Source: Escherichia phage JLBYU31
Strand: one strand, 5' to 3'
Sequence record: OK272473.1
Length of the DNA stretch: 64,000 bases
Shown here: positions 1 to 64,000 of the stretch, piece by piece
Position numbering within the stretch: position 1 is the stretch's first letter
Layout of the letters: the number at the start of each line of letters is the position of its first letter
Made by a program: the position numbers and the translations under genes
Notes under the pieces: generated by a model
Database searches by the model: none
Told to the model about the DNA's origin: nothing
Seen by the model: only the letters and a program-made list of their open reading frames with translations

Positions 1-1180
<1,180 letters not shown>

Positions 1181-1181
<1 letters not shown>

Positions 1182-1429
1182 TGGAAGGTTTAATTGAAGC
1201 TATTAAATCAAACGACCTCGTAGCCGCTCGTAAATTATTTGCTGAAGCCATGGCTGCAAGAACGATTGATTTAATTAAAGAAGAAAAAATCGCTATCGCT
1301 CGTAATTTCTTAATCGAAGGTGAAGAACCTGAAGACGAGGATGATGACGAAGACGAAGATGGTGATGATAAAGACGATAAAAAAGACAAAGACTCTGACG
1401 AAGATGACGAAGACGAGGATGATGAATAA
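1181..1429 (+). CDS. 67: prohead core protein gp67 (acidic C-terminal tail)
   Basis: 82-aa ORF, ATG overlaps gene 20 stop (TAATG); D/E-rich C-terminus; T4 gene order. Confidence 0.85.
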
Positions 1430-1854
1430 TGCTTCTGATCCCTGAAACTCATGAATTAGTTCTCGAGAATGTCGAAGCACTTATTCCTGAAGCACAGGGT
1501 CGCTTTGACGAATTGTCTTCTGCTTTAAATAAAGACGATATAAATACAATTGTCGAGAATATGCTTGATGATGAAACTGATTTAGCAGTTGCATTAGCTT
1601 CTATTAATGAAAATATGCCGTTAAATGAATTCATCGTTAAACATGTTTCTGCCCGTGGTGAAATTACTCGCACTAAAGATCGCAAAACACGCGAACGTAA
1701 TGCATTTCAAACCACTGGGCTGTCTAAAGCAAAACGTAGACAAATTGCTCGCAAAGCTACCAAAACGAAGATTGCCAATCCAGCAGGTCAATCTCGTGCT
1801 CAGCGTAAGCGTAAAAAAGCTCTTAAACGCCGTAAAGCATTAGGATTAAGCTAA
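1429..1854 (+). CDS. 68: prohead core protein gp68
   Basis: 141-aa ORF, start overlaps gp67 stop (TAATG); basic C-terminus; T4 gene order. Confidence 0.85.
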
Positions 1855-2492
1855 TGAATGAACCCCAATTACTAATTGAAACTTGGGGTCAACCTGGCGA
1901 AATTATTGATGGTGTGCCAATGCTTGAATCCCACGATGGAAAAGACTTAGGTTTAAAACCTGGTTTATACATCGAAGGAATATTCATGCAAGCGGAAGTC
2001 GTCAATAGAAATAAACGTCTTTATCCAAAACGTATATTAGAAAAAGCGGTAAAAGACTATATTAATGAGCAAGTTTTAACTAAACAAGCTCTCGGAGAAT
2101 TAAATCATCCTCCACGCGCTAATGTTGACCCGATGCAAGCCGCTATCATTATAGAAGATATGTGGTGGAAAGGAAATGACGTATACGGACGAGCTCGTGT
2201 TATTGAAGGTGACCACGGTCCTGGAGATAAATTAGCAGCTAATATTCGTGCCGGATGGATTCCAGGAGTTTCTTCTCGTGGATTAGGTTCATTGACTGAC
2301 ACAAATAAAGGTTATCGTATCGTAAACGAAGGATTCAAATTAACTGTAGGTGTTGATGCAGTATGGGGTCCAAGTGCTCCAGATGCATGGGTAACTCCTA
2401 AGGAAATTACCGAATCACAGACGGCGGAAGCCGATACAAGTGCCGATGACGCCTATATGGCTCTCGCAGAGGCCATGAAAAAAGCGTTATAA
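1854..2492 (+). CDS. 21: prohead core protease gp21
   Basis: 212-aa ORF, ATG overlapping gp68 stop; size and position match T4 gp21. Confidence 0.85.
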   Translation: MNEPQLLIETWGQPGEIIDGVPMLESHDGKDLGLKPGLYIEGIFMQAEVVNRNKRLYPKRILEKAVKDYINEQVLTKQALGELNHPPRANVDPMQAAIIIEDMWWKGNDVYGRARVIEGDHGPGDKLAANIRAGWIPGVSSRGLGSLTDTNKGYRIVNEGFKLTVGVDAVWGPSAPDAWVTPKEITESQTAEADTSADDAYMALAEAMKKAL

Positions 2493-2495
2493 ATA
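2488..2495 (+). promoter_or_regulatory. T4-type late promoter TATAAATA upstream of gene 22
   Basis: Exact TATAAATA ~28 nt upstream of the gene 22 ATG, overlapping the gene 21 stop. Confidence 0.6.
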
Positions 2496-2522
2496 TTATT
2501 ATCTAAACAACAGGACTACAAA

Positions 2523-3332
2523 ATGCTTAAAGAACAACTGATTGCTGAAGCGCAAAAAATTGATGCTTCCGTTGCTCTTGATAGTATTTTCGAATCAGTT
2601 AATATTTCTCCGGAAGCAAAAGAAACTTTCGGCACTGTATTCGAAGCTACCGTCAAGCAGCACGCCGTTAAATTAGCTGAATCTCATATCGCTAAAATTG
2701 CTGAAAAAGCAGAAGAAGAAGTAGAAAAAAATAAAGAAGAAGCCGAAGAAAAAGCTGAGAAGAAAATCGCTGAGCAAGCTTCTAAATTCATCGACCATCT
2801 TGCGAAAGAATGGCTCGCTGAAAATAAATTAGCAGTTGATAAAGGCATCAAAGCCGAACTGTTTGAATCCATGCTTGGTGGATTAAAAGAGCTCTTTGTT
2901 GAACACAACGTTGTTGTTCCAGAAGAATCAGTTGATGTTGTAGCTGAAATGGAAGAAGAGCTGCAAGAACATAAAGAAGAATCAGCTCGTCTGTTCGAAG
3001 AACTCAATAAGCGTGACGCATATATCAATTATGTGCAGCGTGAAGTGGCATTGAGCGAAAGTACTAAAGATCTGACTGAGTCTCAAAAAGAAAAAGTCTC
3101 TGCTCTGGTCGAAGGTATGGATTATTCAGATGAATTCTCAAATAAATTGAGTGCCATCGTAGAAATGGTGAAGAAGTCTAATAAAGATGAAAGCACTATT
3201 ACTGAGGGTATAAATACTCCTGATACTGAAGCAGCCGGACTGAATTTCGTCACTGAAGCTGTAGAAGATAAATCTGCATCTGGTGCAGAAGATATTGTAA
3301 GTGTATATGCGAAAGTCGCATCTCGTTTCTAA
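2523..3332 (+). CDS. 22: prohead core scaffold protein gp22
   Basis: 269-aa ORF, E/K-rich helical composition; between 21 and 23 as in T4. Confidence 0.85.
   Translation: MLKEQLIAEAQKIDASVALDSIFESVNISPEAKETFGTVFEATVKQHAVKLAESHIAKIAEKAEEEVEKNKEEAEEKAEKKIAEQASKFIDHLAKEWLAENKLAVDKGIKAELFESMLGGLKELFVEHNVVVPEESVDVVAEMEEELQEHKEESARLFEELNKRDAYINYVQREVALSESTKDLTESQKEKVSALVEGMDYSDEFSNKLSAIVEMVKKSNKDESTITEGINTPDTEAAGLNFVTEAVEDKSASGAEDIVSVYAKVASRF
3209..3216 (+). promoter_or_regulatory. late promoter TATAAATA inside 3' end of gene 22, upstream of gene 23
   Basis: Exact TATAAATA on + strand 135 nt upstream of the gene 23 ATG. Confidence 0.5.
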
Positions 3333-3350
3333 TTTTAAAGGTTAACACAA

Positions 3351-4916
3351 ATGACTATCAAAACTAAAGCTGAACTTTTGAACAAATGGAAGCCATTACT
3401 GGAAGGTGAAGGTTTACCGGAAATTGCTAATAGCAAACAAGCGATTATCGCTAAAATCTTTGAAAACCAGGAAAAAGATTTCCAGACAGCTCCGGAATAT
3501 AAAGACGAAAAAATTGCTCAGGCATTCGGTTCTTTCTTAACAGAAGCTGAAATCGGTGGTGACCACGGTTATAATGCTACTAACATTGCTGCAGGTCAGA
3601 CTTCTGGCGCGGTAACTCAGATTGGCCCAGCTGTTATGGGTATGGTACGTCGTGCTATTCCTAACCTGATTGCTTTCGATATTTGTGGTGTTCAGCCGAT
3701 GAACAGCCCGACTGGCCAGGTATTCGCACTCCGCGCGGTATATGGTAAAGATCCGATCGCTTCCGATGCTAAAGAAGCATTCCACCCAATGTATGGTCCA
3801 GACGCAATGTTCTCTGGTCAGGGTGCTGCTAAGAAATTCCCAGCTCTGGCTGCTAGTACACAAACCGTTGTGGGTGATATCTATACTCACTTCTTCCAGG
3901 ACACTGGTACTGTGTATCTGCAAGCTTCCGCTGTAGTAACAATCGATGCTGGCGCGACTGATGCTGCTAAATTAGATGCTGAAATTAAGAAACAAATGGA
4001 AGCTGGCGTACTGGTAGAAATCGCTGAAGGTATGGCTACTTCTATCGCTGAACTCCAGGAAGGTTTCAACGGTTCTACCGATAACCCATGGAATGAAATG
4101 GGCTTCCGTATCGATAAACAAGTTATCGAAGCTAAATCTCGTCAGCTGAAAGCTGCTTACTCTATCGAATTAGCACAAGACCTCCGCGCTGTTCACGGTA
4201 TGGATGCTGATGCTGAACTGTCTGGTATTCTGGCTACCGAAATCATGCTGGAAATCAACCGTGAAGTTGTTGATTGGATTAACTACTCCGCACAGGTTGG
4301 TAAATCTGGTATGACCCTGACTCCGGGTTCTAAAGCTGGTGTATTTGACTTCCAGGACCCAATCGATATTCGTGGTGCTCGCTGGGCAGGTGAATCCTTT
4401 AAAGCTCTGTTGTTCCAGATTGACAAAGAAGCAGTTGAAATTGCTCGTCAGACCGGTCGTGGTGAAGGTAACTTCATTATCGCTTCCCGTAACGTAGTTA
4501 ACGTTCTGGCTTCAGTTGATACTGGCATTTCTTATGCTGCACAGGGTCTGGCTACCGGCTTTAACACTGATACTACCAAGTCAGTATTTGCTGGTGTTCT
4601 GGGTGGTAAATACCGTGTATATATCGACCAGTATGCTAAACAGGATTATTTCACTGTAGGTTATAAAGGTCCGAACGAAATGGATGCTGGTATTTACTAT
4701 GCTCCATATGTAGCTCTGACTCCGCTGCGTGGTTCCGATCCGAAGAACTTCCAACCGGTAATGGGATTCAAAACTCGTTACGGTATCGGTATCAACCCAT
4801 TTGCAGAATCCGCTGCTCAGGCTCCGGCTTCTCGCATCCAGAGCGGTATGCCTTCTATTCTGAACAGCCTTGGTAAGAACGCTTACTTTAGACGTGTATA
4901 TGTTAAAGGTATCTAA
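3351..4916 (+). CDS. 23: major capsid protein gp23
   Basis: 521-aa ORF, same length as T4 gp23; E. coli-like high-expression codon usage; followed by strong hairpin terminator. Confidence 0.95.
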   Translation: MTIKTKAELLNKWKPLLEGEGLPEIANSKQAIIAKIFENQEKDFQTAPEYKDEKIAQAFGSFLTEAEIGGDHGYNATNIAAGQTSGAVTQIGPAVMGMVRRAIPNLIAFDICGVQPMNSPTGQVFALRAVYGKDPIASDAKEAFHPMYGPDAMFSGQGAAKKFPALAASTQTVVGDIYTHFFQDTGTVYLQASAVVTIDAGATDAAKLDAEIKKQMEAGVLVEIAEGMATSIAELQEGFNGSTDNPWNEMGFRIDKQVIEAKSRQLKAAYSIELAQDLRAVHGMDADAELSGILATEIMLEINREVVDWINYSAQVGKSGMTLTPGSKAGVFDFQDPIDIRGARWAGESFKALLFQIDKEAVEIARQTGRGEGNFIIASRNVVNVLASVDTGISYAAQGLATGFNTDTTKSVFAGVLGGKYRVYIDQYAKQDYFTVGYKGPNEMDAGIYYAPYVALTPLRGSDPKNFQPVMGFKTRYGIGINPFAESAAQAPASRIQSGMPSILNSLGKNAYFRRVYVKGI

Positions 4917-4930
4917 TCTTTGACGATTTA

Positions 4931-4950
4931 AGGGACCTTCGGGTCCCTTT
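4931..4950 (+). terminator. hairpin AGGGACC-TTCG-GGTCCCT plus T-run after gene 23
   Basis: 7-bp GC stem with UUCG tetraloop 15 nt after the gene 23 stop. Confidence 0.75.
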
Positions 4951-4964
4951 AGTTGTTTTTATGG

Positions 4965-4972
4965 TATAAATA
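4965..4972 (+). promoter_or_regulatory. late promoter TATAAATA for gene 24
   Basis: Exact TATAAATA 28 nt upstream of the gene 24 ATG, SD GGAAAG between. Confidence 0.65.
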
Positions 4973-4999
4973 AATCATATAAACCAAAAGGAAAGCGCA

Positions 5000-6283
5000 A
5001 TGGCTAAAATCAACGAACTTCTGCGCGAATCAACCACAACGAATAGCAACTCAATCGGTCGCCCAAATCTCGTTGCTTTGACTCGCGCTACCACTAAATT
5101 AATATATTCTGACATTGTAGCAACGCAAAGAACTAATCAACCTGTTGCTGCTTTTTATGGTATCAAATACCTTAACCCAGACAATGAATTTACATTTAAA
5201 ACTGGTGCTACTTACGCTGGCGAAGCTGGATATGTAGACCGAGAACAAATCACAGAATTAACAGAAGAGTCTAAATTAACTCTCAATAAAGGCGATTTAT
5301 TCAAATATAATAATATCGTTTATAAAGTATTAGAAGATACACCATTTGCTGATATTGAAGAAAGCGACTTAGAGTTAGCTCTTCAGATTGCAATCGTTCT
5401 TTTAAAGGTTCGTCTATTTTCTGATGCAGCATCAACAAGCAAATTTGAAAGCTCTGATAGCGAAATTGCAGATGCTAGATTCCAGATTAATAAATGGCAA
5501 ACCGCCGTTAAATCTCGTAAACTTAAAACTGGTATCACAGTTGAATTAGCACAAGATTTAGAAGCAAATGGATTCGATGCTCCTAATTTCTTGGAAGATT
5601 TGCTTGCAACTGAAATGGCAGATGAAATCAATAAAGATATTCTGCAGTCTTTGATTACAGTATCAAAACGTTATAAAGTTACAGGAATTACTGATACTGG
5701 ATTCATTGATTTGAGTTATGCATCTGCACCTGAAGCTGGTCGTTCATTATACCGAATGGTATGTGAAATGGTTTCACATATCCAAAAAGAATCAACTTAT
5801 ACAGCAACGTTTTGTGTTGCTTCAGCTCGTGCCGCTGCGATTCTTGCTGCATCAGGTTGGTTAAAACATAAACCAGAAGATGATAAATATCTTTCACAAA
5901 ATGCCTATGGGTTCTTAGCTAATGGTTTACCGCTTTATTGCGATACTAACAGCCCATTAGATTATGTAATCGTTGGCGTAGTAGAAAATATCGGTGAAAA
6001 AGAAATTGTTGGATCAATTTTCTATGCTCCGTATACAGAAGGTCTCGACTTAGATGACCCTGAACATGTTGGTGCATTTAAAGTTGTGGTTGATCCAGAA
6101 AGCTTACAACCGTCTATCGGTTTATTAGTTAGATATGCTTTATCAGCAAATCCTTATACCGTAGCAAAAGATGAAAAAGAAGCAAGAATAATTGACGGTG
6201 GAGACATGGATAAAATGGCGGGTCGTTCAGATTTGTCTGTTTTATTAGGTGTTAAATTACCAAAAATTATTATTGATGAATAA
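5000..6283 (+). CDS. 24: capsid vertex protein gp24
   Basis: 427-aa ORF, paralogous layout to gp23, T4 gene order. Confidence 0.9.
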   Translation: MAKINELLRESTTTNSNSIGRPNLVALTRATTKLIYSDIVATQRTNQPVAAFYGIKYLNPDNEFTFKTGATYAGEAGYVDREQITELTEESKLTLNKGDLFKYNNIVYKVLEDTPFADIEESDLELALQIAIVLLKVRLFSDAASTSKFESSDSEIADARFQINKWQTAVKSRKLKTGITVELAQDLEANGFDAPNFLEDLLATEMADEINKDILQSLITVSKRYKVTGITDTGFIDLSYASAPEAGRSLYRMVCEMVSHIQKESTYTATFCVASARAAAILAASGWLKHKPEDDKYLSQNAYGFLANGLPLYCDTNSPLDYVIVGVVENIGEKEIVGSIFYAPYTEGLDLDDPEHVGAFKVVVDPESLQPSIGLLVRYALSANPYTVAKDEKEARIIDGGDMDKMAGRSDLSVLLGVKLPKIIIDE

Positions 6284-6286
6284 AAC

Positions 6287-6310
6287 AAAGGGACCGAAAG
6301 GTCCCTTTTT
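6287..6310. terminator. bidirectional hairpin AAAGGGACC-GAAA-GGTCCCTTT between convergent genes 24 and rnlB
   Basis: Perfect 9-bp stem with GNRA loop flanked by A-run/T-run, usable on both strands. Confidence 0.75.
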
Positions 6311-6312
6311 AT

Positions 6313-7320
6313 TTAGCTCACCAACTCAATCCAAGCTGGACGAAGTACATCTTGTACCATTTTAACTAATTCCTTTTTAATCAAAGAAGGATTATCTGCT
6401 TGAGTTAGAGTAATACCTTCACGAGAAGTTTCTTCCAAAATATCTTGAACAGTTAGCCCCATCACCTTTCCAAAATCCTTTGGACCAATTTCGCCAATTT
6501 TAGAAATAACGTTATTTACGCGGTTTAGTGTAACGTAACAAGCTAAAATTCCAACCAATTTGTTATCAGCTTCTGATAGCTCAACTTTAGCTTTAATAGG
6601 CTTATCAGACTTTTTCTTTTCACTAAATTTAGAGTTCTTGCATTTAATCGCTACACGAGCACCGTTTGGCAGCCATTTAGGGAAACAAGGCTTCAGAACA
6701 TAACCTTCTGCAGTATTATCACCAATAACATTAGCATCAAATACACAATTATTTGCTTCGACAAGGTCTTCCGATGCCGTAACGTTATAAGCGGCTAAGA
6801 CGGAATCAAGGTCGTTTGGAATCATGATAAGAGCATCAAATGTTCCACGTCCAAGCATTGGTGCCATTTTAAAACCAAACGTATTACAGAAATCTTGCAT
6901 TTCGTAATCACTCATGTAATAAGTATCACCGCTTTCCGTGTTTATGATGATATCGAATACATAGAAATCTTTTTCACCGTAGTCAACACCTTTCTGAATT
7001 CCACCACCAGCGAATTCACCAAAGACTTGATATGTCACCGGCACTGAAGTTGAAATACTGTCCATGACTTCTTGAACGCCTTTAATAGCTTTATCATACT
7101 TTTTGAGTACTATTTCATAGCCATAAAAATCTTCTGCTGGAAGAATAGGGCCAGTACGTTTAGCGCAAGTTACTTTATCACGCTCAATAATCAATGAGAA
7201 ATTTGTACCATGAATCTTTTCACGAGCTACCCACTCCCCACCAGTCAATCCCAAGCTATAAAGTTTTTCAATAAATTTAGAGTTATAATGATTTTCAAGA
7301 CTGCTATACTTTTTAAACAT
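6313..7320 (-). CDS. rnlB: RNA ligase 2
   Basis: 335-aa ORF; N-terminus [16 protein letters not shown].. and nucleotidyltransferase lysine motif KIHGTN typical of T4 Rnl2. Confidence 0.9.
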
Positions 7321-7329
7321 AATTAATCC

Positions 7330-7608
7330 TCAAAATGTAATTTCTAACCAATCACCATCACGCTGATCACTATTAACTTTAAAGCTGAATCCTTCTTTTC
7401 TCAGCCAATCACCAATTTCTTCAGTAATCAATTTATCGCGAGCAGTACAATAATAACTAAAATATGTTTTACCTTGTTCAGCTGCTTTATTAGCAAGTTC
7501 CGAAAAATCTTTAATAAAACACTCTAGTTTAAACTGTTTACTTTTAAGTGCTTTTTCGCGTAATTGATTAGCAAAAGATTCATTTTCATAAAGATCATAC
7601 TGTTCCAT
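7330..7608 (-). CDS. hypothetical protein (92 aa)
   Basis: ORF with ATG start, co-oriented downstream of the next ORF; no recognisable motif. Confidence 0.6.
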   Translation of the reverse strand: MEQYDLYENESFANQLREKALKSKQFKLECFIKDFSELANKAAEQGKTYFSYYCTARDKLITEEIGDWLRKEGFSFKVNSDQRDGDWLEITF

Positions 7609-7810
7609 TTTTCACCTTTTTATTAATATGTCTTTTTCTATAGACAACTTTTTCTCGAGTCTCAAATTTATTCTTAGCAGTCATAGCTCGAGCCCACAAT
7701 ACAGCCACTTCTTTCGCCTGCAAGTTCAATTCACGAGCAATTTCAATGAATGACTTTCCAGACTCATGAAGAGTAAACACCACAACCTCAGTTCTCATAA
7801 TCAATCTCAT
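7595..7810 (-). CDS. hypothetical small basic protein (71 aa)
   Basis: ORF with ATG start; follows hoc terminator. Confidence 0.55.
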   Translation of the reverse strand: MRLIMRTEVVVFTLHESGKSFIEIARELNLQAKEVAVLWARAMTAKNKFETREKVVYRKRHINKKVKNGTV

Positions 7811-7860
7811 GTTATCGAGTTGATGCCATTATATACAACGTTTTCTGATTGTGTCTTGCG

Positions 7861-7893
7861 TGCTTTCAAAATGAAGAAAGGGGCCGAAGCCCC
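7861..7893 (-). terminator. hairpin GGGGC-UUCG-GCCCC plus U-run downstream of hoc
   Basis: GC stem with UUCG loop 6 nt after the hoc stop, followed on minus strand by TTTCTTCATTTT. Confidence 0.7.
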
Positions 7894-7898
7894 TACGA

Positions 7899-9029
7899 TT
7901 ATGGATAGGTATAGATGATACCAGTTTCTAAAGCAGTTTTATGAATGATGTATCCATTGCGCGATTCTTGAACATCAACTTCTGGATAGTCTTTCATCAT
8001 CTTCTGGAGAGTGTAACGATGCAAGTAGTACTTACTATCTGGATCGTCAGTTTTCCAATCTTTACCTTCTTCGGTCATTTTTTGGATTTCATCCATAACC
8101 CACCAACCGCACCAGATGTAAGCTGAAGTGCGATGTGGAAGAGGATGAACATAAGGTAATTCACCTTCTGGTTCCGGAGCAACTTTATCAGTTACCTGAA
8201 CTTGACCTTCTGCTGTGATAGTTTTGCTATCATAGTCAGTTGCTGTAACGACAGCAGTAACTTCAATAGTTTGACTTCCAATAGATGATGTATCAACGGT
8301 ATATACATTAGTTGACCCTTCTACAGGAGAAGAATCTTTCTTCCATGAATATTCAATTTGCGCTTCTTCTGGAGCATCAGTGACATTAGCAGTAAATGTA
8401 GCTGAAGCATCTTGTTGAACGTTAATAGAAGGAGGAGTCAATGTAACCTGTGGATTCATTGTCTTCTTATTAACTGTTAATGATACTTCATTAGAAGTAA
8501 CTTCCTTTGCATCATAATCTGTCGCGGTTACTTGAGCTACACACTTAATTGTTTTAACTCCGCTTGTGTCAGGAGTGTAATTGAATGTAGCGTCAGTTGC
8601 TTCGCTTACAGGAGAACCGTCAACGTGCCATTGATACGTAGCAGATGCACCTGGCGGCTGTGAATCTAAGGCAGCGGTAAATTGAACGGCTGTTCCGATT
8701 ACTCCCTCCGGAGGACTAGCAGGAGTTACGGCTAATGTAGTTGTCTGTGTTTTATTTTGAACCGTGATAGTTGTAGTAGTTTCTGCTGTTTCAGGTTCAG
8801 ATTCTGCAACTTGATTGGTTGCAACGACTTTAATAGTCTTTTGACCGGCAGGTCCTTTTAGTACATAACTAAAAGTTGCTGACGTTTCTTCCTGCGGAGC
8901 GTCGTCTACAGTCCAAGCATATGTAATAGGTCCATCTCCAGTTTGACCACTGGGTGTAGCAGTAAACTGCTGAGTCTGATCTATAACTCCAGTAGGTGTT
9001 TTAGGAGTTATATCAACTGTAAAAGCCAT
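7899..9029 (-). CDS. hoc: highly immunogenic outer capsid protein Hoc (Ig-like repeats)
   Basis: 376-aa ORF, T/S/V-rich repeated beta-rich segments, conserved C-terminal capsid-binding part; T4 position. Confidence 0.85.
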   Translation of the reverse strand: MAFTVDITPKTPTGVIDQTQQFTATPSGQTGDGPITYAWTVDDAPQEETSATFSYVLKGPAGQKTIKVVATNQVAESEPETAETTTTITVQNKTQTTTLAVTPASPPEGVIGTAVQFTAALDSQPPGASATYQWHVDGSPVSEATDATFNYTPDTSGVKTIKCVAQVTATDYDAKEVTSNEVSLTVNKKTMNPQVTLTPPSINVQQDASATFTANVTDAPEEAQIEYSWKKDSSPVEGSTNVYTVDTSSIGSQTIEVTAVVTATDYDSKTITAEGQVQVTDKVAPEPEGELPYVHPLPHRTSAYIWCGWWVMDEIQKMTEEGKDWKTDDPDSKYYLHRYTLQKMMKDYPEVDVQESRNGYIIHKTALETGIIYTYP

Positions 9030-9038
9030 AAGTTATCC

Positions 9039-9719
9039 TTATTTTAATGTTACGAAAGAAGAATTACGTGTTTCACGAATTAAAACTGATCCGTCACGAT
9101 TAATGTAGTAAATTAAGCTAAATAAAGTTTGGTGCGCCGACGCGTGTTCAAAACTAGTTGGGTGAGATTTCCAATCCGGAGTTTCAGCAATCCACTGGTA
9201 AATCCACCAAGGAACAGTGCAGAATCCTGGATTTTTTCCAATCAGCTGAAGATTCGGACTAAAGTTTTCCGGAAGAGTAAATACAGACGGCTTTTCAGAT
9301 TCAATAATCTCAGCTACAGCCTGCTCGAATTTTTCTTCAACAAAAGGAGTATCTTCAATCAAAACATCGGTATTTTCAGGAATTTTATCCGTTTCTACTA
9401 CTTCAATTTTAATGTCAGATTTAACCGGAGAATCAATCAGAAGTGCTGCCTCTGGATTGACTTCTTCATCGTCATATTTTAATCCGTCTGCAGCATCAGC
9501 AGCATCAATTAAGTCTTTAATAGATAACCCATCAGTCTCTGGCATAGGTTCACTAGCGAGCTTCTGGAGGGCTTCTTCAATATCAACAACGATATTATCA
9601 AAAGATTTATTCTTTTTGACCTTTATACCAAACTGCTCAGCATATTCAGCTAATTTAGCTTTAGCTTCTTTGTTATCATCAAGAGCCTTCAGCTCTGCAA
9701 TATAATCTTTATCTATCAT
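9039..9719 (-). CDS. inh: Inh, inhibitor of prohead protease
   Basis: 226-aa ORF immediately upstream of hoc on same strand as in T4. Confidence 0.75.
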   Translation of the reverse strand: MIDKDYIAELKALDDNKEAKAKLAEYAEQFGIKVKKNKSFDNIVVDIEEALQKLASEPMPETDGLSIKDLIDAADAADGLKYDDEEVNPEAALLIDSPVKSDIKIEVVETDKIPENTDVLIEDTPFVEEKFEQAVAEIIESEKPSVFTLPENFSPNLQLIGKNPGFCTVPWWIYQWIAETPDWKSHPTSFEHASAHQTLFSLIYYINRDGSVLIRETRNSSFVTLK

Positions 9720-9732
9720 AATATTTCCTCAG

Positions 9733-9740
9733 TATAAATA
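9733..9740 (+). promoter_or_regulatory. late promoter TATAAATA upstream of uvsW
   Basis: Exact TATAAATA 30 nt upstream of the uvsW ATG. Confidence 0.6.
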
Positions 9741-9769
9741 TAGATATATTTATTACATGGTATTTAGAC

Positions 9770-11281
9770 ATGACTGACATTAAAGTACATTTTTATGATT
9801 TTAGTCACGTGAGAATTGATTGTGAAGAAAGTACATTTCATGAACTCCGTGATTTCTTTAGCTTTGAAGCTGATGGGTATCGTTTTAATCCGAAGTACAG
9901 ATATGGCCACTGGGATGGACGAATCCGTCTTTTAGATTATAATCGCCTTCTTCCATTCGGCTTGGTCGGGCAAATTAAAAAGTTCTGTGATAACTTTGGC
10001 TATAAAGCCTGGATTGACCCGCAAATTAACGAAAAAGAAGAATTATCAAGAAAAGATTTTGATGAATGGCTTTCTAAATTAGAAATCTATTCAGGAAATA
10101 AAAGAATTGAACCGCACTGGTATCAAAAAGATGCAGTGTTCGAAGGATTAGTTAATCGTCGTAGAATTCTTAATCTTCCAACATCTGCAGGTAAATCTTT
10201 AATTCAAGCTTTGCTTGCTCGGTATTATTTGGAAAATTATGAAGGTAAAATTCTTATCATTGTTCCAACAACTGCTCTGACAACTCAGATGGCTGATGAC
10301 TTTGTTGACTATCGTTTATTCAGTCATGCAATGATAAAGAAAATCGGCGGTGGAGCATCAAAAGATGATAAATATAAAAATGATGCACCAGTCGTTGTTG
10401 GTACATGGCAAACTGTAGTAAAACAACCGAAAGAATGGTTCTCACAGTTTGGAATGATGATGAATGATGAATGCCATCTTGCTACAGGAAAAAGTATTTC
10501 ATCTATCATATCAGGTTTAAATAACTGCATGTTTAAATTTGGTCTATCAGGTTCATTACGTGACGGCAAAGCCAATATCATGCAGTATGTTGGAATGTTT
10601 GGTGAAATATTTAAGCCAGTAACGACCTCTAAATTAATGGAAGATGGACAAGTAACTGAGTTAAAAATTAATAGTATTTTTCTTCGCTATCCCGATGAGT
10701 TCACTACTAAATTAAAGGGAAAAACTTACCAAGAAGAAATAAAAATTATTACTGGGCTCAGTAAAAGAAATAAATGGATCGCTAAATTAGCTATTAAGCT
10801 TGCACAAAAAGATGAAAACGCTTTTGTCATGTTTAAACACGTATCGCACGGTAAAGCTATTTTCGATTTAATTAAAAATGAATACGATAAAGTTTATTAC
10901 GTATCAGGGGAAGTTGATACCGAAACCCGCAATATAATGAAAACCTTAGCTGAAAATGGTAAAGGAATAATTATAGTAGCGAGTTATGGTGTATTTTCTA
11001 CTGGTATTTCAGTTAAAAATCTGCATCATGTTGTTTTAGCGCACGGCGTTAAATCAAAAATCATTGTATTACAAACAATCGGTCGTGTATTACGTAAGCA
11101 TGGTTCTAAGACAATAGCAACAGTCTGGGACCTCATCGATGATTGTGGTGTTAAGCCAAAATCTGCTAATACGAAAAAGAAATACGTTCATTTGAACTAT
11201 CTTTTAAAACACGGCATTGATCGTATTCAGCGCTACGCAGATGAAAAATTTAATTACGTAATGAAAACAGTTAATTTATAA
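9770..11281 (+). CDS. uvsW: UvsW DNA/RNA helicase
   Basis: 503-aa ORF with Walker A PTSAGKS and DECH box; T4 position. Confidence 0.9.
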   Translation: MTDIKVHFYDFSHVRIDCEESTFHELRDFFSFEADGYRFNPKYRYGHWDGRIRLLDYNRLLPFGLVGQIKKFCDNFGYKAWIDPQINEKEELSRKDFDEWLSKLEIYSGNKRIEPHWYQKDAVFEGLVNRRRILNLPTSAGKSLIQALLARYYLENYEGKILIIVPTTALTTQMADDFVDYRLFSHAMIKKIGGGASKDDKYKNDAPVVVGTWQTVVKQPKEWFSQFGMMMNDECHLATGKSISSIISGLNNCMFKFGLSGSLRDGKANIMQYVGMFGEIFKPVTTSKLMEDGQVTELKINSIFLRYPDEFTTKLKGKTYQEEIKIITGLSKRNKWIAKLAIKLAQKDENAFVMFKHVSHGKAIFDLIKNEYDKVYYVSGEVDTETRNIMKTLAENGKGIIIVASYGVFSTGISVKNLHHVVLAHGVKSKIIVLQTIGRVLRKHGSKTIATVWDLIDDCGVKPKSANTKKKYVHLNYLLKHGIDRIQRYADEKFNYVMKTVNL

Positions 11282-11296
11282 GGGCTTCGGCCCTTT
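11282..11296 (+). terminator. hairpin GGGC-TTCG-GCCC plus TTT after uvsW
   Basis: UUCG-loop hairpin starting right after the uvsW stop. Confidence 0.55.
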
Positions 11297-11306
11297 GGAG
11301 AAAAAG

Positions 11307-11537
11307 ATGTTACTAGGATTTAAACAATTTCTTTATGAAGCTTCTATTGATGAATTTATGGGTAAAATTGCCTCTTGTCAAACATTAGAAGGTTTAGAAG
11401 AACTTGAAGCTTATTATAAGAAAAGAGTTAAAGAAACTGAATTAAAAGATACTGATGACATCTCTGTGAGAGATGCTTTGGCAGGAAAAAGAGCTGAATT
11501 AGAAGATTCAGACGATGAAGTAGAAGAAAGCTTTTAA
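11307..11537 (+). CDS. uvsW.1: UvsW.1-like small acidic protein (76 aa)
   Basis: Track ORF starts at TTG 11295; first ATG at 11307 preceded by GGAG; 76 aa. Confidence 0.7.
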   Translation: MLLGFKQFLYEASIDEFMGKIASCQTLEGLEELEAYYKKRVKETELKDTDDISVRDALAGKRAELEDSDDEVEESF

Positions 11538-11540
11538 ATT

Positions 11541-11569
11541 AAAAAAGGCCCAACCGAAAAGGAAGGGCC
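11541..11569 (-). terminator. stem-loop GGCCCAACC-GAAAA-GGAAGGGCC with U-run (minus strand)
   Basis: Interrupted GC stem between convergent uvsW.1 and the small minus-strand ORF; A6 on plus = U6 on minus. Confidence 0.45.
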
Positions 11570-11592
11570 AAAACTATAGACTAAAGGTCACA

Positions 11593-11760
11593 CTATAGCA
11601 AAAGTTGTGTTTCATTTAATTGTTCTTCCGAACTTTCTGAAACTGGTAGTTCTTTAATGTAATTATAGCAAGGCCCAGGATGTACAGGACCTTTGTCTGT
11701 TTCAACAACCAATGCAGAATCGATTGGAGTTTTACAGACAACACAAATCTTATCTGACAT
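11593..11760 (-). CDS. small Cys-rich protein (55 aa, uvsY.-2-like position)
   Basis: ATG with SD GAGGAGACAATC, translation MSDKICVVCKTPIDS..HPGPCYNY; below the 60-aa cutoff of the ORF track. Confidence 0.6.
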   Translation of the reverse strand: MSDKICVVCKTPIDSALVVETDKGPVHPGPCYNYIKELPVSESSEEQLNETQLLL

Positions 11761-11785
11761 GATTGTCTCCTCTGAATTATATATC

Positions 11786-11793
11786 TATTTATA
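11786..11793 (-). promoter_or_regulatory. late promoter TATAAATA (minus strand) upstream of the 55-aa ORF
   Basis: Plus-strand TATTTATA = minus TATAAATA, 26 nt upstream of the ATG at 11760. Confidence 0.5.
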
Positions 11794-12013
11794 CAACTCT
11801 CATATGCATATCAATGCCCATATCTTTAGAATAAAAATATTCATCAAGATATCCGGCAAATTTTCCTTTAATATAAAGGACATCTTCACCGCACGGGTGG
11901 TCGGCCAGGATACGAATATCCTGACGCTTAAGATTATGCTTTTTCATTAAGAATTGAATTTCCGTTTCAAATTCTTCTTCATAATTAAAAGCATCATCAA
12001 TGCTATATCTCAT
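11789..12013 (-). CDS. hypothetical protein (74 aa)
   Basis: ORF with ATG, start overlaps the uvsY stop. Confidence 0.6.
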   Translation of the reverse strand: MRYSIDDAFNYEEEFETEIQFLMKKHNLKRQDIRILADHPCGEDVLYIKGKFAGYLDEYFYSKDMGIDMHMRVV

Positions 12014-12426
12014 TATTTTCCAGCCTCAAATGCTCGCATGTCTTGAATATGCTTAATAGCAAATCCACGTGATTTGATAGCATCAAGAGCTCCGCTACAG
12101 AAATCCAATAAAATCCCCCAATATTGTAATGAAGTATCAACCTTTAAAACATCCTTATCAGCTGATAGAACTGTCTTCATTTCTGATTTCTCGTAACGAT
12201 CCATACTAAATTCATCACCATCTCCTCGTCCCGAGTAGTAGTCTAATTTAGCTTTAAGAGCAACTTTTTTCTGTGCATCAATTCTAAGCATTTCCTTTTT
12301 AATACTTGAATGCTTATTAAGCCATTTACTATATAACATCACATTATTAGCTGCTTCATACTGTAATTTAGTCGAATCTATAAACACATCTTTCTTCAAT
12401 TCTTCTTGAAGATCTTCTAATCTCAT
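12013..12426 (-). CDS. uvsY: UvsY recombination mediator
   Basis: 137-aa ORF (same length as T4 UvsY), N-terminus MRLEDLQEELKKDVF; T4 position. Confidence 0.9.
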   Translation of the reverse strand: MRLEDLQEELKKDVFIDSTKLQYEAANNVMLYSKWLNKHSSIKKEMLRIDAQKKVALKAKLDYYSGRGDGDEFSMDRYEKSEMKTVLSADKDVLKVDTSLQYWGILLDFCSGALDAIKSRGFAIKHIQDMRAFEAGK

Positions 12427-12466
12427 ATTGTTCTCTATTCAATTGTTATTGGATGGACTTAGATTC

Positions 12467-12494
12467 ATTATACCACGTTTATACGTGAAGCATT
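12467..12494 (-). promoter_or_regulatory. middle promoter: MotA box AATGCTTCA + 13 nt + TATAAT upstream of uvsY
   Basis: MotA-box consensus (a/t)(a/t)TGCTT(t/c)A and -10 TATAAT read on minus strand. Confidence 0.55.
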
Positions 12495-12891
12495 ATACTC
12501 TATTACTGGAAGCCAGTTGTAGTTTTATCTGCTCAATATCATCAGGGTTATCGATGACTGAAAAGCGTATTTCTACTATCAAAGTATAATCATCATAAAC
12601 CGGTATTACATTAACTGCTAATTTATCAATACGTGGCTCATAGTTTCTTACTGCGCTTTCGATATTACGCTCAACCGTGTCAGCAGTAAGAGGAGTCATA
12701 TTCTCAAAAAGTTGGTCAGATAAATCACATCCAAATTCAGGGTCAAACGGTCTTGAACCTTTTCTTGTTGTAATAATTCCTAAAAGACTATTTTTAATTG
12801 ACCTTAATCCAAGTGATCTTGAAACGTCTTTGTTCCAATCCATTTTCATCTCTGGGTCAATATCAGAATAAAGCTTATTAATATTTGCCAT
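12493..12891 (-). CDS. 25: baseplate wedge protein gp25
   Basis: 132-aa ORF, ATG overlaps gene 26 stop; T4 position. Confidence 0.9.
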   Translation of the reverse strand: MANINKLYSDIDPEMKMDWNKDVSRSLGLRSIKNSLLGIITTRKGSRPFDPEFGCDLSDQLFENMTPLTADTVERNIESAVRNYEPRIDKLAVNVIPVYDDYTLIVEIRFSVIDNPDDIEQIKLQLASSNRV

Positions 12892-13517
12892 TACAATAGC
12901 TCAAAGAATTCTTTGAGTCCTCTTATTACATGAGCGTGAGTTTTTCCACACTCTGGACACTTAATTGGAACAGCCAAATAAACGGTAGGCTTTAAAAGCA
13001 TATCTTTTATAGCTACAATATCTGACTCTGTGATGATAGAATATAAATCTTCCAGTTCTTTTTCATTTAAGTCTTCAACTGGAATGCTTTCCCCGTTAGC
13101 ATGAATCGTTTCTATACATGATACTATCATGTGGGCTATATTTTTATCATCAAAAATTTTAGGGTAATGGAATTTAATTTTAATGTCACCCAGTGTATAC
13201 CAGAGGTCTTCTGGTGCATCTATTTGTGTATGTAATAGATTTATATGGGTTGGTATTTCAGTTCCACAGGTGCACTTCCAGGAGTTTTCGTGATTAACTT
13301 CACCAAGAGAATGTGCCCATAAATGAATCAACAATAGTTCTGATTCTTGGCGGTTTAAATCTTTTGCATTTGTGCAGTCTTTGATTAGCTTTTTAACAAT
13401 TACTTCTACGGAACCATTATTTTTGGCAGTAATAAGTTCTAGATATTCTTTAAGCGTGAATGCGCGACAATTGATTATTTTAGAACCAACTCTCACATTA
13501 AATTTGTATTCATACAT
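12891..13517 (-). CDS. 26: baseplate hub subunit gp26
   Basis: 208-aa ORF, T4 position. Confidence 0.85.
12900..12924 (-). promoter_or_regulatory. split ribosome-binding site of gene 25: SD AAGAGGA, perfect 18-nt palindromic hairpin CTCAAAGAA/TTCTTTGAG, then AUG
   Basis: Hairpin between SD and AUG read in sequence; matches the arrangement described for T4 gene 25 translation initiation. Confidence 0.6.
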
Positions 13518-13538
13518 ATTTAGCTCCTTTATTTATCA

Positions 13539-13546
13539 TATTTATA
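13539..13546 (-). promoter_or_regulatory. late promoter TATAAATA (minus) for genes 26/25
   Basis: Part of palindromic TATTTATAAATA; 22 nt upstream of the gene 26 ATG. Confidence 0.55.
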
Positions 13547-13550
13547 AATA
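13543..13550 (+). promoter_or_regulatory. late promoter TATAAATA (plus) for genes 51/27
   Basis: Exact TATAAATA 18 nt upstream of the gene 51 ATG, SD AAAGGAG. Confidence 0.6.
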
Positions 13551-13567
13551 GAATAAAAGGAGCATCT

Positions 13568-14317
13568 ATGGCAAACATTATTCGTTGTAAATTACCAGAT
13601 GGTGTTCATCGTTTTAAACCATTTACGGTAGAAGATTATCGAGATTTTTTGTTAGTTCGAAACGATATAGAACATCGGTCACCACAAGAACAAAAAGAAA
13701 TAATTGCTGATTTAATTGCCGATTATTTTGGAGACTATCCGAAGACTTGGCAACCATTTATATTTTTGCAGGTATTTGTAGGGTCAATAGGTAAAACTAA
13801 AGTACCGGTCACATTTGTATGTCCAAAATGTAAAAAAGAAAAGACAGTTCCATTTGAAATATATCAAAAAGAATTAAAGGAACCTGTTTTTGATGTAGCT
13901 AATGTTAAAATTAAATTAAAGTTTCCTTCTGAGTTTTATGAAAATAAAGCAAAGATGATTACTGAAAATATTCATTCTGTTCAAGTAGATGAAATATGGT
14001 ATGATTGGAAGGAAATTAGCGAGTCCAGTCAAATAGAACTAGTTGATGCCATCGAGATAGAAACATTAGAAAAAATTCTCGATGCAATGAATCCTATTAA
14101 TTTAACTCTACATATGTCATGCTGTAATAAGTACATTAAAAAATACACTGATATAGTAGATGTGTTTAAGCTATTAGTTAACCCAGATGAAATATTTACT
14201 TTTTATCAAATTAATCACACACTCGTAAAAAGTAATTATAGCTTAAATTCAATAATGAAAATGATTCCTGCCGAGCGCGGATTCGTATTAAAACTGATTG
14301 AGAAGGATAAACAATAA
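13568..14317 (+). CDS. 51: baseplate hub assembly protein gp51
   Basis: 249-aa ORF, T4 position. Confidence 0.85.
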
Positions 14318-15492
14318 TGAGTATGTTGCAACGCCCCGGATATCCAAATCTCAGCGTTAAATTATTTGATAGCTACGACGCTTGGAGTAATAATAGATTT
14401 GTTGAATTAGCTGCTACTATTACCACATTAACTATGCGGGATTCTCTTTATGGCCGAAATGAAGGAATGCTACAGTTTTATGATTCTAAAAACATCCATA
14501 CAAAAATGGATGGAAATGAAATAATTCAGATTTCTGTAGCTAATGCAAACGATATTAATAATGTTAAAACACGAATTTATGGATGTAAGCATTTTTCCGT
14601 GTCAGTAGATTCAAAAGGCGATAACATCATTGCTATTGAATTGGGAACTATTCATTCTATAGAAAATCTTAAATTTGGTAGACCATTTTTCCCTGATGCA
14701 GGTGAATCTATAAAAGAAATGCTTGGTGTCATTTATCAAGATCGCACATTATTAACTCCAGCAATAAATGCTATAAATGCTTATGTTCCTGATATTCCAT
14801 GGACTAGCACATTTGAAAACTATTTGTCATATGTAAGAGAAGTTGCTCTAGCTGTAGGAAGCGACAAATTTGTATTTGTATGGCAAGACATCATGGGAGT
14901 TAACATGATGGACTATGATATGATGATAAATCAAGAACCATACCCAATGATTGTCGGTGAGCCATCTTTAATAGGTCAATTTGTCCAAGAATTAAAATAT
15001 CCATTAGCATATGATTTCGTTTGGTTGACTAAATCGAATCCTCACAAACGTGACCCAATGAAAAATGCTACTATCTATGCTCATTCATTTTTAGATTCTT
15101 CACTGCCAATGATTACTACAGGAAAGGGCGAAAACTCTATTGTGGTGTCAAGGTCAGGTGCTTATTCTGAAATGACTTATAGGAATGGATATGAAGAAGC
15201 TATTCGTCTTCAAACTATGGCACAATATGACGGCTATGCTAAATGTTCTACTGTCGGTAATTTTAACTTGACTCCTGGTGTTAAAATTATTTTTAATGAT
15301 AGTAAAAACCAATTTAAAACAGAATTTTACGTTGATGAAGTTATCCATGAATTATCAAATAATAATTCAGTAACTCATCTATATATGTTCACTAATGCAA
15401 CGAAACTGGAAACAATAGACCCAGTTAAGGTTAAAAATGAATTTAAATCTGATACTACCACTGAAGAAAGTAGTTCTTCCAATAAGCAATAA
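14317..15492 (+). CDS. 27: baseplate hub subunit gp27
   Basis: 391-aa ORF, TAATG coupling to gene 51. Confidence 0.9.
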
Positions 15493-15970
15493 AGAAGTTT
15501 CTATTCCTAAAATGGGTCTTAAACATTATAACATTTTAAAAGATGTTAAAGGTCCTGATGAAAATTTAAAACTTCTTATTGATTCTATTTGTCCGAATTT
15601 GTCACCAGCAGAAGTTGATTTCGTTTCTATTCATTTATTGGAATTTAATGGAAAGATTAAATCTCGTAAAGAAATAGATGGTTATACTTATGACATTAAT
15701 GATGTTTATGTATGCCAAAGATTAGAATTTCAATACCAAGGAAATACATTTTATTTTAGACCTCCTGGAAAATTTGAACAATTTTTAACGGTGAGCGATA
15801 TGTTATCTAAATGCTTGCTTAAGGTCAACGATGAAGTTAAAGAAATTAATTTTCTTGAGATGCCAGCATTCGTTTTAAAATGGGCAAATGATATTTTTAC
15901 AACTTTAGCAATTCCTGGCCCTAATGGTCCAATAACTGGAATTGGCAATATTATTGGATTATTTGAATGA
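15437..15970 (+). CDS. 28: baseplate hub distal subunit gp28
   Basis: 177-aa ORF overlapping the 3' end of gene 27 by 56 nt. Confidence 0.8.
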
Positions 15971-17739
15971 AAAAGCCACAAGAAATGCAAACGATGCGTA
16001 GAAAAGTTATTTCAGATAATAAACCAACACAGGAAGCGGCTAAATCCGCTTCCAACACTTTATCTGGACTTAATGATATATCTACGAAATTGGATGATGC
16101 TCAAGCTGCTTCTGAATTAATAGCTCAAACTGTCGAAGAAAAATCGAATGAAATAGTTGGAGCAATTGGTAACGTAGAAAGCGCAGTGAGTGATACTACT
16201 GCTGGTTCTGAGTTAATTGCTGAAACTGTCGAAATTGGCAACAATATTAATAAAGAAATCGGTGAATCACTCGGAAGCAAATTAGATAAATTAACAAGTT
16301 TACTAGAGCAAAAAATCCAGACAGCTGGAATTCAACAAACAGGAACTAGTTTAGCTACGGTTGAAAGCGCTATTCCCGTTAAAGTCGTTGAGGATGATAC
16401 TGCTGAATCTGTGGGTCCTTTATTACCAGCTCCTGAAGCAGTTAATAATGATCCTGACGCTGATTTTTTCCCTACCCCTCAGCCAGTTGAGCCAAAGCAA
16501 GAATCACCAGAAGAAAAACAGAAAAAAGAAGCATTTAACTTAAAATTATCTCAAGCTTTAGATAAATTAACAAAGACAGTTGATTTTGGATTTAAGAAAT
16601 CCATTTCAATTACTGATAAAATATCAAGCATGCTATTTAAGTATACCGTCAGTGCTGCTATTGAAGCTGCTAAAATGACTGCAATGATATTGGCTGTTGT
16701 TGTTGGAATAGACCTGTTGATGGTTCATTTTAAATACTGGTCAGATAAATTTTCAAAAGCCTGGGATTTATTTAATACTGACTTTACTAAATTCTCTAGC
16801 GAAACCGGAACATGGGGTCCTTTATTACAGAGCATCTTTGATTCTATTGATAAAATTAAACAACTTTGGGAAGCGGGAGATTGGGGTGGATTGACAGCAG
16901 CTATTGTTGAAGGACTCGGAAGTGTTCTTTTTAATTTAGGTGAACTTATTCAATTAGGTATGGCTAAATTATCTGCAGCAATTCTTCGAGTCATTCCTGG
17001 TATGAAGGATACTGCTGATGAAGTAGAAGGAAGAGCATTAGAAAATTTCCAAAATTCTACTGGAGCATCTCTCAATAAAGAAGACCAGGAAAAAGTTGCA
17101 AATTATCAAGATAAACGAATGAACGGAGACCTTGGTCCGATAGCAAAAGGATTAGATAAAATTGCTAATTGGAAAACTCGTGCATCTAATTGGATTCGTG
17201 GTGTAGATAATAAAGAAGCACTGACTACCGACGAAGAACGTGCAGCAGAAGAAGAAAAATTAAAGCAACTTTCACCTGAAGAAAGAAAAAATGCTTTAAT
17301 GAAGGCTAATGAAGCCCGTGCCGCAATGATTCGCTTTGAAAAATATGCTGATTCAGCTGATATGAGTAAAGACTCAACGGTTAAATCTGTTGAATCTGCC
17401 TATGAAGACCTTAAAAAACGGATGGATGACCCGGATTTAAATAATTCACCGGCAGTTAAAAAAGAACTTGCTGCTAGATTTTCTAAAATTGATGCTACTT
17501 ATCAAGAGCTCAAGAAAAATCAGCCTAATGCCAAACCTGAAACTTCTGCTAAATCGCCAGAAGCAAAACAAGTCCAGGTAATAGAAAAGAACAAAGCACA
17601 GCAAGCTCCTGTTCAACAAGCATCTCCTTCAATCAACAATACTAATAATGTTATTAAGAAAAATACTGTCGTTCATAATATGACACCTGTCACAAGCACA
17701 ACTGCTCCTGGTGTATTTGATGCGACTGGGGTTAATTAA
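15967..17739 (+). CDS. 29: tail length tape-measure / baseplate hub protein gp29
   Basis: 590-aa ORF, ATGA overlap with gene 28. Confidence 0.9.
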   Translation: MKKPQEMQTMRRKVISDNKPTQEAAKSASNTLSGLNDISTKLDDAQAASELIAQTVEEKSNEIVGAIGNVESAVSDTTAGSELIAETVEIGNNINKEIGESLGSKLDKLTSLLEQKIQTAGIQQTGTSLATVESAIPVKVVEDDTAESVGPLLPAPEAVNNDPDADFFPTPQPVEPKQESPEEKQKKEAFNLKLSQALDKLTKTVDFGFKKSISITDKISSMLFKYTVSAAIEAAKMTAMILAVVVGIDLLMVHFKYWSDKFSKAWDLFNTDFTKFSSETGTWGPLLQSIFDSIDKIKQLWEAGDWGGLTAAIVEGLGSVLFNLGELIQLGMAKLSAAILRVIPGMKDTADEVEGRALENFQNSTGASLNKEDQEKVANYQDKRMNGDLGPIAKGLDKIANWKTRASNWIRGVDNKEALTTDEERAAEEEKLKQLSPEERKNALMKANEARAAMIRFEKYADSADMSKDSTVKSVESAYEDLKKRMDDPDLNNSPAVKKELAARFSKIDATYQELKKNQPNAKPETSAKSPEAKQVQVIEKNKAQQAPVQQASPSINNTNNVIKKNTVVHNMTPVTSTTAPGVFDATGVN

Positions 17740-17747
17740 GGAATAAT

Positions 17748-18842
17748 ATGGCAATTGTTAAAGAAATAACTGCTGATTTAATTAAAAAGTCCGGTGAGAA
17801 AATTTCAGCCGGACAGAGTACTAAATCAGAAGTAGGAACTAAAACATACACAGCCCAGTTTCCAACTGGGCGTGCTAGTGGTAATGACACTACAGGGGAC
17901 TTCCAGGTAACAGATCTATATAAGAATGGATTATTATTTACTGCATACAATATGTCATCTAGGGATTCTGGAAGTCTTAGATCGATGAGATCTAACTACT
18001 CTTCTTCATCTTCGAGTATTTTACGTACAGCCAGAAACACTATCAGTAATACAGTATCAAAACTGTCAAATGGATTAATATCAGATAATAATTCAGGAAC
18101 AATAAGTAAAGCCCCTGTTGCAAATATTCTTTTACCAAGATCTAAATCCGATGTTGATACATCATCACATAGATTTAATGATGTTCAAGAAAGTCTTATC
18201 AGCAGAGGCGGAGGTACTGCTACTGGTGTGCTAAGTAATATTGCTTCAACTGCAGTATTTGGAGCACTGGAAAGTATAACACAAGGTATAATGGCTGATA
18301 ATAATGAACAAATATACACTACGGCTCGAAGTATGTATGGTGGTGCTGAAAATAGAACTAAAGTGTTTACTTGGGATTTGACTCCACGTTCAACAGAAGA
18401 TTTAATGGCTATTATTAATATCTATCAATATTTTAACTATTTTTCTTATGGTGAAACTGGTAAATCTCAATATGCTGCTGAAATAAAGGGGTATTTAGAT
18501 GATTGGTATCGTTCTACGTTAATTGAACCTTTATCTCCGGAAGACGCAGCTAAAAATAAAACACTATTTGAGAAAATGACATCGAGTTTAACTAACGTTC
18601 TAGTAGTTTCAAACCCGACAATTTGGATGGTGAAAAACTTTGGTGCAACATCTAAGTTTGATGGAAAAACGGAAATATTTGGTCCATGCCAAATACAAAG
18701 CATTAGATTTGATAAAACGCCTAATGGTAACTTTAACGGATTAGCTATTGCTCCAAATCTCCCTAGTACATTTACTCTCGAGATTACTATGAGAGAAATT
18801 ATCACGTTAAACCGTGCTTCTTTATATGCGGGGACTTTTTAA
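17748..18842 (+). CDS. 48: baseplate-tail tube junction protein gp48
   Basis: 364-aa ORF, T4 position. Confidence 0.9.
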   Translation: MAIVKEITADLIKKSGEKISAGQSTKSEVGTKTYTAQFPTGRASGNDTTGDFQVTDLYKNGLLFTAYNMSSRDSGSLRSMRSNYSSSSSSILRTARNTISNTVSKLSNGLISDNNSGTISKAPVANILLPRSKSDVDTSSHRFNDVQESLISRGGGTATGVLSNIASTAVFGALESITQGIMADNNEQIYTTARSMYGGAENRTKVFTWDLTPRSTEDLMAIINIYQYFNYFSYGETGKSQYAAEIKGYLDDWYRSTLIEPLSPEDAAKNKTLFEKMTSSLTNVLVVSNPTIWMVKNFGATSKFDGKTEIFGPCQIQSIRFDKTPNGNFNGLAIAPNLPSTFTLEITMREIITLNRASLYAGTF

Positions 18843-19807
18843 TGTATTCTTTAGAGGAATTTAATAATCAAGCAATAAACGCAGATTTCCAACGTAATAA
18901 TATGTTTAGCTGCGTTTTTGCGACAACTCCATCAACTAAAAGCTCTTCGTTGATAAGTTCAATTAGCAACTTTTCTTATAATAACTTGGGTCTAAATTCA
19001 GACTGGTTAGGATTGTCTCAAGGCGATATTAATCAGGGAATTACTACGCTAATTACAGCTGGCACACAAAAACTGATAAGAAAATCAGGGGTTAGTAAAT
19101 ATCTTATTGGTGCTATGAGTCAGCGTACTGTCCAGAGTTTATTAGGCTCATTTACAGTTGGTACATATTTAATTGACTTCTTTAACATGGCATATAACTC
19201 ATCTGGATTGATGATATATTCTGTAAAAATGCCAGAGAATAGATTATCCTATGAAACTGACTGGAACTATAATTCTCCTAATATTCGTATAACTGGAAGA
19301 GAATTAGACCCTTTGGTTATTTCATTTAGAATGGATTCAGAAGCTTGTAACTATCGTGCAATGCAAGACTGGGTTAACTCCGTTCAAGACCCAGTAACTG
19401 GATTACGTGCTTTGCCACAAGATGTCGAGGCAGATATTCAGGTTAATCTTCATTCTCGCAATGGATTACCTCATACTGCGGTAATGTTCACTGGATGCAT
19501 TCCAGTGTCAGTGAGCGCTCCTGAGTTATCATATGATGGAGATAACCAAATAACTACATTTGATGTTACTTTTGCGTATAGAGTCATGCAGGCTGGAGCA
19601 GTTGATAGACAAGCTGCGCTTGAATGGCTTGAATCTGCTGCTATAAATGGTATTCAAAGCGTTCTTGGAAATAGCGGAGGTGTTACTGGACTATCTAATT
19701 CGCTTTCACGACTCAGTAGATTAGGAGGAACTGCGGGGAGCATTTCAAACATTAATACTATGACAGGAATTGTCAATTCGCAAAGTAAAATATTAGGAGC
19801 AATATAA
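18842..19807 (+). CDS. 54: baseplate-tail tube initiator gp54
   Basis: 321-aa ORF, TAATG coupling to gene 48. Confidence 0.9.
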   Translation: MYSLEEFNNQAINADFQRNNMFSCVFATTPSTKSSSLISSISNFSYNNLGLNSDWLGLSQGDINQGITTLITAGTQKLIRKSGVSKYLIGAMSQRTVQSLLGSFTVGTYLIDFFNMAYNSSGLMIYSVKMPENRLSYETDWNYNSPNIRITGRELDPLVISFRMDSEACNYRAMQDWVNSVQDPVTGLRALPQDVEADIQVNLHSRNGLPHTAVMFTGCIPVSVSAPELSYDGDNQITTFDVTFAYRVMQAGAVDRQAALEWLESAAINGIQSVLGNSGGVTGLSNSLSRLSRLGGTAGSISNINTMTGIVNSQSKILGAI

Positions 19808-19810
19808 CAA

Positions 19811-19841
19811 TGGGGACCTTTCGGTCCCCATGTTTTTATTT
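19811..19841. terminator. hairpin TGGGGACC-TTTC-GGTCCCCA followed by TGTTTTTATTT, between convergent gene 54 and minus-strand ORF
   Basis: 8-bp stem, T-run on plus side. Confidence 0.75.
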
Positions 19842-20126
19842 ACGGAATGAAATAAAAGCAGCAACTGAAGCAACTAAACTGTCTTCAATATAAACTTCAA
19901 TTTTTACCGGAGCTTCTGACTCAAATTTACCTGTTACTACACCTTGGAAAATGCTTTCAGTCTGTTCTGGCTTTGAAAAATTTTCAGAAGGAAAAATTCC
20001 GAACTTTTTATCTGTTCCAAAAATTTTGATAAATTCATCGTAAACTGCTTCATTAAAAGCATTATCAGCAGGAATAACGCCTTCAACTACAAGTTCTTGA
20101 CCTAAAAAGCGCAAAGAAGATTTCAT
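19836..20126 (-). CDS. hypothetical protein (96 aa)
   Basis: ATG preceded by SD GAGGAA and the early-promoter repeat. Confidence 0.65.
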   Translation of the reverse strand: MKSSLRFLGQELVVEGVIPADNAFNEAVYDEFIKIFGTDKKFGIFPSENFSKPEQTESIFQGVVTGKFESEAPVKIEVYIEDSLVASVAAFISFRK

Positions 20127-20133
20127 TTTGTGT

Positions 20134-20187
20134 TCCTCATGTTATGTCAGTAAGATTACTATAACACAACACGAGGGACTTGTAAAC
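20134..20187. repeat. 54-bp perfect direct repeat, copy 1 (copy 2 at 35952-36005)
   Basis: Identical 54 nt at both loci, checked base by base. Confidence 0.9.
20158..20187 (-). promoter_or_regulatory. early promoter GTTTAC-N18-TATAGT with TGn extended -10 (minus strand)
   Basis: Matches T4 early promoter architecture; located directly after the stop of the upstream Alt paralog. Confidence 0.6.
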
Positions 20188-22244
20188 TACATTTTGAACT
20201 TTTTAGACATTCCGTTGATGTTAACCAAAGAAGCCAAGATTTGAGAAACTTCGTTTTCCTCTTCTTTTGATTCTTCTACAAGGAATTGATTAAATCCAGC
20301 CATTGGACGAACTTCACCAGTTTCCATTAGATGGTCGCCATCATATACCGATTCCTCTAATTGTTCAGAAGGAGGAACGATTGTACCTTCTATTAGATAC
20401 TTGTTATAAGCAGTTTCTTTCATAAAGTACGTGCTCACTTTATTAATCTTCAGTAAAATTCCACGCGGTAGAATAACTTCAGCTTCTGATGGAAATCCTG
20501 ATAAATGACCTGGAACGATAACTTTGATTCGCTCAGCTCCTTTAATTACCATACCCACGCTAGTTTCAGCATCTTCATTAGCATATGTAGAATGACTACC
20601 CATATGCATCAAATCTTCTGCATCAACGGAACCTTCTCCTTCGCCAGAAAATACTGCACCGGAATCATCTAGAGCCATATAGTTTTTACCATGCTCACCG
20701 AAGATATTTGGTTTAAGCGATGTGGATACGAAGTTCTTGAAATAGAACATTTTGTTTTCAATGTTATGACGCAAAGTTTTAAAGGTAACTTCTTGCCCAC
20801 GATAAAGAGTAGTTCCTGGAGGAAGAACTGAACCTTTAGCGAATGCAGAATCCAACGTCTCAATATGTTTAATAGCTCGTTCCATATATTCTTCACGGGT
20901 AGAATCTGGTTTACCCAAGAGGAACGAGTTCATTTCAACATATGAATCTGCACAATAATCTTCAATTACATCAGACTCAGCCTGAGTCAGTCCTTTTGGA
21001 GTTACTTCGGTGCTTGCGTATTCATACGCCTGGGCAGCAGATTCATTAATCAATTTATAAATGCCATTCATGACAAATTGAATAATAGCTGTCTTTTCAT
21101 CTGGCGTAGCTTTAGAACCTTTAACTAAATCATTAATAATTTTCTTAATAACATCAAAGCTATTAGAAATATTAATGTCAGCAAGATCGCTTAAAATTTT
21201 ATCAGTTTTATAATCAAAGAATTCTTTATTCTTTAAATATTCTTGAGAACCTTGATATGTTATATCGCTCTGCAACTTGATGGATGGATCACGTAAACGT
21301 GCATGGGCTAATGCAATATGATTTCGGAAGTTTTCTAGTTCATAATCGCTAGATTTAAAACGAGAAGCGCTCCTCATACCACCGATAGCTCCTTTGTTGA
21401 AGTTTGAACCAATCTGAATAACGCCAGAGTTCATTGGTCCTTCTGCTTTATATACCGGAACTTTAGATTCAAACTCTTGATATTTCTTAGCAGCGAAGCT
21501 ATCACCCTGAAGTGAAGCATCAACAGTAGAATATTGAGCTTGTGCTGCTAATCGACGACTAATTTTAGTTTTCTGAATAACAGCTTGATCCGTGCGCTTA
21601 TCATTTTCTAAGGCAATAGAAGCAGCAACAGCAACAGCTTTAGGAACAGCATTACCTGTTTTAACGTCTACATAAACATCACCAACCTTTGATTCAACTT
21701 TTGTGAATAACTCAGTTGAAATAGGAGGTACACCTGGAATGTCTTCTAAATTGGCATTTTTACGGTAAACCATAATATATGCATATTTCTTATCATAGTC
21801 CCAGATTTCCTTTAAAAGAACATATCGGCCTGCTCCTTTAGTACGTACTAAACGGTCAGCAATAACTTGCATTTGACGAGCTGCGCCATTTGTTTTACTC
21901 TTTAGTACGCGGAATAAGCATGCATCAATTTTATACTGTTTCATTGTTTGAAGAGCAGTATCAAAAACAGCATTAATGACGCCAATTGGATTTCCACCCA
22001 AGTTTTTAAGCTTAACTAATGATAGTTTCTCATTAACACCTATCATTACGATATGCATCATTTTGTCGCCTGGCTTAACGTTTTTATTCGTATCACCGCC
22101 AGAGGTGTATGTACAAAATCTAAATCCAGGAAGCACGCTTTCTTCACCGGCTTGAATAGCAAAAATTTGTGGTATTTTATGCTTAGGATTTAAGTTAACA
22201 ACCGGCGCCGAAGCGCCGTCAAATAATTCTGTAATAAGTTCCAT
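20187..22244 (-). CDS. Alt-family ADP-ribosyltransferase paralog (685 aa)
   Basis: N-terminus MELITELFD shared with the adjacent paralog; C-terminal R-S-E motifs (LYRGQ, FVSTSL, EAEVILPRG). Confidence 0.8.
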   Translation of the reverse strand: MELITELFDGASAPVVNLNPKHKIPQIFAIQAGEESVLPGFRFCTYTSGGDTNKNVKPGDKMMHIVMIGVNEKLSLVKLKNLGGNPIGVINAVFDTALQTMKQYKIDACLFRVLKSKTNGAARQMQVIADRLVRTKGAGRYVLLKEIWDYDKKYAYIMVYRKNANLEDIPGVPPISTELFTKVESKVGDVYVDVKTGNAVPKAVAVAASIALENDKRTDQAVIQKTKISRRLAAQAQYSTVDASLQGDSFAAKKYQEFESKVPVYKAEGPMNSGVIQIGSNFNKGAIGGMRSASRFKSSDYELENFRNHIALAHARLRDPSIKLQSDITYQGSQEYLKNKEFFDYKTDKILSDLADINISNSFDVIKKIINDLVKGSKATPDEKTAIIQFVMNGIYKLINESAAQAYEYASTEVTPKGLTQAESDVIEDYCADSYVEMNSFLLGKPDSTREEYMERAIKHIETLDSAFAKGSVLPPGTTLYRGQEVTFKTLRHNIENKMFYFKNFVSTSLKPNIFGEHGKNYMALDDSGAVFSGEGEGSVDAEDLMHMGSHSTYANEDAETSVGMVIKGAERIKVIVPGHLSGFPSEAEVILPRGILLKINKVSTYFMKETAYNKYLIEGTIVPPSEQLEESVYDGDHLMETGEVRPMAGFNQFLVEESKEEENEVSQILASLVNINGMSKKFKM

Positions 22245-22247
22245 GAT

Positions 22248-24344
22248 TTATCCTTGAACGAACTTGTAAGGCATGTTTGTAATATCTATGCAAGACGCAA
22301 TAATTCCAAGAGATGATTCTACTTTCTGTTTAACGTTTGATGAAACAAATGATGCAAAGTCAACTCTGTCTTCTATTTCAATATCACCTGTCATTGCAAC
22401 CAATTCACCAGTTTCCATTAAATGGTCTCCATCATAGATTACCGATTCGGTGAGCTCTTCCGTAGTCATAACTTCAGCTTGAATGAGTTTTGTATTATTA
22501 GATGTTGTTCCGTCATTATTAGAAGCATCAGTTATTTTATTAACTTTGACCATCAATCCACGCGGTAGAATAACTTCAGCTTCTGTTGCTATTCCGAGAC
22601 TTCCTGGATATACAACATTAACTTTATGAGCTCCATCAATTGCCCATCCTATTTGAACTTTAACGTATTCAGGATTTTCTTTATACGCTCTTATTTCGTT
22701 TGGATTAATAGTTATTCCTTCTTCATTTTTATCAACTGTTAATTCATTGCGAGCTTCTGGTTCTAAAAGACCAATACCAGCATGTGTAATTCCAAAACGT
22801 CCAAAAATGATAGGAGTTAAAGAAGTAGATACAAAATTTCTGAAGTAGAACACTTTATTTTTAACTAACGCTTCATATATAGGAGCAGTCATACTTTGAG
22901 CACGATAAACTGTAATGCCTTCTGGTATACGGTCACCATTTTCAAAAGCTGAATCTAAGTTATTTATAGCAGATTCAATTTCTTTTTCACTCATTACATC
23001 ATATCGTTCTGGATTGTAACGACCTAAAAGAAGATTATTGATGTCAGTATATCCTGAACCGCAATATTCTCTAATGCCATGCTTTTGTGATGGAGTATAT
23101 TTAGAACCATCGCGGGCAATAGTAATATCAATCATTGGACCAGCACCAATTCCAGAAAAACTGTAAATCATTCGTTTGAGGAATTTAGTTTTTGCTGCGT
23201 TCCAGGAATTTTTAGTTATTTCTTCCCAGACTTCATCTGGTTGTCCTTTACGATTTTTATTATGATTAGCAAGCCATTTATCTTTATAATCTTCAAAGAA
23301 TTGATTTATAGCTGCTGCGTATTTCTCTAAACATTTTATTGAAGTAGTTGGTTCATTTTTAATTGCATTAAAAATTACTTCTTTAATTTTTTCTGAAACT
23401 TCACCGACTTGACTCATTGGAAAGAATTTATAATCATAGTGAAGTTCATCTGCCGTTCCTTCAGCAATAATTTTTGCTGCCTTTGTTTTAGAAGCTAATG
23501 AATTAATTCCAATTTTCATTTCTTCTGCTTCGGGAATTAAAGGTGCAGTAGCTGGTTTATTAAAATTAGCTGCTGTAGATTCATACTTCTGGAATAATTC
23601 ACTTTCAAATCTAGAAGATTCCAATGACTGACTTTGTGCAATTGCTCTACGGGAAATTTTAACTTTAACGATTACAGCTTGGTCAGAACGTTTATCGTTT
23701 TCTTGCGCAATAGATGCAGCAATTGCTTCATTTTTGGTTACTTGAGCTCCAGTATCTTTATTAATATAAACATCACCGACCTTCGATTCAACCTTAGTAA
23801 AGAGCTCGGTACTAATTTCCGGAACCCCTGGAATGTCTTCTAGTGATACATTTTTGCGATGTATAAGAATATATGCATACTTTTTATCATAATCCCAGAG
23901 TTCCTTAAGAAGGACGTATCTGCCACCTGAACGACTACGGATAAGTCTATCAGCAATAACTTGAATTTGTCGAGCTTGGCCAGCAGTTTTAGACTTAAGA
24001 ATACGAAGCATACAAGCATCAATTTTATATTGACGCATTGTTTGCATTGCAACAGTAAAAACTGAATTGATATAATTAATTGGGCTTGGACCAAGACCTT
24101 TTAATTTAGCAATTGAACCTTTAGCAGTTAATGTAAAAGGAACAATATGCATCATTTTGTCGCCCATTTTTAAATCACGATTAGTATCACCTCCAGATGT
24201 ATAGGTACATAAACGAAAGCCTGGTTGTTCAATTGCATCATCAACATGAACTGAAAAAATTTGTGGTATTTTCTTCTTTGGATTTAAGTTTGTAATCGGA
24301 AGAGTAGTATCTTCGTCAAATAATTCTGTAATGAGTTCCATCAT
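22248..24344 (-). CDS. alt: Alt ADP-ribosyltransferase (698 aa), head-packaged internal protein
   Basis: N-terminus MELITELFD; R-S-E motifs (VYRAQ, FVSTSL, EAEVILPRG); late promoter immediately upstream; position next to ligase gene. Confidence 0.8.
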   Translation of the reverse strand: MMELITELFDEDTTLPITNLNPKKKIPQIFSVHVDDAIEQPGFRLCTYTSGGDTNRDLKMGDKMMHIVPFTLTAKGSIAKLKGLGPSPINYINSVFTVAMQTMRQYKIDACMLRILKSKTAGQARQIQVIADRLIRSRSGGRYVLLKELWDYDKKYAYILIHRKNVSLEDIPGVPEISTELFTKVESKVGDVYINKDTGAQVTKNEAIAASIAQENDKRSDQAVIVKVKISRRAIAQSQSLESSRFESELFQKYESTAANFNKPATAPLIPEAEEMKIGINSLASKTKAAKIIAEGTADELHYDYKFFPMSQVGEVSEKIKEVIFNAIKNEPTTSIKCLEKYAAAINQFFEDYKDKWLANHNKNRKGQPDEVWEEITKNSWNAAKTKFLKRMIYSFSGIGAGPMIDITIARDGSKYTPSQKHGIREYCGSGYTDINNLLLGRYNPERYDVMSEKEIESAINNLDSAFENGDRIPEGITVYRAQSMTAPIYEALVKNKVFYFRNFVSTSLTPIIFGRFGITHAGIGLLEPEARNELTVDKNEEGITINPNEIRAYKENPEYVKVQIGWAIDGAHKVNVVYPGSLGIATEAEVILPRGLMVKVNKITDASNNDGTTSNNTKLIQAEVMTTEELTESVIYDGDHLMETGELVAMTGDIEIEDRVDFASFVSSNVKQKVESSLGIIASCIDITNMPYKFVQG

Positions 24345-24364
24345 ATCCTCTCTAGTGTTTATTC

Positions 24365-24372
24365 TATTTATA
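24365..24372 (-). promoter_or_regulatory. late promoter TATAAATA (minus) upstream of alt
   Basis: Plus TATTTATA 21 nt upstream of the alt ATG. Confidence 0.55.
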
Positions 24373-24377
24373 AAATT

Positions 24378-24395
24378 AAAGGCCCGAAGGCCTTT
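24378..24395 (-). terminator. hairpin AAAGGCC-YUCG-GGCCUUU at end of ligase operon
   Basis: 7-bp stem overlapping the stop of the 62-aa ORF, followed by AAUUUUAUAAAU. Confidence 0.6.
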
Positions 24396-24582
24396 AATAA
24401 TCTATTGGTAAGAGAGTACGATATATTTCAAACTTTGGACCTTTTTCATAGGCATCAAATGTTTCTGTGAATTTATTATAAGCATATGCATCTATAAATT
24501 CAATCATGATTTGTGATACAGAAGTAGAAACATCTCCACCTTCTTTTTGAGCCACGACAATTGTTTCTAAGTAAGCTTTCAT
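24394..24582 (-). CDS. hypothetical protein (62 aa)
   Basis: ATGA overlap with the ligase stop. Confidence 0.6.
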   Translation of the reverse strand: MKAYLETIVVAQKEGGDVSTSVSQIMIEFIDAYAYNKFTETFDAYEKGPKFEIYRTLLPIDY

Positions 24583-26042
24583 AAACCAGTTACCTCATGA
24601 AAATCGCCAAATACATCTTCGAACGTATTAGCTTTAGTTTTATCTTCACGTAAACGAATCGCAATCGGAAGAAATAATTTAACGTAATCAGTGCGACCAT
24701 CAGATTTTAACCAACCGTTGCATTCGCACTCTAGAATTTTTCCAATATAATAATTTTGATTTTCCATAATGCGAGTACGATCAAGTTCATGCGATTTTAC
24801 ACCGGCTTTATCTTTTAAGCCTGAACCAGCATTTACTTTAATTTTTCCACACTCTGATTCAAGAACGAAACCACCTGCTTTAGTAGGGTCTTTACGGTGA
24901 GGATAAATTCCTACAATTTTTAAATCAACATCAATTACTTCTTTAAATTTATAGAGATTTTTTGAACGAGCATTTTCCCATAATCCATCGATATTTTTGA
25001 GAATAATACCTTCAAGACCTTGGTCAATATACTTTTTGTAAATTACCTTAGCTTCATCTAGGTTATTTACTACTTGGTTTTCAATTAAAATTACTTTATC
25101 ATAGCCTGATGTCATTTGTTCTAGTTTAGAAAAACGTACATCATACTTTAAACGAAATGCAGGAAGACCATATATTTCTACTAATGGAACATAATCCCAG
25201 ACCTGAAACTTCATGCATTGTGCTTCTTTTTCGGAAATGGTTCCCTTTAAAGATTTATTAGCGATTCCATTAGAAGTAGTACGTGATTCAGCTACTTCAG
25301 CGAATTCTTTAGCTTTACTAATTTCAGGATAAGCATCAAAAAGAAAATCTAGGACTTCTGGTTCCTTTTCAACTTGCTCATGGTATACCAATTCGCCATC
25401 AATTAACACACCTTCTGGATGAATCTGGCGAGCTTCTGCAGTCATTTTGATTAACTCTTCCTTGAGAAGATCTAATCCTAGATATTCATTACCAGCTCGT
25501 GATAAAAGACGAACATCATCTAATTCATCACCTCTGACTTCGGCAAAGCACCGAGCTCCATCAGCTTTTAATTGGGCAAAGGCTGGAAATTTGATATTCT
25601 TATTAATGCCTTTTTCATCATAAGAACTTGCCAGCATTTGAGGTTGTTCAGGAATTAAACCTGGCCAAACTTTATTTGCAATAGATACTGATGCACCGCA
25701 TTCAAGGTCTCGCATCATCACCCGACGCAAAACTTCAACATCATCTTTTTTACCATCGGTGATGTATCCAGTTAATTCCTCAATCGCCGCATTTCCAGTC
25801 AATTTCCGAGTAGCTAACGTGAATTCAATGAAGTCAAGCATATCGGTAAGAGTCAACATTCCAAAACTCTGGGTAGCAATACCAGGTTTAGGCCATTTCT
25901 TGATATAATACTGTAACCCACGAGAATAAGTCAGACGATATACTCGTTTAAGCAATTCATTATCTTTATTCTTTTCAAGAATTGCTTGCTTCTGCTTAGT
26001 TGAACCAATAGATGCTATTTCGTTCAGAATTTTAAGAATCAT
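24579..26042 (-). CDS. 30: ATP-dependent DNA ligase gp30
   Basis: 487 aa, N-terminus MILKILNEIASIGSTKQKQAILEKNKDNELLKRVY and KADGAR adenylation motif as in T4 DNA ligase. Confidence 0.97.
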   Translation of the reverse strand: MILKILNEIASIGSTKQKQAILEKNKDNELLKRVYRLTYSRGLQYYIKKWPKPGIATQSFGMLTLTDMLDFIEFTLATRKLTGNAAIEELTGYITDGKKDDVEVLRRVMMRDLECGASVSIANKVWPGLIPEQPQMLASSYDEKGINKNIKFPAFAQLKADGARCFAEVRGDELDDVRLLSRAGNEYLGLDLLKEELIKMTAEARQIHPEGVLIDGELVYHEQVEKEPEVLDFLFDAYPEISKAKEFAEVAESRTTSNGIANKSLKGTISEKEAQCMKFQVWDYVPLVEIYGLPAFRLKYDVRFSKLEQMTSGYDKVILIENQVVNNLDEAKVIYKKYIDQGLEGIILKNIDGLWENARSKNLYKFKEVIDVDLKIVGIYPHRKDPTKAGGFVLESECGKIKVNAGSGLKDKAGVKSHELDRTRIMENQNYYIGKILECECNGWLKSDGRTDYVKLFLPIAIRLREDKTKANTFEDVFGDFHEVTGL

Positions 26043-26308
26043 TGTTCATCCTTTAGAGTTTGGTTTACAGCTCTATTATAAATCAATTCATCATTAAGCT
26101 CAGTCAAAGACCTGTGGTACGTTGTTCTAACTTTATTTCCTTGCATCCAGTGCTTGACGTAAATGAAACCTTGCTCTACACATTTTTTAAAAATTCGTTC
26201 GTCTTTTTGAGCTCGGAATTCTGGATTGCATCTAAAAAATTGATTTACGTGACCGTAATCACGTGTAGTATTACCTTCATTTTCATAAATAGTGTGAACG
26301 ACAAACAT
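26039..26308 (-). CDS. hypothetical protein (89 aa)
   Basis: ORF with ATG, ATGA-coupled to ligase. Confidence 0.6.
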   Translation of the reverse strand: MFVVHTIYENEGNTTRDYGHVNQFFRCNPEFRAQKDERIFKKCVEQGFIYVKHWMQGNKVRTTYHRSLTELNDELIYNRAVNQTLKDEQ

Positions 26309-27144
26309 TAGAATGCTCCTTGGAAAATATTATCACCACTAGTAGGTCTATTATACAAATACTCTATGCCACCGGGTTTAATATAGTTCCATGTCTGAAA
26401 CGGATGCGTCTGATATGGATGATATGGATTATAAGGATTAAATCCAGGAGTTCTCCAGGTAGTATTCCAACGAAAAGAATCGTTTTTAATCATCTTCTCG
26501 ATTGCATCTTTTATAGCTTTTTCACTATCAAAACTTTCTTTATTTTCCTTCGATGGAAAAAGCTTATTCTCTACATCATTCCATGTATAAACTCGCTGTG
26601 CAGTTTTTGGAATACTGTCACGCTCCCCTCGAGCCATCCAATAAACAGGAACATTTAATATTTCACTCGCGTGATCGCAATGGTGAGCGAGATCGTCAAT
26701 ATAACAAATTACGTTATATTTCTCTTTTGCCTTTTTGAACAACTCTTCTTTTGAAGAATCATGACCACACATCAATACTTCTGAGAAGGCACCAGGAAAA
26801 AGAGCATTCAAATTAAATTGACGATTCAGCAGAGCGTCAATAGAATCACCCAATGCTGTAACAGCTACAAAATTATAATCTTCTTTTAATTTATTAATTA
26901 CACACAGGGCATCTTTATATGGAGACAAGTAACGAATAAAATCTGAACGATTGTATTTTTCAATTAACTTGACGCCAAGTTCTTCATCACAATTAAAAAG
27001 TTTACCTGGAGAAATAAATTTCTCATCTTGGATCATTTTTAAAATATGTTCCAACGGAAGATTATATTTCTGGGCAAAATAAGGAAGTCCTGATTGCCAG
27101 CTTAAACATACTCCATCAATATCAGTTAAAATAGTAGGCTTCAT
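26308..27144 (-). CDS. HAD-like hydrolase (278 aa), possible nucleotidase/phosphatase
   Basis: N-terminal motif ILTDIDGV (DxDG(T/V)) and downstream YIDD; Pro/Tyr-rich C-terminus. Confidence 0.55.
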   Translation of the reverse strand: MKPTILTDIDGVCLSWQSGLPYFAQKYNLPLEHILKMIQDEKFISPGKLFNCDEELGVKLIEKYNRSDFIRYLSPYKDALCVINKLKEDYNFVAVTALGDSIDALLNRQFNLNALFPGAFSEVLMCGHDSSKEELFKKAKEKYNVICYIDDLAHHCDHASEILNVPVYWMARGERDSIPKTAQRVYTWNDVENKLFPSKENKESFDSEKAIKDAIEKMIKNDSFRWNTTWRTPGFNPYNPYHPYQTHPFQTWNYIKPGGIEYLYNRPTSGDNIFQGAF

Positions 27145-27599
27145 AGAGAGTCTCTTAATAGGTTTAACACATCAATAAATTCAGCTTCGGTTAGTATTGT
27201 ATCATCTTTTGTTAGACCACTAGCCATGCTGTGCTTCAAAACTTTTCCTTTCGAGGCTAGTAATGCATCACGAAAGCCCTTGTTTTGAATCGCTGCTTCA
27301 AAATATGCATTTGTGTATAATTCTTTCCACGCCGGGGAGTATCTTGAAAACGGAACTCCGAGCCAGAAGAGGGTCCCACGGTCCTGAGCTCTTGCATAAG
27401 ACCTTCCAGCTTGCTGTGCGGCAAGCCCGGATAACCCAAATATACGACGTTGTTGTTCAACATTTTTCACCTTACACCCTTGGAGGAATCCTTCGAGACC
27501 TCCAAATTGAATACCATCCATGACGAAAGACCATTGGGCGAAATTACTTAATGCACATGATGGCCACCTAAAATTGCTTCTAATCTCTAACTCAGACAT
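27141..27599 (-). CDS. NADAR/YbiA-like (DUF1768-type) protein (152 aa)
   Basis: Motifs LSNFAQW and GLEGFLQGCK resemble YbiA FSNFAAW / SEHYFQAQK; track ORF started at TTG, first ATG at 27599. Confidence 0.5.
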   Translation of the reverse strand: MSELEIRSNFRWPSCALSNFAQWSFVMDGIQFGGLEGFLQGCKVKNVEQQRRIFGLSGLAAQQAGRSYARAQDRGTLFWLGVPFSRYSPAWKELYTNAYFEAAIQNKGFRDALLASKGKVLKHSMASGLTKDDTILTEAEFIDVLNLLRDSL

Positions 27600-27798
27600 T
27601 TTCAATGCTTATAATTTCAACATCAGCCCAATGACCATAGCAAGGAAGACGAAATTCAACTGGCCAGTTAGGGTCCTTTTCTAATATAATAGACTTAACT
27701 TGTGGTTCTTCATGTTCATCAGTATATGGATTTTTATCTGTTACTTTATATGTGACCTTAATGTACTGAATTCCAAAAATCTTATTAATTATGTTCAT
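27592..27798 (-). CDS. hypothetical protein (68 aa)
   Basis: ORF with ATG. Confidence 0.5.
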   Translation of the reverse strand: MNIINKIFGIQYIKVTYKVTDKNPYTDEHEEPQVKSIILEKDPNWPVEFRLPCYGHWADVEIISIENV

Positions 27799-27992
27799 AC
27801 TAATTCCTTTAATCCGTAAATAGGAGATAATTCATCACCCATGCGAAGGTCTTCATTTCCATCTACCCAGGAAACAATATAAGCCTCTTTTATTTGAATA
27901 CCACTCCATTTAAATGGAGGTAGAACCTTAGAAATTAATCCAGGTATACCAACTCCCTTTAATTCAACAGTTTGACCTAAAAAGAATTTCAT
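27795..27992 (-). CDS. hypothetical protein (65 aa)
   Basis: ORF with ATG, ATGA coupling. Confidence 0.5.
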   Translation of the reverse strand: MKFFLGQTVELKGVGIPGLISKVLPPFKWSGIQIKEAYIVSWVDGNEDLRMGDELSPIYGLKELV

Positions 27993-28279
27993 TAGAACCT
28001 CATCTGAAAACCGTGCGATTTAACATTACCGCCACCAATATCAGAGATATTAATTTCGCGCGCAATTGAAGGGTCAATGTCAATTTCACGATTGAGTTTA
28101 GTGATAGCTAAAGTATCGCGCCCATTTACAGTACGAAACTCTAAAGGACAAACCACATCAACGTAGTTTTTAATCGATTCGCTAGTAGGTTGCAAATGTG
28201 CAGGAAGGTCTTTAGGCGCCTTTGAGAAAACTACTTCGCAGAAGTTTTTACGGGTATCAAAATAAGTAGTCATAAACAT
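27992..28279 (-). CDS. hypothetical protein (95 aa)
   Basis: Track ORF begins at TTG 28330; first ATG at 28279 follows SD GAGGAA and lies downstream of an intergenic hairpin. Confidence 0.5.
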   Translation of the reverse strand: MFMTTYFDTRKNFCEVVFSKAPKDLPAHLQPTSESIKNYVDVVCPLEFRTVNGRDTLAITKLNREIDIDPSIAREINISDIGGGNVKSHGFQMRF

Positions 28280-28296
28280 AACATTTTCCTCAGTAA

Positions 28297-28310
28297 GGGG
28301 CCAAAGCCCC
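28297..28310 (-). other. intercistronic hairpin GGGGC-UUUG-GCCCC
   Basis: GC stem-loop between the stop at 28320 and the SD of the next ORF; no U-run. Confidence 0.45.
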
Positions 28311-28319
28311 TCATTTATT

Positions 28320-28685
28320 TTAAATATCAAATTCGTTAAGAACTACATCAAAGATTGCTTCAAGATGCTCAGGTTTAGCTCTGTTACTCAGAATATGACG
28401 AATCCAAGTTTTAACCAAAAGCTTGCGATTAACGCCATTCCAGCAAGGATGAGTCCCTAAATCGCGTTCACGGAAATCATCATCCAGAGCGATTTTAAAG
28501 TTGGAACCTTCCATCGTGATTGAAACCGTGATACCGTTTTCAAATCGCATATAAACGTAATTAGGAGTCATATACTGTTCAATTTCGCATACTGAACCAT
28601 TTTGATGTTTCCAGAGGCAAATAGTATCAATAGAACCTGCAATACCATTAGAAACATATTTACGTTCAAAGTTGATGTAGTTCAT
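28320..28685 (-). CDS. hypothetical protein (121 aa)
   Basis: Track start is TTG 28697; first ATG 28685 preceded by GGAG. Confidence 0.55.
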   Translation of the reverse strand: MNYINFERKYVSNGIAGSIDTICLWKHQNGSVCEIEQYMTPNYVYMRFENGITVSITMEGSNFKIALDDDFRERDLGTHPCWNGVNRKLLVKTWIRHILSNRAKPEHLEAIFDVVLNEFDI

Positions 28686-28721
28686 TTTATTCTCCAAGAT
28701 GTTTAATTGCGGTACAGGTAT

Positions 28722-28750
28722 ATAATATCATATCCTGTACCAAAGTAAAC
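28722..28750 (-). promoter_or_regulatory. early promoter GTTTAC-N17-TATTAT (TGa extended -10), embedded in 8-bp inverted repeat GGTACAGG/CCTGTACC
   Basis: Read on minus strand upstream of the ORF starting at 28685. Confidence 0.5.
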
Positions 28751-28752
28751 AA

Positions 28753-29085
28753 TTATTTTACTACTTTCCAATGCTGCATGTCAAGTTTACCAACTTTTTT
28801 CATCTTCTCAATTAAGCGTTCGGCACGTTGGCGAGCTGTAACATAATACCATTCACCTAATTCATTTTGTTCAATTTTTCCAACGATTACTGTATTCAAT
28901 TCATAAATCCAACCAGTAAAGAAATTATGAACTTGAATTGTAAAGGTGAAATCTGTTCCCATACCTTCTGTTGTTTCTACTTCAATAATATCACCTTCAA
29001 CTGCCATTAAGAACCACATAGTTTCATCATATTTACCATTGAAGCATTTAGTTTTAACTGTAGCGTTCAGATTAATCGTTTTCAT
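28753..29085 (-). CDS. hypothetical protein (110 aa)
   Basis: ATG with SD AAGGAGAAT. Confidence 0.6.
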   Translation of the reverse strand: MKTINLNATVKTKCFNGKYDETMWFLMAVEGDIIEVETTEGMGTDFTFTIQVHNFFTGWIYELNTVIVGKIEQNELGEWYYVTARQRAERLIEKMKKVGKLDMQHWKVVK

Positions 29086-29112
29086 TTTATTCTCCTTTGT
29101 TTGTGTAAGATA

Positions 29113-29142
29113 ATACTATCACAAAGGAACCATACTGTAAAC
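29113..29142 (-). promoter_or_regulatory. early promoter GTTTAC-N18-TAGTAT (TGa extended -10)
   Basis: Located between the terminator at 29161-29190 and the ORF start at 29085. Confidence 0.5.
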
Positions 29143-29160
29143 AACTTTATGCAATCTTTG

Positions 29161-29190
29161 GAAAATAAAAAAGGACTCCCGAAGGAGTCC
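29161..29190 (-). terminator. hairpin GGACUCC-UUCG-GGAGUCC followed by UUUUUUAUUUU
   Basis: 7-bp GC stem with UUCG loop and long U-run on minus strand, 6 nt after the stop of the basic-protein ORF. Confidence 0.8.
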
Positions 29191-29195
29191 TCAAC

Positions 29196-29372
29196 TTATG
29201 CTTTCTGCTTACCAAAACGAGAAGCATCATCTCGAAGAACCGCACGTGCTCGGCGCATGATCTTCTCAACAGTTTGATTGATACGAGAGTTCGACCCACG
29301 CTTGTAGCCAGCGCGTTTAGAATCACCAACTTTCTTTTCAACTGCTTTCTTTGCTTTAGCTTGTTTTGCCAT
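29196..29372 (-). CDS. small basic protein (58 aa; K/R-rich)
   Basis: ORF MAKQAKAKKAVEKKVG..; second ATG chosen because of SD AAGAGAA; first ATG at 29414 also possible. Confidence 0.5.
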   Translation of the reverse strand: MAKQAKAKKAVEKKVGDSKRAGYKRGSNSRINQTVEKIMRRARAVLRDDASRFGKQKA

Positions 29373-29617
29373 TATAAATTCTCTTTTAAATGAAAATGCA
29401 GGACTTATTGGCATTGCCTGCGCAAGCCCTCAAGGGGAACATAGGTTTTTGGATATTTAACGACCAGGATAACCATAAACCCGTCATCATTCACATTCAA
29501 GAGGTACACCATAAAACTGCCGGGGTCTTAAAACTATAATGATTCGCAAATCATTAATCAGACAGTTCGACGGCTCCTCGATTTTAGCTCACACTAAGGC
29601 AGTGAATCTCCAATAAA

Positions 29618-29866
29618 TTACTTCAGTGTTACCACAAAGTGACGAACTGCTTTTCGTGCAGCAGAAGCCAGAGGCTTAGCATATTTAAGTTCATCTTTTT
29701 CCTGAAGCTCAGCAGCTAATGCAGTTTGAGCAGGATTCAGATGTTTGAAATAACGCAGGATTTCAAGAGCTTCGGCTTCAACATCAATAGATGCGCCATA
29801 GTTTTCGTGACCATTATTCCATGCGTTTCGTTGCAGTTCAAGAGCGTGTTGTAATTGTTTAATCAT
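29618..29866 (-). CDS. rIII: rIII lysis-inhibition accessory protein
   Basis: 82-aa ORF (same length as T4 RIII), position between gene 31 and the ligase island. Confidence 0.8.
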   Translation of the reverse strand: MIKQLQHALELQRNAWNNGHENYGASIDVEAEALEILRYFKHLNPAQTALAAELQEKDELKYAKPLASAARKAVRHFVVTLK

Positions 29867-30013
29867 TTAAAAATTCTCGTTAGAGATTAAAACTCGGTAG
29901 TCACGTTCTTCTGAATTTCATCTTCTTTCGACAGATCTCTCAGTTGTAGACTACCACATAGAATTGTTCGGTTAACTTATTATTCCGACACCCAATTCAT
30001 ATTATTATTTATA

Positions 30014-30349
30014 TCACTTATAAAGACACGGAATAGCTTTATAGTGACAAGTAACGAATTTTTGTTTAATTTCTTTTGGCTGCTTAAGACCCAGAGCTAC
30101 AAAAGGATGCGGAACATTTCGAATTTGACCAACTGGAAGAGAAGTCAAATCACCAACTTCGCAGAAACCTTCAGGAACATCAGGACCGACAGAGTGAACT
30201 ACACATAGTTCAGGAACTTCACCTTGAACACGTTTACCGATAATAAGTCCTGATTCTGTAACTTCTTCATCACCGGCTTGTGCAGGTTCAGAAACTAAAA
30301 TAACATATTCACCGACAGCACGAATTGGTAGCTGTTGTACTTCAGACAT
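30014..30349 (-). CDS. 31: GroES-like co-chaperonin gp31
   Basis: 111-aa ORF (same length as T4 gp31), N-terminus MSEVQQLPI; T4 position. Confidence 0.9.
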
Positions 30350-30379
30350 CGTTTTTCCTTTTTGTTAACAGATGAATTA

Positions 30380-30406
30380 ATAATAACAAATAATTCTTAA
30401 AGCATT
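30380..30406 (-). promoter_or_regulatory. middle promoter: MotA box AATGCTTTA + 12 nt + TATTAT upstream of gene 31
   Basis: MotA-box consensus and -10 on minus strand, 31-57 nt upstream of the gene 31 ATG. Confidence 0.5.
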
Positions 30407-30714
30407 TATTTACCAATAAATTGGAGTAAATGCTCAACTTTCATACCATTAACAGAAATCAATTTGTCAATAGAAAAACCTCGCCATGCACCAAGCTCAA
30501 CATCAAATACTGGAATCATGTCAGTAGATTCTTTCCGAGTAGATTCAGTCAATTTACCAGTTTGCATGGTTGGCATAAAGTCTGCATCGCGAGTACCTTT
30601 CATAGTACGAATAGTACCATCAGACTTTTCAAAAACTACGTTTGAAACACCCATGGACAGTTTAGTTTTCAAAATTTCACGAATTGCTACTTTCTGCTCA
30701 GTTGTCAGTTTCAT
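30406..30714 (-). CDS. hypothetical protein (102 aa)
   Basis: ORF with ATG. Confidence 0.55.
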   Translation of the reverse strand: MKLTTEQKVAIREILKTKLSMGVSNVVFEKSDGTIRTMKGTRDADFMPTMQTGKLTESTRKESTDMIPVFDVELGAWRGFSIDKLISVNGMKVEHLLQFIGK

Positions 30715-30951
30715 TTATTTACCTATCACAGTTTTAATATGAGTTGTTCCACGTTCTTTAAGGGTGGAAAGTAATTTTTGGCATTTTTCTAAATCAGATT
30801 TCCAACTATATGGTCTATCAATACTAGTCCAATCAGTTTTATAATACTGTTTCCATTTAGAGAAAAAATACTTCTTATACTCTACAGCAAATGAAATGTT
30901 CTCGTTAGAATAAGAACTAATTGCTGTGAGCTGTACCAAACGAAATTTCAT
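30715..30951 (-). CDS. hypothetical protein (78 aa)
   Basis: ORF with ATG, coupled to cd stop. Confidence 0.55.
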   Translation of the reverse strand: MKFRLVQLTAISSYSNENISFAVEYKKYFFSKWKQYYKTDWTSIDRPYSWKSDLEKCQKLLSTLKERGTTHIKTVIGK

Positions 30952-31532
30952 TATTCACCACAGAATTCGTTGATATTTTCCCAGTTTAACTTATTCAAGT
31001 TTTTCTTAGGAACATTAAACACTTCAATACCCGCATTTCGCAGAATATCATCCCAGCCAGGTTTATTTTTATCATATGTTTCACAATAAACCAGCTTTTT
31101 AATACCAGATTGAGCTATCGCTTTTGCACAATCTGGGCAAGGAGAAAGTGTTACATACATAGTAGCACCTTCAATAGAAGAACCATTTCGTGCAGCAAAC
31201 AAAATTGCATTTAGTTCAGCATGAATTTCATTTTTAGACGACCATTCCGAGTGAGCGCTACGGTGTTCTTTCGCCAAGACAAAGCGATCAGTTGAACCAA
31301 ATGATACGCATTCAGGCTTATGGCCTTGAATGATAGTATGTTTAGGCTTATTCAGCAACCAACCTTGCTCAGCAGCATAATCACAACAGTTCACACCACC
31401 AGCAGGTGAACCATTATATCCGGTAGAAATAATACGTCCATTCTTTTCAATTACTGCTCCTACCTTCCAGGAGCAACATTTTGATTCTTGTGATACTAAA
31501 TATGCAATTTGAAGTACTGTACTCGCTTTCAT
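30951..31532 (-). CDS. cd: dCMP deaminase
   Basis: 193-aa ORF with deaminase Zn motifs HAELNAI and PCPDCAKAI. Confidence 0.9.
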   Translation of the reverse strand: MKASTVLQIAYLVSQESKCCSWKVGAVIEKNGRIISTGYNGSPAGGVNCCDYAAEQGWLLNKPKHTIIQGHKPECVSFGSTDRFVLAKEHRSAHSEWSSKNEIHAELNAILFAARNGSSIEGATMYVTLSPCPDCAKAIAQSGIKKLVYCETYDKNKPGWDDILRNAGIEVFNVPKKNLNKLNWENINEFCGE

Positions 31533-31867
31533 TTCATAATCACCAGATAAGCAGATTTAGCAGTTTCAACACGATAAATTTCATGACGAAGTTTAGTTAT
31601 ACTTTTAATAACAGAACTAATTATATTCTGCCCATCTTTAAAGCGGTTTTTCTTATCAATAAAAATTGCGCCAACCATCTTTTTGTGAAGCTCAACTGGA
31701 TACTTCGTCACAATAATAGCATCATACACAGAAGGATGAATACTATTCACTAGAGTGTCATTCATTAAAGTTATTCTAATGAACTGTGCTGTGTCAGAGT
31801 CAAGCGCTCTATGATCGCCAGTATCATTTTCAAGACAATTATCAATTATATCAGTTAAATTCATCAT
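31529..31867 (-). CDS. hypothetical protein (112 aa)
   Basis: ORF with ATG, ATGA coupling. Confidence 0.55.
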   Translation of the reverse strand: MMNLTDIIDNCLENDTGDHRALDSDTAQFIRITLMNDTLVNSIHPSVYDAIIVTKYPVELHKKMVGAIFIDKKNRFKDGQNIISSVIKSITKLRHEIYRVETAKSAYLVIMK

Positions 31868-32100
31868 AGTACGCCATACACCCTTTGTGCTTCAACTAAT
31901 CCATCAAAATCCAATTTGAGATGTGTTATTTGGTCACCATCACCTGGATTCACAATTACTAATACTGAACGAGGAGTTTCGGTAATAACACGAACCGATG
32001 TTTCTGGAAATCGTTCAGAAACCTTATTTACCAATTCCTGAGCAAATAGTTTAACTTTTTCTTGGAATTCTTTAACAGTAATCGGTTTTTCACTTAGCAT
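31864..32100 (-). CDS. hypothetical protein (78 aa)
   Basis: ORF with ATG. Confidence 0.55.
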   Translation of the reverse strand: MLSEKPITVKEFQEKVKLFAQELVNKVSERFPETSVRVITETPRSVLVIVNPGDGDQITHLKLDFDGLVEAQRVYGVL

Positions 32101-32621
32101 GTTGATCCCAGCTCCTTACTTTCAACGTTTTTAACTAATTTGACAGAAACTAATTCAGCATCTTGAGTAATCATTACCGGGCCTTCTTCATACTCTTCAA
32201 GATATTCTAGAGCTTTCTTTTTAGCTTCTTCCTTCGTATCAGTTTGAGCATAGATATAGAACATACAACCAGTAATACCTACTACTTTCCACTTAATTTC
32301 TTTATCAGTTTTAATTTCAAATTTACTGATAGAGTCATCTTTTTGAACTTCTTCGAAAAAATAATATTCTGACATATAAGTAATTGAAAATAACGGGCTA
32401 TCTTTATAAGATTCGCCCATTACATCAACAGCTTTATACCAGCAGTCATCAATTTCACGTTTAATGCTAATAACATTTTTCGCAGAATCTATTTTTACTT
32501 TAAATGAATTTTCCCCAATAAACTTGGCAATTCGTTTATTAGCCCCGCAAGTTTCATTAAAAATATCTTTATATCCAGCTTTAAAGCGATAAACCTTATC
32601 TTCTTCAAACCATTTGCTCAT
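32094..32621 (-). CDS. hypothetical protein (175 aa)
   Basis: ORF with ATG. Confidence 0.6.
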   Translation of the reverse strand: MSKWFEEDKVYRFKAGYKDIFNETCGANKRIAKFIGENSFKVKIDSAKNVISIKREIDDCWYKAVDVMGESYKDSPLFSITYMSEYYFFEEVQKDDSISKFEIKTDKEIKWKVVGITGCMFYIYAQTDTKEEAKKKALEYLEEYEEGPVMITQDAELVSVKLVKNVESKELGSTC

Positions 32622-32683
32622 TTCAATTTCCTCATTTGTTTTGGTAGAGCTATAATATCACAACTCTACCGTAAAGTAAACTG

Positions 32684-32959
32684 TTAAATTGCCTTGAATT
32701 CTGATGTCTGTGATTCAAAACGAATATCGCCTTTGATGACTAGCTCAGCATCAAGACCGAATACGACAATGATATGTGCGGAACCTGGATACAGCGTAAT
32801 GGCAATAGAATCAACCTGGTCTGGAAGCAAAGTATTCAATACATGAGTCACTTGAGCATGAATTCGAAGCTCGGCTGCGTTATCAAGCTTTTCAAACATA
32901 TTATTAGCGATAATTTGGCTAAACACTACTTCTACGATTTTAGAATAAGTCGGAAACAT
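32684..32959 (-). CDS. hypothetical protein (91 aa)
   Basis: Track start is GTG 32965; first ATG 32959 preceded by SD GAGGTG. Confidence 0.5.
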   Translation of the reverse strand: MFPTYSKIVEVVFSQIIANNMFEKLDNAAELRIHAQVTHVLNTLLPDQVDSIAITLYPGSAHIIVVFGLDAELVIKGDIRFESQTSEFKAI

Positions 32960-32961
32960 AT

Positions 32962-33162
32962 TCACCTCACATAATTTTCTTCAAGCCAATTAATAACATC
33001 CAACGCATTATCAAAAGTTGAACCATCTACTATGTCTTCTGTTTCATAATCAAGAATATCTAAGTCTACTCTTCCATCAACAATAGGCCATAAACAAAAT
33101 AGATATTTCTTTTCTTTTTCAATTTTATCACAAAGTCGATAAATCTTTTCTATGTTATTCAT
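32962..33162 (-). CDS. hypothetical protein (66 aa)
   Basis: ORF with ATG. Confidence 0.5.
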   Translation of the reverse strand: MNNIEKIYRLCDKIEKEKKYLFCLWPIVDGRVDLDILDYETEDIVDGSTFDNALDVINWLEENYVR

Positions 33163-33351
33163 AAGTTTTCCATGGTAAAGGCAGTTTAGTTTTCTTTACT
33201 GTTAGTTCAATATCAGGATTCTTTTCTCTTAATTTAAGGCATTCCTCCCAAGCTCTGATTTCACTAGTGAATACACAAAATTGCCCATTACTAGTACCAA
33301 CTAAACCACTATTTACAATAACAATAGACCAAGTTTCATGATGCCACGCCA

Positions 33352-33352
<1 letters not shown>
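33155..33352 (-). CDS. hypothetical protein (65 aa)
   Basis: ATG at 33352 overlapping the pseT stop (TAATG); alternative ATG at 33382. Confidence 0.45.
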
Positions 33353-34573
<1,221 letters not shown>

Positions 34574-34577
<4 letters not shown>

Positions 34578-34804
34578 TTATTTTTCTCAACCAATGATTG
34601 AATATAATCATGTAGGTCTTTAGATGCTTTACCCCACTTATTTTGGTATTCATTTTTAAGATTAGCACGTGATTGAGCTAATAAAACATCATTAGTTGGA
34701 GGTAAAGATTCTAACCGCTGAATCTGGCGTCCATAAATCATTGCAGCCATCTCGGATTCATAAATCAATCCTTTGAGATGTTCAAATTGATGCCACGAAA
34801 TCAT
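34574..34804 (-). CDS. hypothetical protein (76 aa)
   Basis: ORF with ATG. Confidence 0.55.
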
Positions 34805-35100
34805 TTACATTTATCCTCTTTTAACTCTTGACGATAATAACATATCATAGTTTTCTGGTCATGTACATATCGTTTTACATCATTAAGCCAAATACGAAAT
34901 TCCTGAGAATCTTCAAATGGCATACCGACCCAAGCTTTACCATCAATAACTTTAACTTGCCAAGATAGTTTAGCTTCGTCATATGACTTTATTTGCACAG
35001 GCCAATTAGGATGAACTGTTTCTTTCTTTACTTCTAGAGGCTTTGTAGAACAACCAACTAGAAGACCAATAGATAATATTACTGCTGATAGTTTAATCAT
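34801..35100 (-). CDS. o-spanin (outer-membrane lipoprotein, Rz1-like)
   Basis: Signal peptide with lipobox LLVGC-S (MIKLSAVILSIGLLVGCS); 4-nt overlap with upstream i-spanin. Confidence 0.65.
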   Translation of the reverse strand: MIKLSAVILSIGLLVGCSTKPLEVKKETVHPNWPVQIKSYDEAKLSWQVKVIDGKAWVGMPFEDSQEFRIWLNDVKRYVHDQKTMICYYRQELKEDKCK

Positions 35101-35450
35101 TTAGAAAGGTCCTGGATGTCTTCTGTGAACTTGTTGAAGGAGTTGTTGATTTGTTTTTCAACCAATCCTGGCTTATGAGCCACCACATCCGCCTTCTTTG
35201 CGTCTTTGCGCAGTTTTTCATTTTCACGCTCAATAGCAGCAATTGCCTCACGATTTTTATTATTCATCGCATCAATATAATTATACTGAATTCGCAAATT
35301 ATTTAATGCTAAAGCGTTTTCATTGGCCGTTTTTGTAATTTCTACAACAGACGTTTCTAATCTTTCAATTTTATTTTTTAAAATTAAAGAAGTTCCGCCT
35401 AATGCAATTACAATTAATAGCAAGCCTGCTGTCGTATTACTTAATTGCAT
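35097..35450 (-). CDS. i-spanin (inner-membrane, Rz-like)
   Basis: N-terminal TM segment TAGLLLIVIALGGTSLIL followed by charged coiled-coil region. Confidence 0.65.
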   Translation of the reverse strand: MQLSNTTAGLLLIVIALGGTSLILKNKIERLETSVVEITKTANENALALNNLRIQYNYIDAMNNKNREAIAAIERENEKLRKDAKKADVVAHKPGLVEKQINNSFNKFTEDIQDLSK

Positions 35451-35947
35451 AAAGTTTTAATAACCTCTATAATATCGTCTTGAGAAAGACCGTTAATTAA
35501 AATATGATGTTCAGCCGGAGATTTAGAAATTTTAAAGCATGCCTCAACATCTTCTGCCATATCCGATGCGCTACGATTTGGATTACTAATTCCAAGACGA
35601 TGTTTTCCCGTTAAAGGATTAACGATGATATAGCATTTACAGTTGTTAATATGAACATTAGGTTGAGTCTGATTAATGAACACATCACAATCATATTTCG
35701 CAAGCTGATTTTCTAAAAAGACTTTCATCTCCTCAACCGCATCAGGAAGCATATCACGGGCTTGCTCAAGACGACGATTTCGATATTCTTTAATGGTCGT
35801 TTTCCGCTTGACTTGCTTAGCTAAATCTTTCTTAAGATCGGTGATATATCCAACTCGACGATTTCCTTTAAATACAGAAATCCCATCTGTAGTATCACCG
35901 TATGCTTCAACGACCATCTCAGTAGTAATAAGCTGCAAATCCATCAT
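35441..35947 (-). CDS. alc: Alc, host transcription unfolding/termination protein
   Basis: 168-aa ORF at T4 alc position between pseT cluster and rnlA; preceded by early promoter. Confidence 0.7.
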   Translation of the reverse strand: MMDLQLITTEMVVEAYGDTTDGISVFKGNRRVGYITDLKKDLAKQVKRKTTIKEYRNRRLEQARDMLPDAVEEMKVFLENQLAKYDCDVFINQTQPNVHINNCKCYIIVNPLTGKHRLGISNPNRSASDMAEDVEACFKISKSPAEHHILINGLSQDDIIEVIKTLCN

Positions 35948-35951
35948 AAAG

Positions 35952-36005
35952 TCCTCATGTTATGTCAGTAAGATTACTATAACACAACACGAGGGACTTG
36001 TAAAC
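35952..36005. repeat. 54-bp perfect direct repeat, copy 2 (copy 1 at 20134-20187)
   Basis: Identical 54 nt. Confidence 0.9.
35976..36005 (-). promoter_or_regulatory. early promoter GTTTAC-N18-TATAGT upstream of alc
   Basis: Within the 54-bp repeat; SD GAGGA 5 nt before the alc ATG. Confidence 0.6.
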
Positions 36006-36008
36006 AGC

Positions 36009-37596
<1,588 letters not shown>

Positions 37597-37604
37597 AATA
37601 AAAT

Positions 37605-37618
37605 GGGCCTTGCGGCCC
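37605..37618 (-). other. hairpin GGGCC-GCAA-GGCCC between nrdB and denA
   Basis: GNRA-loop GC hairpin followed by AUUUUAUU; sits in the false N-terminal extension of the track ORF. Confidence 0.5.
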
Positions 37619-37623
37619 ACTCC

Positions 37624-38802
37624 TTAAAAATATTTTTTAAAACTCATCATAACTTTATCATCAACATCATTATCAATCTGTGCAACAAGGTAAGATGACA
37701 GTTCTACTTCTTGCGGCGCGGATTGAACATTATCAGAATTAAGGTATTCACGAATCCAAGGATATGGATGTTTAACCGGAGCATCGGTAATTGGGCATGG
37801 AAGACCGCACTGTTTCATACGAGATACAGTTAAGTAATCAATAAAGCTCCACATGCTATTTGTATTTAATCCAGGAACATCGCCATCTTTAAATAAATGA
37901 ACTGCCCAATCTTTTTCTTGGCGGTTAACTTCCATGAAAATATCAACTGCTTCTTGTTCACACTCTTTGGCAATTTTAACCCATTCATCACCATCAGTGC
38001 CAAGTTGAAGTTGACGAATAATATATTGAGTGCCTTTAAGGTGAAGCTGCTCATCACGTGCAATGAACTTCATAATCTTGGCATTACCTTCCATGATTTC
38101 CATATTCTTGTGGAAGTTAAAGGTACATGCAAAAGATACATAAAAACGAATAGCTTCCAATGCGTTGATTACGTGCAGGCAGAGGTAAAGAGAGCGCATT
38201 AGTTCACGTTTCCAATACATTTCATGCTCTATGGCATCTTCAATAACGTCTTCGTCTGCATTAATTTCTTTTTGGTATTCGATATCAGCTTTAGCGTTTT
38301 CCCAATAACGAGTTTTAATCAGAACATCATCATAATAACGTCCAATGGATTCAGCTCGTTTCATGATTGCTTCGTCTAATACAATCTCATCAAATACCTT
38401 TGACGGGTCAGTATAAAGATTTCGCATGATATGGGTATATGAACGACTGTGAATAGTTTCACTAAAAGTCCATGTAGCAACCCATGTATCAAGGCTTGGG
38501 TCTGAAATTAATGACATAAGTACAGCAGACGGCGCACGACCCTGAATGCTATCTAGAAGTGATTGATACTTCAGGTTGTTAGTAAAAATATCTTGCTGAT
38601 ATTGAGGAAGCTTGTTAAATTGCGCAGCATCCATCATTAAGTTTACTTCTTCAGGGCGCCAGAAAAATGACAACTGCTTTTCGGTTAAATCTTCAAAAAC
38701 TTTATGACGTTGAATATCATAACGCGCAATACCAAGACCTGAACCAAAAAACATAGGTTCTTTTAAAACATCAACTGGATTTGTATTAAAAACTGTAGAC
38801 AT
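37624..38802 (-). CDS. nrdB: ribonucleotide reductase small subunit NrdB (uninterrupted)
   Basis: 392 aa from ATG 38802 with SD AAAGAGGAAA (track began at TTG 38838); ferritin-like R2 sequence; continuous reading frame. Confidence 0.9.
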   Translation of the reverse strand: MSTVFNTNPVDVLKEPMFFGSGLGIARYDIQRHKVFEDLTEKQLSFFWRPEEVNLMMDAAQFNKLPQYQQDIFTNNLKYQSLLDSIQGRAPSAVLMSLISDPSLDTWVATWTFSETIHSRSYTHIMRNLYTDPSKVFDEIVLDEAIMKRAESIGRYYDDVLIKTRYWENAKADIEYQKEINADEDVIEDAIEHEMYWKRELMRSLYLCLHVINALEAIRFYVSFACTFNFHKNMEIMEGNAKIMKFIARDEQLHLKGTQYIIRQLQLGTDGDEWVKIAKECEQEAVDIFMEVNRQEKDWAVHLFKDGDVPGLNTNSMWSFIDYLTVSRMKQCGLPCPITDAPVKHPYPWIREYLNSDNVQSAPQEVELSSYLVAQIDNDVDDKVMMSFKKYF

Positions 38803-39533
38803 TAATTTTTCCTCTTTAAAATTCTGCCGCGTTTCCAACCTGGCGGTATAATATCATCTTTACCTATAAGCGTGCATTCACTTCCATTATTAATCCATTT
38901 CTTACCGCGGATTCCTTTATAATCTCTTGGTTGTATTTTATCAAACTTTGCATCAAGTTGATATGACCATCTAAATCCATAGGCATATTGAAATTTACCC
39001 TCAGCACAATATTTGATATTTGACCCGTTTCCATTAACTGACCTGGACGCTGCCGCAATAGAGTGAAAGGTTTCTATGAAATCCCCATCTAATGAGAATT
39101 TATGTATTTCGATAGATGGGCATGCATACCTATTCACGTTTGATACATGTTGTTTAGTTTCGTTTTTATGATGCTTGCCTAACATTCCTCTAGGATGAGG
39201 ATTATTTTTCCAATATTTCTTAAAGAAATCAGAATTAGCTTTAGCAAATAATTTTCTGTGCAAGCTATACAATCTGTTATTAATTCTATTACCAGCTTTA
39301 TCTGTTGCCATTAACGTTAACGCAGAGGCAAGCCCAAAATGGCCTTCATTTATCTTACATAGTAATAGATGCGCTATAAAATGTTCTCTAGCTGTTAATT
39401 CAACTAAATTTTCTTTATCATCAGAACCTCCCATGCATTTAGGGACTATATGATGTGTCTCTTTATATTCAGATAAAGGTTCCCGAGCCTGAGCTCGGGA
39501 AATTAGGTCATTATAGATTTTTTGATAATTCAT
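38802..39533 (-). CDS. mobE: free-standing HNH homing-endonuclease-like protein (MobE-like)
   Basis: HNH motif HHIVPKCMGGSDDKENLVELTAREHFIAH; inserted between nrdA and nrdB; start overlaps nrdA stop and stop abuts nrdB start. Confidence 0.75.
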   Translation of the reverse strand: MNYQKIYNDLISRAQAREPLSEYKETHHIVPKCMGGSDDKENLVELTAREHFIAHLLLCKINEGHFGLASALTLMATDKAGNRINNRLYSLHRKLFAKANSDFFKKYWKNNPHPRGMLGKHHKNETKQHVSNVNRYACPSIEIHKFSLDGDFIETFHSIAAASRSVNGNGSNIKYCAEGKFQYAYGFRWSYQLDAKFDKIQPRDYKGIRGKKWINNGSECTLIGKDDIIPPGWKRGRILKRKN

Positions 39534-41797
39534 TACAATTTACACGCTGCACAATCATCGGCTTTAGGAGTTTCTATTTCATAATCATCAGTACCAGAAC
39601 CATCACGGGTATTATGATAATAGAAATTTTTAATGCCATAATACCATCCGTATAGCATGTCATCAATCATTATTGACATTGGAACCTTGCCTTTAGGGAA
39701 GATTTGGGGGTCATAGTATGTATTCGCCGAAGCTGATTGACAAACCCATTTCAGCATAATAGCTACCTGCGTAAGATAAGGTTTATTACCTTTCTTAGCT
39801 AATTTCCATGTATAATCATAGAGGTCTATGTTATGCTCAATATTGGGCACGACTTGATTAAAGGAGCCCTCTTTTGATTCTTTAACAGAGACTGGTCCAC
39901 GTGGAGGCTCGATACCGTTTGTACTGTTAGAAACTTGGGAAGATGACTCACATGGCATAAGTGCTGATAATGTGCTATTACGGATGCCAAAGAGCTTAAG
40001 GTCTTCCCGCAGCGACGACCAGTCACAAACGTATTTTGGAGCTGCGATTTGGTCAATCTTTTTATTGTACCAGTCGATAGGTAATTCGCCTCGAGACCAA
40101 CGAGTGTCTGAATAATATTCGCAAGGTCCTTTTTCTTTGGCGAGCTTAATGGATGCTTTAATGAGTCCATACTGTAATCTCTCAAATAGTTCATGTGTTA
40201 AATCGTTAGCATCTTCATAAGAAGCAAAGTTACTTGCCAGCCAAGCTGCATAGTTAGTAACACCTACACCGAGGTTACGACGCTTTTTAGCTTTTTCTGC
40301 TTCAGGAACTGGATATCCTTGGTAATCCAAAAGATTATCAAGAGCACGAACTTGAACTTCTGCTAATTCATTAATTTTATCTTGGTCTTGCCAATCGAAG
40401 TTATCCAGCACAAATGCAGATAACGTGCACAATCCAATTTCAGCATCAGGACTATTCACATCATTTGTTGGAATAGCAATTTCACAGCACAAGTTACTCT
40501 GACGAATAGGTGCCTTTTCACGAATAAACGGAGTATAGTTATTCGTATTATCAATGAACTGTACATAAATCCTTGCTGTTCCTGAGCGTTCAGTCATGAG
40601 CAATTCAAATAGTTCACGGGCTTTAATACGCTTTTTACGAATATTAGGGTCTTTTTCTGCTGCTTCGTATAATTCACGGAAACGGTCTTGGTCTTTAAAA
40701 TAAGAATAATAAAGCTCGCCACCCATTTCATGCGGACTGAACAAAGTAATGTAATCGTTCTTTCCGAATCGTTCCATCATCAAATCATTCAGCTGAACAC
40801 CATAATCCATATGACGAATGCGGTTTTCTTCTACGCCTTTGTTATTTTTCAAAACGAGAAGATTTTCAACTTCCAAATGCCAAATAGGATAATAAGCAGT
40901 AGCAGCGCCGCCACGAATTCCACCCTGTGAACATGATTTAACTGCAGTCTGAAAATGTTTCCAAAAAGGAATAACACCGGTATGGCGTACTTCACCCATG
41001 CCAATCTTAGAACCTTCGGCACGAATCATACCAACGTTAATACCAATTCCAGCACGTTTGGAGATATATTCAACAATTGAAGCGGAAGCCTTGTTGATAG
41101 ACTTTAATGAATCACCTGCCTCAATAACAACGCATGAACTAAACTGCCGAGTTGGAGTACGGCAACCAGCCATAATAGGAGTTGGCAATGAAATCTGTCG
41201 AGTAGATACTGCTTCATAAAAACGGATAACGTGTTTTAATCTATCAACAGGTTCATCTTGATGCAATGCCATTCCAATAGTCATAAATGCAAACTGTGGA
41301 GTTTCATAAATTTGACCAGTGGTTTTATCTTTAACTAGATATTTTTCTTTTAATTGCATCGCCCCGGAATAAGTAAATTCCATATCCCGCTCGTGCTTAA
41401 TTTTTGATTCTAAAAATGTAATTTCTTCTGCTGAATATTTTGACAATAATTCAGGGTCATATTTACCTGCATTTACACAATAAGAAATATGGTCAATAAA
41501 TGAACGTGGTTCATATTGTCCGTAAACATGCTTACGAAGAGCGAACATTAAACAACGTGCAGCTACATATTGATAATCAGGCTCTTCAACCGAAATAGAA
41601 TTCGCAGCAGCCTTAATGACAATAGTCTGAATATCATCAGTTGTCATTCCATCACGGAGATAAGATTTAATATTTTCATATAATTCATAAGGATCTACTG
41701 ATGTTCCTTCAGCTGCCCAAGATAAAACTTTAATAATTTTTTGTGGGTCAAAGCTCTGAGAAACACCACTACTTTTGATAACATTAATTAATTGCAT
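39533..41797 (-). CDS. nrdA: ribonucleotide reductase large subunit NrdA
   Basis: 754-aa ORF with NxCxE active-site motif (SNLCCEIA) and C-terminal Cys pair CAACKL. Confidence 0.95.
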   Translation of the reverse strand: MQLINVIKSSGVSQSFDPQKIIKVLSWAAEGTSVDPYELYENIKSYLRDGMTTDDIQTIVIKAAANSISVEEPDYQYVAARCLMFALRKHVYGQYEPRSFIDHISYCVNAGKYDPELLSKYSAEEITFLESKIKHERDMEFTYSGAMQLKEKYLVKDKTTGQIYETPQFAFMTIGMALHQDEPVDRLKHVIRFYEAVSTRQISLPTPIMAGCRTPTRQFSSCVVIEAGDSLKSINKASASIVEYISKRAGIGINVGMIRAEGSKIGMGEVRHTGVIPFWKHFQTAVKSCSQGGIRGGAATAYYPIWHLEVENLLVLKNNKGVEENRIRHMDYGVQLNDLMMERFGKNDYITLFSPHEMGGELYYSYFKDQDRFRELYEAAEKDPNIRKKRIKARELFELLMTERSGTARIYVQFIDNTNNYTPFIREKAPIRQSNLCCEIAIPTNDVNSPDAEIGLCTLSAFVLDNFDWQDQDKINELAEVQVRALDNLLDYQGYPVPEAEKAKKRRNLGVGVTNYAAWLASNFASYEDANDLTHELFERLQYGLIKASIKLAKEKGPCEYYSDTRWSRGELPIDWYNKKIDQIAAPKYVCDWSSLREDLKLFGIRNSTLSALMPCESSSQVSNSTNGIEPPRGPVSVKESKEGSFNQVVPNIEHNIDLYDYTWKLAKKGNKPYLTQVAIMLKWVCQSASANTYYDPQIFPKGKVPMSIMIDDMLYGWYYGIKNFYYHNTRDGSGTDDYEIETPKADDCAACKL

Positions 41798-42114
41798 AAG
41801 TCCTCAACTTGAAAATCGTCTTTAAACAATCGGTTAACTATATGAGCTATTATATCACCATGACACGGCTTTGGTTTACATGTGCATCCTAGCCTCATTC
41901 CACGTAAAGGCTCTAAATGTGCTTTAGTTATTTCTCCGGATTTAATTCGACGTATAAAATCTTTTTTGAATAATTCAATGGCAGCCTCCCGGCTGCCAGC
42001 ATCTTTACCGACGTAATTTCCCCAAAATGTACCACGGTGAATATTAACATCAAAGTCGGATTTATATTTATTCACTACCCGGCATAGACGGCCCGCGCTG
42101 GAATAATTCGTCAT
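41788..42114 (-). CDS. hypothetical protein (108 aa), Cys/His-containing
   Basis: ORF with ATG; overlaps nrdA start by 10 nt. Confidence 0.55.
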
Positions 42115-42331
42115 ATTGTTTTTCCGTTAATACAGTAATATCATAGTAACAATCGGAAGAAGTTTTAACTATGGAAATTTTATTATCAAAATACTCACGA
42201 GTCATTTTATGAGTATAGTATTTTTTACCATAAATGGTAATAGGCTGTTCTGGTCCTGGAACTTCTAACTCGCTTGGGTTAGGAAGTGTAAAAAGAACGG
42301 CACCAGAAGTATCTTTAAATCGTAAAATCAT
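42068..42331 (-). CDS. hypothetical protein (87 aa)
   Basis: Track start is TTG 42343; first ATG 42331 with SD GAGGAT. Confidence 0.5.
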
Positions 42332-42351
42332 ATATCCTCGCAATAATAAAA

Positions 42352-43212
42352 TTACACCGCCATCTTTCCTTTAATAGGAGGGTGTGATTCATAGTTGTTA
42401 AGAACAAAATTATGTGGCTTTGCGAATTGACTCAACCAAAATACCTGCGATTCTGTGTCCCATTCATCAAATTCATCTGGAAATTTTAATTGCAATTCGC
42501 ATAAATCCATAGGTTCACGACATAAAATTTCTTTACATTGTTCTACGTGATTCATATAGATATGAGTATTACCACCAGAAAATATCAAATCTCCCGGAAT
42601 AAGATTACACATCTTAGCTACAATATGAACTAACGTAGCATATGATGCAATATTAAATGGAAGACCGAGGAAAACATCTACCGAACGTTGATACCACTGA
42701 AGGTCAAGGTATCCATTACGCACATTAAACTGATAGAACATATGACAAGGCGGTAATGCCATATATTTAAGTTCAGCTGGATTCCACGCAGAAACAATTT
42801 GACGCCTATCATTTGGCAGTTTTTTAATACGATCAATAACTTCTATAATTTGATCTACACCGCCAAAATCACGCCACTGTTTTCCATAAATTGGACCAAG
42901 TTCACCGCTATGGTATCCTAAATCTTTTGCTTGATTTTCGTAATTTTCATCCCAGACTGTTTTGCCTTGAATTAATGAATCATGTTGAATTAATCGCAAA
43001 TCATTGACATTTGTGCTTCCTGATAAAAACCATATTAGCTCAGCAATGCATGCATTCCAGGCGAGCTTTTTAGTTGTTACTGCAGGAAAACCTTTGGTTA
43101 AATCCCAACGCAATTTAGTACCGAACAAAGCAATTGTTCCTGTGCCCGTTCGGTCATCGGTTTCATAGCCATTTTCAAAAATGTCTTTAATTAAATCTTG
43201 GTATTGTTTCAT
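42352..43212 (-). CDS. td: thymidylate synthase (intron-less)
   Basis: 286-aa continuous ORF; active-site PPCH motif; N-terminus [17 protein letters not shown]. Confidence 0.95.
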
Positions 43213-43249
43213 TTAGTACCTTATATAAATTATAATACATTTTATGAAG

Positions 43250-43603
43250 CTAAATAATCAACGGTTTAGCATCAAATTTTCTCTCAATTTCAGGCGTGAA
43301 ATATAATTCTTTACCGCGTTTGGAAAAGCGACCAATAATATGATAATTATTCTCATCAAACGTGATATTACCAATATCCATAGCTTTCAACCAAATATCG
43401 ATATTTCTATCCAGCTTTATGTCAAAATTCCAATACGGAGAACTATTACCGAAAATACTACAAGCGGATTCAGTGAAACAACTGCTATAAATCTTGTCTT
43501 TAGGAACTACTAATTGATAGACACCTTTAATAAACTGAGGACCCTGCCACTTTGGCTGTTTCTCATCTTTTTCTAATAGAATAGGGTAATAATTAAAATT
43601 CAT
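43250..43603 (-). CDS. hypothetical protein (117 aa) between frd and td
   Basis: ORF with ATG, 19 nt after the frd stop. Confidence 0.55.
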   Translation of the reverse strand: MNFNYYPILLEKDEKQPKWQGPQFIKGVYQLVVPKDKIYSSCFTESACSIFGNSSPYWNFDIKLDRNIDIWLKAMDIGNITFDENNYHIIGRFSKRGKELYFTPEIERKFDAKPLII

Positions 43604-43622
43604 ATTTCCGCCGCGCGTTATT

Positions 43623-44542
<920 letters not shown>

Positions 44543-44634
44543 TATATTTTCCTCAAATTCATTTAAATCAAGACTATGCAATTTTTAAAGCATTGCATAA
44601 TAGAATTCATCATTCATAAACTCAAATACAAAAA

Positions 44635-44994
44635 TTATATTATCTCCCATCGAAAAGGGTCAGGAGCATATCCGATAGAGTTAATCATTTTAACTAAAGT
44701 TACCATTCCTTTGTTAACTGCTTGTGCGATTTCATCAAAAACTTCATCGCTATCATCATAAAGGTCATTAAAAAGTTCTAACACGTTCTTCTGAACTTTT
44801 AATTTATGACCAACAATCTCTCCTACAGTAAATTCGTTTCCGCCGATTCCAGTGTAAAACGTAATTACACCAGTTAACAGACTTTCGCGAGAATCTAGGT
44901 CATGTGATAAATTAATATAAGCCATCCCGGGTGCAGTTTTAAGTTGGCAACGAATTCTTACTTGGGTAATTCCGGTTACATGAATGTCGGACAT
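44635..44994 (-). CDS. hypothetical protein (119 aa)
   Basis: ORF with ATG. Confidence 0.6.
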   Translation of the reverse strand: MSDIHVTGITQVRIRCQLKTAPGMAYINLSHDLDSRESLLTGVITFYTGIGGNEFTVGEIVGHKLKVQKNVLELFNDLYDDSDEVFDEIAQAVNKGMVTLVKMINSIGYAPDPFRWEII

Positions 44995-45004
44995 ATTATT
45001 TTCC

Positions 45005-45247
45005 TCAAATAGACTTTTTCACAATTTTCCAATCAGCTTTAAACTGATCAACGTCAGAATGGTAAATCCAGAATCCTGCGCTTTCTCCGTCTTCATAAAG
45101 AGGACATCCATCGCATTCATCTTCCCATCCCATATCACGTAAAAGATGTTCAGCTTTTTCAATGAGTTCAGAATCTTTACCGATGATATTAAAATACCAT
45201 TTACCTCTAACTTCTGAATCTTTGATGCTCTGGCGTTGTAATCTCAT
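45005..45247 (-). CDS. hypothetical protein (80 aa)
   Basis: ORF with ATG and SD GAGGAGAATAA; early promoter upstream. Confidence 0.6.
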   Translation of the reverse strand: MRLQRQSIKDSEVRGKWYFNIIGKDSELIEKAEHLLRDMGWEDECDGCPLYEDGESAGFWIYHSDVDQFKADWKIVKKSI

Positions 45248-45274
45248 TTATTCTCCTCAGTAGTTGATAGGGTA

Positions 45275-45304
45275 ATAGTATCACACTACTACCCTGTTGT
45301 AAAC
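45275..45304 (-). promoter_or_regulatory. early promoter GTTTAC-N18-TACTAT (TGa extended -10)
   Basis: Read on minus strand upstream of the ORF starting 45247. Confidence 0.5.
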
Positions 45305-45306
45305 AA

Positions 45307-45567
45307 TTATTTTTGAATTTTATCGAGCCACTTACCAAGCTTAATCATTTCTTTAGTAGCCTTTTCCATACTTCTGAACTTAACCAATAGAGGATAGGTA
45401 TCGACACCCATAACTAAACTGGTTACAAGACTGTGTTCACCCACAAGCCATAACGAATACATTTGAATATCGAGTCCGTAATTTCTGTCTTTATGGACCC
45501 GTACACCCATCACTTCAAATTTCTCACTAGCTTTTTCTACCGCATCCAGGAAATCATCTTTAGTCAT
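45307..45567 (-). CDS. hypothetical protein (86 aa; alternative start 45609)
   Basis: ATG at 45567 preceded by AAGG, 1 nt after the upstream ORF stop; ATG at 45609 lacks SD. Confidence 0.45.
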   Translation of the reverse strand: MTKDDFLDAVEKASEKFEVMGVRVHKDRNYGLDIQMYSLWLVGEHSLVTSLVMGVDTYPLLVKFRSMEKATKEMIKLGKWLDKIQK

Positions 45568-45568
45568 A

Positions 45569-45955
45569 TTAGGCCTTAAAAGTTTTTCGCAAAAGTTCAA
45601 TGATTTCATCTACATTGTTTTCGTCAACAATGCAGTGAATTTTTGTTACGCCAGAAACTATACCTTCATTAGCGGATTGAGGCTTTTCTAAAGTTACCTC
45701 AGTAAAGTATTTGAATTCTTCAGAGTAAATCTCAAAATACGTCTCAAGTGGGCCACCCGCCATGTATTCAGTACCATCTTCCATAGTTACACGTACCACA
45801 CATTCACCAGCACAATCATCACTTTCCATTTCATCTACAACAAAACTAGGTCCGTGCTTCTCTATTAAATTTAGCATCATTACATTGCAACGGCACTCGT
45901 TAGCAAAGTCATTTTTAAATAAAGGGTTAATGATATAAGTTTTTCCAACTTCCAC
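45569..45955 (-). CDS. hypothetical protein (128 aa), GTG start
   Basis: GTG preceded by SD GAGGAAAT; Cys-containing acidic protein. Confidence 0.5.
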   Translation of the reverse strand: MEVGKTYIINPLFKNDFANECRCNVMMLNLIEKHGPSFVVDEMESDDCAGECVVRVTMEDGTEYMAGGPLETYFEIYSEEFKYFTEVTLEKPQSANEGIVSGVTKIHCIVDENNVDEIIELLRKTFKA

Positions 45956-45975
45956 TTTGATTTCCTCATTTTAAC

Positions 45976-45994
45976 GGGGCTATCAAATAGCCCC
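45976..45994 (-). other. intercistronic hairpin GGGGCUAU-YUG-AUAGCCCC
   Basis: Perfect 8-bp stem between the stop at 46002 and the SD of the next ORF. Confidence 0.5.
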
Positions 45995-46001
45995 TTGATA
46001 A

Positions 46002-46232
46002 TTATTGTTCAATCAGTCCCATGTAAAATTCTGCGTCTTCAGAATCCATGCCATCACAATATTCATTAGCCATAAAGCGGGTGAGGTCTTCAAGAGGACC
46101 TTCAATGACAATAGAAAAATTGCAATAATTGGGATCATCGTGAATACTTGTGATACTAAGTTCAGGATAACGATTACGAATAATTTCTTCGATATATTCA
46201 AAATCAACGATGTCAATATCAACTTTAGCCAT
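46002..46232 (-). CDS. hypothetical acidic protein (76 aa)
   Basis: ATG 46232 with strong SD AAAGAGGAAA; upstream ATG 46295 lies in the promoter region. Confidence 0.5.
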
Positions 46233-46285
46233 ATTATTTTCCTCTTTAATCATCAGCAGTATTGCCGATAGTTGTATAGTACCAT

Positions 46286-46315
46286 GGAAGGACAAGGATG
46301 TAAACCGTTTTGTGA
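46286..46315 (-). promoter_or_regulatory. early promoter GTTTAC-N18-TACTAT (TGg extended -10) with A/T-rich UP region
   Basis: Directly downstream of the gene 32 terminator; resembles the motA promoter at 62440-62469. Confidence 0.5.
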
Positions 46316-46320
46316 AAAAA

Positions 46321-46355
46321 ATTTGAAATAAAAAAGGGGACCTCTAGAGGTCCCC
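46321..46355 (-). terminator. gene 32 terminator: hairpin GGGGACC..GGTCCCC + UUUUUUAUUU
   Basis: Palindrome ggggacctctagaggtcccc 23 nt after the gene 32 stop, U-run on minus strand. Confidence 0.8.
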
Positions 46356-46377
46356 AATTAATTAGTAATATAATCTA

Positions 46378-47286
46378 TTAAAGGTCATTCAAAAGGTCAT
46401 CCAGGTCCGTGTCATCAGCACTAGATGAACTACCAGAGCTTGAGCTCATAAAATCATCTTCAGTTTTTGTATTGAAGTCATCAACATTGAATGCATCCAA
46501 ATCATCAGCAACTTTATCAGCTTTCTTAGCAGCAGTTGCAGCGGCACCGCCCATCACAGCAGTTCCCATGACTTGACCGAATTTAGTGCTCAGTTCTTCA
46601 AACGATTTGAATTTATCTTTAGAAGTCATTTCAGAAAGGTCAACCATTTGTTCGAACAGTTCTTTCTGGAAAGATTCATCGTCAATGTTTGGAATCGCAG
46701 ATTGATTCAGGAATTTAGATTCGTCGTAGTTACTAAATCCAGAAACCTGCTTAACTTTCAGTACAAAGTTAGCACCTTCCCACGGACAAGTTACATCAAC
46801 CGGAGTTTCACCCATTTCAACATCAACCGCAATCATCGCGTTGATTTTATCCCAGATTTTCTTACCGAAACGATATTTAAATACTTTACCTTCATTTTCT
46901 GGAGCAGCTGGGTCTTTTACAACAAGAATATTAGCCCAGTAAGAAGTTTTACGTTTAACAAGACTGTACTCTTTATTGTCAGTGTTGTACAAATCATTTT
47001 TACTGATGTATTGACATACTGGGCAAGAATCGTAATCACCGTGGGTAGATGAACAGTTTTCAATATACCATTTACCATTTTTCTTGAAACCGTGATTTAC
47101 AAGAATTGCGAATGGTGCTTGTTCATCATTTTTAGACGGAAGAAAACGAATTACTGCTTGACCGTTACCCGCATTATCGAGTTTCAGTTTCCACTCGCCT
47201 TTATCTTCAGAAGAAAAACCACCTTTATTTCCAGCCAATTTAGCCATTTGTGCAGCGAGTTCAGCAGTAGATTTACGTTTAAACAT
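46378..47286 (-). CDS. 32: single-stranded DNA-binding protein gp32
   Basis: 302-aa ORF, N-terminus [17 protein letters not shown], Zn motif [15 protein letters not shown], acidic S/D-rich C-terminus. Confidence 0.97.
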
Positions 47287-47360
47287 TTTTATTTCCTTTT
47301 TAATTTAATTAACAGTTGGTGCTATGACGATGTATGACCTCATAGCTGGTCAGTGAGATA
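47287..47360 (-). promoter_or_regulatory. gene 32 mRNA leader: translational operator with 5' pseudoknot (47321-47352) and A/U-rich unstructured region
   Basis: Leader contains UGACCAGCUAUGAGGUCAUACAUCGUCAUAGC (interleaved stems UGACC/GGUCA and GCUAUGA/UCAUAGC) as in the T4 gene 32 autoregulatory site. Confidence 0.7.
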
Positions 47361-47369
47361 ATTATAATT

Positions 47370-47377
47370 TATTTATA
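47370..47377 (-). promoter_or_regulatory. late promoter TATAAATA (minus) for gene 32
   Basis: Plus TATTTATA between gene 59 stop and the gene 32 leader. Confidence 0.55.
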
Positions 47378-47385
47378 ATAAGCAA

Positions 47386-48039
47386 TTAATACTTGCAAGA
47401 TTTCACAGTTTCAATAAAAACATTTTTAGCTTTCTGTGAATCAATATTTAAAATTTTTCTATAAGCCTTTAACTTTATAGAATAATTATTCCAGACTAAA
47501 TTATCAGTCTGTTCATCATGTTTATCAATTATATTTAAAAATGAATCAAGCAAGATAAACGTCTCAAACGAAATTATGTTCGATTGCAGAAGTTTAAAAA
47601 TATAACTTGACTGAACCTTTGGATTATATTCAAAGATTTCTTTAAAAGCAGAAACTTCAACTTTTTTACTAAAATAATAAATGTTGCGAATATCTTCTTC
47701 AAACTTAAATTTAATTTGCTTTAAGCGTCCGATATATTCACGATAAAACACAAGTGCATCAGCGTCAGAGATGTCACCAATCCAAGCATCTTGGTTAGCA
47801 ACCAAATTACTTATAAAGATTAAAGCAAGTTCCTTTAATTTATATTTTTCTGATAACTTCTGGAAAAAATACTTATCCCTTCGCTTTTGATAAGCGGCAT
47901 CAGACACCCGCATGCACCAATTATACTTAATTACATCATACTTTCCATTCATATGTTGTTTTATCATTAAGTATAATTTATAAACTGATTTACCATCAAT
48001 GTATCTTTCACCACCAGCAGGCATGCGGAGTTTAATCAT
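47386..48039 (-). CDS. 59: helicase loader gp59
   Basis: 217-aa ORF, N-terminus MIKLRMPAGGERYIDGKSVYKLYLMIKQHMNGKYD. Confidence 0.92.
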   Translation of the reverse strand: MIKLRMPAGGERYIDGKSVYKLYLMIKQHMNGKYDVIKYNWCMRVSDAAYQKRRDKYFFQKLSEKYKLKELALIFISNLVANQDAWIGDISDADALVFYREYIGRLKQIKFKFEEDIRNIYYFSKKVEVSAFKEIFEYNPKVQSSYIFKLLQSNIISFETFILLDSFLNIIDKHDEQTDNLVWNNYSIKLKAYRKILNIDSQKAKNVFIETVKSCKY

Positions 48040-48374
48040 AGTAGAAAATCTAATGTATTAGTTTTTTCACAACGAACAACAGAAGGACGTAAAAGATTTT
48101 CGTCGATAGCTTCTGACTGAATTTTTTCAATTATACCCGAAGGAATAAATTTAGCAAATTGAGTTTCAGGAATAGAGTTTTCTTCTAAGAATGCTGTCGT
48201 AGCTTCAAGATAACTCATTCCAAACTCTTCTACCATTTTTTCAATAATAAATCCATTTTCTTGACGATCAAGAAGCTTTGCTATTTCATCCTTTTCTTTC
48301 TTGATTGAAAGTTCTTTTTCTGAAAGACCGGTCTCATCGACCGGACGAATATCATTTAGAGAAAACTGTGTCAT
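48036..48374 (-). CDS. 33: late transcription co-activator gp33
   Basis: 112 aa from ATG 48374 (track began at TTG 48383); ATGA overlap with gene 59. Confidence 0.8.
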   Translation of the reverse strand: MTQFSLNDIRPVDETGLSEKELSIKKEKDEIAKLLDRQENGFIIEKMVEEFGMSYLEATTAFLEENSIPETQFAKFIPSGIIEKIQSEAIDENLLRPSVVRCEKTNTLDFLL

Positions 48375-48621
48375 AAAGTTCAACTACCTCTTCGGTTTCA
48401 GCTTCAAACACATCACGGTTATCTTTATGATATAGAGCCAAAAGACGATTAAACATCTTGCCATCAACACCAAGTTCATCTTTAGCACGAATTCGAATAT
48501 CTTTAATCAATTCATTATAACCGGAAATTTTCAGTTTATGATCAGATGCTTCTTTAATAAATTTAGCCAAGTCTTCGCCGTGGATAGCTTCATCAAATTC
48601 AACCATTTCTTTTTTAGCCAT
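48352..48621 (-). CDS. dsbA: DsbA, dsDNA-binding late transcription enhancer
   Basis: 89-aa ORF between rnh and gene 33 as in T4. Confidence 0.75.
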   Translation of the reverse strand: MAKKEMVEFDEAIHGEDLAKFIKEASDHKLKISGYNELIKDIRIRAKDELGVDGKMFNRLLALYHKDNRDVFEAETEEVVELYDTVFSK

Positions 48622-48629
48622 TATTCACC

Positions 48630-49547
48630 TCAAAATTCATTAATGCTATTAGTTAATTTAGAAAGACCCGCTTTTACAAAATATGAATAAATTTTGCCAC
48701 GCGGTGGTAATTTATATGAATTATAGTAATTCACAATGTTTGAAGCAATATTATCAGGAATATAATCAAAATCAATTAGAACTAAATTTTCTTTATAACG
48801 ATTATATTCAGATTCTGTGAGAAGCACCTTAGCTTGCTCACGGTCATTAGCAATAGCTTCAACGATTGAAGTTTTCATTGAAGGGGTTCGTTCACCTTCA
48901 ACTTTGGTAAACCAAAAGTCAGATCGTACTTTAACTGAAGCAACGTTATCCTTTTTATCGCCTTTAAGGATTTTAGTCATACAGTCAATTTCAGCAGAAC
49001 CGCTTTTAATTTTAACCCATTTCTTGTGCATCGGTGACCATTGCTTAACATTTGGGTATTTGTGAAGTTGAGTAAAGTCACCATCCGATGAAATGATTAA
49101 AATCTTGTGTCCTTCTAAAGAGAACTTTTTAACAAGAACAGCAATGTGGTCATCTGCTTCATACTTATCAATATCCATAACGATGTATGGCATATAAGCT
49201 TTCAATTCATCTATAACTTTATGACTGGATTCAAAATAACCTTCCCAGTCCCAAGTAGATTCTTCTCGTGCTTTTCCACGGTTTTTCTTATAATAATAAG
49301 CAAAATCACGACGCCAGTATCCAGATTTCGCGTTATCAATACACAATACAATTTTAGTGTATCCAAGCGTTTTTGCTTTTTTGACATTAAACTTAATTGA
49401 GTTCAATATCAAATGACGAACCATTGATAAATTAATTTTTTCTTTATCTGGGAAGTTTACTAAAGCAGTTGAAAGCGCAATTTGACTAAAGTCAATAAAG
49501 CAAATTCCTTCTTTGTAGTCTTCATCCAACATCATTTCTAAATCCAT
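48630..49547 (-). CDS. rnh: RNase H (5'-3' exonuclease, FEN family)
   Basis: 305 aa from ATG 49547 (track began at TTG 49562); N-terminus MDLEMMLDEDYKEGIC. Confidence 0.9.
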   Translation of the reverse strand: MDLEMMLDEDYKEGICFIDFSQIALSTALVNFPDKEKINLSMVRHLILNSIKFNVKKAKTLGYTKIVLCIDNAKSGYWRRDFAYYYKKNRGKAREESTWDWEGYFESSHKVIDELKAYMPYIVMDIDKYEADDHIAVLVKKFSLEGHKILIISSDGDFTQLHKYPNVKQWSPMHKKWVKIKSGSAEIDCMTKILKGDKKDNVASVKVRSDFWFTKVEGERTPSMKTSIVEAIANDREQAKVLLTESEYNRYKENLVLIDFDYIPDNIASNIVNYYNSYKLPPRGKIYSYFVKAGLSKLTNSINEF

Positions 49548-49576
49548 ATGAACCTCGTTCAATTAGTGAGATTTCT

Positions 49577-49606
49577 ATTATATACCATCCAAATCTTAAA
49601 GTAAAC
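49577..49606 (-). promoter_or_regulatory. early promoter GTTTAC-N18-TATAAT upstream of rnh
   Basis: Perfect -35 GTTTAC and -10 TATAAT on minus strand; 4 nt from the divergent late promoter of gene 34. Confidence 0.6.
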
Positions 49607-49609
49607 AAG

Positions 49610-49617
49610 TATAAATA
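49610..49617 (+). promoter_or_regulatory. late promoter TATAAATA for gene 34
   Basis: Exact TATAAATA 35 nt upstream of the gene 34 ATG, SD AGGAG. Confidence 0.65.
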
Positions 49618-49651
49618 CTTATTATTGAAAACACAATAGGAGCCCGGGAGA

Positions 49652-52600
49652 ATGGCCGAGATTAAAAGAAAGTTCAGAGCAGAAGATGGTCTGGACGCAG
49701 GTGGTGATAAAATAATCAACGTAGCTTTAGCTGATCGTACCGTAGGAACTGACGGTGTTAACGTTGATTACTTAATTCAAGAAAACACAGTTCAACAATA
49801 TGATCCAACTCGTGGATATTTAAAAGATTTTGTAATCATTTATGATAACCGCTTTTGGGCTGCTATAAATGATATTCCAAAACCAGCAGGAGCTTTTAAT
49901 AGCGGGCGCTGGAGAGCATTACGTACTGATGCTAACTGGATTACAGTTTCATCTGGTTCATATCAATTAAAATCCGGTGAAGCTATTTCGGTTAACACTG
50001 CAGCTGGTAATGATATTACATTTACTTTACCATCTACTCCAATTGACGGTGATACTATCGTTCTCCAAGATATTGGAGGAAAACCTGGAGTTAACCAAGT
50101 TTTAATTGTAGCTCCGGTGCAAAGTATTGTAAACTTTAGAGGTGAACAGGTACGCTCAGTACTAATGACTCATCCAAAGTCACAGCTAGTTTTAATTTTT
50201 AGTAATCGTCTGTGGCAAATGTATGTTGCTGATTATAGTAGAGAAGCTGTAATTGTAACACCAGCGAATACTTATCAAGCGCAATCAAATGATTTTATCG
50301 TACGTAGATTTACTTCTGCTGCACCAATTAATGTTAAACTTCCAAGATTTGCTAATCATGGCGATATTATTAATTTCGTTGATTTAGATAAACTGAATCC
50401 ACTTTATCATACAATTGTTACTACATACGATGAAACGACTTCAGTACAAGAAGTTGGAACTCATTCCATTGAAGGCCGTACATCGATTGACGGTTTCTTG
50501 ATGTTTGATGATAATGAGAAATTGTGGAGATTGTTTGACGGGGATAGTAAAGCGCGTTTACGCATTATAACGACTAATTCTAATATTCGTCCGAACGAAG
50601 AAGTTATGGTATTTGGTGCGAATAACGGAACAACCCAAACAATTGAGCTTCAGCTTCCAACTAATATTTCTGTTGGTGATACTGTTAAAATTTCCATGAA
50701 TTACATGAGAAAAGGACAAACAGTTAAAATCAAAGCTGCTGATGAAGATAAAATTGCTTCTTCAGTTCAATTGCTGCAATTCCCAAAACGCTCAGAATAT
50801 CCACCTGAAGCTGAATGGGTTACAGTTCAAGAATTAGTTTTTAATGGTGAAACTAATTATGTTCCAGTTTTGCAACTTGCTTACATAGAAGATTCTGATG
50901 GAAAATATTGGGTTGTACAGCAAAACGTTCCAACCGTAGAAAGAGTAGACTCTTTAAATGATTCTACTAGAGCAAGATTAGGCGTAATTGCTTTAGCTAC
51001 ACAAGCTCAAGCTAATGTCGATTTAGAAAATTCTCCACAAAAAGAATTAGCAATTACTCCAGAAACATTAGCTAACCGTACTGCTACTGAAACTCGTAGA
51101 GGTATCGCAAGAATAGCAACTACTGCTCAAGTGAATCAGAACACCACATTCTCTTTTGCTGATGACCTTATCATCACTCCTAAAAAGCTGAATGAAAGAA
51201 CTGCTACAGAAACTCGCAGAGGTGTCGCAGAAATTGCTACGCAGCAAGAAACTAATACAGGTACTGATGATACTACAATCATTACTCCTAAAAAGCTTCA
51301 AGCTCGTCAAGGTTCTGAATCATTATCTGGTATTGTAACTTTTGTATCTACTGCAGGAGCTACTCCAGCTTCTAGTCGTGAATTAAATGGTACAAATGTT
51401 TATAATAAAAACACTAATAACTTAGTTGTTTCACCTAAAGCCTTGGATCAGTATAAAGCTACTCCAACACAGCAAGGTGCAGTAATTTTAGCAGTTGAAA
51501 GTGAAGTAATTGCTGGACAAAGTCAGGAAGGATGGACAAATGCTGTTGTAACGCCAGAAACGTTACATAAAAAGACATCAACTGATGGAAGAATTGGTTT
51601 AATTGAAATTGCTACGCAAAGTGAAGTTAATACAGGAACTGATTATACTCGTGCAGTCACTCCTAAAACTTTAAATGACCGTAGAGCAACTGAAAGTTTA
51701 AGTGGTATAGCTGAAATTGCTACACAAGTTGAATTCGACGCAGGCGTCGACGATACTCGTATCTCTACACCATTAAAAATTAAAACCAGATTTAATAGTA
51801 CTGATCGTACTTCTGTTGTTGCTCTATCTGGATTAGTTGAATCAGGAACTCTCTGGGACCATTATACCCTTAATATTCTTGAAGCAAATGAGACGCAACG
51901 TGGTACACTTCGTGTAGCTACACAAGTTGAAGCTGCTGCAGGAACATTAGATAATGTTTTAATAACTCCTAAAAAGCTTTTAGGTACTAAATCTACCGAA
52001 TCGCAAGAAGGTGTTATTAAAGTTGCAACTCAGTCTGAAACTGTGACTGGAACGTCAGCAAATACTGCTGTATCTCCAAAAAATTTAAAATGGATTGTGC
52101 AGAGTGAACCTACCTGGGCAGCTACTACTGCAATAAGAGGTTTTGTTAAAACTTCATCTGGTTCAATTACATTCGTTGGTAATGATACAGTTGGTTCAAC
52201 ACAACCTTTAGAATCGTATGAAAAAAATAGCTATGCAATATCACCATATGAATTAAACCGTGTATTAGCAAATTATTTACCGTTAAAAGCAAAAGCTGCA
52301 GATAGTAATTTATTGGATGGTCTAGATTCATCTCAGTTCATTCGTAGGGACATTGCGCAGACAGTTAATGGTTCACTAACCTTAACCCAACAAACGAATC
52401 TGAGTGCCCCTCTTGTATCATCTAGTACTGCTGCGTTTGGTGGTTCAGTTTCGGCAAATAGTACATTAACTATTTCTAATACTGGAACGGCAACTCGTCT
52501 GATTTTTGAGAAAGGACCTCAAACTGGAACTAACCCAGCACAGACGATGACTATCAGAGTTTGGGGAAATCAGTTTAGTGGCGGATCAGATACAACGCGT

Positions 52601-53521
52601 TCTACTGTATTTGAAGTTGGTGATGAAACGTCTAATCACTTTTATTCTCAACGCAATAAAGCTGGGAATATAACGTTTAGTATCAATGGTACTGTAATGC
52701 CAATAAATGTTAATGCTTCGGGTTCTTTGAATGCGAATGGCGTAGCAACATTTGGTAGTTCAGTTACAGCCAATGGTGAATTCATTAGCAAGTCTGCAAA
52801 TGCTTTCAGAGTAATAAACGGTGATTATGGATTCTTTATCAGGAATGATGGCGGCAGCACATATTTTATGCTTACTGCATCTGGTGATCAGACCGGTGGA
52901 TTTAATGGATTACGTCCATTATCAATTAATAATCAATCCGGTCAAGTCACAATTGGTGAAAGCTTAATCATTGCCAAAGGTGCTACTATAAATTCAGGTG
53001 GTTTAACTGTTAACTCGAGAATTCGTTCTCAGGGCACTAAAACTTCTGACTTATATACCCGTGCGCCAACATCTGATACTGTAGGATTCTGGTCAATTGA
53101 CATTAATGATTCAGCCACTTATAATCAGTTCCCAGGTTATTTTAAAATGGTTGAAAAAACTAATGAAGTGACTGGACTTCCATACTTAGAACGCGGTGAA
53201 GAAGTTAAATCTCCTGGTACATTGACTCAGTTTGGTAACACACTTGATTCGCTTTACCAAGATTGGATTACTTATCCAACGACTCCAGAAGCACGTACCA
53301 CTCGCTGGACCCGTACATGGCAGAAAACCAAAAACTCTTGGTCGAGTTTTGTTCAGGTATTTGATGGAGGTAACCCTCCTCAGCCGTCTGATATCGGTGC
53401 TTTACCATCTGATAATGCTACAATGGGGAATCTTACTATTCGCGATTTCTTACGAATTGGTAATGTTCGCATTATTCCTGACCCAGTAAATAAATCTGTT
53501 AAATTTGAATGGATTGAATAA
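49652..53521 (+). CDS. 34: long tail fibre proximal subunit gp34
   Basis: 1289-aa ORF (same length as T4 gp34) with internal repeated TPKKL/TATETRRG motifs. Confidence 0.95.
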   Translation: MAEIKRKFRAEDGLDAGGDKIINVALADRTVGTDGVNVDYLIQENTVQQYDPTRGYLKDFVIIYDNRFWAAINDIPKPAGAFNSGRWRALRTDANWITVSSGSYQLKSGEAISVNTAAGNDITFTLPSTPIDGDTIVLQDIGGKPGVNQVLIVAPVQSIVNFRGEQVRSVLMTHPKSQLVLIFSNRLWQMYVADYSREAVIVTPANTYQAQSNDFIVRRFTSAAPINVKLPRFANHGDIINFVDLDKLNPLYHTIVTTYDETTSVQEVGTHSIEGRTSIDGFLMFDDNEKLWRLFDGDSKARLRIITTNSNIRPNEEVMVFGANNGTTQTIELQLPTNISVGDTVKISMNYMRKGQTVKIKAADEDKIASSVQLLQFPKRSEYPPEAEWVTVQELVFNGETNYVPVLQLAYIEDSDGKYWVVQQNVPTVERVDSLNDSTRARLGVIALATQAQANVDLENSPQKELAITPETLANRTATETRRGIARIATTAQVNQNTTFSFADDLIITPKKLNERTATETRRGVAEIATQQETNTGTDDTTIITPKKLQARQGSESLSGIVTFVSTAGATPASSRELNGTNVYNKNTNNLVVSPKALDQYKATPTQQGAVILAVESEVIAGQSQEGWTNAVVTPETLHKKTSTDGRIGLIEIATQSEVNTGTDYTRAVTPKTLNDRRATESLSGIAEIATQVEFDAGVDDTRISTPLKIKTRFNSTDRTSVVALSGLVESGTLWDHYTLNILEANETQRGTLRVATQVEAAAGTLDNVLITPKKLLGTKSTESQEGVIKVATQSETVTGTSANTAVSPKNLKWIVQSEPTWAATTAIRGFVKTSSGSITFVGNDTVGSTQPLESYEKNSYAISPYELNRVLANYLPLKAKAADSNLLDGLDSSQFIRRDIAQTVNGSLTLTQQTNLSAPLVSSSTAAFGGSVSANSTLTISNTGTATRLIFEKGPQTGTNPAQTMTIRVWGNQFSGGSDTTRSTVFEVGDETSNHFYSQRNKAGNITFSINGTVMPINVNASGSLNANGVATFGSSVTANGEFISKSANAFRVINGDYGFFIRNDGGSTYFMLTASGDQTGGFNGLRPLSINNQSGQVTIGESLIIAKGATINSGGLTVNSRIRSQGTKTSDLYTRAPTSDTVGFWSIDINDSATYNQFPGYFKMVEKTNEVTGLPYLERGEEVKSPGTLTQFGNTLDSLYQDWITYPTTPEARTTRWTRTWQKTKNSWSSFVQVFDGGNPPQPSDIGALPSDNATMGNLTIRDFLRIGNVRIIPDPVNKSVKFEWIE

Positions 53522-53529
53522 GAGGTATT

Positions 53530-54645
53530 ATGGAAAAATTTATGGCAGAGTTTGGACAAGGATATGTCCAAACGCCATTTTTATCGGAAAGTAATTCAGT
53601 AAGATACAAAATAAGTATAGCGGGTTCTTGCCCGCTTTCTACTGCAGGACCATATGTTAAATTTCAAGATAATCCTGTCGGAAATCAAACATTTAGCGCA
53701 GGACTTCATCTAAGAGTTTTTGACCCTTCCACCGGAGCATTAGTTGATAGTAAGTCATATGCTTTTTCTACTTCAAATGATACTACATCAGCTGCTTTTG
53801 TTAGTTTCATGAATTCTTTGACGAATAACAGACTTGTTGCTATATTAACTAGCGGAAAGGTTAATTTTCCTCCTGAAGTAGTATCTTGGTTAAGAACCGC
53901 CGGAACGTCTGCTTTTCCATCTGATTCTGTATTGTCAAGATTCGACGTATCATATGCTGCCTTTTATACTTCTTCTAAAAGAGCTATTGCATTAGAGCAT
54001 GTTAAACTGAGTAATAGAAAAAGCACAGATGATTATCAAACTATTTTAGATGTTGTATTTGACAGTTTAGAGGACGTTGGAGCCACAGGATTTCCTAAAA
54101 GAACATACGAAAGCGTTGAGCAATTCATGTCAGCAGTTGGAGGAACTAATAACGAAATTGCACGTCTACCAACTTCAGCTGCCATAAGTAAATTATCTGA
54201 CTATAATTTAATTCCTGGCGATGTTCTTTATCTCAAAGCACAGTTATATGCTGATGCAGATTTACTTGCGCTTGGAACTACAAATATATCTATCCGTTTT
54301 TATAACGCATCGAATGGATATATTTCCTCGACACAAGCTGAGTTTACCGGGCAAGCTGGTTCTTGGGAATTAAAAGAAGATTATGTGGTTGTTCCAGAAA
54401 ACGCTGTCGGATTTACGATATATGCACAGAGAACTGCTCAAGCGGGACAAGGCGGTATGCGAAATTTAAGCTTTTCTGAAGTATCAAGAAATGGCGGCAT
54501 TTCAAAACCTGCTGAATTTGGCGTCAATGGTATTCGTGTTAATTATATCTGTGAATCTGCTTCACCTCCGGATATAATGGTACTTCCTACGCAAGCATCG
54601 TCTAAAACTGGTAAAGTGTTTGGGCAAGAATTTAGAGAAGTATAA
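53530..54645 (+). CDS. 35: long tail fibre hinge connector gp35
   Basis: 371-aa ORF following gene 34 with SD AGAGG. Confidence 0.9.
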   Translation: MEKFMAEFGQGYVQTPFLSESNSVRYKISIAGSCPLSTAGPYVKFQDNPVGNQTFSAGLHLRVFDPSTGALVDSKSYAFSTSNDTTSAAFVSFMNSLTNNRLVAILTSGKVNFPPEVVSWLRTAGTSAFPSDSVLSRFDVSYAAFYTSSKRAIALEHVKLSNRKSTDDYQTILDVVFDSLEDVGATGFPKRTYESVEQFMSAVGGTNNEIARLPTSAAISKLSDYNLIPGDVLYLKAQLYADADLLALGTTNISIRFYNASNGYISSTQAEFTGQAGSWELKEDYVVVPENAVGFTIYAQRTAQAGQGGMRNLSFSEVSRNGGISKPAEFGVNGIRVNYICESASPPDIMVLPTQASSKTGKVFGQEFREV

Positions 54646-54650
54646 ATTGA

Positions 54651-54676
54651 GGGAGCCTTCGGGTTCCCTTTTTCTT
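54651..54676 (+). terminator. hairpin GGGAGCC-UUCG-GGUUCCC + UUUUUCUUU after gene 35
   Basis: 7-bp stem with UUCG loop and T-run. Confidence 0.75.
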
Positions 54677-54684
54677 TATAAATA
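54677..54684 (+). promoter_or_regulatory. late promoter TATAAATA for gene 36
   Basis: Exact TATAAATA 24 nt upstream of the gene 36 ATG. Confidence 0.65.
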
Positions 54685-54707
54685 CTATTAAAATAAAGGG
54701 GCATACA

Positions 54708-55373
54708 ATGGCTGATTTAAAAGTAGGTTCAACAACCGGAGGCTCTGTCATTTGGCATCAAGGAAATTTTCCATTGAATCCAGCCGGTGACGATGTACTC
54801 TATAAATCATTTAAAATATATTCAGAATACAATAAACCGCAAGCGGCTGATAACGATTTCGTTTCTAAAGCTAATGGTGGTACTTATGCATCAAAGGTAA
54901 CATTTAACGGTGGAGTTCAAGTTCCGTATGCTGTAAACAACACAAACCCATGCGGTGTTTATCCAGGTAACGGTGATAATGCTACTTTTGCTGTAGCAAA
55001 TATCGATATTGTTTCGTGGAATGGTATTGGTTTTAAATCATCACAAGGTTCAGCAGCTCGAACTGTTGTAATTAATGCACGTAATGGTGATATTAGTACA
55101 AAAGGCGTTGTGTCGGCAGCAGGTCAAGTAAGAAGTGATGCGGCTGCTCCTATAGCAGCGAATGACCTTACTAGAAAGGACTATGTTGATGGAGCAATAA
55201 ATACTGTTACAGCAAATGCAAACTCTAGAGTGTTGCGTTCTGGTGACACTATGACGGGAAACTTAACCGCACCAAACTTTTTCTCACAGAATCCTGCGTC
55301 TCAACCTTCTCACGTTCCGCGATTTGATCAAATCGTAATTAAGGATTCTGTTCAAGATTTCGGCTATTATTAA
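54708..55373 (+). CDS. 36: long tail fibre distal connector gp36
   Basis: 221-aa ORF (same length as T4 gp36). Confidence 0.9.
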
Positions 55374-55381
55374 GAGGACTT

Positions 55382-58300
55382 ATGGCTACTTTAAAACAAA
55401 TACAATTTAAAAGAAGCAAAACTGCAGGTCAACGTCCTGCTGCTTCAGTATTAGCCGAAGGTGAATTGGCTATAAACTTAAAAGACCGTACTCTTTTTAC
55501 TAAAGATGACTCGGGAAATATTATTGATCTAGGTATTGCTAAAGGCGGTCAAATTGATGGAAATGTAACTATTGATGGAACTTTACGCGTCAATGGACCA
55601 ATAAACAACTTTGGAAATTTTTCTACAAGTGGTACTATTACGGCAAGTAATATTGTTTCTGCTACAGTATTCAGATCAACATCCGGTTCATTTTATACAA
55701 GAGCAATAAATGATACTGCAAATGCCCATCTTTGGTTTGAAAATACAAATGGATCAGAACGTGGCGTTTTATATTCAAAACCGCAGTCTGAAAATGAAGG
55801 CGTAATTACAATGCGTGTTCGTCAAGGAACCGCTGCGGGAGCTCAAAATTCAGAATTTCATTTCATTTCTACTGATGGCGGTATCTTCCAGGCACGTAAG
55901 TTAACTGCTTTAACTTCTATTAGTACACCAACTATTAGTGTTAATTTAATTAATCATGATTCTAAATCATTTGGACAATACGATTCACAATCTTTGGTTA
56001 ACTATGTTTATCCTGAAACCGGTGAAACAAATGGTGTAAACTATCTTCGTAAAGTTCGCGCTAAGTCCGGTGGTACAATTTATCATGAAATTGTTACTGC
56101 CCAAACAGGCCTGGCTGATGAAGTTTCTTGGTGGACTGGTAATACACCATTATTTAAACTATACGGTATTCGTAACGACGGTAGAATGATTATCCGCAAT
56201 AGTTTGGCCATTGGTACTGTGACACAAGGGTTTCCGTCAAGTGATTATGGCAATGTTGGGGCACTAGGAAATATATTTCTTGCTTTAGGTGATAATGGAA
56301 CTGGTCTAGTTTATAGAAAAACCGGGGTATTTGATTTCGTTGGTTCTGGTTTATCTTTGGCATCTATTACTCCTGATAGTTTCCGTAGTACTCGCAAAGC
56401 AATATTTGGACGCTCAGAAGACCAAGGTACAACATGGACAATGCCTGGAACGAACGCTGCCTTTTTATCAGTTCAAACACAGGCTGATGAAAACACTGCC
56501 GGAGACGGCCAGACGCATATTGGCTATAACTCAGGCGGAAAAATGAACCACTATTTCCGTGGTAAAGGCAAAACTAATATTAATACTCAGGAAGGTATGG
56601 AAGTTAATCCGGGTATTTTGAAATTGGTAACTGGCTCTAATAATGTAATGTTTTATGCTGATGGCGGTATTACATCTGTTAAGCAGCTTTCAATATATAA
56701 TGGCATATATTTAGCAGCTAATAATTCTACTGCTGGGCTAACATTCGCTCCAACTACTACAATTGATGGCACTAAGCAAATTTTGTGGGAAGGCGGTACT
56801 CGTGCTGGTCAGAATAAAAGCTACGTAACTGTTAAAGCATGGGGTAATTCATTTAATGCATCTGGCGATCGTGCTCGTGAAACAGTTTTTGAAGTATCAG
56901 ATGGACAAGGATATTATTTTTATTCACAGCGTGTGGCTCCAAGTGGCTCTGAAACTACTGGGCCTGTTGTAACCCAGTTCAATGGACAAGTTAATGCTAG
57001 AGGAAGTATTATTACTGACGGAAGTTTTAAAGTTAATGGATTAAGCACTTTAGTCGGTAATGTTACCATGTCTAATGGTTTGTTTGTCCAAGGTGGTTCT
57101 TCTATTACTGGACAAGTTAAAATTGGCGGAACAGCTGATGCATTAAGAATTTGGAATGCTGAATACGGGGCTATTTTCCGTCGTTCTGAAGATAAGCTTT
57201 ATATTATTCCAACTCCACAGAATGCTGGTGAATCAGGTGGTATTTCTAATTTACGTCCGTTCTATATTACATTAAGTAATGGTAAAGTTTCCATGGATCA
57301 TGATGTAGATATCGGTGGAGGTAGATTTAAAGTAGAAGTGGCTGGAACTACTGCTAATCAACGCATAACAGTAAATATGGCATCAGATGCTATTAGAATA
57401 AATGCTCCAACACAAGAGTCTTCTAACTTCATTCAAGGACGTAAAGCAGATGTTCCGAAATGGTATTTAGGTATTGGCGATGGCGGAAACGTCGTTCGTA
57501 TGCATAGTTACACCCATTCACATGGTATTGCATTAAACTCTGATACTGTCGATATTACTAAGCCTCTTAAAGTCGGAAATGCCCAACTAGGAACTGACGG
57601 TAATATTACCGGTGGTTCAGGAAACTTTGCTAATTTAAACAGTACAATTGAATCATTAAAAACCGATATTGTTTCAAGTTATCCTATTGGAGCTCCTATT
57701 CCATGGCCAACGGATACTCCTCCTGACGGTTACGCTATTATGGAAGGCCAGACTTTTGATAAGTCTGCATACCCAAAATTGGCTATGGCTTACCCATCTG
57801 GCGTAATTCCAGATATGCGCGGGCAAACTATTAAAGGTAAACCAAGTGGTCGAGCTGTATTAAGCGCAGAAGCCGATGGTGTTAAGGCTCATAGCCATAG
57901 TGCATCGGCTTCAAGTACTGACTTGGGTACTAAAACTACATCAAGCTTTGATTATGGTACTAAAACATCTTCAAGCTTTGATTATGGTACTAAGACTAGT
58001 AACACCACAGGAAACCATAATCATACAGTGAGTGGTAATACTAGTTCCGCCGGTGCGCACCAACACAACGAAGGGACGTATTTTTCATCGTACAGATACT
58101 TTATGAACGGATACAATACTCGCCAGTCATCGGGAGCTGCCATCGAAACATCCAATAGACAAGGCATAGCGTTTTATGGTAAAACCTCTAGTGCTGGTGC
58201 CCACACTCATAGTTGGTCAGGAACCACGAGTACTACAGGTAACCATGCTCATACTGTAGGTATCGGTGCTCATACCCATACTGTAGGTATCGGTGCTCAT

Positions 58301-58414
58301 ACCCACATGGTAGCAATTGGCTCGCATGGTCATACTATCACTGTAAATAGTACAGGTAATACAGAAAACACGGTTAAAAACATTGCTTTTAACTATATCG
58401 TTCGTTTAGCATAA
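55382..58414 (+). CDS. 37: long tail fibre distal subunit gp37 (receptor-binding tip with His-box repeats)
   Basis: 1010-aa ORF, N-terminus [24 protein letters not shown]; C-terminal HxH repeats ([33 protein letters not shown]). Confidence 0.92.
57926..57996. repeat. 30-bp tandem repeat x2.4 inside gene 37 (peptide GTKT(T/S)SSFDY)
   Basis: ggtactaaaac..tcaagctttgattat repeated head to tail. Confidence 0.7.
58253..58306. repeat. 27-bp tandem repeat x2 inside gene 37 (peptide TVGIGAHTH)
   Basis: actgtaggtatcggtgctcataccca(t/c) twice in tandem. Confidence 0.7.
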
Positions 58415-58418
58415 GGAG

Positions 58419-58434
58419 AGGGGCTTCGGCCCCT
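58419..58434 (+). promoter_or_regulatory. gene 38 split ribosome-binding site: hairpin AGGGGC-UUCG-GCCCCU between SD AAGGAG and AUG
   Basis: SD-like AAGGAGAGG lies ~25 nt upstream of the gene 38 AUG with a UUCG hairpin between, the arrangement described for T4 gene 38. Confidence 0.6.
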
Positions 58435-58441
58435 TCTAAAT

Positions 58442-58993
58442 ATGAAAATATATCATTATTATTTTGACACTAAAGAATTTTACAAAGAAGAAAATTACAA
58501 ACCGGTTAAAGGCCTCGGTCTTCCTGCTCATTCAACAATTAAAAAACCTTTAGAACCTAAAGAAGGATATGCAGTTGTATTTGATGAACGTACTCAGGAT
58601 TGGATTTATGAAGAAGACCATCGCGGAAAACGAGCATGGACTTTTAATAAAGAAGAAATTTTTATAAGTGAAATTGGAAGCCCGGTTGGTATAACTTTTG
58701 ATGAGCCTGGCGAATTTGATATATGGACTGATGACGGTTGGAAAGAAGACGAAACATATAAGCGAGTTTTAATTCGTAATAGAAAAATTGAAGAATTATA
58801 TAAAGAGTTCCAAGTTTTAAATAATATGATTGAAGCTTCTGTCGCCAATAAAAAGGAAAAATTTTATTATAAAAACCTTAAGCGGTTCTTTGCTCTTTTA
58901 GAAAAGCATGAGCATTTAGGTGGTGAATTCCCTTCATGGCCTGAAAAAGAACGGAAACCTTGGTATAAGCGTTTATTCAAGCATTACGTATAA
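58442..58993 (+). CDS. 38: gp38, tail-fibre assembly chaperone (T4 type)
   Basis: 183-aa ORF, N-terminus MKIYHYYFDTKEFYKEENYKPVKGLGLPAHS as in T4 gp38. Confidence 0.9.
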   Translation: MKIYHYYFDTKEFYKEENYKPVKGLGLPAHSTIKKPLEPKEGYAVVFDERTQDWIYEEDHRGKRAWTFNKEEIFISEIGSPVGITFDEPGEFDIWTDDGWKEDETYKRVLIRNRKIEELYKEFQVLNNMIEASVANKKEKFYYKNLKRFFALLEKHEHLGGEFPSWPEKERKPWYKRLFKHYV

Positions 58994-58996
58994 ATA
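58989..58996 (+). promoter_or_regulatory. late promoter TATAAATA for holin gene t
   Basis: Exact TATAAATA overlapping the gene 38 stop, 18 nt upstream of the t ATG, SD AAGGAGGG. Confidence 0.65.
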
Positions 58997-59013
58997 TCTT
59001 AAAAGGAGGGTCT

Positions 59014-59670
59014 ATGGCAGCACCTAGAATATCATTTTCGCCCTCTGATATTCTATTTGGTGTTCTAGATCGCTTGTTCAAAGATAACGCTACCGGGAAA
59101 GTTCTTGCTTCCCGGGTAGCTGTCGTAATTCTTTTATTTATGATGGCGATTGTTTGGTATAGGGGAGATAGTTTCTTTGAGTACTATAAGCAATCAAAGT
59201 ATGAAACATACAGTGAAATTATTGAAAAGGAAAGAAATGCACGCTTTGAATCTGTCGCCCTGGAACAACTCCAGATAGTTCATATATCATCTGAGGCAGA
59301 CTTTAGTGCGGTGTATTCTTTCCGCCCTAAAAACTTAAACTATTTTGTTGATATTATAGCATACGAAGGAAAATTACCTTCAACAATAAGTGAAAAATCA
59401 CTTGGAGGATATCCTGTTGATAAAACTATGGATGAATATACAGTTCATTTAAATGGACGTCATTATTATTCCAACTCAAAATTTGCTTTTTTACCAACTA
59501 AAAAGCCTACTCCCGAAATAAACTACATGTACAGTTGTCCATATTTTAATTTGGATAACATCTATGCTGGAACAATAACCATGTACTGGTATAGAAATGA
59601 TCATATAAGTAATGACCGCCTTGAATCAATATGTGCTCAGGCGGCCAGAATATTAGGAAGGGCTAAATAA
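59014..59670 (+). CDS. t: holin / lysis-inhibition protein T
   Basis: 218-aa ORF with single N-terminal TM segment VAVVILLFMMAIVWY and large periplasmic domain. Confidence 0.92.
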   Translation: MAAPRISFSPSDILFGVLDRLFKDNATGKVLASRVAVVILLFMMAIVWYRGDSFFEYYKQSKYETYSEIIEKERNARFESVALEQLQIVHISSEADFSAVYSFRPKNLNYFVDIIAYEGKLPSTISEKSLGGYPVDKTMDEYTVHLNGRHYYSNSKFAFLPTKKPTPEINYMYSCPYFNLDNIYAGTITMYWYRNDHISNDRLESICAQAARILGRAK

Positions 59671-59943
59671 TTATTTGTTCGTATACATCTCTAGATATCG
59701 ATATACACCCTCAAAACCCTCGTTGAATTCGTCGATGAGGGTTTTCTTATCTTCTTGAGTTAATTCAGAAACAATTTTACGGAATGAATTCTGATTTAAT
59801 TTTCTACCTTCATGCGTTACTCCAATCTCATTCAGAAATGCAATAAAATTAGCACGATTTTCAACAATATCTTCTCTGGAAAATTTAATCAAAATAGACG
59901 CAACAGTAATAATTTCACGAACTGTATCAATGTTTTTATTCAT
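59671..59943 (-). CDS. asiA: anti-sigma-70 factor AsiA
   Basis: 90-aa ORF MNKNIDTVREIITVASILIKFSREDIVENRANFIAFLNEIGVTHEGRKLNQNSF as T4 AsiA. Confidence 0.95.
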   Translation of the reverse strand: MNKNIDTVREIITVASILIKFSREDIVENRANFIAFLNEIGVTHEGRKLNQNSFRKIVSELTQEDKKTLIDEFNEGFEGVYRYLEMYTNK

Positions 59944-59955
59944 TAACTATACCAC

Positions 59956-60108
59956 TCAATTAGTTGACTTTATTATAATATCATCAGACACTTGATTTGT
60001 AAACTGATCTGTGTTATTTTCTTCAAAAATTTTTTCTACGAATTCCTTGAACGACTCACGTTCCTGAGCTACATTATGCTCGATTACCTTTTCAAGATTA
60101 TGACTCAT
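59956..60108 (-). CDS. small ORF (50 aa), start overlapping arn stop (ATGA)
   Basis: ATG/TGA overlap with arn; below track cutoff; overlaps the asiA early promoter, so uncertain. Confidence 0.3.
   Translation of the reverse strand: MSHNLEKVIEHNVAQERESFKEFVEKIFEENNTDQFTNQVSDDIIIKSTN
59975..60004 (-). promoter_or_regulatory. early promoter GTTTAC-N18-TATTAT (TGa extended -10) upstream of asiA
   Basis: Read on minus strand 32 nt upstream of the asiA ATG. Confidence 0.6.
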
Positions 60109-60383
60109 TCGAAATAATCTTCAATTTCATAATCATGGACATAAATCATTATAGTTTTTAATACATCATCAATACTTTTTCCTGGAGCTGGAATTACGTA
60201 AAAATATCCTGCTTTTGAGAGGTCTTTATAAGTTCCAACCAAGAAATCGTTATTCTCAAGATGTAGTTCTTCAACTAATTCATTGACAATTGAGTGGTAT
60301 AAATTTGGTAGAAACTTATATAGCTTTTCTAGAATATCAATTTTGATTGTATATTGAACCACGGATTGAGAATCAATAATCAT
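60105..60383 (-). CDS. arn: Arn, anti-restriction (McrBC inhibitor) protein
   Basis: 92-aa acidic ORF MIIDSQSVVQYTIKIDILEKLYKFLPNLYHS at T4 arn position. Confidence 0.85.
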   Translation of the reverse strand: MIIDSQSVVQYTIKIDILEKLYKFLPNLYHSIVNELVEELHLENNDFLVGTYKDLSKAGYFYVIPAPGKSIDDVLKTIMIYVHDYEIEDYFE

Positions 60384-60466
60384 AGACCTTCCCCTTATGT
60401 TTCTGTTTGCGATTAGATTCTTTAAACGCTTTCTTCTTATCCTTATGAACAGAAGCTTTATTAAAA

Positions 60467-60685
60467 TTATGTTTTGCGACTAAATTGTTCATAGTGCTGA
60501 ATTACCTCTCTTAAACATTTGCATGTGAATGAAAACTTTTTAGCTACACCACATTCAAATATATGTTCTCTTAAATCACGTGTATCGGTATATCCCATCT
60601 CAACAATAAAATGCCGTATTAAATTTTTATCTTTATCATTGAGAGAATTAAAATAGTCAGATTTTGAATTAATTTCCCTGGCCAA
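60467..60685 (-). CDS. hypothetical Cys-containing protein (72 aa), TTG start
   Basis: Track ORF; start codon is TTG with SD AAGGTG. Confidence 0.45.
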   Translation of the reverse strand: MAREINSKSDYFNSLNDKDKNLIRHFIVEMGYTDTRDLREHIFECGVAKKFSFTCKCLREVIQHYEQFSRKT

Positions 60686-60965
60686 ATTGAATCACCTTCA
60701 GTTGACGTTTTAATTCTTTTATCATTTCTTCGTTCATCGCAATATAAAGATCGCGTAAAGCAGGTTTTAGCATGTCATTTATTATAGAACTAAATGGACA
60801 TACATAATCTTTTCCTACAAGCTTTTTGGTGAATTCCATATCGCAGAACTTAAATCCCGGCTCATTGGTATAAATTCCCCAATTAGTTGACATCATTTTA
60901 TTAGCATATTCCAGCGCCTGGATTTGATTCATAATTCCATCAATTTGAAACTTTTTAATATTCAT
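60669..60965 (-). CDS. hypothetical protein (98 aa)
   Basis: ORF with ATG. Confidence 0.55.
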   Translation of the reverse strand: MNIKKFQIDGIMNQIQALEYANKMMSTNWGIYTNEPGFKFCDMEFTKKLVGKDYVCPFSSIINDMLKPALRDLYIAMNEEMIKELKRQLKVIQFGQGN

Positions 60966-61426
60966 TAGTAAAGGTCCTCAGAGTAAAGTTCTTTTTCACT
61001 ACCACCGCGTTCAATACGTACTTGTCCGGCGTAAGTTGCAATAATCATTGCTTCTTCACGTGTCCAATAATTACTATATTGGTCAATAAACCCTTGGTCA
61101 TCATCACAAACTTGTTGAGTAACTAATTGAGGTTTAACTACATCTAAAACTGCTGCCATATCTTTAGAATAATGACGAGCACCCGGAATAACAAGAATTC
61201 GTCCATCTTTTAATTTAAAACGGTTGGCTGCGCAAACAATCCGTCGTTGGTACTTTTGGTTTTCATCCCAGTATGCAGACTGCCAACAGATTTCCGGAAC
61301 TTCTGCAAGAATATCTTCTTCTGTGCATTTATAACCGTGTGCTTTAAATTTTTCAACAAGACTTTCTGGAGTCTCACGATATAAAGGAATATTCAGCATT
61401 TTTAAACGATTAATAAATGGATTCAT
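60965..61426 (-). CDS. hypothetical protein (153 aa)
   Basis: ORF with ATG; no motif recognised. Confidence 0.6.
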
Positions 61427-61752
61427 TTAAACCATCCTTTAATACGTTGCCACAAAGTTTTCTGTTGAGCTTTGTTAACACCAATTGAGCGAATAACTGG
61501 TTGAGATTCCTGGAATTCTTTATAATCAGCAAGGTAAATTTCGTAAGCTGAATCCGTAAAGGAACTTATAGCTGCCATGAAATTATTGCGAATACCTACT
61601 GGAGCATCTTTACTTTCACGAATAATCATGTATTTACCAGTCTTAATCTTTACGATACTTCCAAGATAAGCTCCATGGTACCAGATATCCCAACCCTCTT
61701 GAGTAGGTTCTGCACAACGACGAAGTTCATTAATAATTTCTAACTTGTTCAT
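61423..61752 (-). CDS. hypothetical protein (109 aa)
   Basis: ORF with ATG, ATGA coupling. Confidence 0.55.
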
Positions 61753-61762
61753 TATTTATTCC

Positions 61763-62398
61763 TCACAGTTCAGATGCTACGGTGATTACAGCTTCAATGT
61801 TTTCTGCCGAGCGTTTAATGTCAAGATACACATTACCATTTTTAGCGATTTTGCATGACATACCGATGTCAGTAAATTTCTGAATATGATGTTCCATCAT
61901 TTTGTATCCAAAAATTCGCATATTTCCATTGTTGTTAATTTCAAAATTACGAATTCCGTGAGTGCGTTTTTCTAAAATAGCGAGATAGTTACTACGATAA
62001 GTTTCAACTTTTTTAAGAACAAATCCATTTTCATCTAAAAGTTTTAACATGAAATCTTTATCTTCTTCCATATCAGAAGTAATCTCGCGAGCTTTACGAG
62101 TTGCTCGTTTTTTCAGTAGTTCCGGAGCATTTTCCTGCGCGTATAAAGTTGCTGCGTTTGAAATAATATCCTGAGCTTCACCTGTAATGATTAATCCATC
62201 ACCAGATTTCTCCACCAGGCCTTTTTTAATCAATACCCCAATATTACTATTAACTACTGCGTTACCTAAATCTGGATGCACCTCACGAACTTCTGCAGCT
62301 GTAATGAAATCTTTCTTAGCAATGGTAATTAAAATCGCAGCAGTTTTTTCATTCAGAACATCGTTAGAAGCTTTGATGATGTAAGTTACTTTAGACAT
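61763..62398 (-). CDS. motA: MotA, middle-transcription activator
   Basis: 211-aa ORF MSKVTYIIKASNDVLNEKTAAILITIAKKDFITAAEVREVHPDLGNAV as T4 MotA. Confidence 0.95.
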   Translation of the reverse strand: MSKVTYIIKASNDVLNEKTAAILITIAKKDFITAAEVREVHPDLGNAVVNSNIGVLIKKGLVEKSGDGLIITGEAQDIISNAATLYAQENAPELLKKRATRKAREITSDMEEDKDFMLKLLDENGFVLKKVETYRSNYLAILEKRTHGIRNFEINNNGNMRIFGYKMMEHHIQKFTDIGMSCKIAKNGNVYLDIKRSAENIEAVITVASEL

Positions 62399-62439
62399 TT
62401 TCTAATCTCCGTAATTCTGTATCAGTAGTTGATAGTTGT

Positions 62440-62469
62440 ATAGTACCACAGTATGCTTTGGTTGTAAAC
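62440..62469 (-). promoter_or_regulatory. early promoter GTTTAC-N18-TACTAT (TGg extended -10) upstream of motA
   Basis: On minus strand between terminator 62476-62519 and the motA ATG; A/T-rich UP element. Confidence 0.55.
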
Positions 62470-62475
62470 CGTTTT

Positions 62476-62519
62476 GTGAAAAAATTTTAAAATAAAAAAG
62501 GGAGAGCCTCGGCTCTCCC
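62476..62519 (-). terminator. hairpin GGGAGAG-CCUCGG-CUCUCCC + U-run (minus strand)
   Basis: GC-rich palindrome 6 nt after the stop of the 49-aa ORF, followed by UUUUUUAUUUU. Confidence 0.75.
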
Positions 62520-62524
62520 TAAAA

Positions 62525-62674
62525 TTACTGCATGACAGTTATCACAGTCATGATAACACGTTGAATTCCGAACGCAAGAAGACCTCCTGCTATGGCTGGA
62601 ACAACGCCTAAACCCGCCAGTAAAATGCTACCAGATACTAATGCAGCGCTTGTAATACCAATGAATGGACTCAT
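62525..62674 (-). CDS. small hydrophobic membrane peptide (49 aa)
   Basis: ATG with SD GAGGAAAT overlapping the gene 52 stop; MSPFIGITSAALVSGSILLAGLGVVPAIAGGLLAFGIQRVIMTVITVMQ; below track cutoff. Confidence 0.55.
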   Translation of the reverse strand: MSPFIGITSAALVSGSILLAGLGVVPAIAGGLLAFGIQRVIMTVITVMQ

Positions 62675-63999
62675 TTGATTTCCTCTAAATCTTTGGTGTA
62701 TTCGGTAACTACATCAGTAGTTTTCCAATATTCGTTTTCTTCTTTTTTAGCTTTAGCTTCTTCAGCAAGTTTCTTTGCTTCATCGGAAGTCATATGAAAA
62801 ATATTCATTCCAACTAGTTTATCAACATAAGAAGAATACATATCGATTTTCGAAAGTTCTTCGGTCAGTTCTTTACGAGTTTTACCCTGTACAACAATTT
62901 CACCTGAAATTACTTTCTTAATGAAATGTGCCTTGGCAAAGGCTAAACGAAAAGCTGACTCAGTTTCTTTGATTTTGTTATCAATTCGTTTTTGGACATA
63001 AGTTTTACGAACTTCAACAAAGTCTTTAATTAAATCGACTACGTTATCGTAAACTTGTAGTTTTCCTTTCTCATTAATAACCGTAATATTCTGAGAACGA
63101 CGCTCAATCAACCCAAAGTCTTTCATAATTTTTGCATGGCGTTCTTCTTCATTATCGCTCAAAGAATATTCTTTACGGAATTTAACTTTAAAGCCAAAAC
63201 CATGCTCACCACAAGCATCATCCCATGTAATGAAGCCTTTATCTTCAAGTGGGTCTAAGATTTTACTCACATAAGTTTCACGATCATACTTATACGGAAT
63301 CTCAGTGATATGCATTTGAGTTCGTGAAGTAAACTTATATGTTCCACGAATTTCATATTGCCCATCAATTTCAACGACTTCACCACGAAATTCTGGGAAT
63401 TCTACCTTCGGTTTAGTTACTTTCTTTCCTTGAAGAGCTTGCAATACAGCTTTCTTGACAGAAGAAACACTATGAGGAAGAATGTAAGTTGCATAACCAG
63501 TTGCAATACCGGAAACACCATTAAGAAGAACAGTAGGAATAATAGGCAAATAGAAAGCAGGCGGAATGTGTTCTTTATCTTGATGTACCGGAGCATATTC
63601 AGTATCTTTATATACACTATAGAAATTTTTACTTACACGAGCAAAAATATAACGACTTGCTGCTGCTTTTTGAACAGTACGAGAACCAAAGTTTCCTTGA
63701 CCATCTAACAAAGGAAAGTTATTATTCCAAGTGTTAGCCATCAAAGCCCCCGCATCTTGCGCAGAGTTTTCACCATGATGATATCCAAGGTCCGCTACAC
63801 CACCTGCAATAGAAGCGAGTTTGTGAAACTTATCTTTATTTCCTCGTGCCAAATCAAGAGCTCGAGCGATAACAAATCGTTGAACTGGCTTAAATCCATC
63901 AATCATATTTGGGATAGCACGATTTTCAACCGTGTACATAGCATAAGCCAATGCTTCATTATCAATGATACTTTTTAAATCGCGATTATTCAGTTGCAT
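62671..63999 (-). CDS. 52: DNA topoisomerase II medium subunit gp52
   Basis: 442-aa ORF, N-terminus MQLNNRDLKSIIDNEALAYAMYTVENRAIPNMIDGFKPVQRFV (GyrA-like). Confidence 0.95.
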   Translation of the reverse strand: MQLNNRDLKSIIDNEALAYAMYTVENRAIPNMIDGFKPVQRFVIARALDLARGNKDKFHKLASIAGGVADLGYHHGENSAQDAGALMANTWNNNFPLLDGQGNFGSRTVQKAAASRYIFARVSKNFYSVYKDTEYAPVHQDKEHIPPAFYLPIIPTVLLNGVSGIATGYATYILPHSVSSVKKAVLQALQGKKVTKPKVEFPEFRGEVVEIDGQYEIRGTYKFTSRTQMHITEIPYKYDRETYVSKILDPLEDKGFITWDDACGEHGFGFKVKFRKEYSLSDNEEERHAKIMKDFGLIERRSQNITVINEKGKLQVYDNVVDLIKDFVEVRKTYVQKRIDNKIKETESAFRLAFAKAHFIKKVISGEIVVQGKTRKELTEELSKIDMYSSYVDKLVGMNIFHMTSDEAKKLAEEAKAKKEENEYWKTTDVVTEYTKDLEEIK

Positions 64000-64000
64000 A

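Follow-up and report, generated by a model that had tools for sequence, protein, structure and literature searches.

The DNA analysed, a 64,000-nucleotide stretch referred to here as the window, derives from a T-even phage of the genus Tequatrovirus and is 99.1% identical over the alt region to phage vB_EcoM_Kelasse. Two adjacent Alt-type genes occupy its minus strand between gene 30/alt.1 and alt.-3/gene 54, the canonical and conserved slot. The genes and their expression signals are as follows.

22248-24341, minus strand: alt, Alt ADP-ribosyltransferase of 697 amino acids (open reading frame; Pfam PF03496 at 1.5e-37; phrog_802 at 7e-273)
20187-22244, minus strand: alt.-2, full-length Alt paralogue of 685 amino acids (open reading frame)
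24365-24372, minus strand: T4-type late promoter box TATAAATA upstream of alt (exact match)
22251-22255, minus strand: Shine-Dalgarno sequence AAGGA for alt.-2, within the last alt codons (from sequence)
22961-22968, minus strand: second TATAAATA inside alt, putative internal late promoter for alt.-2 (sequence match)

The upstream gene carries the alt annotation in RB14, Kelasse and T2, and it is virtually certain that the upstream reading frame is alt and the downstream one the intact paralogue named alt.-2 in RB14. A preliminary description of the locus had correctly placed two adjacent Alt genes on the minus strand but had given the upstream one 698 residues, from an alternative ATG at 24344 (reading frame 22248-24344). 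The second ATG, at 24341, is most likely the start, because a mere 2 nt separate the Shine-Dalgarno sequence GAGG (24347-24350) from the first and because the annotations of RB14, Kelasse and T2 use the second. The gap between alt and alt.-2 is 3 nt (22245-22247), and the junction, TAA-atc-ATG (22250-22242), is identical in six phages compared.

Late expression of both genes is predicted from consensus matches to TATAAATA and to Shine-Dalgarno sequences. The first alt ATG follows 20 nt after the box at 24365-24372, with GAGG between the two, and this box agrees with the late promoter described earlier for alt. That only the upstream copy has such a promoter is not strictly established, since a second box stands at 22961-22968, on the coding strand of alt and about 720 nt upstream of alt.-2. 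This internal box is kept in all five alleles of the window type and is missing from G3G6, a phage with a T4-type alt that retains alt.-2.

Both proteins share a four-part layout, with an identical domain order in AF2 models of moderate confidence (pLDDT 73-75; input alignment of 17 sequences). A 6-residue N-terminal propeptide, MELITE, is followed by an alpha/beta N-domain (residues about 12-225), then by a region composed entirely of helices (about 230-470), which passes into an R-S-E ADP-ribosyltransferase core resembling C3, VIP2 and Vis (about 480-625), and finally by a C-terminal tail of 55-65 residues after an L-x-E motif.

24324-24341, minus strand: alt N-terminal propeptide MELITE, prohead protease (gp21) motif ITE-6, identical to T4 Alt
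22941-23651, minus strand: alt all-helical middle, residues about 231-467 (AF2 secondary structure)
22461-23210, minus strand: alt ADP-ribosyltransferase domain, residues about 378-627
22902-22904, 22821-22829 and 22575-22583, minus strand: alt catalytic codons R480, S505-T-S507 and E587-x-E589
22251-22445, minus strand: predicted alt C-terminal propeptide, residues 633-697, after LTE-632 (aligns with T4 LTE-619)
22227-22244, minus strand: alt.-2 N-terminal propeptide MELITE, same as that of alt (from sequence)
20835-21557, minus strand: alt.-2 all-helical middle, residues about 230-470 (AF2 secondary structure)
20385-20999, minus strand: alt.-2 ADP-ribosyltransferase domain, residues 416-620 (Pfam span)
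20799-20801, 20718-20726 and 20478-20486, minus strand: alt.-2 catalytic codons R482, S507-T-S509 and E587-x-E589
20190-20351, minus strand: predicted alt.-2 C-terminal propeptide, residues 632-685, after LEE-631 (by alignment)

As initially noticed, the R-S-E signature is present in each copy (YRA or YRG, FVSTSL and EAEVILPRG), and in alignment the arginine, S-T-S and E-x-E residues of both are intact and invariant among 17 family members. Pfam PF03496 (ADPrib_exo_Tox) was matched at 129.3 bits by alt and 71.9 bits by alt.-2, relative to a curated cut-off of 23.4, and phrog_802 covered alt residues 1-696 at 7e-273 and alt.-2 residues 1-685 at 4e-257. By these profiles and motifs, both proteins are Alt/VIP2-type R-S-E ADP-ribosyltransferases; they also show the ADP-ribosyltransferase fold. 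NCBIfam gave no matches for four query proteins; a PDB sequence search gave none for alt.-2 and weak CdtA matches for alt only, the set containing no solved Alt structure. A relationship to MuF has been proposed for other Alt/VIP2 enzymes (PMC9503650); a reading as MuF-fused effectors was discarded here, as Pfam finds no MuF domain (Phage_Mu_F) on the N-terminal side of the effector. In T4 Alt, the substitution E577A, at the E-x-E glutamate, inactivates the enzyme (PMC11404850). With its catalytic residues intact, alt.-2 is very probably an active enzyme.

The two proteins are 41% identical overall (BLASTP, E 7e-159), and both open with MELITELFD...NLNPK.KIPQIF, the shared N-terminus reported initially. 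In blocks of 40 residues, identity is 55-75% over residues 1-240, 12-28% over 241-400, 30-48% over 401-520, 8% over 521-560 and 30-48% beyond 560. The middle is therefore strongly divergent, as had been stated, but divergence is not limited to it: the C-terminal two-thirds are about 30% identical overall, with conserved islands at the catalytic motifs and near the cleavage site of the C-terminus. Within the catalytic core, the residues just before E-x-E differ (GIATEAE in alt, GFPSEAE in alt.-2), as does the loop between S-T-S and E-x-E. Residues 239-418 are the most divergent part of the alt.-2 helical region. Comparison of the alt.-2 middle with alt-type middles by hhalign detected no profile similarity (probability 0.2%), although these shallow alignments (Neff 2.4-2.8) do not separate extreme divergence from replacement. 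A search of alt.-2 residues 239-420 against 1.84 billion representatives found no relatives outside Alt proteins; the sole match, to P0121, a 1147-residue cysteine-rich repeat protein, was limited to a short DYxLxNF motif occurring eight times and was judged spurious. Recent gene conversion between the window copies was ruled out, as their DNA shares no long stretches of near identity, 31 nt at 94% and 23 nt at 96% being the best matches. Gene-conversion tracts do exchange the N-terminal regions of alt and alt.-2, leaving the reading frame undisrupted.

Comparison with T4 defines two further features.

22452-23621, minus strand: central stretch of alt differing from the T4 allele (39-78% DNA identity; flanks 93-100%)
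20207-21896, minus strand: segment of alt.-2 deleted in T4, about 1.69 kb (blastn of T4 against the window)

T4 Alt (gpAlt, NP_049811), an NAD:arginine ADP-ribosyltransferase packaged in the capsid, is the orthologue of the window alt; the two agree in locus, promoter and architecture, in the ITE-6 and LTE cleavage motifs and in the R, S-T-S and E-x-E residues. Residues 1-240 are 100% identical and the C-terminus 88-94%, whereas the central 390 codons, encoding the helical region and the ADP-ribosyltransferase core, represent a different allele with 18-65% amino-acid identity, and T4 Alt has 682 residues rather than 697. In an allele census, the window-type allele was common to T2, T6 and RB14; Koch and Rueger reportedly dealt with gpAlt of T2, T4 and T6 in 1994.

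Whether the downstream copy corresponds to a named T4 reading frame had been left as a question. It corresponds to T4 alt.-1 and T4 alt.-2 together (NP_049810 and NP_049809; 61 and 67 amino acids), which share its gene of origin. T4 alt.-1 is 88% identical to residues 1-61 of the window alt.-2 and T4 alt.-2 is 82% identical to residues 62-115, and PHROGs 23015 and 15247 match the window alt.-2 more strongly than alt. Unlike the window gene, the T4 sequence has a frameshift that divides the N-terminus in two, and it has lost codons about 116-683 to a 1.69-kb deletion with its junction between the imperfect 9-nt repeats CTAAAGAGT and CTAAAAAGT. In the T4 record, alt.-1 and alt.-2 are described as duplicating just the first part of alt; the intact window gene instead identifies them as the deletion remnant of a full-length paralogue. 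Because T4 lost the gene by this deletion, the T4 reference under-represents the pair.

The preliminary description had interpreted ITE as a prohead protease motif, and rightly so: mass spectrometry places a gp21 cut in T4 Alt at ITE-6, with a second at LTE-619 that removes 63 residues (PMC5694885). Each T4 head contains about 40 copies of Alt. The two window proteins retain both T4-mapped sites, as ITE-6 and LTE-632 in alt and as ITE-6 and LEE-631 in alt.-2. Across 17 Alt proteins, the glutamate of L-x-E, the downstream motif YDGD..E.GE and the terminal KF do not vary, and the tails themselves are modelled with low confidence (alt.-2 residues 629-685 have pLDDT below 40). Since these protease sites are retained, both proteins are likely packaged and injected; for alt.-2, the conserved termini are suggestive of this rather than proof. 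Virion proteomics or enzymology of alt.-2 was not found in the searchable literature.

With good confidence, we favor the explanation that the locus provides two Alt enzymes that are co-expressed, processed and injected, probably with different substrates. Transcription directed by gp55 would start late in infection from the TATAAATA box at 24365-24372 and yield one mRNA for both genes; with AAGGA as its own ribosome-binding signal, alt.-2 would be translated beginning 3 nt past the alt stop codon. Both precursors would then enter the prohead core, where gp21 (encoded in the same window, 1854-2492) would trim both ends of each, leaving mature enzymes of about 70 kDa (alt) and 69 kDa (alt.-2). 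These would be ejected with the DNA and, within the first seconds of infection, would begin to modify host-protein arginines by mono-ADP-ribosylation. Known targets of T4 Alt include RNA polymerase alpha, among others. The non-alignable helical regions and the differing residues before E-x-E would probably confer different substrate ranges, and the chance that the targets of alt and alt.-2 are distinct appears about even.

Three other accounts of the downstream gene were weighed. It could be a redundant duplicate that is decaying into a pseudogene, with no function of its own, as the viability of T4 and T4-type phages that lost it by deletion, and the dispensability of alt itself in T4, might suggest. 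This is highly improbable. The 685-codon reading frame is intact, at 95% identity or more, in about 396 phage records, T2 included; every catalytic and cleavage motif is invariant; and pairwise differences comprise 50-98 synonymous but only 3-24 non-synonymous changes. The resulting dN/dS of 0.02-0.07, similarly low to that of alt (0.04-0.09), demonstrates strong purifying selection on alt.-2, and the pseudogene account was rejected on this measure, the selection data largely refuting it. Because T4 grows well without alt.-2 and alt is itself non-essential, any contribution of alt.-2 is conditional.

Alternatively, alt.-2 may be active but unpackaged, acting late in the producing cell or reaching virions only in traces. 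The classical counts of head proteins derive from T4, which has no intact alt.-2. We nevertheless regard this as rather unlikely given the identical MELITE propeptide, the 55-75% identity of the N-domains, the conserved L-x-E site and tail motifs, the predicted co-transcription with alt from the late promoter, and the conversion tracts that swap N-terminal regions without breaking the frame. It is likewise unlikely, and slightly more so, that both enzymes are packaged and share the same targets, the pair serving as dosage or backup. Both retain E-x-E, which in the R-S-E clade, as established for C3-like toxins, is the arginine-specific signature as opposed to Q-x-E, and T4 Alt by itself modifies many proteins; against this, the helical regions have no detectable similarity, the ADP-ribosyltransferase cores are only 30-48% identical, and the S-T-S to E-x-E loop and the residues preceding E-x-E differ. 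Moreover, purifying selection has acted on both genes throughout this extensive divergence, and conversion would be expected to homogenise a dosage copy over its full length, not only in its N-terminal part.

Beyond the favored two-enzyme explanation, we tentatively propose that alt.-2 is a second ADP-ribosyltransferase delivered by the capsid to host targets of its own, perhaps anti-phage defence components, that is injected by most natural T-even phages and was lost by laboratory T4, at a locus resembling those of polymorphic toxins. Given the swappable central stretch of alt and the conversion by which N-terminal regions stay interchangeable, constant delivery modules would stand at the ends of such a locus, and the modules for target recognition and catalysis in between would be exchangeable. 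Knowledge of injected T-even enzymes comes almost wholly from T4, which has one Alt. Should alt.-2 prove to be packaged and to have targets of its own, T2, T6 and most environmental or therapeutic Tequatroviruses would start infection with a host-modifying enzyme more than T4. This could be one reason why T4 and related phages differ in host take-over or in how sensitive they are to bacterial defence systems.

The tandem pair as such is already known and ordinary, being annotated in hundreds of records and remarked on in print. A full-length alt duplicate and tandem paralogues were reported in 2006 (PMC1524935); the adjacent Alt paralogues of the more distant T4-like phages 44RR (ORF187c/188c), RB49 (ORF183c) and 6phi13/SHFML-11 are arranged as in the window, although the 2006 tandem cases belong to other genera. 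The arsenal diversification suggested for the locus in the preliminary description is not new either, since a 2026 study noted the same paralogue pair, at 43.29% identity, and offered the idea of expanded targets (PMC13600099). RB14 alt.-2 (YP_002854530) and the second copies in T2, RB18, RB51, wV7 and others, which outside RB14 are annotated as "Alt-like RNA polymerase ADP-ribosyltransferase", are the same gene as the window alt.-2, with 98.5-100% amino-acid identity, the same position, the same 3-nt junction and no substantial difference. The R-S-E toxins C3, VIP2, iota, CDTa and Vis are only 14-25% identical in sequence to alt and alt.-2 and do not have the phage-specific N-domain, helical region and protease-removed propeptides; Alt-type delivery is via capsid and tail rather than by a binding component. 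T4 ModA and ModB are, like alt and alt.-2, phage R-S-E ADP-ribosyltransferases that serve host take-over, but they are small, early-expressed and unpackaged, and they have neither the N-domain nor the propeptides of the Alt pair.

The gene order of the window was that of canonical T-even phages (Tequatrovirus), with head genes including that of the gp21 protease, baseplate genes 25-54, the alt cluster, ligase, and tail-fibre genes. A 4.8-kb stretch holding the alt pair was 99.1% identical to Escherichia phage vB_EcoM_Kelasse, and at least 80% of this region was present in 365 phage records. Two minus-strand open reading frames were present as the preliminary description had reported them, the second copy (alt.-2) lying 3 nt behind the first (alt), with its SD sequence within the last alt codons (junction caAGGAtaa-atc-ATG).

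Features of the alt pair
22248..24344, minus strand: alt open reading frame from its first ATG, 698 aa
20187..22244, minus strand: alt.-2 open reading frame, 685 aa
24365-24372, minus strand: late promoter box TATAAATA, followed by GAGG and the alt start codons
22961-22968, minus (coding) strand: second TATAAATA, a candidate internal box inside alt

MELITELFD opens both proteins, and a tandem ATG gives the alt reading frame one additional Met ahead of it. Of the two ATGs, the second (24341) is the likelier alt start, because the first lies only 2 nt from the SD sequence and RB14, Kelasse, and T2 annotate a protein of 697 aa. A late promoter had been ascribed to the upstream copy only; the box ahead of alt was found, but the internal TATAAATA qualifies the word "only." The internal box was kept in five phages with the window alt allele; G3G6, with alt of the T4 type, lacked it yet retains the second gene.

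Comparison with T4 answers the question raised in the preliminary description: T4 alt.-1 plus alt.-2 correspond to the second copy, which is their intact form, with T4 as the derived state. The two small T4 products align to it closely, and the missing DNA could be mapped. In the T4 record, alt (682 aa) is followed by the small open reading frames alt.-1 (61 aa) and alt.-2 (67 aa), which a curator note in that GenBank record explains by an old duplication that took in only the first part of alt; in the RB14 record, alt.-2 is the name of the intact 685-aa gene. By alignment, T4 alt.-1 was 88% identical to residues 1-61 of the window alt.-2 versus 59% to Alt, and T4 alt.-2 was 82% identical to residues 62-115 versus 55% to Alt. 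At the DNA level, T4 and the window were 96-97% identical on either side of the missing segment.

Features of the T4 deletion
20207-21896: segment of alt.-2 deleted in T4, 1.69 kb, from the DNA match of T4 to the window
20206-20214 and 21897-21905: imperfect 9-nt repeats CTAAAGAGT and CTAAAAAGT; at about 5105-5113 in the T4 sequence (L001)

The deletion is clean, its junction falling between these direct repeats, and the loss of the gene in T4 also involves a 1-nt frameshift upstream of the deletion. The odd C-terminus of T4 Alt.-2 (SKCSLQVPRVVL) is an out-of-frame reading of the intact gene's 3' end plus intergenic DNA.

The intact gene is widespread and constrained. In a tblastn census, the 685-aa protein was found at full length and at least 95% identity in about 396 phage records, T2, RB14, RB18, and RB51 among them. 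Pairwise comparisons across six phages gave 50-98 synonymous versus 3-24 non-synonymous differences in alt.-2, and dN/dS was 0.02-0.07 for alt.-2 and 0.04-0.09 for alt; alt.-2 is thus at least as constrained as its neighbor and is under strong purifying selection.

Both proteins matched Pfam PF03496 (ADP-ribosyltransferase exoenzyme family) far above threshold, and the match of each to the Alt PHROG was full-length. The R-S-E signature noted previously was intact in each: YR[A/G], FVSTSL, and EAEVILPRG were found in both proteins, and the Arg, both Ser of S-T-S, and both Glu of E-x-E were invariant in a 17-sequence alignment of all Alt types retrieved. T4 Alt requires the E-x-E glutamate, its E577A mutant being inactive (PMC11404850); numbering in that work is one above ours, the second Glu being residue 576 counted from MELITE. 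Precomputed annotations of all full-length Alt proteins among the database matches (P0001-P0120) also list a second Pfam family, PF26846, which our local Pfam scan did not report.

Overall identity between alt and alt.-2 was 41-44%, and pairwise alignment bore out the shared N-terminus and divergent middle.

Identity of alt versus alt.-2 by region
residues 1-240, N-domain: 55-75%
residues 241-400: 12-28%
ART core: 30-48%
residues 521-560, loop between S-T-S and E-x-E: 8%

In structure models, residues about 230-470 were all-helical in both proteins, and the helices were similar in number. When the two middle-region types were compared profile to profile, no similarity was detected (probability 0.2%, with shallow profiles), and no relatives of the alt.-2 middle region were detected beyond Alt proteins. 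Just ahead of E-x-E, alt has GIATEAE and alt.-2 has GFPSEAE, versus APSNEME in T4 Alt. The segment is the ARTT loop, which helps to set the choice of substrate in C3-like toxins. It is plausible from these differences that alt and alt.-2 have different substrate ranges.

Each T4 head contains about 40 copies of Alt, a protein of the prohead core (PMC9026906), and mass spectrometry has mapped the cleavage of T4 Alt by gp21 to ITE-6 and LTE-619, with loss of 63 C-terminal residues (PMC5694885). Both window proteins begin MELITE, in agreement with the cleavage pattern proposed for ITE, and in each an L-x-E lines up with the C-terminal site (LTE-632 for alt, LEE-631 for alt.-2).

Predicted gp21-removed C-terminal tails past L-x-E
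20190-20351, minus strand: alt.-2
22251-22445, minus strand: alt

The Glu of the C-terminal L-x-E, the downstream YDGD..E.GE, and the terminal KF were invariant across 17 diverse Alt proteins, and the tail was the low-confidence part of both structure models. Such conservation suggests that the tail has a conserved role, for example in targeting, tethering, or auto-inhibition. The mature proteins were predicted at 70.1 kDa (alt) and 69.2 kDa (alt.-2); the same calculation gave 68.2 kDa for T4 Alt residues 7-619, as reported for the mature protein. Packaging of alt.-2 is well motivated as a prediction, since both gp21 sites and the tail motifs are kept; no virion proteomics covering alt.-2 was found in the literature searched. 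The earlier interpretation is supported in part, namely for the family of the enzymes, their intact catalysis, and the cleavage motifs, whereas packaging and distinct targets are what we infer.

Variation at the locus has a pattern of conserved ends and an exchangeable center. Window and T4 alt DNA were 93-99% identical over nt 1-720 and 90-100% over the last 200 nt versus 39-78% between. The window allele is common to T2, T6, RB10, and PP01, and 318 records carry it at 90% identity or more.

Features of exchange
22452-23621: central 1.2 kb of alt of the non-T4 allele, 39-78% DNA identity, with flanks within the gene at 93-100%
21570-22244: window equivalent of nested conversion tracts in P0003, P0004, and P0006

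Allele and paralogue appear to assort independently: in G3G6, an intact alt.-2 goes with alt of the T4 type, and phage sutha has a window-type alt; a single matched place in the sutha record suggests that it lacks alt.-2. Three metagenomic alt.-2 variants (P0003, P0004, and P0006) have alt-type sequence in the N-terminal part, over about 55, 110, and 225 residues, and are otherwise of alt.-2 type, indicating that gene conversion occurs between the paralogues. No recent conversion tract was seen in the window pair.

Several neighboring features were recorded. At 24375-24392 (minus strand), in the stretch from alt.1 to the late promoter of alt, a UUCG-tetraloop hairpin (AAAGGCC-TTCG-GGCCTTT) went unflagged in the terminator scan; it probably terminates or stabilises the early transcripts from upstream. 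The alt.1 product (62 aa, 24394-24582, minus strand) matches Pfam PF24647, "Phage blade protein" (7.5e-29). Directly past the alt.-2 stop codon, a promoter-like site of sigma-70/early type (TTTACA-17-TATAGT, 20158-20186, minus strand) would serve alt.-3 (96 aa, Pfam DUF5498, 19836-20126, minus strand); T4 mutants with an extended Alt.-3 C-terminus evade the defence system CmdTAC (PMC11618068). Genes 54 and alt.-3 converge, and a hairpin between them with a 9-bp stem (19810-19831) had a terminator score on both strands. Elsewhere, overlapping TATAAATA boxes on opposite strands (13539-13546, minus; 13543-13550, plus) sit between divergent open reading frames (12891-13517, minus; 13568-14317, plus) and may be back-to-back late promoters.

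The tandem arrangement is already known. A 2006 paper described tandem alt paralogues in T4 (alt.-1/alt.-2), RB49 (ORF183c), and 44RR (ORF187c/188c, a full-length duplicate among them) (PMC1524935), and dozens of RefSeq records label both genes "Alt-like RNA polymerase ADP-ribosyltransferase." Experiments on alt.-2 are apparently absent from the searchable literature. [quoted passage not shown] What the present work clarifies is that T4 alt.-1/alt.-2 is a deletion remnant of an intact gene, that alt.-2 is strongly constrained by purifying selection, that both predicted gp21 sites are conserved in it, and that the alt locus shows cassette-like mosaicism and inter-paralogue conversion. The locus could be read as resembling polymorphic-toxin logic, a reading rather than a demonstrated mechanism. 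Compared with T4, which keeps a frameshifted, deleted remnant, the window carries a full-length paralogue.

What the first reader, a model, noticed from the sequence alone, without database searches (positions are those of the whole stretch)
20134..20187. 54-bp perfect direct repeat carrying an early promoter and leader at two loci 15.8 kb apart
The identical 54 nt (tcctcatgttatgtcagtaagattactataacacaacacgagggacttgtaaac) occur at 20134-20187 and 35952-36005, with flanking bases that differ. On the minus strand each copy reads GTTTAC-N18-TATAGT followed by a leader ending in the SD GAGGA, and each sits between the stop of one gene (Alt paralog; rnlA) and the ATG of the next (96-aa ORF; alc). 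Perfect identity in non-coding DNA of this length implies recent duplication or gene conversion, or strong selection on a shared regulatory module. Co-oriented repeats would also allow deletion of the intervening 15.8 kb by recombination.
Basis: seen in the sequence. Interest (0 to 1): 0.55.

Follow-up and report, generated by a model that had tools for sequence, protein, structure and literature searches.

The report
Duplicated early promoter with self-masking leader
Two identical 54-bp copies of a T4-type early promoter plus ribosome-binding leader sit in front of the alc and alt.-3 genes; the pair is an old, fixed feature of T4-like phages rather than a recent event, and the sequence also encodes a hairpin predicted to let only RNAs started at this promoter be translated.

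Summary
The same 54 nt occur at 20134-20187 and 35952-36005, with unrelated flanks. Nine other early-type promoters in the window share only 25±5 of 54 positions with one another.

The window is a Tequatrovirus (T4-like phage). On the minus strand each copy reads TTTACA-N17-TGtTATAGT, then a leader and the SD GAGGA. One copy precedes alt.-3, the other alc.

The pair is not recent. 498 of 499 Tequatrovirus records, including T4, carry both copies. In 20 genomes the two copies differ by 0-5 nt, and copies in one genome are no more alike than copies from different genomes (P=0.16).

Outside Tequatrovirus the alt.-3 promoter is of a different type. The alt.-3 site therefore probably acquired a copy of the alc module once, in the Tequatrovirus ancestor.

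The new point is a hairpin. The promoter spacer (CCUCGUGUUGUGUU) pairs with the leader and SD (GACAUAACAUGAGG), at -22 kcal/mol and z=-5.8. Read-through RNA should mask the SD. RNA started at this promoter lacks the 5' arm.

Upstream of alc, this spacer/SD complementarity is kept with different sequences in many genera.

Deleting the 15.8-kb interval would remove essential genes 30 and 31, and no such deletion is seen.

This is a variant of the known T4 e/soc/49/I-TevI logic. Transcript starts and translation were not tested.

The parts
20134..20187 (-). Copy 1 of the 54-nt module (upstream of the alt.-3 homologue): promoter, leader and SD
   Evidence: Exact repeat; sequence read
35952..36005 (-). 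Copy 2 of the 54-nt module (upstream of alc)
   Evidence: Exact repeat; sequence read
20181..20186 (-). Copy 1 -35 hexamer TTTACA (T4 early form GTTTAC starts at 20187)
   Evidence: Promoter scan, 10/12 with 17-nt spacer; T4 early consensus GTTTAC at -36..-31 (PMC1524935)
20158..20166 (-). Copy 1 extended -10: TGt + TATAGT
   Evidence: TG_before_second = yes
35999..36004 (-). Copy 2 -35 hexamer TTTACA
35976..35984 (-). Copy 2 extended -10: TGt + TATAGT
20163..20176 (-). Copy 1, 5' arm of the hairpin (CCUCGUGUUGUGUU). It lies in the promoter spacer and is absent from RNA started at this promoter (predicted +1 about 20151)
   Evidence: strand folding: -22 kcal/mol, z -5.8, 0/200 shuffles; fold in context
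20135..20148 (-). Copy 1, 3' arm of the hairpin (GACAUAACAUGAGG), which includes the SD GAGG(A) at 20134-20138
35981..35994 (-). Copy 2, 5' arm of the hairpin (predicted +1 about 35969)
35953..35966 (-). Copy 2, 3' arm of the hairpin, which includes the SD at 35952-35956
19836..20126 (-). alt.-3 homologue (96 aa), the gene served by copy 1
   Evidence: ORF list; tblastn hits annotated alt.-3; T4 annotation
20187..22244 (-). Alt paralogue (685 aa), upstream of copy 1. Its stop codon overlaps the repeat by 1 nt. In T4 it is reduced to alt.-1/alt.-2
22248..24344 (-). alt (698 aa)
   Evidence: alt is late in T4 (PMC9697503)
24365..24372 (-). Late-promoter motif TATAAATA, 21 nt upstream of the alt ATG. 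Likely source of late read-through into copy 1
35441..35947 (-). alc (inhibitor of host transcription), the gene served by copy 2. T4 annotates the second ATG (35944) as the start
36009..37133 (-). rnlA (RNA ligase 1), upstream of copy 2. The start is placed by the 1125-nt length of the annotated orthologues; the mechanical ORF runs to a GTG at 37169
19810..19831 (.). Two-way terminator-like hairpin after alt.-3 (between alt.-3 and gene 54). It marks the end of the leftward transcription unit

Best explanation
Each copy is a self-contained expression module of a T4-like phage, made of three overlapping parts.

(1) Promoter. It is a sigma-70 'early' promoter of the T4 type: GTTTACA at -35, a 17-bp spacer, TGn, TATAGT. 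It fires immediately after infection.

(2) Leader. A short leader carries the Shine-Dalgarno GAGGA for the downstream early gene (alc or alt.-3).

(3) Hairpin. The promoter spacer is complementary to the leader and SD. RNA that reads through from the upstream gene (rnlA; or the late-expressed alt and Alt paralogue) folds into a hairpin of about -22 kcal/mol that buries the SD. RNA started at the module's own promoter begins inside the hairpin (about A37 of the 54-mer), lacks the 5' arm, and has an open SD. Translation of alc and alt.-3 would thus be tied to their own early promoter and switched off on middle or late read-through RNA.

The overlapping constraints (promoter elements, both helix arms, SD) explain why nearly all 54 positions are conserved.

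History. The masked-SD promoter is the ancestral state upstream of alc in many T4-like genera. In the ancestor of Tequatrovirus a copy replaced the unrelated alt.-3 promoter by ectopic recombination or conversion. Both copies have since been held near the same sequence by purifying selection.

Shown here: the repeat, the promoter match, the predicted hairpin and its covariation, the distribution across genomes, and published early expression of both genes in T4. Inferred: the transcription start, masking in vivo, and the direction of the copy event.
For: Repeat and promoter:
- The repeat is exact and the flanks are unrelated.
- Both copies score 10/12 with TG and a 17-nt spacer. This fits the T4 early consensus (PMC1524935; PMC2988021) and the PST/T4 PeSL promoter form TTTACW-N17-TAYWAT, except for one base of the -10 (PMC4122927).
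- No terminator-like site lies between the upstream genes and the modules.

Expression in T4:
- alc and alt.-3 are early-RNA/early-protein. alt is late, alt.-1/-2 middle, rnlA early RNA/late protein.
- TATAAATA sits 21 nt upstream of alt.

Hairpin:
- -22 kcal/mol, z=-5.8, 0/200 shuffles.
- In 150-nt read-through context P(SD unpaired) is about 0. Opening SD+AUG costs 12-13 kcal/mol, and the whole initiation region 17.5-20. In the primary transcript these costs are 3-4.5.

Covariation upstream of alc:
- Across 18 lineages, cognate spacer/SD duplexes average -16.1 vs -8.9 kcal/mol for non-cognate pairs. The cognate is best in 13/18; permutation p<=5e-5.
- In a 7-sequence alignment, 16 pairs are 95.5% paired, 4 pairs change on both sides, and the covariation score is 0.238 vs 0.118 in shuffles (0/500). 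Slid registers give 37-51% paired.

Within Tequatrovirus:
- Variation sits in the loop (positions 32-34), the bulge (27), or keeps pairs (16 G.U>A.U, 15 C.G>U.G, 40 U.G>U.A, 49 G.U>G.C). There is one compensatory pair, 15T/50A.
- Nucleotide diversity of the element is 0.033/0.055, against 0.083-0.085 at codon position 3 of the downstream genes.

History:
- Both copies are in 498/499 Tequatrovirus records.
- alt.-3 promoters of Dhaka-, Mosig-, Marfa- and Kanagawavirus are of another type and fold weakly (-6.9 to -12.6 kcal/mol), without the spacer-SD helix.

Known precedent: RBS-sequestering helices with an internal promoter at T4 e, soc, 49 and I-TevI (PMC3014915).
Against: - No transcript 5' ends, RNA structure probing or translation data were available for these loci. 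The +1 is inferred from spacing only.
- The primary alt.-3 transcript is predicted to pair its SD weakly with codons 3-5 (P unpaired about 0.03, though only about 3 kcal/mol to open).
- Outside Tequatrovirus the helix is almost all Watson-Crick, and a sense/antisense energy test does not favour the sense RNA (8 of 15). A DNA-level role for the inverted repeat is therefore not excluded.
- Many other early promoters carry a hairpin across the -10 that does NOT include the SD (14 of 23 have the hairpin; only 7 mask the SD). The primary function of such hairpins may be something other than SD masking.
- Mosigvirus alc promoters and a few others lack the masking helix.
- The upstream regions differ between the two copies (A-rich for alt.-3, not for alc), so the two promoters need not be equally strong.
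- I could not reach the T4 genome review (Miller et al. 2003) to check whether the repeat or the hairpin is already described.
Confidence: 0.6

Rival explanations
1. Recent duplication or gene conversion in this particular genome produced the perfect identity.
For: The two copies are 54/54 identical here, and both carry A at position 32 where most relatives have G.
Against: Both copies exist at the same two loci in 498/499 Tequatrovirus records. Identity of 0 differences is also seen in 3 of the other 19 sampled genomes. A32 occurs independently at either locus in other genomes: alc in PhiZZ30 and PinkRuby; alt.-3 in Kha5h, EPIMRB01, CT01 and ZN18. Position 32 is in the hairpin loop, one of the few free sites.
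Confidence: 0.1
2. Ongoing concerted evolution: repeated ectopic gene conversion between the two loci keeps them alike across Tequatrovirus.
For: There is no fixed difference between the two loci. Four variants (16A, 27C, 32A/G, 33A) segregate at both loci. T4-type recombination acts on patches under 50 bp, and exchanges between early-promoter cassettes have been shown (PMC2839356). The Mosigvirus alc promoter resembles its own alt.-3 promoter (80%) more than other alc promoters (61-68%), which suggests a second, opposite replacement.
Against: Same-genome copies are not significantly closer than copies from different genomes (2.25 vs 2.46 nt; P=0.16). The shared variants lie exactly at structure-neutral or pair-preserving positions, so recurrent mutation at the few free sites explains them. 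The alt.-3 copy carries private variants (11T, 15T, 29A, 34T) at appreciable frequency.
Confidence: 0.2
3. The hairpin's main job is on the upstream RNA, not on translation of the downstream gene. It could be a 3'-end stabiliser or processing site (for example RNase III, or a barrier to 3' exonucleases after cleavage), or an attenuator of read-through, as proposed for the stem-loops of PeSL cassettes.
For: The hairpin starts right after the stop codon of the upstream gene. Promoter-spanning hairpins that do not include the SD are common in these phages. PeSL stem-loops act as terminators in RB49 (PMC2839356).
Against: No U-tract follows the stem (ACACAAAAUG; CUUUAUGAUG), and the terminator scan calls nothing there. 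In the alc lineages the helix is positioned so that its 3' arm ends exactly on the SD, in many different sequences.
Confidence: 0.2
4. The inverted repeat acts in DNA. It might extrude as a cruciform or otherwise help melting of a very strong promoter, or serve as a structure-specific protein target.
For: The arms flank the -10 and the start site. Outside Tequatrovirus the pairs are nearly all Watson-Crick, and the antisense strand folds as well as the sense strand.
Against: In Tequatrovirus 3 of 18 pairs are G.U, and the sense RNA folds at -22 vs -13 kcal/mol for the antisense. Arm sequences differ between promoters, so there is no sequence-specific protein site. No precedent is known to me for sigma-70 promoters.
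Confidence: 0.08
5. Assembly artefact or chance repeat.
For: None.
Against: 0 matches in shuffles. The repeat is present in hundreds of independently sequenced genomes, including T4.
Confidence: 0.01

Closest known systems
Bacteriophage T4 early promoters (Pe)
   Same: GTTTAC(A) -35, 17-bp spacer, TGn, TAnnnT -10. Located just 5' of genes expressed immediately after infection and read by unmodified host sigma-70 RNA polymerase.
   Different: Ordinary Pe's share only the consensus: 25±5 of 54 positions in this window, maximum 36. These two share all 54, including spacer and leader. The A-rich UP region is good at the alt.-3 copy and poor at the alc copy.
PeSL cassettes (promoter-early stem-loop) of T4-like phages (Arbiol et al. 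2010, PMC2839356; Comeau et al. 2014, PMC4122927)
   Same: A repeated cassette of early promoter + SD + start codon between genes. Similarity between cassettes offers sites for homologous exchange. The replacement of the alt.-3 promoter by the alc-type module is the kind of event PeSL recombination predicts.
   Different: In PeSLs the stem-loop lies upstream of the promoter in an intergenic gap and acts as a terminator. Here there is no gap: the stop codon abuts or overlaps the -35, the stem-loop spans the promoter's own -10 and start site, it has no U-tract, and its 3' arm is the SD. There are only two copies, 15.8 kb apart, flanking essential genes rather than a variable ORF.
RBS-sequestering hairpins with an internal promoter at T4 genes e, soc, 49 and I-TevI (reviewed in Uzan & Miller 2010, PMC3014915)
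   Same: SD/AUG buried in a helix on long read-through transcripts. A promoter placed within the region encoding the 5' strand gives a shorter RNA that lacks that strand and is translated.
   Different: The known cases use late promoters (TATAAATA), which silences early read-through and allows late translation. Here the embedded promoter is an early sigma-70 promoter, so the timing is reversed: translation early, silence on later read-through. The 5' arm is the -35/-10 spacer itself. alc and alt.-3 are not among the cases listed in that review. No experimental test exists for these loci.

Membership tests
T4-type early promoter (Pe) | -35 GTTTAC(A), 17±1 bp spacer, -10 TAnnnT | tested here: met
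   TTTACA-17-TATAGT, 10/12 to the sigma-70 consensus at both copies; GTTTAC read directly
T4-type early promoter (Pe) | Extended -10 TGn | tested here: met
   TGt immediately 5' of TATAGT
T4-type early promoter (Pe) | A/T-rich UP region about -40 to -60 | tested here: inconclusive
   The alt.-3 copy has CTAAAAAGTTCAAAATGTA just upstream. The alc copy has TTATCCCAGAAGGATACTAAGCT, with the A/T tract further away
T4-type early promoter (Pe) | Drives a gene expressed in the early class | tested here: met
   T4 alc and alt.-3 are early-RNA/early-protein in published time-resolved omics, and differ in class from their upstream neighbours (PMC9697503 supplements; text)
T4-type early promoter (Pe) | Mapped primary 5' end downstream of the -10 | not testable with these tools
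   No TSS data set for T4 was found in the held literature
PeSL cassette | Strong sigma-70-like early promoter followed by SD and start codon | tested here: met
   PST/T4 PeSL promoter form TTTACW-N17-TAYWAT
PeSL cassette | Stem-loop upstream of the promoter that terminates incoming transcription | tested here: not met
   There is no intergenic space upstream. The stem-loop overlaps the promoter and leader. No U-tract; no terminator-like call
PeSL cassette | Recombination between copies (mini-circles, indels of the flanked ORFs) | tested here: not met
   No genome among 499 lacks the interval. The single one-copy record is a 113-kb record that ends before the second locus. Mini-circles cannot be tested here
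RBS-sequestering hairpin with internal promoter (e/soc/49/I-TevI class) | SD and/or AUG paired in a stable helix on read-through RNA | tested here: met
   By prediction only: P(SD unpaired) about 0; 12-20 kcal/mol to open
RBS-sequestering hairpin with internal promoter (e/soc/49/I-TevI class) | Promoter placed so that its own transcript lacks the 5' strand of the helix | tested here: met
   By geometry: -10 at positions 25-30, expected +1 about position 37, 5' arm at positions 12-25. Opening cost falls to 3-4.5 kcal/mol. The start site itself is inferred
RBS-sequestering hairpin with internal promoter (e/soc/49/I-TevI class) | Helix conserved in relatives through compensatory change | tested here: met
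   alc promoters of many genera
RBS-sequestering hairpin with internal promoter (e/soc/49/I-TevI class) | Internal promoter is a late (gp55) promoter | tested here: not met
   It is an early sigma-70 promoter, and no TATAAATA lies in the element. I therefore file it as a variant, not a member
RBS-sequestering hairpin with internal promoter (e/soc/49/I-TevI class) | Measured difference in translation between long and short transcripts | not testable with these tools
   Needs reporter fusions or toeprinting

The most novel reading that the evidence does not exclude
Promoter-embedded hairpins are a general design of early promoters in T4-like phages. The -35/-10 spacer is written to pair with the start of the transcript, so every early gene distinguishes 'my own promoter's RNA' (open) from read-through RNA (folded; SD masked in a subset such as alc). 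The whole promoter-leader cassette can be transplanted between loci by ectopic recombination. That happened from alc to alt.-3 in Tequatrovirus, and possibly in the opposite direction in Mosigvirus.
Probability: 0.35. Interest if true: 0.6.

Novelty: new variant of a known kind. Interest (0 to 1): 0.4.

Why it matters
If the model holds, alc (the shut-off factor for cytosine-DNA transcription) and alt.-3 are made only from their immediate-early promoters. They stay silent on the abundant middle and late RNAs that run through them from rnlA and alt. That would extend the classic T4 lysozyme-type control to the opposite temporal direction.

It would also explain why a 'non-coding' 54-mer is conserved base for base. 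And it gives a concrete example of a promoter-leader cassette being copied between distant loci in T4-like phages.

There are practical consequences. Annotation pipelines should treat this sequence as a promoter plus RNA structure. Engineered T4 constructs that place genes behind these junctions will be translated only if the module's own promoter fires.

The bare repeat itself is ordinary: it is present in T4 and in essentially every Tequatrovirus genome.

Tried and rejected
- Shared polymorphisms as proof of gene conversion. Four variants occur at both loci; my first hypergeometric estimate was about 0.0015. I dropped this because all four sit at loop, bulge or G.U positions, the few sites free to vary. 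The same-genome association test is also not significant (P=0.16).
- RNAalifold on a MAFFT alignment of 19 alc elements returned no structure, because the arms are in different registers in different lineages.
- A covariance model built from 7 sequences finds both window copies (20.7 and 23.9 bits) but aligns the Tequatrovirus arms out of register. It also picks up reverse-strand hits. I therefore did not count pairs on that alignment.
- The sense versus antisense folding test, meant to decide between an RNA and a DNA role, favours sense RNA clearly only in Tequatrovirus.
- An IMG/VR pattern scan for the spacer gave only 7 stretches. I used GenBank phage records instead.
- Literature. The T4 genome review (PMC150520) is not held. 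Searches for promoter names (Pe136, Pe123) and for alc plus hairpin found nothing relevant. No T4 TSS map was found.
- Direction of the copy event from pairwise identity alone is not decisive for Tequatrovirus (71-76% to either type). The inference rests on presence or absence of the spacer-SD helix.
- The one record with a single copy (PQ799574, 113 kb) was considered as a possible deletion. I rejected this because the record ends before the expected second locus.

Full report
**Observation.** The 54-mer TCCTCATGTTATGTCAGTAAGATTACTATAACACAACACGAGGGACTTGTAAAC occurs exactly twice in the window, at 20134-20187 and 35952-36005. Both copies are on the same strand. There are no further matches with up to three mismatches and none in 100 shuffles. 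The repeat finder reports it as a two-copy family at 100% identity and 15,818 nt spacing. The bases on either side differ at once.

Read on the minus strand, each copy is GTTTACAAGTCCCTCGTGTTGTGTTATAGTAATCTTACTGACATAACATGAGGA. That is TTTACA, 17 nt, TATAGT preceded by TG, scored 10/12 by the promoter scan, and ending in the SD GAGGA.
- Copy 1 follows the Alt-paralogue ORF, whose TAG stop shares its G with GTTTAC. It precedes the 96-aa alt.-3 homologue.
- Copy 2 follows rnlA and precedes alc.

**More than promoter consensus.** I extracted ten GTTTAC-type promoters on the early strand of the window and compared them position by position. Leaving out the focal pair, the 44 pairs share 24.9 ± 5.2 of 54 positions, with a maximum of 36. 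Sharing 54 of 54 cannot be convergence on a consensus; the two copies have a common origin.

**Where the window comes from, and how old the pair is.** The window is a Tequatrovirus, identical over the tested stretches to phage JLBYU24. A sensitive BLAST of the 54-mer finds 997 places in 499 phage records. That is two per genome in all but one record, a 113-kb record that ends before the second locus.

T4 itself has both copies, with one and two differences from the window. In T4 the Alt paralogue is reduced to alt.-1/alt.-2, but the last ~20 nt before the module are kept.

I fetched both loci from 20 genomes, deliberately including the most divergent, and compared them.
- The two copies of one genome differ by 0-5 nt, mean 2.25. 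Four of the 20 genomes have identical copies.
- Copies from different genomes differ by 2.46 nt on average, so same-genome copies are not significantly closer (permutation P = 0.16).
- There is no fixed difference between the loci.

The perfect identity in this window is thus the low end of a standing distribution, not the trace of a recent event.

**Selection.** Nucleotide diversity of the element is 0.033 (alc copy) and 0.055 (alt.-3 copy). Third codon positions of the downstream genes show 0.083-0.085.

**The hairpin.** Folded as RNA, the 54-mer forms one hairpin of -22 kcal/mol. Shuffles average -8.2 ± 2.4, giving z = -5.8, and 0 of 200 shuffles fold as well. Positions 12-25 (CCUCGUGUUGUGUU, the promoter spacer) pair with positions 40-53 (GACAUAACAUGAGG, leader plus SD). 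A short apical helix (AGUA/UACU) sits above them. The -10 hexamer and the expected start site, about A37, lie inside the hairpin.

| Context | P(SD unpaired) | Cost to open SD+AUG | Cost to open whole initiation region |
|---|---|---|---|
| Read-through, 150 nt of upstream RNA | ~0 (both copies) | 12-13 kcal/mol | 17.5-20 kcal/mol |
| Primary transcript from position 36-38 | 0.3-0.99 (alc copy); ~0.03 (alt.-3 copy) | 3.1-3.6 kcal/mol | 3.2-4.5 kcal/mol |

 From general knowledge of SD masking (de Smit and van Duin; recalled from memory, not checked here), differences of this size correspond to very large differences in initiation.

No terminator-like site separates the upstream genes from the modules, and no U-tract follows the stem. 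Read-through RNA should therefore exist.

**Comparative test of the hairpin.** I collected the region upstream of alc from five annotated genomes of other genera and from 37 IMG/VR contigs. Almost all have a GTTTAC promoter abutting the rnlA stop. In most, the spacer is complementary to the leader and SD, with different sequences in different lineages. Examples of the 5' arm / 3' arm:
- UCUCCAUUUGGUUGUG / CACUAACCAAAUGGAGA
- UCCUCAUUUCGUU / AACGAAAUGAGGA
- CCUCGUUUGUU / AACAAACGAGG
- CCCAUUUUGUUGUG / CACUAACAAAAUGGG
- ACCUCUCAUUUU / AAAAUGAGAGGU
- UCUCCUCAU / AUGAGGAGA

Across 18 lineages the cognate spacer/leader duplex averages -16.1 kcal/mol, against -8.9 for non-cognate combinations. The cognate partner is the best of 18 in 13 lineages, and no permutation in 20,000 does as well.

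In a register-consistent subset of seven sequences:
- 16 pairs are 95.5% paired;
- four pairs change on both sides;
- the covariation score is 0.238, against 0.118 ± 0.025 in shuffles (0/500);
- sliding the partner by 1-3 columns drops pairing to 37-51%.

Within Tequatrovirus the variable positions fall into three groups:
- loop (32-34) and bulge (27);
- changes that keep or improve pairs (16 G.U>A.U, 15 C.G>U.G, 40 U.G>U.A, 49 G.U>G.C);
- one compensatory pair, 15T/50A.

A few rare variants (12A, 18A, 29A, 40T) break a pair.

**History.** Outside Tequatrovirus the promoter in front of alt.-3 is of another type. It has a small covarying palindrome in the spacer (CCACAAGGATGTGG, GCACAAGGAAGTGC, ACACATGGATGTGT), and the elements fold weakly (-6.9 to -12.6 kcal/mol), without the spacer-SD helix.

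The masked-SD type is thus ancestral at alc and derived at alt.-3. The simplest account is a single replacement of the alt.-3 promoter by a copy of the alc module in the Tequatrovirus ancestor. Mosigvirus alc promoters resemble their own alt.-3 promoter (80%) more than other alc promoters (61-68%), which hints at an exchange in the other direction there. I regard that as suggestive only.

Exchanges between early-promoter cassettes are documented for T4-like phages (PeSLs). Mapped crossovers lie between the -10 and the SD or ATG, and T4 recombination needs less than 50 bp of homology (PMC2839356; PMC4122927).

**Expression context.** In T4, published time-resolved transcriptome and proteome data class alc and alt.-3 as early RNA and early protein. 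The upstream genes are in other classes: alt late, alt.-1/-2 middle, rnlA early RNA but late protein (PMC9697503). The window has the late-promoter motif TATAAATA 21 nt upstream of alt.

In both places, then, an immediate-early gene lies directly downstream of a gene transcribed or needed later, with no terminator between them. A device that ties translation to the gene's own early promoter makes sense at both sites. This last step is inference.

**Comparison with what is known.**
- The promoter itself is an ordinary T4 early promoter.
- The repeated cassette resembles a PeSL but fails one defining feature: an upstream terminator stem-loop.
- The hairpin works like the inhibitory structures at T4 e, soc, 49 and I-TevI, where a promoter inside the structure gives a translatable short RNA (PMC3014915). 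Those use late promoters, and the review does not mention alc.

I therefore file the element as a variant of that mechanism, not a member.

**Caveats.**
- No 5' ends, structure probing or translation data exist for these loci in what I could search.
- Outside Tequatrovirus the sense/antisense test does not single out the sense RNA.
- Of 23 distinct early promoters in five genera, 14 have a helix joining spacer and leader but only 7 mask the SD. Promoter-spanning hairpins may therefore have a more general role that I have not identified.
- The T4 genome review could not be consulted.

**The deletion idea.** The interval between the copies contains genes 30 (DNA ligase) and 31 (GroES-like co-chaperonin) among about 30 genes. 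Both are classical essential genes of T4 (from general knowledge of T4 amber mutants). A deletion would not be viable on its own, and no sequenced genome shows it. Rare recombinant molecules in lysates remain possible and could be sought by PCR.

**Verdict.** The promoter reading is right. 'Recent duplication or conversion' is not supported. The pair is an ancient, selected, duplicated promoter-leader module, and its full-length conservation is best explained by an SD-masking hairpin built into the promoter. Interest is moderate: the repeat is ordinary for T4, while the hairpin model is a testable, apparently undescribed variant of a known T4 control.

Noticed in passing
window 28750, 29142, 32681, 45304 (minus-strand coordinates of the G of GTTTAC); also L028-L031: Other early-type promoters also carry a hairpin joining the -35/-10 spacer to the first transcribed bases: 32681 GGUAGAG.../...CUCUACC, z about -4; 28750, z about -5 to -6; 29142 masks its SD. 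Of 23 distinct promoters in five genera, 14 have at least 6 such pairs, 8 have z<-2, and 7 mask the SD. This may be a general trait of early promoters in T4-like phages.
   Followed up: partly
L028:602-655, L029:571-623, L030:~610-663, L075-L087 (alt.-3 upstream regions of other genera): alt.-3 promoters outside Tequatrovirus have a short palindrome in the spacer that covaries: CCACAAGGATGTGG, GCACAAGGAAGTGC, ACACATGGATGTGT, CCACAAGGACGTGG. The Mosigvirus alc promoter has a similar one (CACCAAGGATGGTG). Its function is unknown.
   Followed up: partly
window 20124-20141 and 35942-35959 (minus strand): The AUG inside the leader (CAUGAGGA) opens a mini-ORF of 5 codons (alt.-3 copy) or 4 codons (alc copy). 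In both it ends in a UGA that overlaps the real start codon (AUGA), although the sequence after the repeat differs between the copies. There is no SD in front of it, so this may be coincidence.
   Followed up: no
window 46267-46338 and 62431-62502: A second pair of related regulatory cassettes, 85% identical over 72 nt. On the minus strand each has the end of a terminator (CCCTTTTTTATTT), an A-rich tract and a GTTTAC early promoter. This is the classical PeSL layout.
   Followed up: no
window 20187-22244 and 22248-24344: Two tandem Alt-like ADP-ribosyltransferase genes (685 and 698 aa), with patches of 73-94% nucleotide identity at about 2094-nt spacing (families D1, D7, D11, D19). T4 keeps only fragments of the second (alt.-1, alt.-2), as do PD112 and ELT1.
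   Followed up: partly
window 19810-19831: A perfect 9-bp GC-rich hairpin (ATGGGGACC...GGTCCCCAT) with T-runs on both strands, between the convergent alt.-3 and gene 54. It looks like a two-way terminator.
   Followed up: no
L020 (phage Shinka) 15546-16179: alc is annotated as two CDS pieces (120 nt and 456 nt) in this genome, so it is possibly disrupted. The upstream module is intact and identical in both copies.
   Followed up: no
L038, L039, L067 (VR26-like Dhakavirus contigs): Here the region upstream of the alc match has no GTTTAC promoter. Instead it has a terminator-like hairpin (AAAAAGGGGTGTACAAGCCCCTTCTTTCT), and the alc match is about 240 nt longer. The junction has been remodelled in this lineage.
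   Followed up: no

Follow-up and report, generated by a model that had tools for sequence, protein, structure and literature searches.

A 152-residue reading frame of Escherichia phage JLBYU31 is very probably an allele of adfN, the anti-DarTG1 NADAR gene of phage T4

Between the genes for DNA ligase and rIII of Escherichia phage JLBYU31 lies a run of small open reading frames (ORFs) without assigned function. The question raised by this locus is what one of them, a 152-residue ORF with motifs reminiscent of the NADAR proteins, does for the phage. A preliminary description of the DNA proposed that its product removes ADP-ribose, either as an anti-defense function or as a means of regulating the ADP-ribosyltransferases of the phage itself, and it drew attention to an adjacent ORF with a HAD-like motif. 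The analysis reported here was conducted on a stretch of 64,000 nucleotides from sequence record OK272473.1, referred to as the window, and all coordinates are given with respect to it. The small ORFs between ligase and rIII, noted in the preliminary description, are indeed those known in T4 as 30.1-30.9.

The ORF extends over positions 27141..27599 on the minus strand, beginning with an ATG at 27599 and ending with a TGA at 27143-27141, which is included in the coordinates. In a mechanical list of ORFs it is longer by two codons (154 residues), its start there being the TTG at 27605. The ATG was taken as the start because it matches both the T4 annotation (152 amino acids) and the published residue numbering. 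The encoded protein is identical to T4 gp30.3 (NP_049816) at 149 of 152 positions (98%). Gene 30.3 has been renamed adfN, for anti-DarT factor NADAR (PMC11825919), and this name is employed here. The genes on the same strand follow the order alt, alt.1, gene 30, 30.1, 30.2, adfN, 30.4-30.9, rIII, gene 31, and cd, and the order around adfN, which is positioned between 30.4 and 30.2 and near the ligase gene, is identical to that of T4 (NC_000866). The alt gene (22248-24344, 698 amino acids) is located ∼3 kb from adfN, gene 30 codes for a DNA ligase of 487 amino acids, and the product of 30.1 is a DUF3045 protein. At the DNA level, the region from 26000 to 28400 is 99.5% identical to that of Yersinia phage phiD1 and ∼98% identical to those of RB3-type T4-like phages. 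It is very probable that the ORF represents the adfN allele of a T4-like Tequatrovirus and that its product acts as an anti-DarTG1 enzyme.

The gene upstream of adfN is 30.4 (27592..27798, minus strand; 68 amino acids, phrog_2042), the stop codon of which overlaps the adfN start within eight nucleotides, ATGTCTGA. This overlap suggests translational coupling. The adfN stop codon and the start of gene 30.2 (26308..27144, minus strand; 278 amino acids) share four nucleotides, ATGA. Gene 30.2 had been described as lying upstream of the NADAR-like ORF, which holds for plus-strand coordinates but not for the direction of transcription: since the minus strand carries both, 30.2 is transcriptionally downstream. 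A scan of positions 25900 to 30100 for promoters and terminators gave counts not above those of shuffled sequence and was therefore uninformative. Annotated within T4 30.3 is an out-of-frame ORF, 30.3'. Its counterpart in the window (27257..27463, minus strand) is 93% identical to that of T4 and is shortened to 68 amino acids from the 75 of T4. Each of the five substitutions that are silent in 30.3 alters the residue encoded in 30.3', and another substitution introduces a stop codon there. Given that this pattern of substitutions shows no coding constraint, 30.3' was rejected as a real overlapping gene.

The window protein matches the Pfam family PF08010 (Phage_30_3) along the entire profile (positions 1-138 of 138) with an E-value of 5e-70 and a score of 234 bits, the curated cut-off being 36 bits. 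On its own, it gives no match to the Pfam NADAR family, PF08719, even at E<=1, and scans of the ORF against NCBIfam and PADLOC returned no match. A single-sequence search of the PDB sequences retrieved no NADAR, and its sole match, an ATP pyrophosphatase with an E-value of 0.35, was at chance level and was discarded. Because the lone sequence has no NADAR match, establishing the link required family-level and structural tests. A database search identified 114 homologues of gp30.3, several of which carry the JGI name "YbiA (DUF1768 family)", and one of which has a precomputed match to PF08719. In an alignment of 55 full-length homologues, with identities of 35-86%, 22 members match PF08719 (best E-value 1.5e-7). 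When the profile of this alignment was compared with all PDB sequences, the top match was Escherichia coli YbiA (2b3w) with an E-value of 0.0045; in the resulting alignment LSNFA pairs with FSNFAAW of YbiA and EGFLQSLK with SEHYFQAQK. The AlphaFold2 model of AdfN built from the same 55 sequences has a mean pLDDT of 93.3 and a pTM of 0.89. On the basis of the PF08719 matches of the homologues, the profile match to YbiA, and the confident model, the YbiA/NADAR fold of the window protein is firm.

The YbiA motifs quoted in the preliminary description are correct and align exactly as proposed there. A profile search had been suggested as a check, and its outcome was divided: the lone sequence fails against PF08719, but the link by family-level profile and the predicted fold are both clear. 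The combination of an absent NADAR profile match and an unrelated fold was observed in its first half only, and for the lone sequence. The identity is ∼20% with YbiA (2b3w) and with a Phytophthora NADAR (8bau), the window protein belonging to the separate Pfam family PF08010, and it is 15% with DarG1 (the Geobacter lovleyi NADAR of PDB entry 8bat; BC4488 family).

Both motifs described for the 152-residue ORF are present, LSNFAQW at residues 17-23 (27531..27551, minus strand), aligning with FSNFAAW, and GLEGFLQGCK at residues 34-43 (27471..27500, minus strand), aligning with SEHYFQAQK. Residues L17, S18, N19, F20, G37, F38, and Q40 are invariant in the 55 homologues. The second motif contains the catalytic residues E36 (codon 27492-27494, minus strand) and K43 (codon 27471-27473, minus strand), which sit on a helix of the pattern E-x3-Q-x2-K and align with the glutamate and lysine of the YbiA motif. 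In the model the last strand encompasses residues 120-122/123 and carries H123 (codon 27231..27233, minus strand). E36 and H123 are found in 55 of the 55 homologues, and K43 in 54. The catalytic center of AdfN would comprise H123 of the last strand and, from the EGFLQxxK helix, E36 and K43. The residue at the last-strand position is known to be a histidine in the phage gp30.3 group, a glutamate in YbiA, and an aspartate in the NADARs linked to DarT1 (PMC11125620). The invariance of H123 thus places the window protein in the phage gp30.3 subgroup of that study and distinguishes it from both YbiA and the DarG1-type proteins.

The window protein differs from T4 AdfN by the substitutions P24S, Q114L, and I125M, all of which fall at variable columns of the alignment. 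Among the 55 homologues, leucine predominates at column 114, methionine and isoleucine are about equally frequent at column 125, and S24 is a minority residue found in two. The flanking genes, the overlapping start and stop codons, E36, K43, H123, and the C-terminal helix are all as in T4, the other difference being the shortened internal ORF. We infer that AdfN of this phage, with its three substitutions, behaves as the T4 protein. For full activity, the C-terminal helix (138-151) would be required. The sensitivity of phage RB69 to DarTG1 has been ascribed to the insertion of a T at position 411 of 30.3 (PMC11825919). The published frameshift was reproduced in the present analysis: the RB69 gene contains an extra T after nucleotide 410, and its reading frame ends after residue 137 (...DDTILT, followed by a stop). 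The window allele is without an insertion of the RB69 type and reads through to residue 152, such that residues 138-152 (27144..27188, minus strand), forming a helix at 138-151 in the model, are intact.

Within the NADAR superfamily, the gp30.3 proteins have been named as the branch that belongs to phages (PMC11125620, Toxins 2024). All NADARs assayed in vitro, among which T4 gp30.3 is listed, remove ADP-ribose from guanine and not from thymine (PMC11125620). When chimeras of RB69 with T2 and of RB69 with T4 were selected on DarTG1, all had gained the 3' part of 30.3 (PMC11825919, Nat Commun 2025). According to the same study, T2 and T4 phages with adfN deletions form no plaques on DarTG1 hosts, RB69 is fully rescued by ectopic AdfN, the purified protein de-ADP-ribosylates DNA, and DarTG2 is not countered by AdfN (PMC11825919). 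Its authors state that, to their knowledge, AdfN is the first antitoxin homologue in a lytic phage used for counter-defense.

Independent confirmation that 30.3 is conditionally essential on DarTG1 is provided by a transposon screen of T4 (bioRxiv 10.1101/2025.11.20.689424). In its supplementary table, the mean read count for insertions in 30.3 drops from 261.0 to 0.7, with a log2 fold change of -7.25 and an adjusted p of 0. The sheet was taken as the DarTG1 comparison from its position in the file and from the agreement of the 30.3 result with the main text, and the values quoted here come from two parts of it that extend alphabetically from gene 26 to rnlA. The screen also shows that without DarTG1 the gene is non-essential, 27 of 28 TA sites being hit (10.1101/2025.11.20.689424). 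The removal of DarT-made guanine ADP-ribosylation as an anti-defense function, which the preliminary description had proposed, has thus been demonstrated for the 98%-identical AdfN of T4 (PMC11825919, PMC11125620, and the transposon screen). T4 AdfN is characterized as a guanine-specific DNA ADP-ribosylglycohydrolase, and during infection by T-even phages it is both required and sufficient for withstanding DarTG1 (PMC11825919, PMC11125620).

In the mechanism envisaged, upon infection of a cell with the DarTG1 toxin-antitoxin system, the toxin DarT1 would ADP-ribosylate guanines in the phage DNA, and replication would be blocked. AdfN, a small NADAR enzyme of one domain and a relative of the antitoxin DarG1, would hydrolyze the guanine-ADP-ribose bond and so restore the DNA, and for this reason it may be regarded as a phage-borne "orphan antitoxin". 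The gene for DarG1 adjoins that of its toxin, and DarG1 protects uninfected cells, whereas AdfN, encoded as an orphan by a lytic phage, affords uninfected cells no protection. Two other T4 proteins counter DarTG systems. AdfM, the macrodomain protein encoded by tk.4, resembles AdfN in being antitoxin-like and in its proposed enzymatic removal of ADP-ribose, but its fold is that of a macrodomain, and the system that it counters is the thymidine-modifying DarTG2. AdfA (T4 gp61.2) likewise serves in counter-defense against DarTG, but it is thought to neutralize DarT1 by binding.

Whether AdfN might also block DarT1 by binding, in the manner of AdfA, rather than by catalysis can be judged from the published variants. 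The E36A and K43A proteins retain partial rescue, and another phage NADAR, cited in the same work, does not require enzymatic activity (PMC11825919). On the other hand, E36A, K43A, and a C-terminal truncation each impair T4 AdfN, the purified enzyme removes the mark, and an association between AdfN and DarT1 was not detected in a bacterial two-hybrid assay (PMC11825919). In addition, the catalytic residues are invariant across the 55 diverse homologues, with the single exception at K43. The probability that AdfN functions by binding alone is, in our view, vanishingly small.

Phage T4 encodes three ADP-ribosyltransferases, and the gene for one of them, alt, is found nearby in the window. These circumstances lend some appeal to the suggestion of the preliminary description that the NADAR protein might serve in self-regulation, namely by reversing or tuning the ADP-ribosylation carried out by the phage's own Alt, ModA, and ModB. 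The Alt and Mod enzymes, however, modify protein arginines. The NADARs tested thus far act on guanine-ADP-ribose in DNA and not on thymine-ADP-ribose (PMC11125620). Moreover, 30.3 is dispensable when DarTG1 is absent, as described above, and no interaction is seen for alt, modA, or modB in those rows of the DarTG1 screen that were considered (10.1101/2025.11.20.689424). The guanine specificity of the NADARs and the non-essentiality of 30.3 without DarTG1 both speak against the suggestion, and a self-regulatory role is extremely unlikely. A metabolic role like that assumed for YbiA, in which the protein would act as an N-glycosidase on intermediates of the riboflavin pathway and not on DNA, is scarcely conceivable. 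The literature does assign a riboflavin-pathway role to some NADARs (PMC11825919), but an invariant histidine stands here in place of the last-strand glutamate characteristic of the YbiA family, the phenotype on DarTG1 and the activity on DNA in vitro are direct (PMC11825919, PMC11125620), and in the transposon data there is no phenotype without DarTG1.

The protein encoded by gene 30.2 is 97% identical to T4 gp30.2. Its N-terminus reads MKPTILTDIDGV, in which D8, D10, and G11 are shared by all of 40 homologues. The complete set of HAD motifs can be identified, namely D8-x-D10-G-V, T96 (39 of 40 homologues), K132, and D150-D151, with D8, D10, K132, D150, and D151 invariant among the 40. By itself, the window protein gives no Pfam HAD match at E<=1; among the homologues, PF00702 is matched by 11 of 40 and NT5C by 8 of 40, weakly (best E-value 1e-4). 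The best match of the family profile to the PDB sequences is the 5'(3')-deoxyribonucleotidase 2jao, with an E-value of 0.008. In the AlphaFold2 model the pLDDT exceeds 90 over approximately residues 1-190. Of the 100 Foldseek matches in the PDB with E<=0.001, the best 50 are all members of the HAD superfamily or engineered enzymes with that fold; the weakest of these 50 has an E-value of 6e-8, and the top target-normalized TM-scores, 0.63-0.69, are to deoxyribonucleotidases. The last ∼80 residues form a low-confidence tail rich in proline and aromatic residues that is absent from many homologues, the lengths of which vary from 196 to 316 residues.

The model and alignments point to a putative phosphatase of HAD fold whose C-terminal tail is disordered, and, as regards fold and motifs, the HAD assignment made earlier for 26308-27144 is borne out by the four motifs, the profile, and Foldseek. 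With the NT5C-family deoxyribonucleotidases (2jao, 2i7d), gp30.2 shares the HAD Rossmannoid fold and the DxDxV, T, K, and DD motifs; it differs from them in that the identity is ∼17%, the profile match is of marginal significance, and the tail is an addition. No published function for gp30.2 was found in the literature.

In uninfected cells, T4 AdfN gives no protection against DarT1 (PMC11825919, PMC11125620), and phages T5 and Bas25 are rescued by it slightly (PMC11825919). The DNA modifications of T4 have been ruled out as the reason for the dependence of AdfN on the T-even context, and the authors suggest that it requires a further T-even protein (PMC11825919). Given the lack of rescue in uninfected cells and the weak rescue of T5 and Bas25, the picture of AdfN acting alone on DNA is incomplete.

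Either neighboring gene could be thought to supply the additional factor. One view holds that gp30.3 and gp30.2 constitute a two-enzyme module, in which the NADAR would release ADP-ribose or leave a phosphoribosyl remnant, either of which would then be processed by the HAD phosphatase, gp30.2 thereby being the T-even factor needed by AdfN. In keeping with this, the two genes overlap, both are widespread in the Straboviridae (homologues of gp30.3 in 1510 phage records and of gp30.2 in 1439), and gp30.2 combines the complete conserved set of HAD motifs with a nucleotidase-like fold. Insertions in 30.2, however, are neutral on DarTG1 (log2 fold change -0.12, p 0.61) in the same table in which those in 30.3 are wiped out (10.1101/2025.11.20.689424), and AdfN purified alone de-ADP-ribosylates DNA (PMC11825919, PMC11125620). 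Furthermore, the adjacency of the two genes is lost in distant phages. In KVP40 (Vibrio), Roth20 (Klebsiella), and phiAS4 (Aeromonas) no 30.2-like gene is annotated beside the gp30.3 homologue, and in two metagenomic phage contigs the ORFs adjoining the gp30.3 homologues lack similarity to gp30.2 (hhalign probability <1%). A conserved 30.2-30.3 module was accordingly rejected, and with it any functional pairing of the NADAR and its HAD neighbor. As far as the available rows of the screen go, they have already largely refuted the module, and we regard it as very unlikely.

The second neighbor, gp30.4, is an unlikely candidate for the T-even helper of AdfN, although a small chance may be allowed it. 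A 30.4 gene would not be expected in the settings in which AdfN performs poorly, namely T5, Bas25, and uninfected E. coli. RB69, in which ectopic AdfN works, has a gp30.4 that is 51% identical. Insertions in 30.4 are significantly but partly depleted on the DarTG1 host, the reads falling from 375.9 to 108.0 (log2 fold change -1.79, p 1e-4, adjusted p 0.014; 10.1101/2025.11.20.689424). Besides 30.3, it is the sole significant gene among the rows covered, from gene 26 to rnlA, and the partial depletion is not mentioned in the preprint (10.1101/2025.11.20.689424). Because the 30.4 stop codon overlaps the adfN start, the simplest explanation of the depletion is that insertions in 30.4 lower the translation of the coupled adfN gene, and this is more likely than a helper role. 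As a universal partner of AdfN, gp30.4 was rejected: in a T4-like metagenomic contig, the ORF that precedes an AdfN of 58% identity is unrelated to gp30.4, and the phage records in which gp30.4 can be detected number 720, as compared with the 1510 for gp30.3.

The function of AdfN is already known, having been published in 2024-2025, and the finding in the window is a correct rediscovery that adds nothing new, inasmuch as that function was reported for the 98%-identical T4 gene. In T4, as in the majority of the ∼1500 phage records with a copy of gene 30.3, the annotation is still "hypothetical protein". The practical gain for the window is one of annotation, in that the allele can be named adfN. 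AdfN accounts for the DarTG1 resistance of almost all T-even phages. From its sequence, the allele described here is strongly predicted to be functional, and the phage should, as a consequence, resist DarTG1 through adfN.

Lying out of frame within gene 30.3 (adfN), which encodes the NADAR-fold enzyme AdfN, is 30.3', which is annotated as a gene in T4 and corresponds to positions 27257-27463 of the window on the minus strand. Compared with T4, the overlap in the window carries five substitutions that are silent in the 30.3 frame, and every one of them is non-synonymous in the frame of 30.3'. Additionally, the Q114L change of 30.3 converts codon 69 of 30.3' into a stop, leaving a product of 68 residues versus 75 in T4. 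The internal frame appears to be unconstrained, which makes 30.3' unlikely to be a genuine gene.

Directly upstream of adfN is gene 30.4 (window 27592-27798, minus strand). Insertions in T4 30.4 show a partial but significant depletion on the DarTG1 host, with a log2 fold change of -1.79 and an adjusted p value of 0.014 (HIDEN-SEQ supplementary table, bioRxiv 10.1101/2025.11.20.689424). The depletion is not discussed in the T4 HIDEN-SEQ preprint. It could be explained by polarity of the insertions on adfN, which is translationally coupled to 30.4; alternatively, 30.4 could encode an accessory factor.

On the other side of adfN, the HAD domain of gp30.2 is followed by a low-confidence C-terminal tail of ∼80 residues (window 26308-26540, minus strand). 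The tail is rich in proline, asparagine, and aromatic residues, includes …WNTTWRTPGFNPYNPYHPYQTHPFQTWNY…, and is missing from many homologues, the lengths of which range from 196 to 316 residues across the family. The Alt ADP-ribosyltransferase, encoded by alt (window 22248-24344, minus strand), contains 698 residues both in the window and in a T4-like contig (L008), whereas that of T4 contains 682.

The "E. coli T4 phage NADAR (gp30.3)" construct is given as residues 1-208 in the methods of PMC11125620 (Toxins 2024), whereas the T4 gene 30.3 product contains only 152. Some database homologues of gp30.3 (P0026 and P0031) are ∼201 residues long. The protein assayed may have had the sequence of another record or have been an extended version.

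A homologue of AdfN with 42% identity is found in Klebsiella phage Roth20 (PQ657793.1; L011 2501-2950), within a tRNA gene cluster and away from the ligase gene. It is labelled "anti-CBASS protein acb1" in that record. Since acb1 of T4 is gene 57B, this label looks like a misannotation. A more distant gp30.3-like NADAR protein (38% identity) is encoded in region 5001-10300 of L002, a 308-kb metagenomic contig that looks like a jumbo phage. Only a few genes separate it from those for a NUDIX hydrolase and a Thg1-like protein, and the surroundings may represent an NAD/ADP-ribose-related neighborhood.

In RB69, the untranslated 3' end of 30.3 beyond the frameshift differs from the window by one mismatch in ∼48 nucleotides (L013 10215-10270 versus window 27141-27190), and on the basis of this near identity the inactivation looks recent. 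Several short database proteins (P0014-P0016, P0068, and P0106) consist of a partial Phage_30_3 domain joined to parts of other families, namely PF06919 (Gp30_7), PF11097, PF06019 (Phage_30_8), and PF26911. These chimeras suggest that adfN has been destroyed by deletions or fusions in some T4-like phages. If so, such phages could be naturally sensitive to DarTG1, as is RB69.

Follow-up and report, generated by a model that had tools for sequence, protein, structure and literature searches.

Genes of the nrdA–td region

The window, i.e., the whole stretch of 64,000 nucleotides of Escherichia phage JLBYU31 (OK272473.1) that was analysed, is a Tequatrovirus (T4-like) segment colinear with T4 from 101.6 to 165.2 kb. 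The nrdA–td region of the window contained the following features:

37624..38802, minus strand: nrdB, uninterrupted, a continuous ORF of 392 aa with a full Ribonuc_red_sm match
38677..38681, minus strand: nrdB nt 122–126, the position of the T4 MobE nicks mapped in T2 nrdB (PMC2790892); codon 42 is AAG
38802..39533, minus strand: mobE, RB3-type allele, 243 aa, with an HNH head (HHIVPKCMGG...N...H) and a NUMOD1 tail
39480..39501, minus strand: hairpin in the 5′ end of mobE, with a 9-bp stem, a 4-nt loop and a short T tract, identical in sequence to T4 and slur04
39533..41797, minus strand: nrdA, ORF of 754 aa
42352..43212, minus strand: td (thymidylate synthase), a continuous ORF of 286 aa that matches the Thymidylat_synt profile over its full length (1–266/266)
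42643..42690, minus strand: unoccupied I-TevI homing site, with the insertion point at 42664/42663 and the CAACG cleavage motif at 42686–42690

Over the colinear range, T4 carries six homing-endonuclease genes, whereas the window carried one. The only large T4-specific blocks missing from the window were segD, segE, the nrdB intron, the td intron and segG. When the window was searched by tblastn with T4 SegD, SegE, SegG, I-TevI, I-TevIII, MobE and nrdB.1, mobE was the sole match, and neither I-TevI nor I-TevIII gave a match in the window. GIY-YIG and HNH regular expressions applied to all six frames of the window recovered mobE only, with no GIY-YIG domain. The T4-absent ORFs at 32094–32621, 34257–34577, 43250–43603, 44201–44581 and 44635–44994 were considered as novel endonucleases and rejected, as Pfam and PHROGs placed them in DUF or unknown families only.

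Intronless nrdB and td

Alignment of td and nrdB with the T4 alleles showed that both intron insertion sites are unoccupied. The 598-nt nrdB intron and the 1017-nt td intron of T4 were cleanly absent, leaving empty junctions at 38127/38126 and 42664/42663, respectively. In the 80 bp around the nrdB intron insertion site, 2 positions differed from T2. No match to Intron_gpI (RF00028) was found at E ≤ 1 in an Rfam scan of positions 37000–44000 run in E-value mode, and the same mode recovered both T4 introns as the positive control, at 40.3 and 35.7 bits. An Rfam scan at the gathering threshold was also empty and was discarded as evidence, because the genuine T4 introns were missed at that setting too.

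The sequence-only reading, made earlier on this DNA, had described nrdB and td as continuous ORFs, in which T4 carries group I introns with I-TevIII and I-TevI, respectively, and had held that a group I intron core within either gene would speak against it. The coordinates, the full-length Pfam matches and the alignment to T4 all agreed on the continuous ORFs, the T4 introns and their endonucleases are as given in the T4 annotation and in PMC2988022, and no group I core was detected under conditions in which the T4 control was positive. The region of td at 42600–42680, which had been read as an unoccupied homing site, was likewise found to be empty at the intron insertion point.

The I-TevI homing site and the empty seg junctions

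The I-TevI site of the window was identical to the spliced T4 site at 41 of 48 bases, and all 7 substitutions were synonymous. Compared with T2, 4 differences were found, all of them in the upstream half of the site, and the downstream half was identical. The CAACG motif, which is required for cleavage by I-TevI (PMC5009752), was intact and lay at the correct distance, 23–27 nt upstream of the insertion point. Judging from the motif and its spacing, cleavage of this td site by I-TevI would be likely, though the 7 substitutions relative to T4 and the 4 relative to T2 make it less than certain.

Three intergenic junctions at which T4 carries seg genes were also empty in the window:

4917..4999: gap between genes 23 and 24 (last base of gene 23 at 4916, first base of gene 24 at 5000), 83 bp, empty; T4 has segD; 83/83 bases identical to T2
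9039–9719, minus strand: inh
9720..9769: gap between inh and uvsW, 50 bp, empty; T4 has segE; 50/50 bases identical to T2
9770–11281, plus strand: uvsW
46378–47286, minus strand: gene 32
47287..47385: gap between genes 32 and 59, 99 bp, empty; T4 has segG; 98/99 bases identical to T2
47386–48039, minus strand: gene 59

No GIY-YIG ORF was present in the 23/24, inh/uvsW or 32/59 gaps, and scars were absent from the empty junctions. The 50-bp inh/uvsW gap and the 99-bp 59/32 gap had been reported before as lacking an ORF where T4 carries seg-type genes. Both gap coordinates were confirmed, and the T4 annotation places segE at inh/uvsW and segG at 32/59. The absence of segD at the 23/24 junction had been overlooked.

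These sites may be empty because they are refractory, with synonymous changes shielding td from I-TevI and comparable ones within uvsW and gene 32 shielding the seg targets. The number of substitutions in the 48-bp site is in keeping with this explanation, as is the fact that the 4 in the upstream half are not found in the recipient T2 either. Identity to T4 also falls to 90–93% around the td insertion site, against 98–100% farther away. However, the cleavage motif is preserved at its correct distance, I-TevI is tolerant of sequence changes (PMC5009752; Bryk 1993, cited in PMC2988022), the td site does not differ from T2 in its downstream half, and the three seg junctions match T2 almost base for base. 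We consider refractory sites an improbable explanation. Sensitivity to SegD, SegE and SegG would be expected only on the ground that uvsW and gene 32 are 96.6–97.7% identical to their T2 counterparts.

An RB3-type mobE between nrdA and nrdB

The ORF between nrdA and nrdB has the same orientation as both neighbours and overlaps each of them by 1 nt. The sequence TAATG was found at both joins, i.e., at the nrdA stop and mobE start and at the mobE stop and nrdB start, and the mobE ATG overlaps the nrdA stop codon (TAATGA). The earlier description of an HNH ORF with 1-nt overlaps at this place thus holds. That reading had also presented the gene as a difference from T4. This did not stand for its position, since T4 has mobE there too, and it did stand for the allele, which is of the RB3 type with an unrelated C-terminal half.

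In T4 (Wilson and Edgell 2009, PMC2790892), mobE has the same locus, orientation and overlap of the nrdA stop with the ATG (UAAUGA). The hairpin in the window matches a weak intrinsic terminator that has been reported from the 5′ coding region of T4 mobE (PMC2790892). The first ~55 aa of T4 MobE are nearly identical to those of the window, and the N-terminal HNH domains are homologous, with 64% identity over ~105 aa (tblastn, E 3e-38). In the Pfam HNH profile, MobE of the window scored 19.3 bits, just below the gathering cut-off of 21.4, and T4 MobE scored 21.5. In contrast, the C-terminal domain, presumed to bind DNA, is not homologous to that of T4 MobE: no tblastn alignment extended past aa ~105, and DNA identity to T4 was 35–62% across 38800–39400. 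The RB3-type tail consists of NUMOD1 and a Seg/I-TevI-like C-terminus, whereas the T4/slur04-type tail is NUMOD3. In T4, the annotation divides the gene between mobE (141 aa) and nrdB.1 (83 aa); slur04 has a single ORF of 213 aa, and the window has one ORF of 243 aa. Searching PDB sequences with MobE was uninformative, since the one similarity obtained, to the HNH part of a group II intron maturase, was marginal.

RB3 MobE (AY262130.2; KM606994, RB3_226) was 100% identical to that of the window at both the amino acid (243 aa) and the nucleotide (732 nt) level, and lies at the same nrdA/nrdB position with the same 1-nt overlaps. RB3, however, has an nrdB intron with full-length I-TevIII and a td intron with I-TevI, and the window has neither. 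In T2 (MH751506), which is poor in endonucleases, td (861 nt) and nrdB (1179 nt) are intronless as in the window, but the nrdA/nrdB spacer is 51 bp long and lacks the mobE found in the window. Both T2 and the window also contain an additional td/frd ORF and two alt paralogues of full length. The comparison with T2 and RB genomes, which had been proposed with the earlier reading, thus linked the empty junctions to T2 and mobE to RB3. Taken together, the endonuclease content of the 64-kb range is very probably a T2-like empty state plus the RB3 allele of mobE, an ordinary selfish-element polymorphism among T-even phages.

As an alternative, the HNH ORF might no longer be a mobile endonuclease but an inactive passenger, retained only for nrdB expression signals (translational coupling and a promoter). 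T4 MobE activity was not demonstrable in vitro, and the nrdB promoter embedded in mobE has been argued to select against mobE deletion (PMC2790892). The nrdB target region is moreover unprotected in the window, which would be harmless with a dead enzyme. On the other hand, the ORF is full-length with an intact HNH motif, MobE differed by only 0–8 aa across phages whose flanks are 93–97% identical, and 54 records carried it at ≥95% aa identity. The 3′ end of mobE contained no consensus match to a MotA-type middle promoter for nrdB, and a weak CGCTTAT...TATTAT candidate noticed there on visual inspection was set aside. An inactive passenger is for these reasons unlikely.

The nrdB target region in carriers of the two mobE alleles

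Only T4 mobE has been shown to nick nrdB of a mobE-less phage in a strand-specific manner and to bring about gene conversion that depends on it (PMC2790892). In the window, nrdB nt 7–146 were identical to T2, including the mapped T4-MobE nick site. Carriers of T4-type mobE have a dense block of substitutions at nrdB nt 39–141, around this site, and the window lacks the block. In the RB3-type carriers compared (the window, JLBYU24, PYps55T and Sf23), nrdB nt 39–141 were identical or nearly identical to sensitive T2. The last 123 nt of nrdA showed 10 differences from T2 that were common to all mobE carriers compared.

The nick-site data obtained with T4 may not transfer to the MobE of the window, because the two proteins have unrelated C-terminal halves. 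Moreover, as RB3-type carriers are T2-like at nrdB nt 39–141, the published self-immunity via target polymorphism may not apply to the RB3-type allele. It is possible, if still somewhat doubtful, that the name mobE covers two functionally different endonucleases that share one HNH head and carry RB3-type or T4/slur04-type tails. If so, RB3-type MobE might target another site, e.g., the nrdA/nrdB spacer of 51 bp, whose place mobE itself has taken; alternatively, it might nick its own genome or be inactive. A genome like that of the window would then also be open to invasion by the T4-type allele, leading to allele replacement at one locus. The lead arising from this comparison is whether RB3-type and T4 MobE share a target, given that the former differs in its DNA-binding tail and is carried next to a T2-like nrdB that lacks protection.

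Distribution among phage genomes

A total of 50,697 phage records were scanned, among which ~480–515 were close relatives (≥90% identity). The td intron, the nrdB intron, segE, segG and segD were found in 260, 127, 159, 142 and 55 records, respectively; these counts, like those that follow, are rough, since duplicate GenBank/RefSeq entries and laboratory T4 variants are included. RB3-type mobE together with nrdB was found in 57 records, and among the matches listed at least 42 were intronless like the window and 11 had the intron. For the cross-tabulation of alleles, GenBank loci were used, and NrdB loci from IMG/VR were set aside as mostly distant (74–93% aa identity). All of these endonuclease and intron states are common in GenBank phages, and the arrangement of the window is present in dozens of deposited genomes. 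Phage JLBYU24 (OK272476) has the same arrangement of intronless nrdB, RB3-type mobE, nrdA and intronless td, with 97.7% identity over 7 kb, and at least 40 further GenBank Tequatrovirus records showed no difference in kind. The best-matching deposited records were 96–98% identical to the window.

A history of loss can also be weighed, in which introns or seg genes were once present and disappeared through exact deletion or through recombination with alleles lacking them, mobE being the remnant of an RB3-like, endonuclease-rich ancestor. The complete DNA identity of mobE to that of RB3, which has both introns, fits such a history, as do the extra td/frd ORF common to RB3 and the window and the mobE+ I-TevIII− progeny obtained in published crosses (PMC2790892). 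However, the td exon flanks resemble T2 and not RB3 or T4, as does nrdB in its 5′ part, the empty junctions bear no scars, and the mobE+ intronless arrangement recurs in at least 42 records. Loss by recombination with an empty allele and a lineage that was never invaded would look the same by sequence alone. Overall, loss from an RB3-like ancestor appears rather unlikely, though less so than refractory sites or an inactive mobE.

Proposed behaviour in mixed infections

The mechanism and the T4 gene positions used here are those of PMC2790892 and PMC2988022, in which T2 was the experimental recipient for T4 endonuclease genes in T4 × T2 crosses. By analogy with the published T4 mobE work, mobE of the window would be co-transcribed and translationally coupled with nrdA, and its expression would be dampened by the internal weak terminator. 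MobE is then predicted to nick the mobE-less nrdA–nrdB region of a co-infecting phage, and recombinational repair would copy mobE and its flanks into the nicked phage. If a T4-like donor infected the same cell, the unoccupied td, nrdB, 23/24, inh/uvsW and 32/59 sites would be expected to be cut and converted, as in T2.

It is reasonable to regard the genome of the window as a probable recipient for homing, as had been proposed from its open sites, and this view gains strength from the agreement of the empty junctions with those of T2 (83/83, 50/50 and 98/99 bases), the experimental recipient. Carrying mobE, the genome could act as a donor too, and not just as a recipient. It is already established that T-even phages vary in their content of introns and free-standing endonucleases, that empty sites of the T2 kind are targets of homing, and that mobE occurs at the nrdA/nrdB junction, also in genomes that are mobE+ I-TevIII−. 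For annotation, the name mobE (RB3 type) should be given to the 243-aa ORF, and both td and nrdB consist of a single exon in this phage.

Uninterrupted nrdB and td genes

As shown by local blastn against NC_000866, T4 101.6–165.2 kb was colinear with the window on the same strand. In this shared range, T4 carries six homing-endonuclease genes (segD, segE, I-TevIII, mobE, I-TevI and segG) and the window carries one. No further HNH or GIY-YIG genes were found in the window by tblastn with T4 proteins and six-frame motif scans. Three features were identified around the ribonucleotide reductase and thymidylate synthase genes:

37624–38802, minus strand: nrdB, continuous, 392 aa from the ATG chosen in the sequence-only reading; full Ribonuc_red_sm match
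38802–39533: mobE, the HNH ORF, 243 aa, overlapping the stop of nrdA and the start of nrdB by 1 base each
42352–43212, minus strand: td, continuous, 286 aa; Thymidylat_synt profile 1–266 of 266

The nrdB and td genes had been described as uninterrupted, and the continuous ORFs, the full Pfam matches and the T4 alignment all agreed. The 598-nt nrdB intron was cleanly missing (T4 138457 to 139058 at window 38126/38129), as was the 1017-nt td intron (T4 143546 to 144564 at window 42663/42664); direct reading placed the insertion points at 38127|38126 and 42664|42663, respectively. At the gathering threshold, Rfam reported nothing in the whole window but also nothing in the T4 locus with both introns, so this negative was worthless. 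In E-value mode, Intron_gpI matched both introns of T4, the positive control, with scores of 40.3 bits for td and 35.7 bits for nrdB, and had no match at E ≤ 1 in window 37000–44000. Because the ORFs are continuous and no Intron_gpI match was obtained, the absence of the introns is settled. The T4 introns (4509–4749 for nrdB and 9596–9826 for td in the T4 locus sequence) score under the Intron_gpI gathering threshold of 50 bits, so that ORF-containing group I introns of phages will go undetected in Rfam scans with default settings.

The CAACG cleavage motif of I-TevI, in which C1 and G5 are critical (PMC5009752), was present at 42686–42690, 23–27 nt upstream of the td insertion point. The td site differed from the T4 exon junction at 7 of 48 positions, all synonymous; compared with T2, the downstream half was identical and the upstream half had four differences. 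Since I-TevI has documented tolerance, it would likely cleave the td site of the window.

The mobE allele

The HNH ORF lay between nrdA and nrdB with TAATG at both ends, as the coordinates and 1-nt overlaps proposed from sequence alone required. It had been presented as a difference from T4. The position is not one, because T4 has mobE there; the difference is in the allele, which is of the RB3 type. The encoded protein was 100% identical to RB3 MobE (AY262130.2), and the DNA was 100% identical to RB3 across 38800–39500. The Mob-type HNH motif was present; its Pfam HNH score of 19.3 bits fell slightly short of the 21.4 cut-off (T4 MobE scored 21.5). A NUMOD1 domain was found at aa 147–177 (25.9 bits, cut-off 22.8), whereas the T4-type allele combines HNH with NUMOD3. 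Similarity to T4 MobE (64%) was confined to the initial ~105 aa, of which the first ~55 were almost identical, with no match beyond. The MobE tail showed weak similarity to SegE and to the C-terminal region of TIGR01453, a model of group-I-intron endonucleases: aa 97–191 weakly matched the DNA-binding half of this GIY-YIG model, and the last ~32 aa (window 38811–38906) were 50% identical to T4 SegE aa 165–196. The tail thus looks like a shuffled DNA-binding module fused to an HNH head.

The nrdA-stop/ATG overlap and a 5' hairpin are common to the window and T4 mobE. The hairpin of the window (39501–39480, ~30 nt into mobE) has a 9-bp stem and a 4-nt loop; that of T4 mobE acts as a weak terminator (Wilson and Edgell, PMC2790892). 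The T4-type allele is one 213-aa ORF in slur04 (1476–2117 of its locus), whereas the T4 reference (T4 139716–140416; 5717–6417 of the locus sequence) divides it into two annotated genes, mobE (141 aa) and nrdB.1 (83 aa), with two frame changes mid-gene relative to slur04. This split reflects either a decayed, frameshifted gene or errors in the old reference sequence.

Nicks dependent on T4 MobE were mapped to nt 122–126 of T2 nrdB, and polymorphisms at nrdB nt 114–131 were proposed to protect mobE-carrying genomes from their own enzyme (Wilson and Edgell, PMC2790892). In the window, nrdB nt 7–146 were identical to T2, and codon 42 was AAG in both. Nucleotides 100–150 were compared in a small sample of eight further genomes with RB3-type mobE: PYps55T and Sf23 equalled T2, JLBYU24 equalled the window, four had one to five silent changes, and Aplg8 had a slur04-type haplotype alongside its RB3-type mobE. 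In the Aplg8 locus (201–2109 of the sequence compared), mobE has an altered 3' end, encodes 248 aa and overlaps nrdB by 17 nt; Aplg8 is a natural recombinant between two mobE-linked haplotypes. T4 and slur04, carriers of the T4-type allele, showed a dense cluster of nrdB differences at nt 39–141. Over its final 123 nt, nrdA had the same ten differences from T2 in all mobE carriers compared, which covered both alleles (window, JLBYU24, RB3 and T4). The mostly T2-like nrdB nt 98–126 (window 38677–38705) of RB3-type carriers would presumably be sensitive to T4 MobE. This T2-like nick region, together with the unrelated C-terminal domain, suggests the hypothesis that RB3-type MobE has another target, does not depend on such self-protection or is inactive.

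Empty seg junctions and likeness to T2

In T4, segE lies at inh/uvsW, segG at 32/59, I-TevIII and I-TevI in introns and mobE at nrdA/nrdB (PMC2988022), and the annotation of NC_000866 shows these genes at the same positions. The placement of T4 seg-type genes at two of these junctions in the sequence-only reading was therefore correct, and the reported lack of an ORF in either gap held: inh (9039–9719) and uvsW (9770–11281) are 50 bp apart, and gene 32 (46378–47286) and gene 59 (47386–48039) are 99 bp apart. Also absent was segD, as T4 106521–107311 had no counterpart and 83 bp (4917–4999) separate genes 23 and 24. In T4, segD lies antisense between these genes; its absence was not listed in the sequence-only reading.

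T2 (MH751506) likewise has gaps of 83, 50 and 99 bp, matched by the window at 83/83, 50/50 and 98/99 positions, and its td (861 nt) and nrdB (1179 nt) each consist of a single exon, as in the window. T2 was the experimental recipient for T4 mobE (PMC2790892) and a recipient in seg-mediated marker exclusion (PMC2988022). This likeness is what most strongly favours the window as a homing recipient, a status that we infer. The original interpretation is supported, with this qualification and the corrections on mobE and segD.

Distribution among relatives

Window 37000–44000 matched 979 phage records by megablast, nearly all T4-like. The top match was JLBYU24 (97.7% across the full 7 kb), and the best long matches among deposited genomes were 96–98%.

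Matching records among 50,697 phage records, with ~480–515 close relatives at ≥90% identity; counts are rough, as duplicates and laboratory strains are included
T4 td intron: 260
nrdB intron: 127
segE: 159
segG: 142
segD: 55
RB3-type mobE with nrdB: 57 (≥80% of query)

For each T4 endonuclease, carriers made up a minority of the relatives or up to about half of them. Among the listed full-coverage records of RB3-type mobE with nrdB, 42 had an uninterrupted nrdB and 11 had the intron, including RB3, RB5–RB10, pSe_SNUABM_01, vb_GEC_SH_GT and G2540-3. Crosses also yielded mobE+ I-TevIII− progeny (Wilson and Edgell, PMC2790892). The observation is confirmed as real; the arrangement, repeatedly deposited, is ordinary and already known.

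Other differences from T4

Five ORFs absent from T4 were considered as endonucleases and rejected, all belonging to families of unknown function:

32094–32621: 175 aa, phrog_3710
34257–34577: 106 aa, phrog_2364
43250–43603: 117 aa, phrog_1928
44201–44581: 126 aa, phrog_8592
44635–44994: 119 aa, DUF7247

The ORF at 43250–43603 sits between td and frd, which overlap directly in T4; it also occurs in T2 (RB32ORF229c homologue), in RB3 and in JLBYU24, where the annotation wrongly calls it dihydrofolate reductase. The other stretches not aligning to T4 were the alt paralogues and the end of gene 37. Tandem full-length alt-like ORFs (20187–22244 and 22248–24344; 685 and 698 aa) were present, as in T2; in T4, only the short remnants alt.-1 and alt.-2 represent the second copy. 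Like its T2 counterpart, which is followed by a separate uvsW.1, the uvsW gene encodes 503 aa; T4 RefSeq annotates 587 aa, and the record mentions sequence discrepancies. Short patches in td (~42390–42520) and nrdB (~38200–38290) had ~50% nucleotide identity and indels relative to T4 and RB3, and were 97–98% identical to JLBYU24. These patches (thymidylate synthase aa ~231–275 and NrdB aa ~170–200) appear to be allelic surface-loop variants.

Follow-up and report, generated by a model that had tools for sequence, protein, structure and literature searches.

Gene 37 of this phage carries two tandem repeats of different unit length within a run of HxH motifs, and the question arises whether these repeats are independent sites of slippage that change the host range, as a reading of the sequence alone had proposed, or parts of the fibre tip whose number is set by the fold. 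The gene is located at 55382..58414 in the window, the whole 64-kb stretch of DNA that was analysed; it is encoded, like all features described below, on the plus strand and codes for the long tail fibre distal subunit of 1010 aa. Its earlier naming as gp37 was borne out by 63% identity with T4 gp37 over the full length and by matches to the Pfam families Collar and gp37_trimer. The latter places the trimerisation region at aa 670-744, and the core of the collar (knob, D10) was found at aa 770-817 (57689..57832; PF07484, E 1.8e-11), where it aligns with the collar of the T4 tip structure 2XGF. Downstream, an ORF of 183 aa (58442..58993) has the length and the position of T4 g38, which is annotated in T4 as tail fiber assembly, and its DNA deviates from T4 g38 by only 0-3 mismatches per 60 nt. 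A Pfam search with gp38 found no family. This ORF is taken to be gene 38, encoding a T4-type fibre assembly chaperone and not a T2-type adhesin. It is followed by an ORF of 218 aa, which gives the order of the T4 genes 37, 38 and t. Judged from this arrangement, the locus encodes a distal fibre of the T4 type and not of the T2 type, with a g38 chaperone downstream and the adhesin within gp37 itself.

The sequence-only reading had given a length of 1026 aa for T4 gp37, which is correct, and had derived a difference in the tip from the slightly smaller length of the present protein. This argument runs the wrong way, and a shorter tip was rejected as the cause of the length difference: the tip comprises 271 aa compared to 242 aa in T4 and, thus, is 29 aa longer. 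The full-length alignment revealed that the shaft lacks about 45 aa of the length it has in T4 gp37, in the region of aa ~640-740, and it is for this reason that the whole protein is shorter despite its longer tip.

That the T4 fibre ends in a needle held together by iron bound to HxH motifs is textbook knowledge. The stem of this needle is formed by residues 882-931 and 960-1009, the tip subdomain by residues 932-959; the chain reverses its direction after reaching the tip, and the needle binds seven irons along its length (PMC9603124; PMC6957217). The needle has a length of 20 nm and all mapped host-range and receptor mutations of T4 fall within residues 932-959 (PMC9603124). In Bas63, the number of HxH motifs tracks the length of the needle (PMC12609058).

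A phmmer search matched the C-terminal 271 aa of the protein (aa 740-1010) with the T4 gp37 tip (PDB 2XGF, chain residues 2-242, E 1.4e-97) and, as far as a sequence match of this strength can tell, it is certain that the structural family is that of the T4-type gp37 receptor-binding tip with the 2XGF fold. Eight HxH motifs are present, at aa 837, 879, 893, 941, 955, 964, 973 and 982. All seven HxH motifs of T4 (883, 915, 929, 966, 980, 989 and 998) have a counterpart among them, leaving one extra motif at aa 973-975 (58298..58306) which falls into a 9-aa gap in the alignments with 2XGF and T4 and is predicted to be an eighth metal site. The interpretation of the HxH array as a metal-coordinating T4-type tip, made before any database search, is therefore upheld by the alignment. 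Mapping of the T4 stem (882-931 and 960-1009) onto the protein gave an outgoing, descending arm of 60 aa (aa 836-895, 57887..58066) with the HxH motifs 837, 879 and 893 and three 10-aa GTK units, and a returning, ascending arm of 59 aa (aa 935-993, 58184..58360) with the HxH motifs 941, 955, 964, 973 and 982. Between them lies the head, the receptor-contacting "tip" subdomain, with 39 aa (aa 896-934, 58067..58183). In T4 the two arms have 50 aa each, and the segment between the third and the fourth HxH motif, which includes a head of 28 aa, is shorter and, by alignment, unrelated to the one found here.

Apart from the head, the only gaps in the alignment with 2XGF were insertions of 10 and 9 aa, and the same gaps were seen with full-length T4 gp37. 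Parsing into units assigned them to the two arms: the outgoing arm contains three 10-aa units (57926..58015) compared to two in T4, the extra one following a stretch of 10 residues, and the returning arm contains three 9-aa HxH units (58244..58324) compared to, again, two in T4, the extra one reading VGIGAHTHT. Since two of the 9-aa units are nearly identical, the decision as to which copy is the "extra" one would be arbitrary at the level of the sequence. Near-identity to T4 extends over the collar, the two arms of the stem and the last 40 aa of the protein, and a T4-type g38 downstream is likewise shared. At the DNA level, divergence from T4 amounts to 15-28 mismatches per 60 nt and is limited to 57945-58300, dropping to 0-3 mismatches per 60 nt beyond 58305. 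The extra units and the unrelated head agree with the earlier expectation that the tip differs from that of T4. An AF2 model of the monomeric tip, calculated from an alignment of 35 sequences, had a mean pLDDT of 49.6 and a pTM of 0.20 and was too poor to be used.

The two tandem repeats are found precisely in these units. Tandem Repeats Finder (TRF) detected a 30-bp unit repeated 2.4 times at 57926-57998 (86% match, score 118) and a 27-bp unit repeated 2.1 times at 58250-58305 (100% match, score 112), which are the two best-scoring tandem repeats of the window; none of the others exceeds a score of 59. Both are in frame with the ORF, so that the in-frame tandem repeats described by the sequence-only reading could be confirmed. 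The 30-bp repeat encodes the first two 10-aa units and the start of the third (a repetitive peptide of 23 residues and more, from aa 849) and the 27-bp repeat lies within the three 9-aa units (18 residues from aa 958); the former is thus located on the outgoing and the latter on the returning arm, ~325 bp apart, and the head contains neither of them. The two copies of the 27-nt unit are identical in 27/27 positions and form a perfect tandem of 56 bp. When synonymous codons were re-drawn from the codon usage of gp37 itself and the peptides were kept, a mean of only 22.1 matches was obtained (P about 7e-4), and for the 30-nt copies, which are identical in 27/30 positions, the mean was 22.0 (P about 0.013). 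Copy identity is therefore higher than expected from synonymous choice, the DNA repeat exceeds what the peptide repeat gives, and a mere by-product of the repetitive peptide was rejected as the full account of the DNA repeats. High copy identity was also seen in other Tequatrovirus alleles, with 30/30 for the other unit in allele L005, whereas adjacent 27-nt units of distant prophage fibres were identical in only 16-20 of 27 positions. Such near-perfect identity indicates a recent duplication or a conversion between copies. It would not be needed by a purely structural account and is compatible with a length polymorphism that is still active.

Close relatives were found with the same and with a different number of units. 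Over the tip, DNA identity is 99.6% with Citrobacter phage PhiZZ6 and 99.0% with Shigella phage JK45, and in both the tip has the same length, the same repeats and the same head. PhiZZ6 is essentially identical to the sequence analysed here from about 56880 through g38 into t, but the whole gene 37 is only 94.8% identical because the 5' two-thirds of the gene are mosaic. The 27-bp unit contains one base that is polymorphic among the three phages, being C/C in the two copies here, A/C in PhiZZ6 and A/A in JK45. Citrobacter phage PhiZZ23 has the same head and the same 14-residue steps between HxH motifs, but falls short by 57 nt: precisely one unit of 30 bp and one of 27 bp are missing together, leaving seven HxH motifs. 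Repeat number does differ among relatives, in agreement with the sequence-only reading. Directly 5' of the 30-bp indel in PhiZZ23 a patch of nine mismatches was found, with identity on either side. At least for this indel, and as judged from the sequences, the patch speaks for a recombination event involving a third allele more than for simple slippage. Citrobacter rodentium DBS100 was the isolation host of both PhiZZ6 and PhiZZ23, which came from UK river water, and the number of units is therefore not decisive for infectivity on that host; a literature search for the receptors of the two phages found nothing. In the comparison with teqhad, similarity ends on either side of the head with the innermost HxH motif. 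More distant relatives are the side tail fibre tips of lambdoid and other enterobacterial prophages (PF07484 and PF03335), which are 55-70% identical and have the same plan of collar, stem, head and stem but other shafts and other heads, and whose adjacent units are far more diverged in DNA than those found here.

The loss of two units at once in PhiZZ23 is one case of a rule that holds in all complete tips examined. For the survey, the best 120 of 2480 matches among proteins clustered at 90% and the best 150 of 1886 matches among representatives at 50% identity were used, together with 80 loci from viral contigs and the phage records of PhiZZ6, JK45, PhiZZ23, teqhad and T4, and the distances between successive HxH motifs were listed for each complete tip. 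The distances are 42, 14, 48, 14, 9, 9 and 9 here and 32, 14, 37, 14, 9 and 9 in T4. With n as the number of 10-aa and of 9-aa units and m as the number of 14-residue steps per arm, all complete tips among the matches listed follow one formula, 12+10n, 14 x m, head, 14 x m, 9 x n, where n is 3 and m is 1 in the present protein and n is 2 and m is 1 in T4. Among the matches listed there were 213 unique complete tips in which the 10-aa and the 9-aa units vary in step, n ranging from 1 to 6. A first distance of 32 was always accompanied by two 9-residue steps (101 tips) and a first distance of 41-42 by three (101 tips); the rarer forms combined distances of 22 with one step (1 tip), 52 with four (7 tips), 62 with five (1 tip) and 73 with six (1 tip). 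Likewise, the number of 14-residue steps was equal on both arms in 213/213 of the listed tips, amounting to none in 101, one in 110 and two in 2. The rule also holds for the prophage side tail fibres, and all 84 parsed DNA loci obey it. A seeming exception, P0219, turned out to be a parsing artefact: one HxH motif had been lost, and on visual inspection the tip conforms to the rule; sequences rejected by the parser were truncated, frameshifted or in accordance with the rule.

No change of a single arm was found in the 213 unique listed tips, and no unmatched form was present among 98 further complete members of ten large clusters, in a sample that consists mostly of E. coli prophage fibres clustered by identity and through which rare unmatched variants within phage populations would slip. 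When the heads of the matches listed were clustered at 70% identity, 5 of 81 clusters contained more than one architecture, the same head being combined with different unit numbers and the same stems with different heads. To explain these clusters, at least six independent changes of architecture are required. In one of them m changes and in another n jumps from 3 to 5, and every one is matched between the arms; the coupling, therefore, is more than a result of shared ancestry. A strict matching of the arms is what the hairpin topology of the chain would lead one to expect, and no statement of such a rule was found in the literature consulted.

Taken together, we consider it probable that the two repeats are the complementary halves of one extra rung in the stem of the gp37 needle. 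The trimeric stem would be a six-stranded needle, in which every chain descends from the collar as far as the head and then returns, and which is stapled by metal held by the HxH motifs, and one rung would consist of ~10 residues on the way down (GTKxxxxFDY) and ~9 residues on the way back (HxHxVxIGx). The present tip would have three rungs instead of the two of T4, along with one pair of 14-residue His-bearing steps and the 39-aa head. The additional rung is predicted to provide an eighth metal site, compared to the seven of T4, and, given a 20-nm needle with T4 arms of 50 residues, each rung may lengthen the stem by roughly 2.5-3 nm. Chain topology and covariation suggest that the two extra units lie next to each other in the folded trimer. 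The number of rungs varies only in a matched manner, presumably because a fibre with unequal arms could not fold, and unmatched forms would then be inviable. The rung is slightly asymmetric, as 10 residues are added on one arm and 9 on the other. Since all mapped host-range and receptor mutations of T4 fall at 932-959, it is most likely the head, bounded by the innermost HxH motifs, that determines receptor specificity, and relatives exchange this segment as a cassette.

The original proposal, according to which each repeat is a hot spot of slippage or unequal exchange on its own and copy variants are the main source of host-range variation, appears very unlikely in comparison, although a number of observations agree with it: the 56-bp tandem is perfect, the DNA similarity between copies exceeds in both repeats what the peptide demands, copy number differs between PhiZZ23 and the group of PhiZZ6, JK45 and the present sequence, and the C/C, A/C and A/A pattern in the 27-bp unit fits an exchange between copies. 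In addition, Tetart et al. 1996 (J Mol Biol 258:726) reportedly obtained duplications in T4 linked to conserved His-containing motifs of the C-terminal adhesin encoded by gene 37, with an expanded host range. The host-range changes of that work are said, in the papers that cite it, to be G938V, R954S and A955T; by these accounts they are situated in the head, whereas the repeats described here are in the stem. Evolution experiments with T4 are reported to have given point changes within residues 932-959, Y953 being an example, and no repeat changes. The idea of independent slippage is contradicted by the 10-aa and 9-aa units changing together in every complete homologue examined. The repeats as a likely source of host range fare no better, as they map to the stem and not to the "tip" subdomain in which the T4 mutations lie, and as PhiZZ6 (n=3) and PhiZZ23 (n=2) have the head and the isolation host in common. 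A slipped-strand contingency locus was also rejected, as the units are 30 and 27 bp long, are present in about two copies and are always in frame, and as only coupled differences at two sites were seen, among the 213 unique listed tips and the 98 further cluster members, where copy variation in a single tract would be expected. An independent, slippage-driven role in host range is thus not supported, and the feature is not a demonstrated host-range switch.

Two further explanations concern the forces that maintain or generate the repeats. The repeats and the His boxes might serve as patches of homology that flank the head, so that heads are swapped by recombination and changes in rung number arise as by-products of crossovers out of register. 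The use of conserved adhesin motifs as crossover points for head exchange is an older idea, put forward by Tetart et al. 1996 and 1998 as far as their work is summarised in PMC3157838, and the confinement of divergence to the region between the stem repeats in the comparison with T4, and between the innermost HxH motifs in the comparison with teqhad, fits such exchange. The nine-mismatch patch next to the PhiZZ23 indel, and the occurrence of one head with several rung numbers and of one stem with several heads, agree with it as well. Its breakpoints, however, are deduced from a handful of alignments and not from crossovers observed directly, and on its own it leaves the constant matching of the arms unexplained; it is compatible with the extra rung and not an alternative to it. 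We put the chance that homology patches are the right description at slightly less than even. Alternatively, needle length itself could be an adaptive, recurrently toggled trait, the paired perfect repeats being kept as a length switch with two sites. Coordinated unequal exchange on both arms would then reset n and tune the reach of the head through LPS, O-antigen and capsule, and the matching of the arms would be a selective filter that leaves only double events visible. The coupled changes of architecture, the span of n from 1 to 6, the unusually high copy identity in the Tequatrovirus alleles compared to distant prophage fibres and the recovery of one head in a phage with n=2 and in a phage with n=3, both from samples of one kind, could be read in favour of such a switch. 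Nevertheless, every toggle would need a double event, and the common isolation host of both forms argues for neutrality on that host; a length switch is, therefore, rather unlikely in our view.

The preferred reading, an extra rung built from both repeats, has its main consequence beyond this phage. For fibre tips of the T4 and lambda type it offers a simple and apparently exceptionless rule, from which annotators can read the number of metal sites to expect and which tells engineers that the stem would be changeable in length only through matched units on both arms, with the head between the innermost HxH motifs as an exchangeable specificity cassette. PhiZZ6 and PhiZZ23 would serve as a natural isogenic pair with which the effect of needle length on adsorption becomes a clean experiment. 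For the present gp37 the finding matters little since its tip is of a known type, and a near-identical allele is already deposited in GenBank, so that the feature is, by sequence, an ordinary variant of a well-known structure. Compared to PhiZZ6 and JK45, two substitutions are specific to it, namely G905R, which is located in the head, and T976M, which belongs to the stem.

[quoted passage not shown] Over its whole length it is 94.8% identical to that of Citrobacter phage PhiZZ6; its 5' part (55382-56880) is divergent from PhiZZ6, and from about 56880 on the two are nearly identical. Shigella phage SHBML-50-1 matched 65% of the gene with 98.8% identity. At the genome level, a 20-kb query (20000-40000) retrieved Escherichia phage JLBYU24 as the best match in the phage collection (98.4% over 99% of the query), and no genome identical to this Tequatrovirus was found there with that query.

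Comparison of the tips revealed that only two residues set the window apart from all of PhiZZ6, Shigella phage JK45 and the protein homologue P0001: G905R (58094-58096), within the head segment, and T976M (58307-58309), just after the seventh HxH motif. Since single substitutions in the T4 head alter receptor use (PMC9603124), G905R could have a functional effect.

The gp37 tip of the viral-contig relative L005 (IMGVR_UViG_2706795401_000001) contains two 30-bp units that are identical (30/30), whereas its 27-bp units match at 23 of 27 positions, the reverse of the window with respect to which repeat has the higher copy identity. Homogenisation has thus affected different repeats in different lineages. 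Among the protein homologues, some extreme stems had five (P0183) or six (P0216) 9-residue steps between successive HxH motifs, or two 14-residue steps per arm with ten HxH in total (P0017); in all three, the outgoing and returning arms were matched in step number.

A ninth HxH of gp37 (THSHG, 57515-57523, aa 712-714) occurs within the shaft, at a position upstream of the segment that corresponds to the solved T4 fragment, and is a candidate additional metal site; it aligned to VHYHG in T4. Between the stop codon of g37 and the start codon of the chaperone gene g38, adjoining the g38 ribosome-binding site, lies a C(UUCG)G-type hairpin (GGGGC-TTCG-GCCCC, 58420-58433) with a folding energy of -15.6 kcal/mol (z -2.7), which is also present in T4, albeit with one C less.
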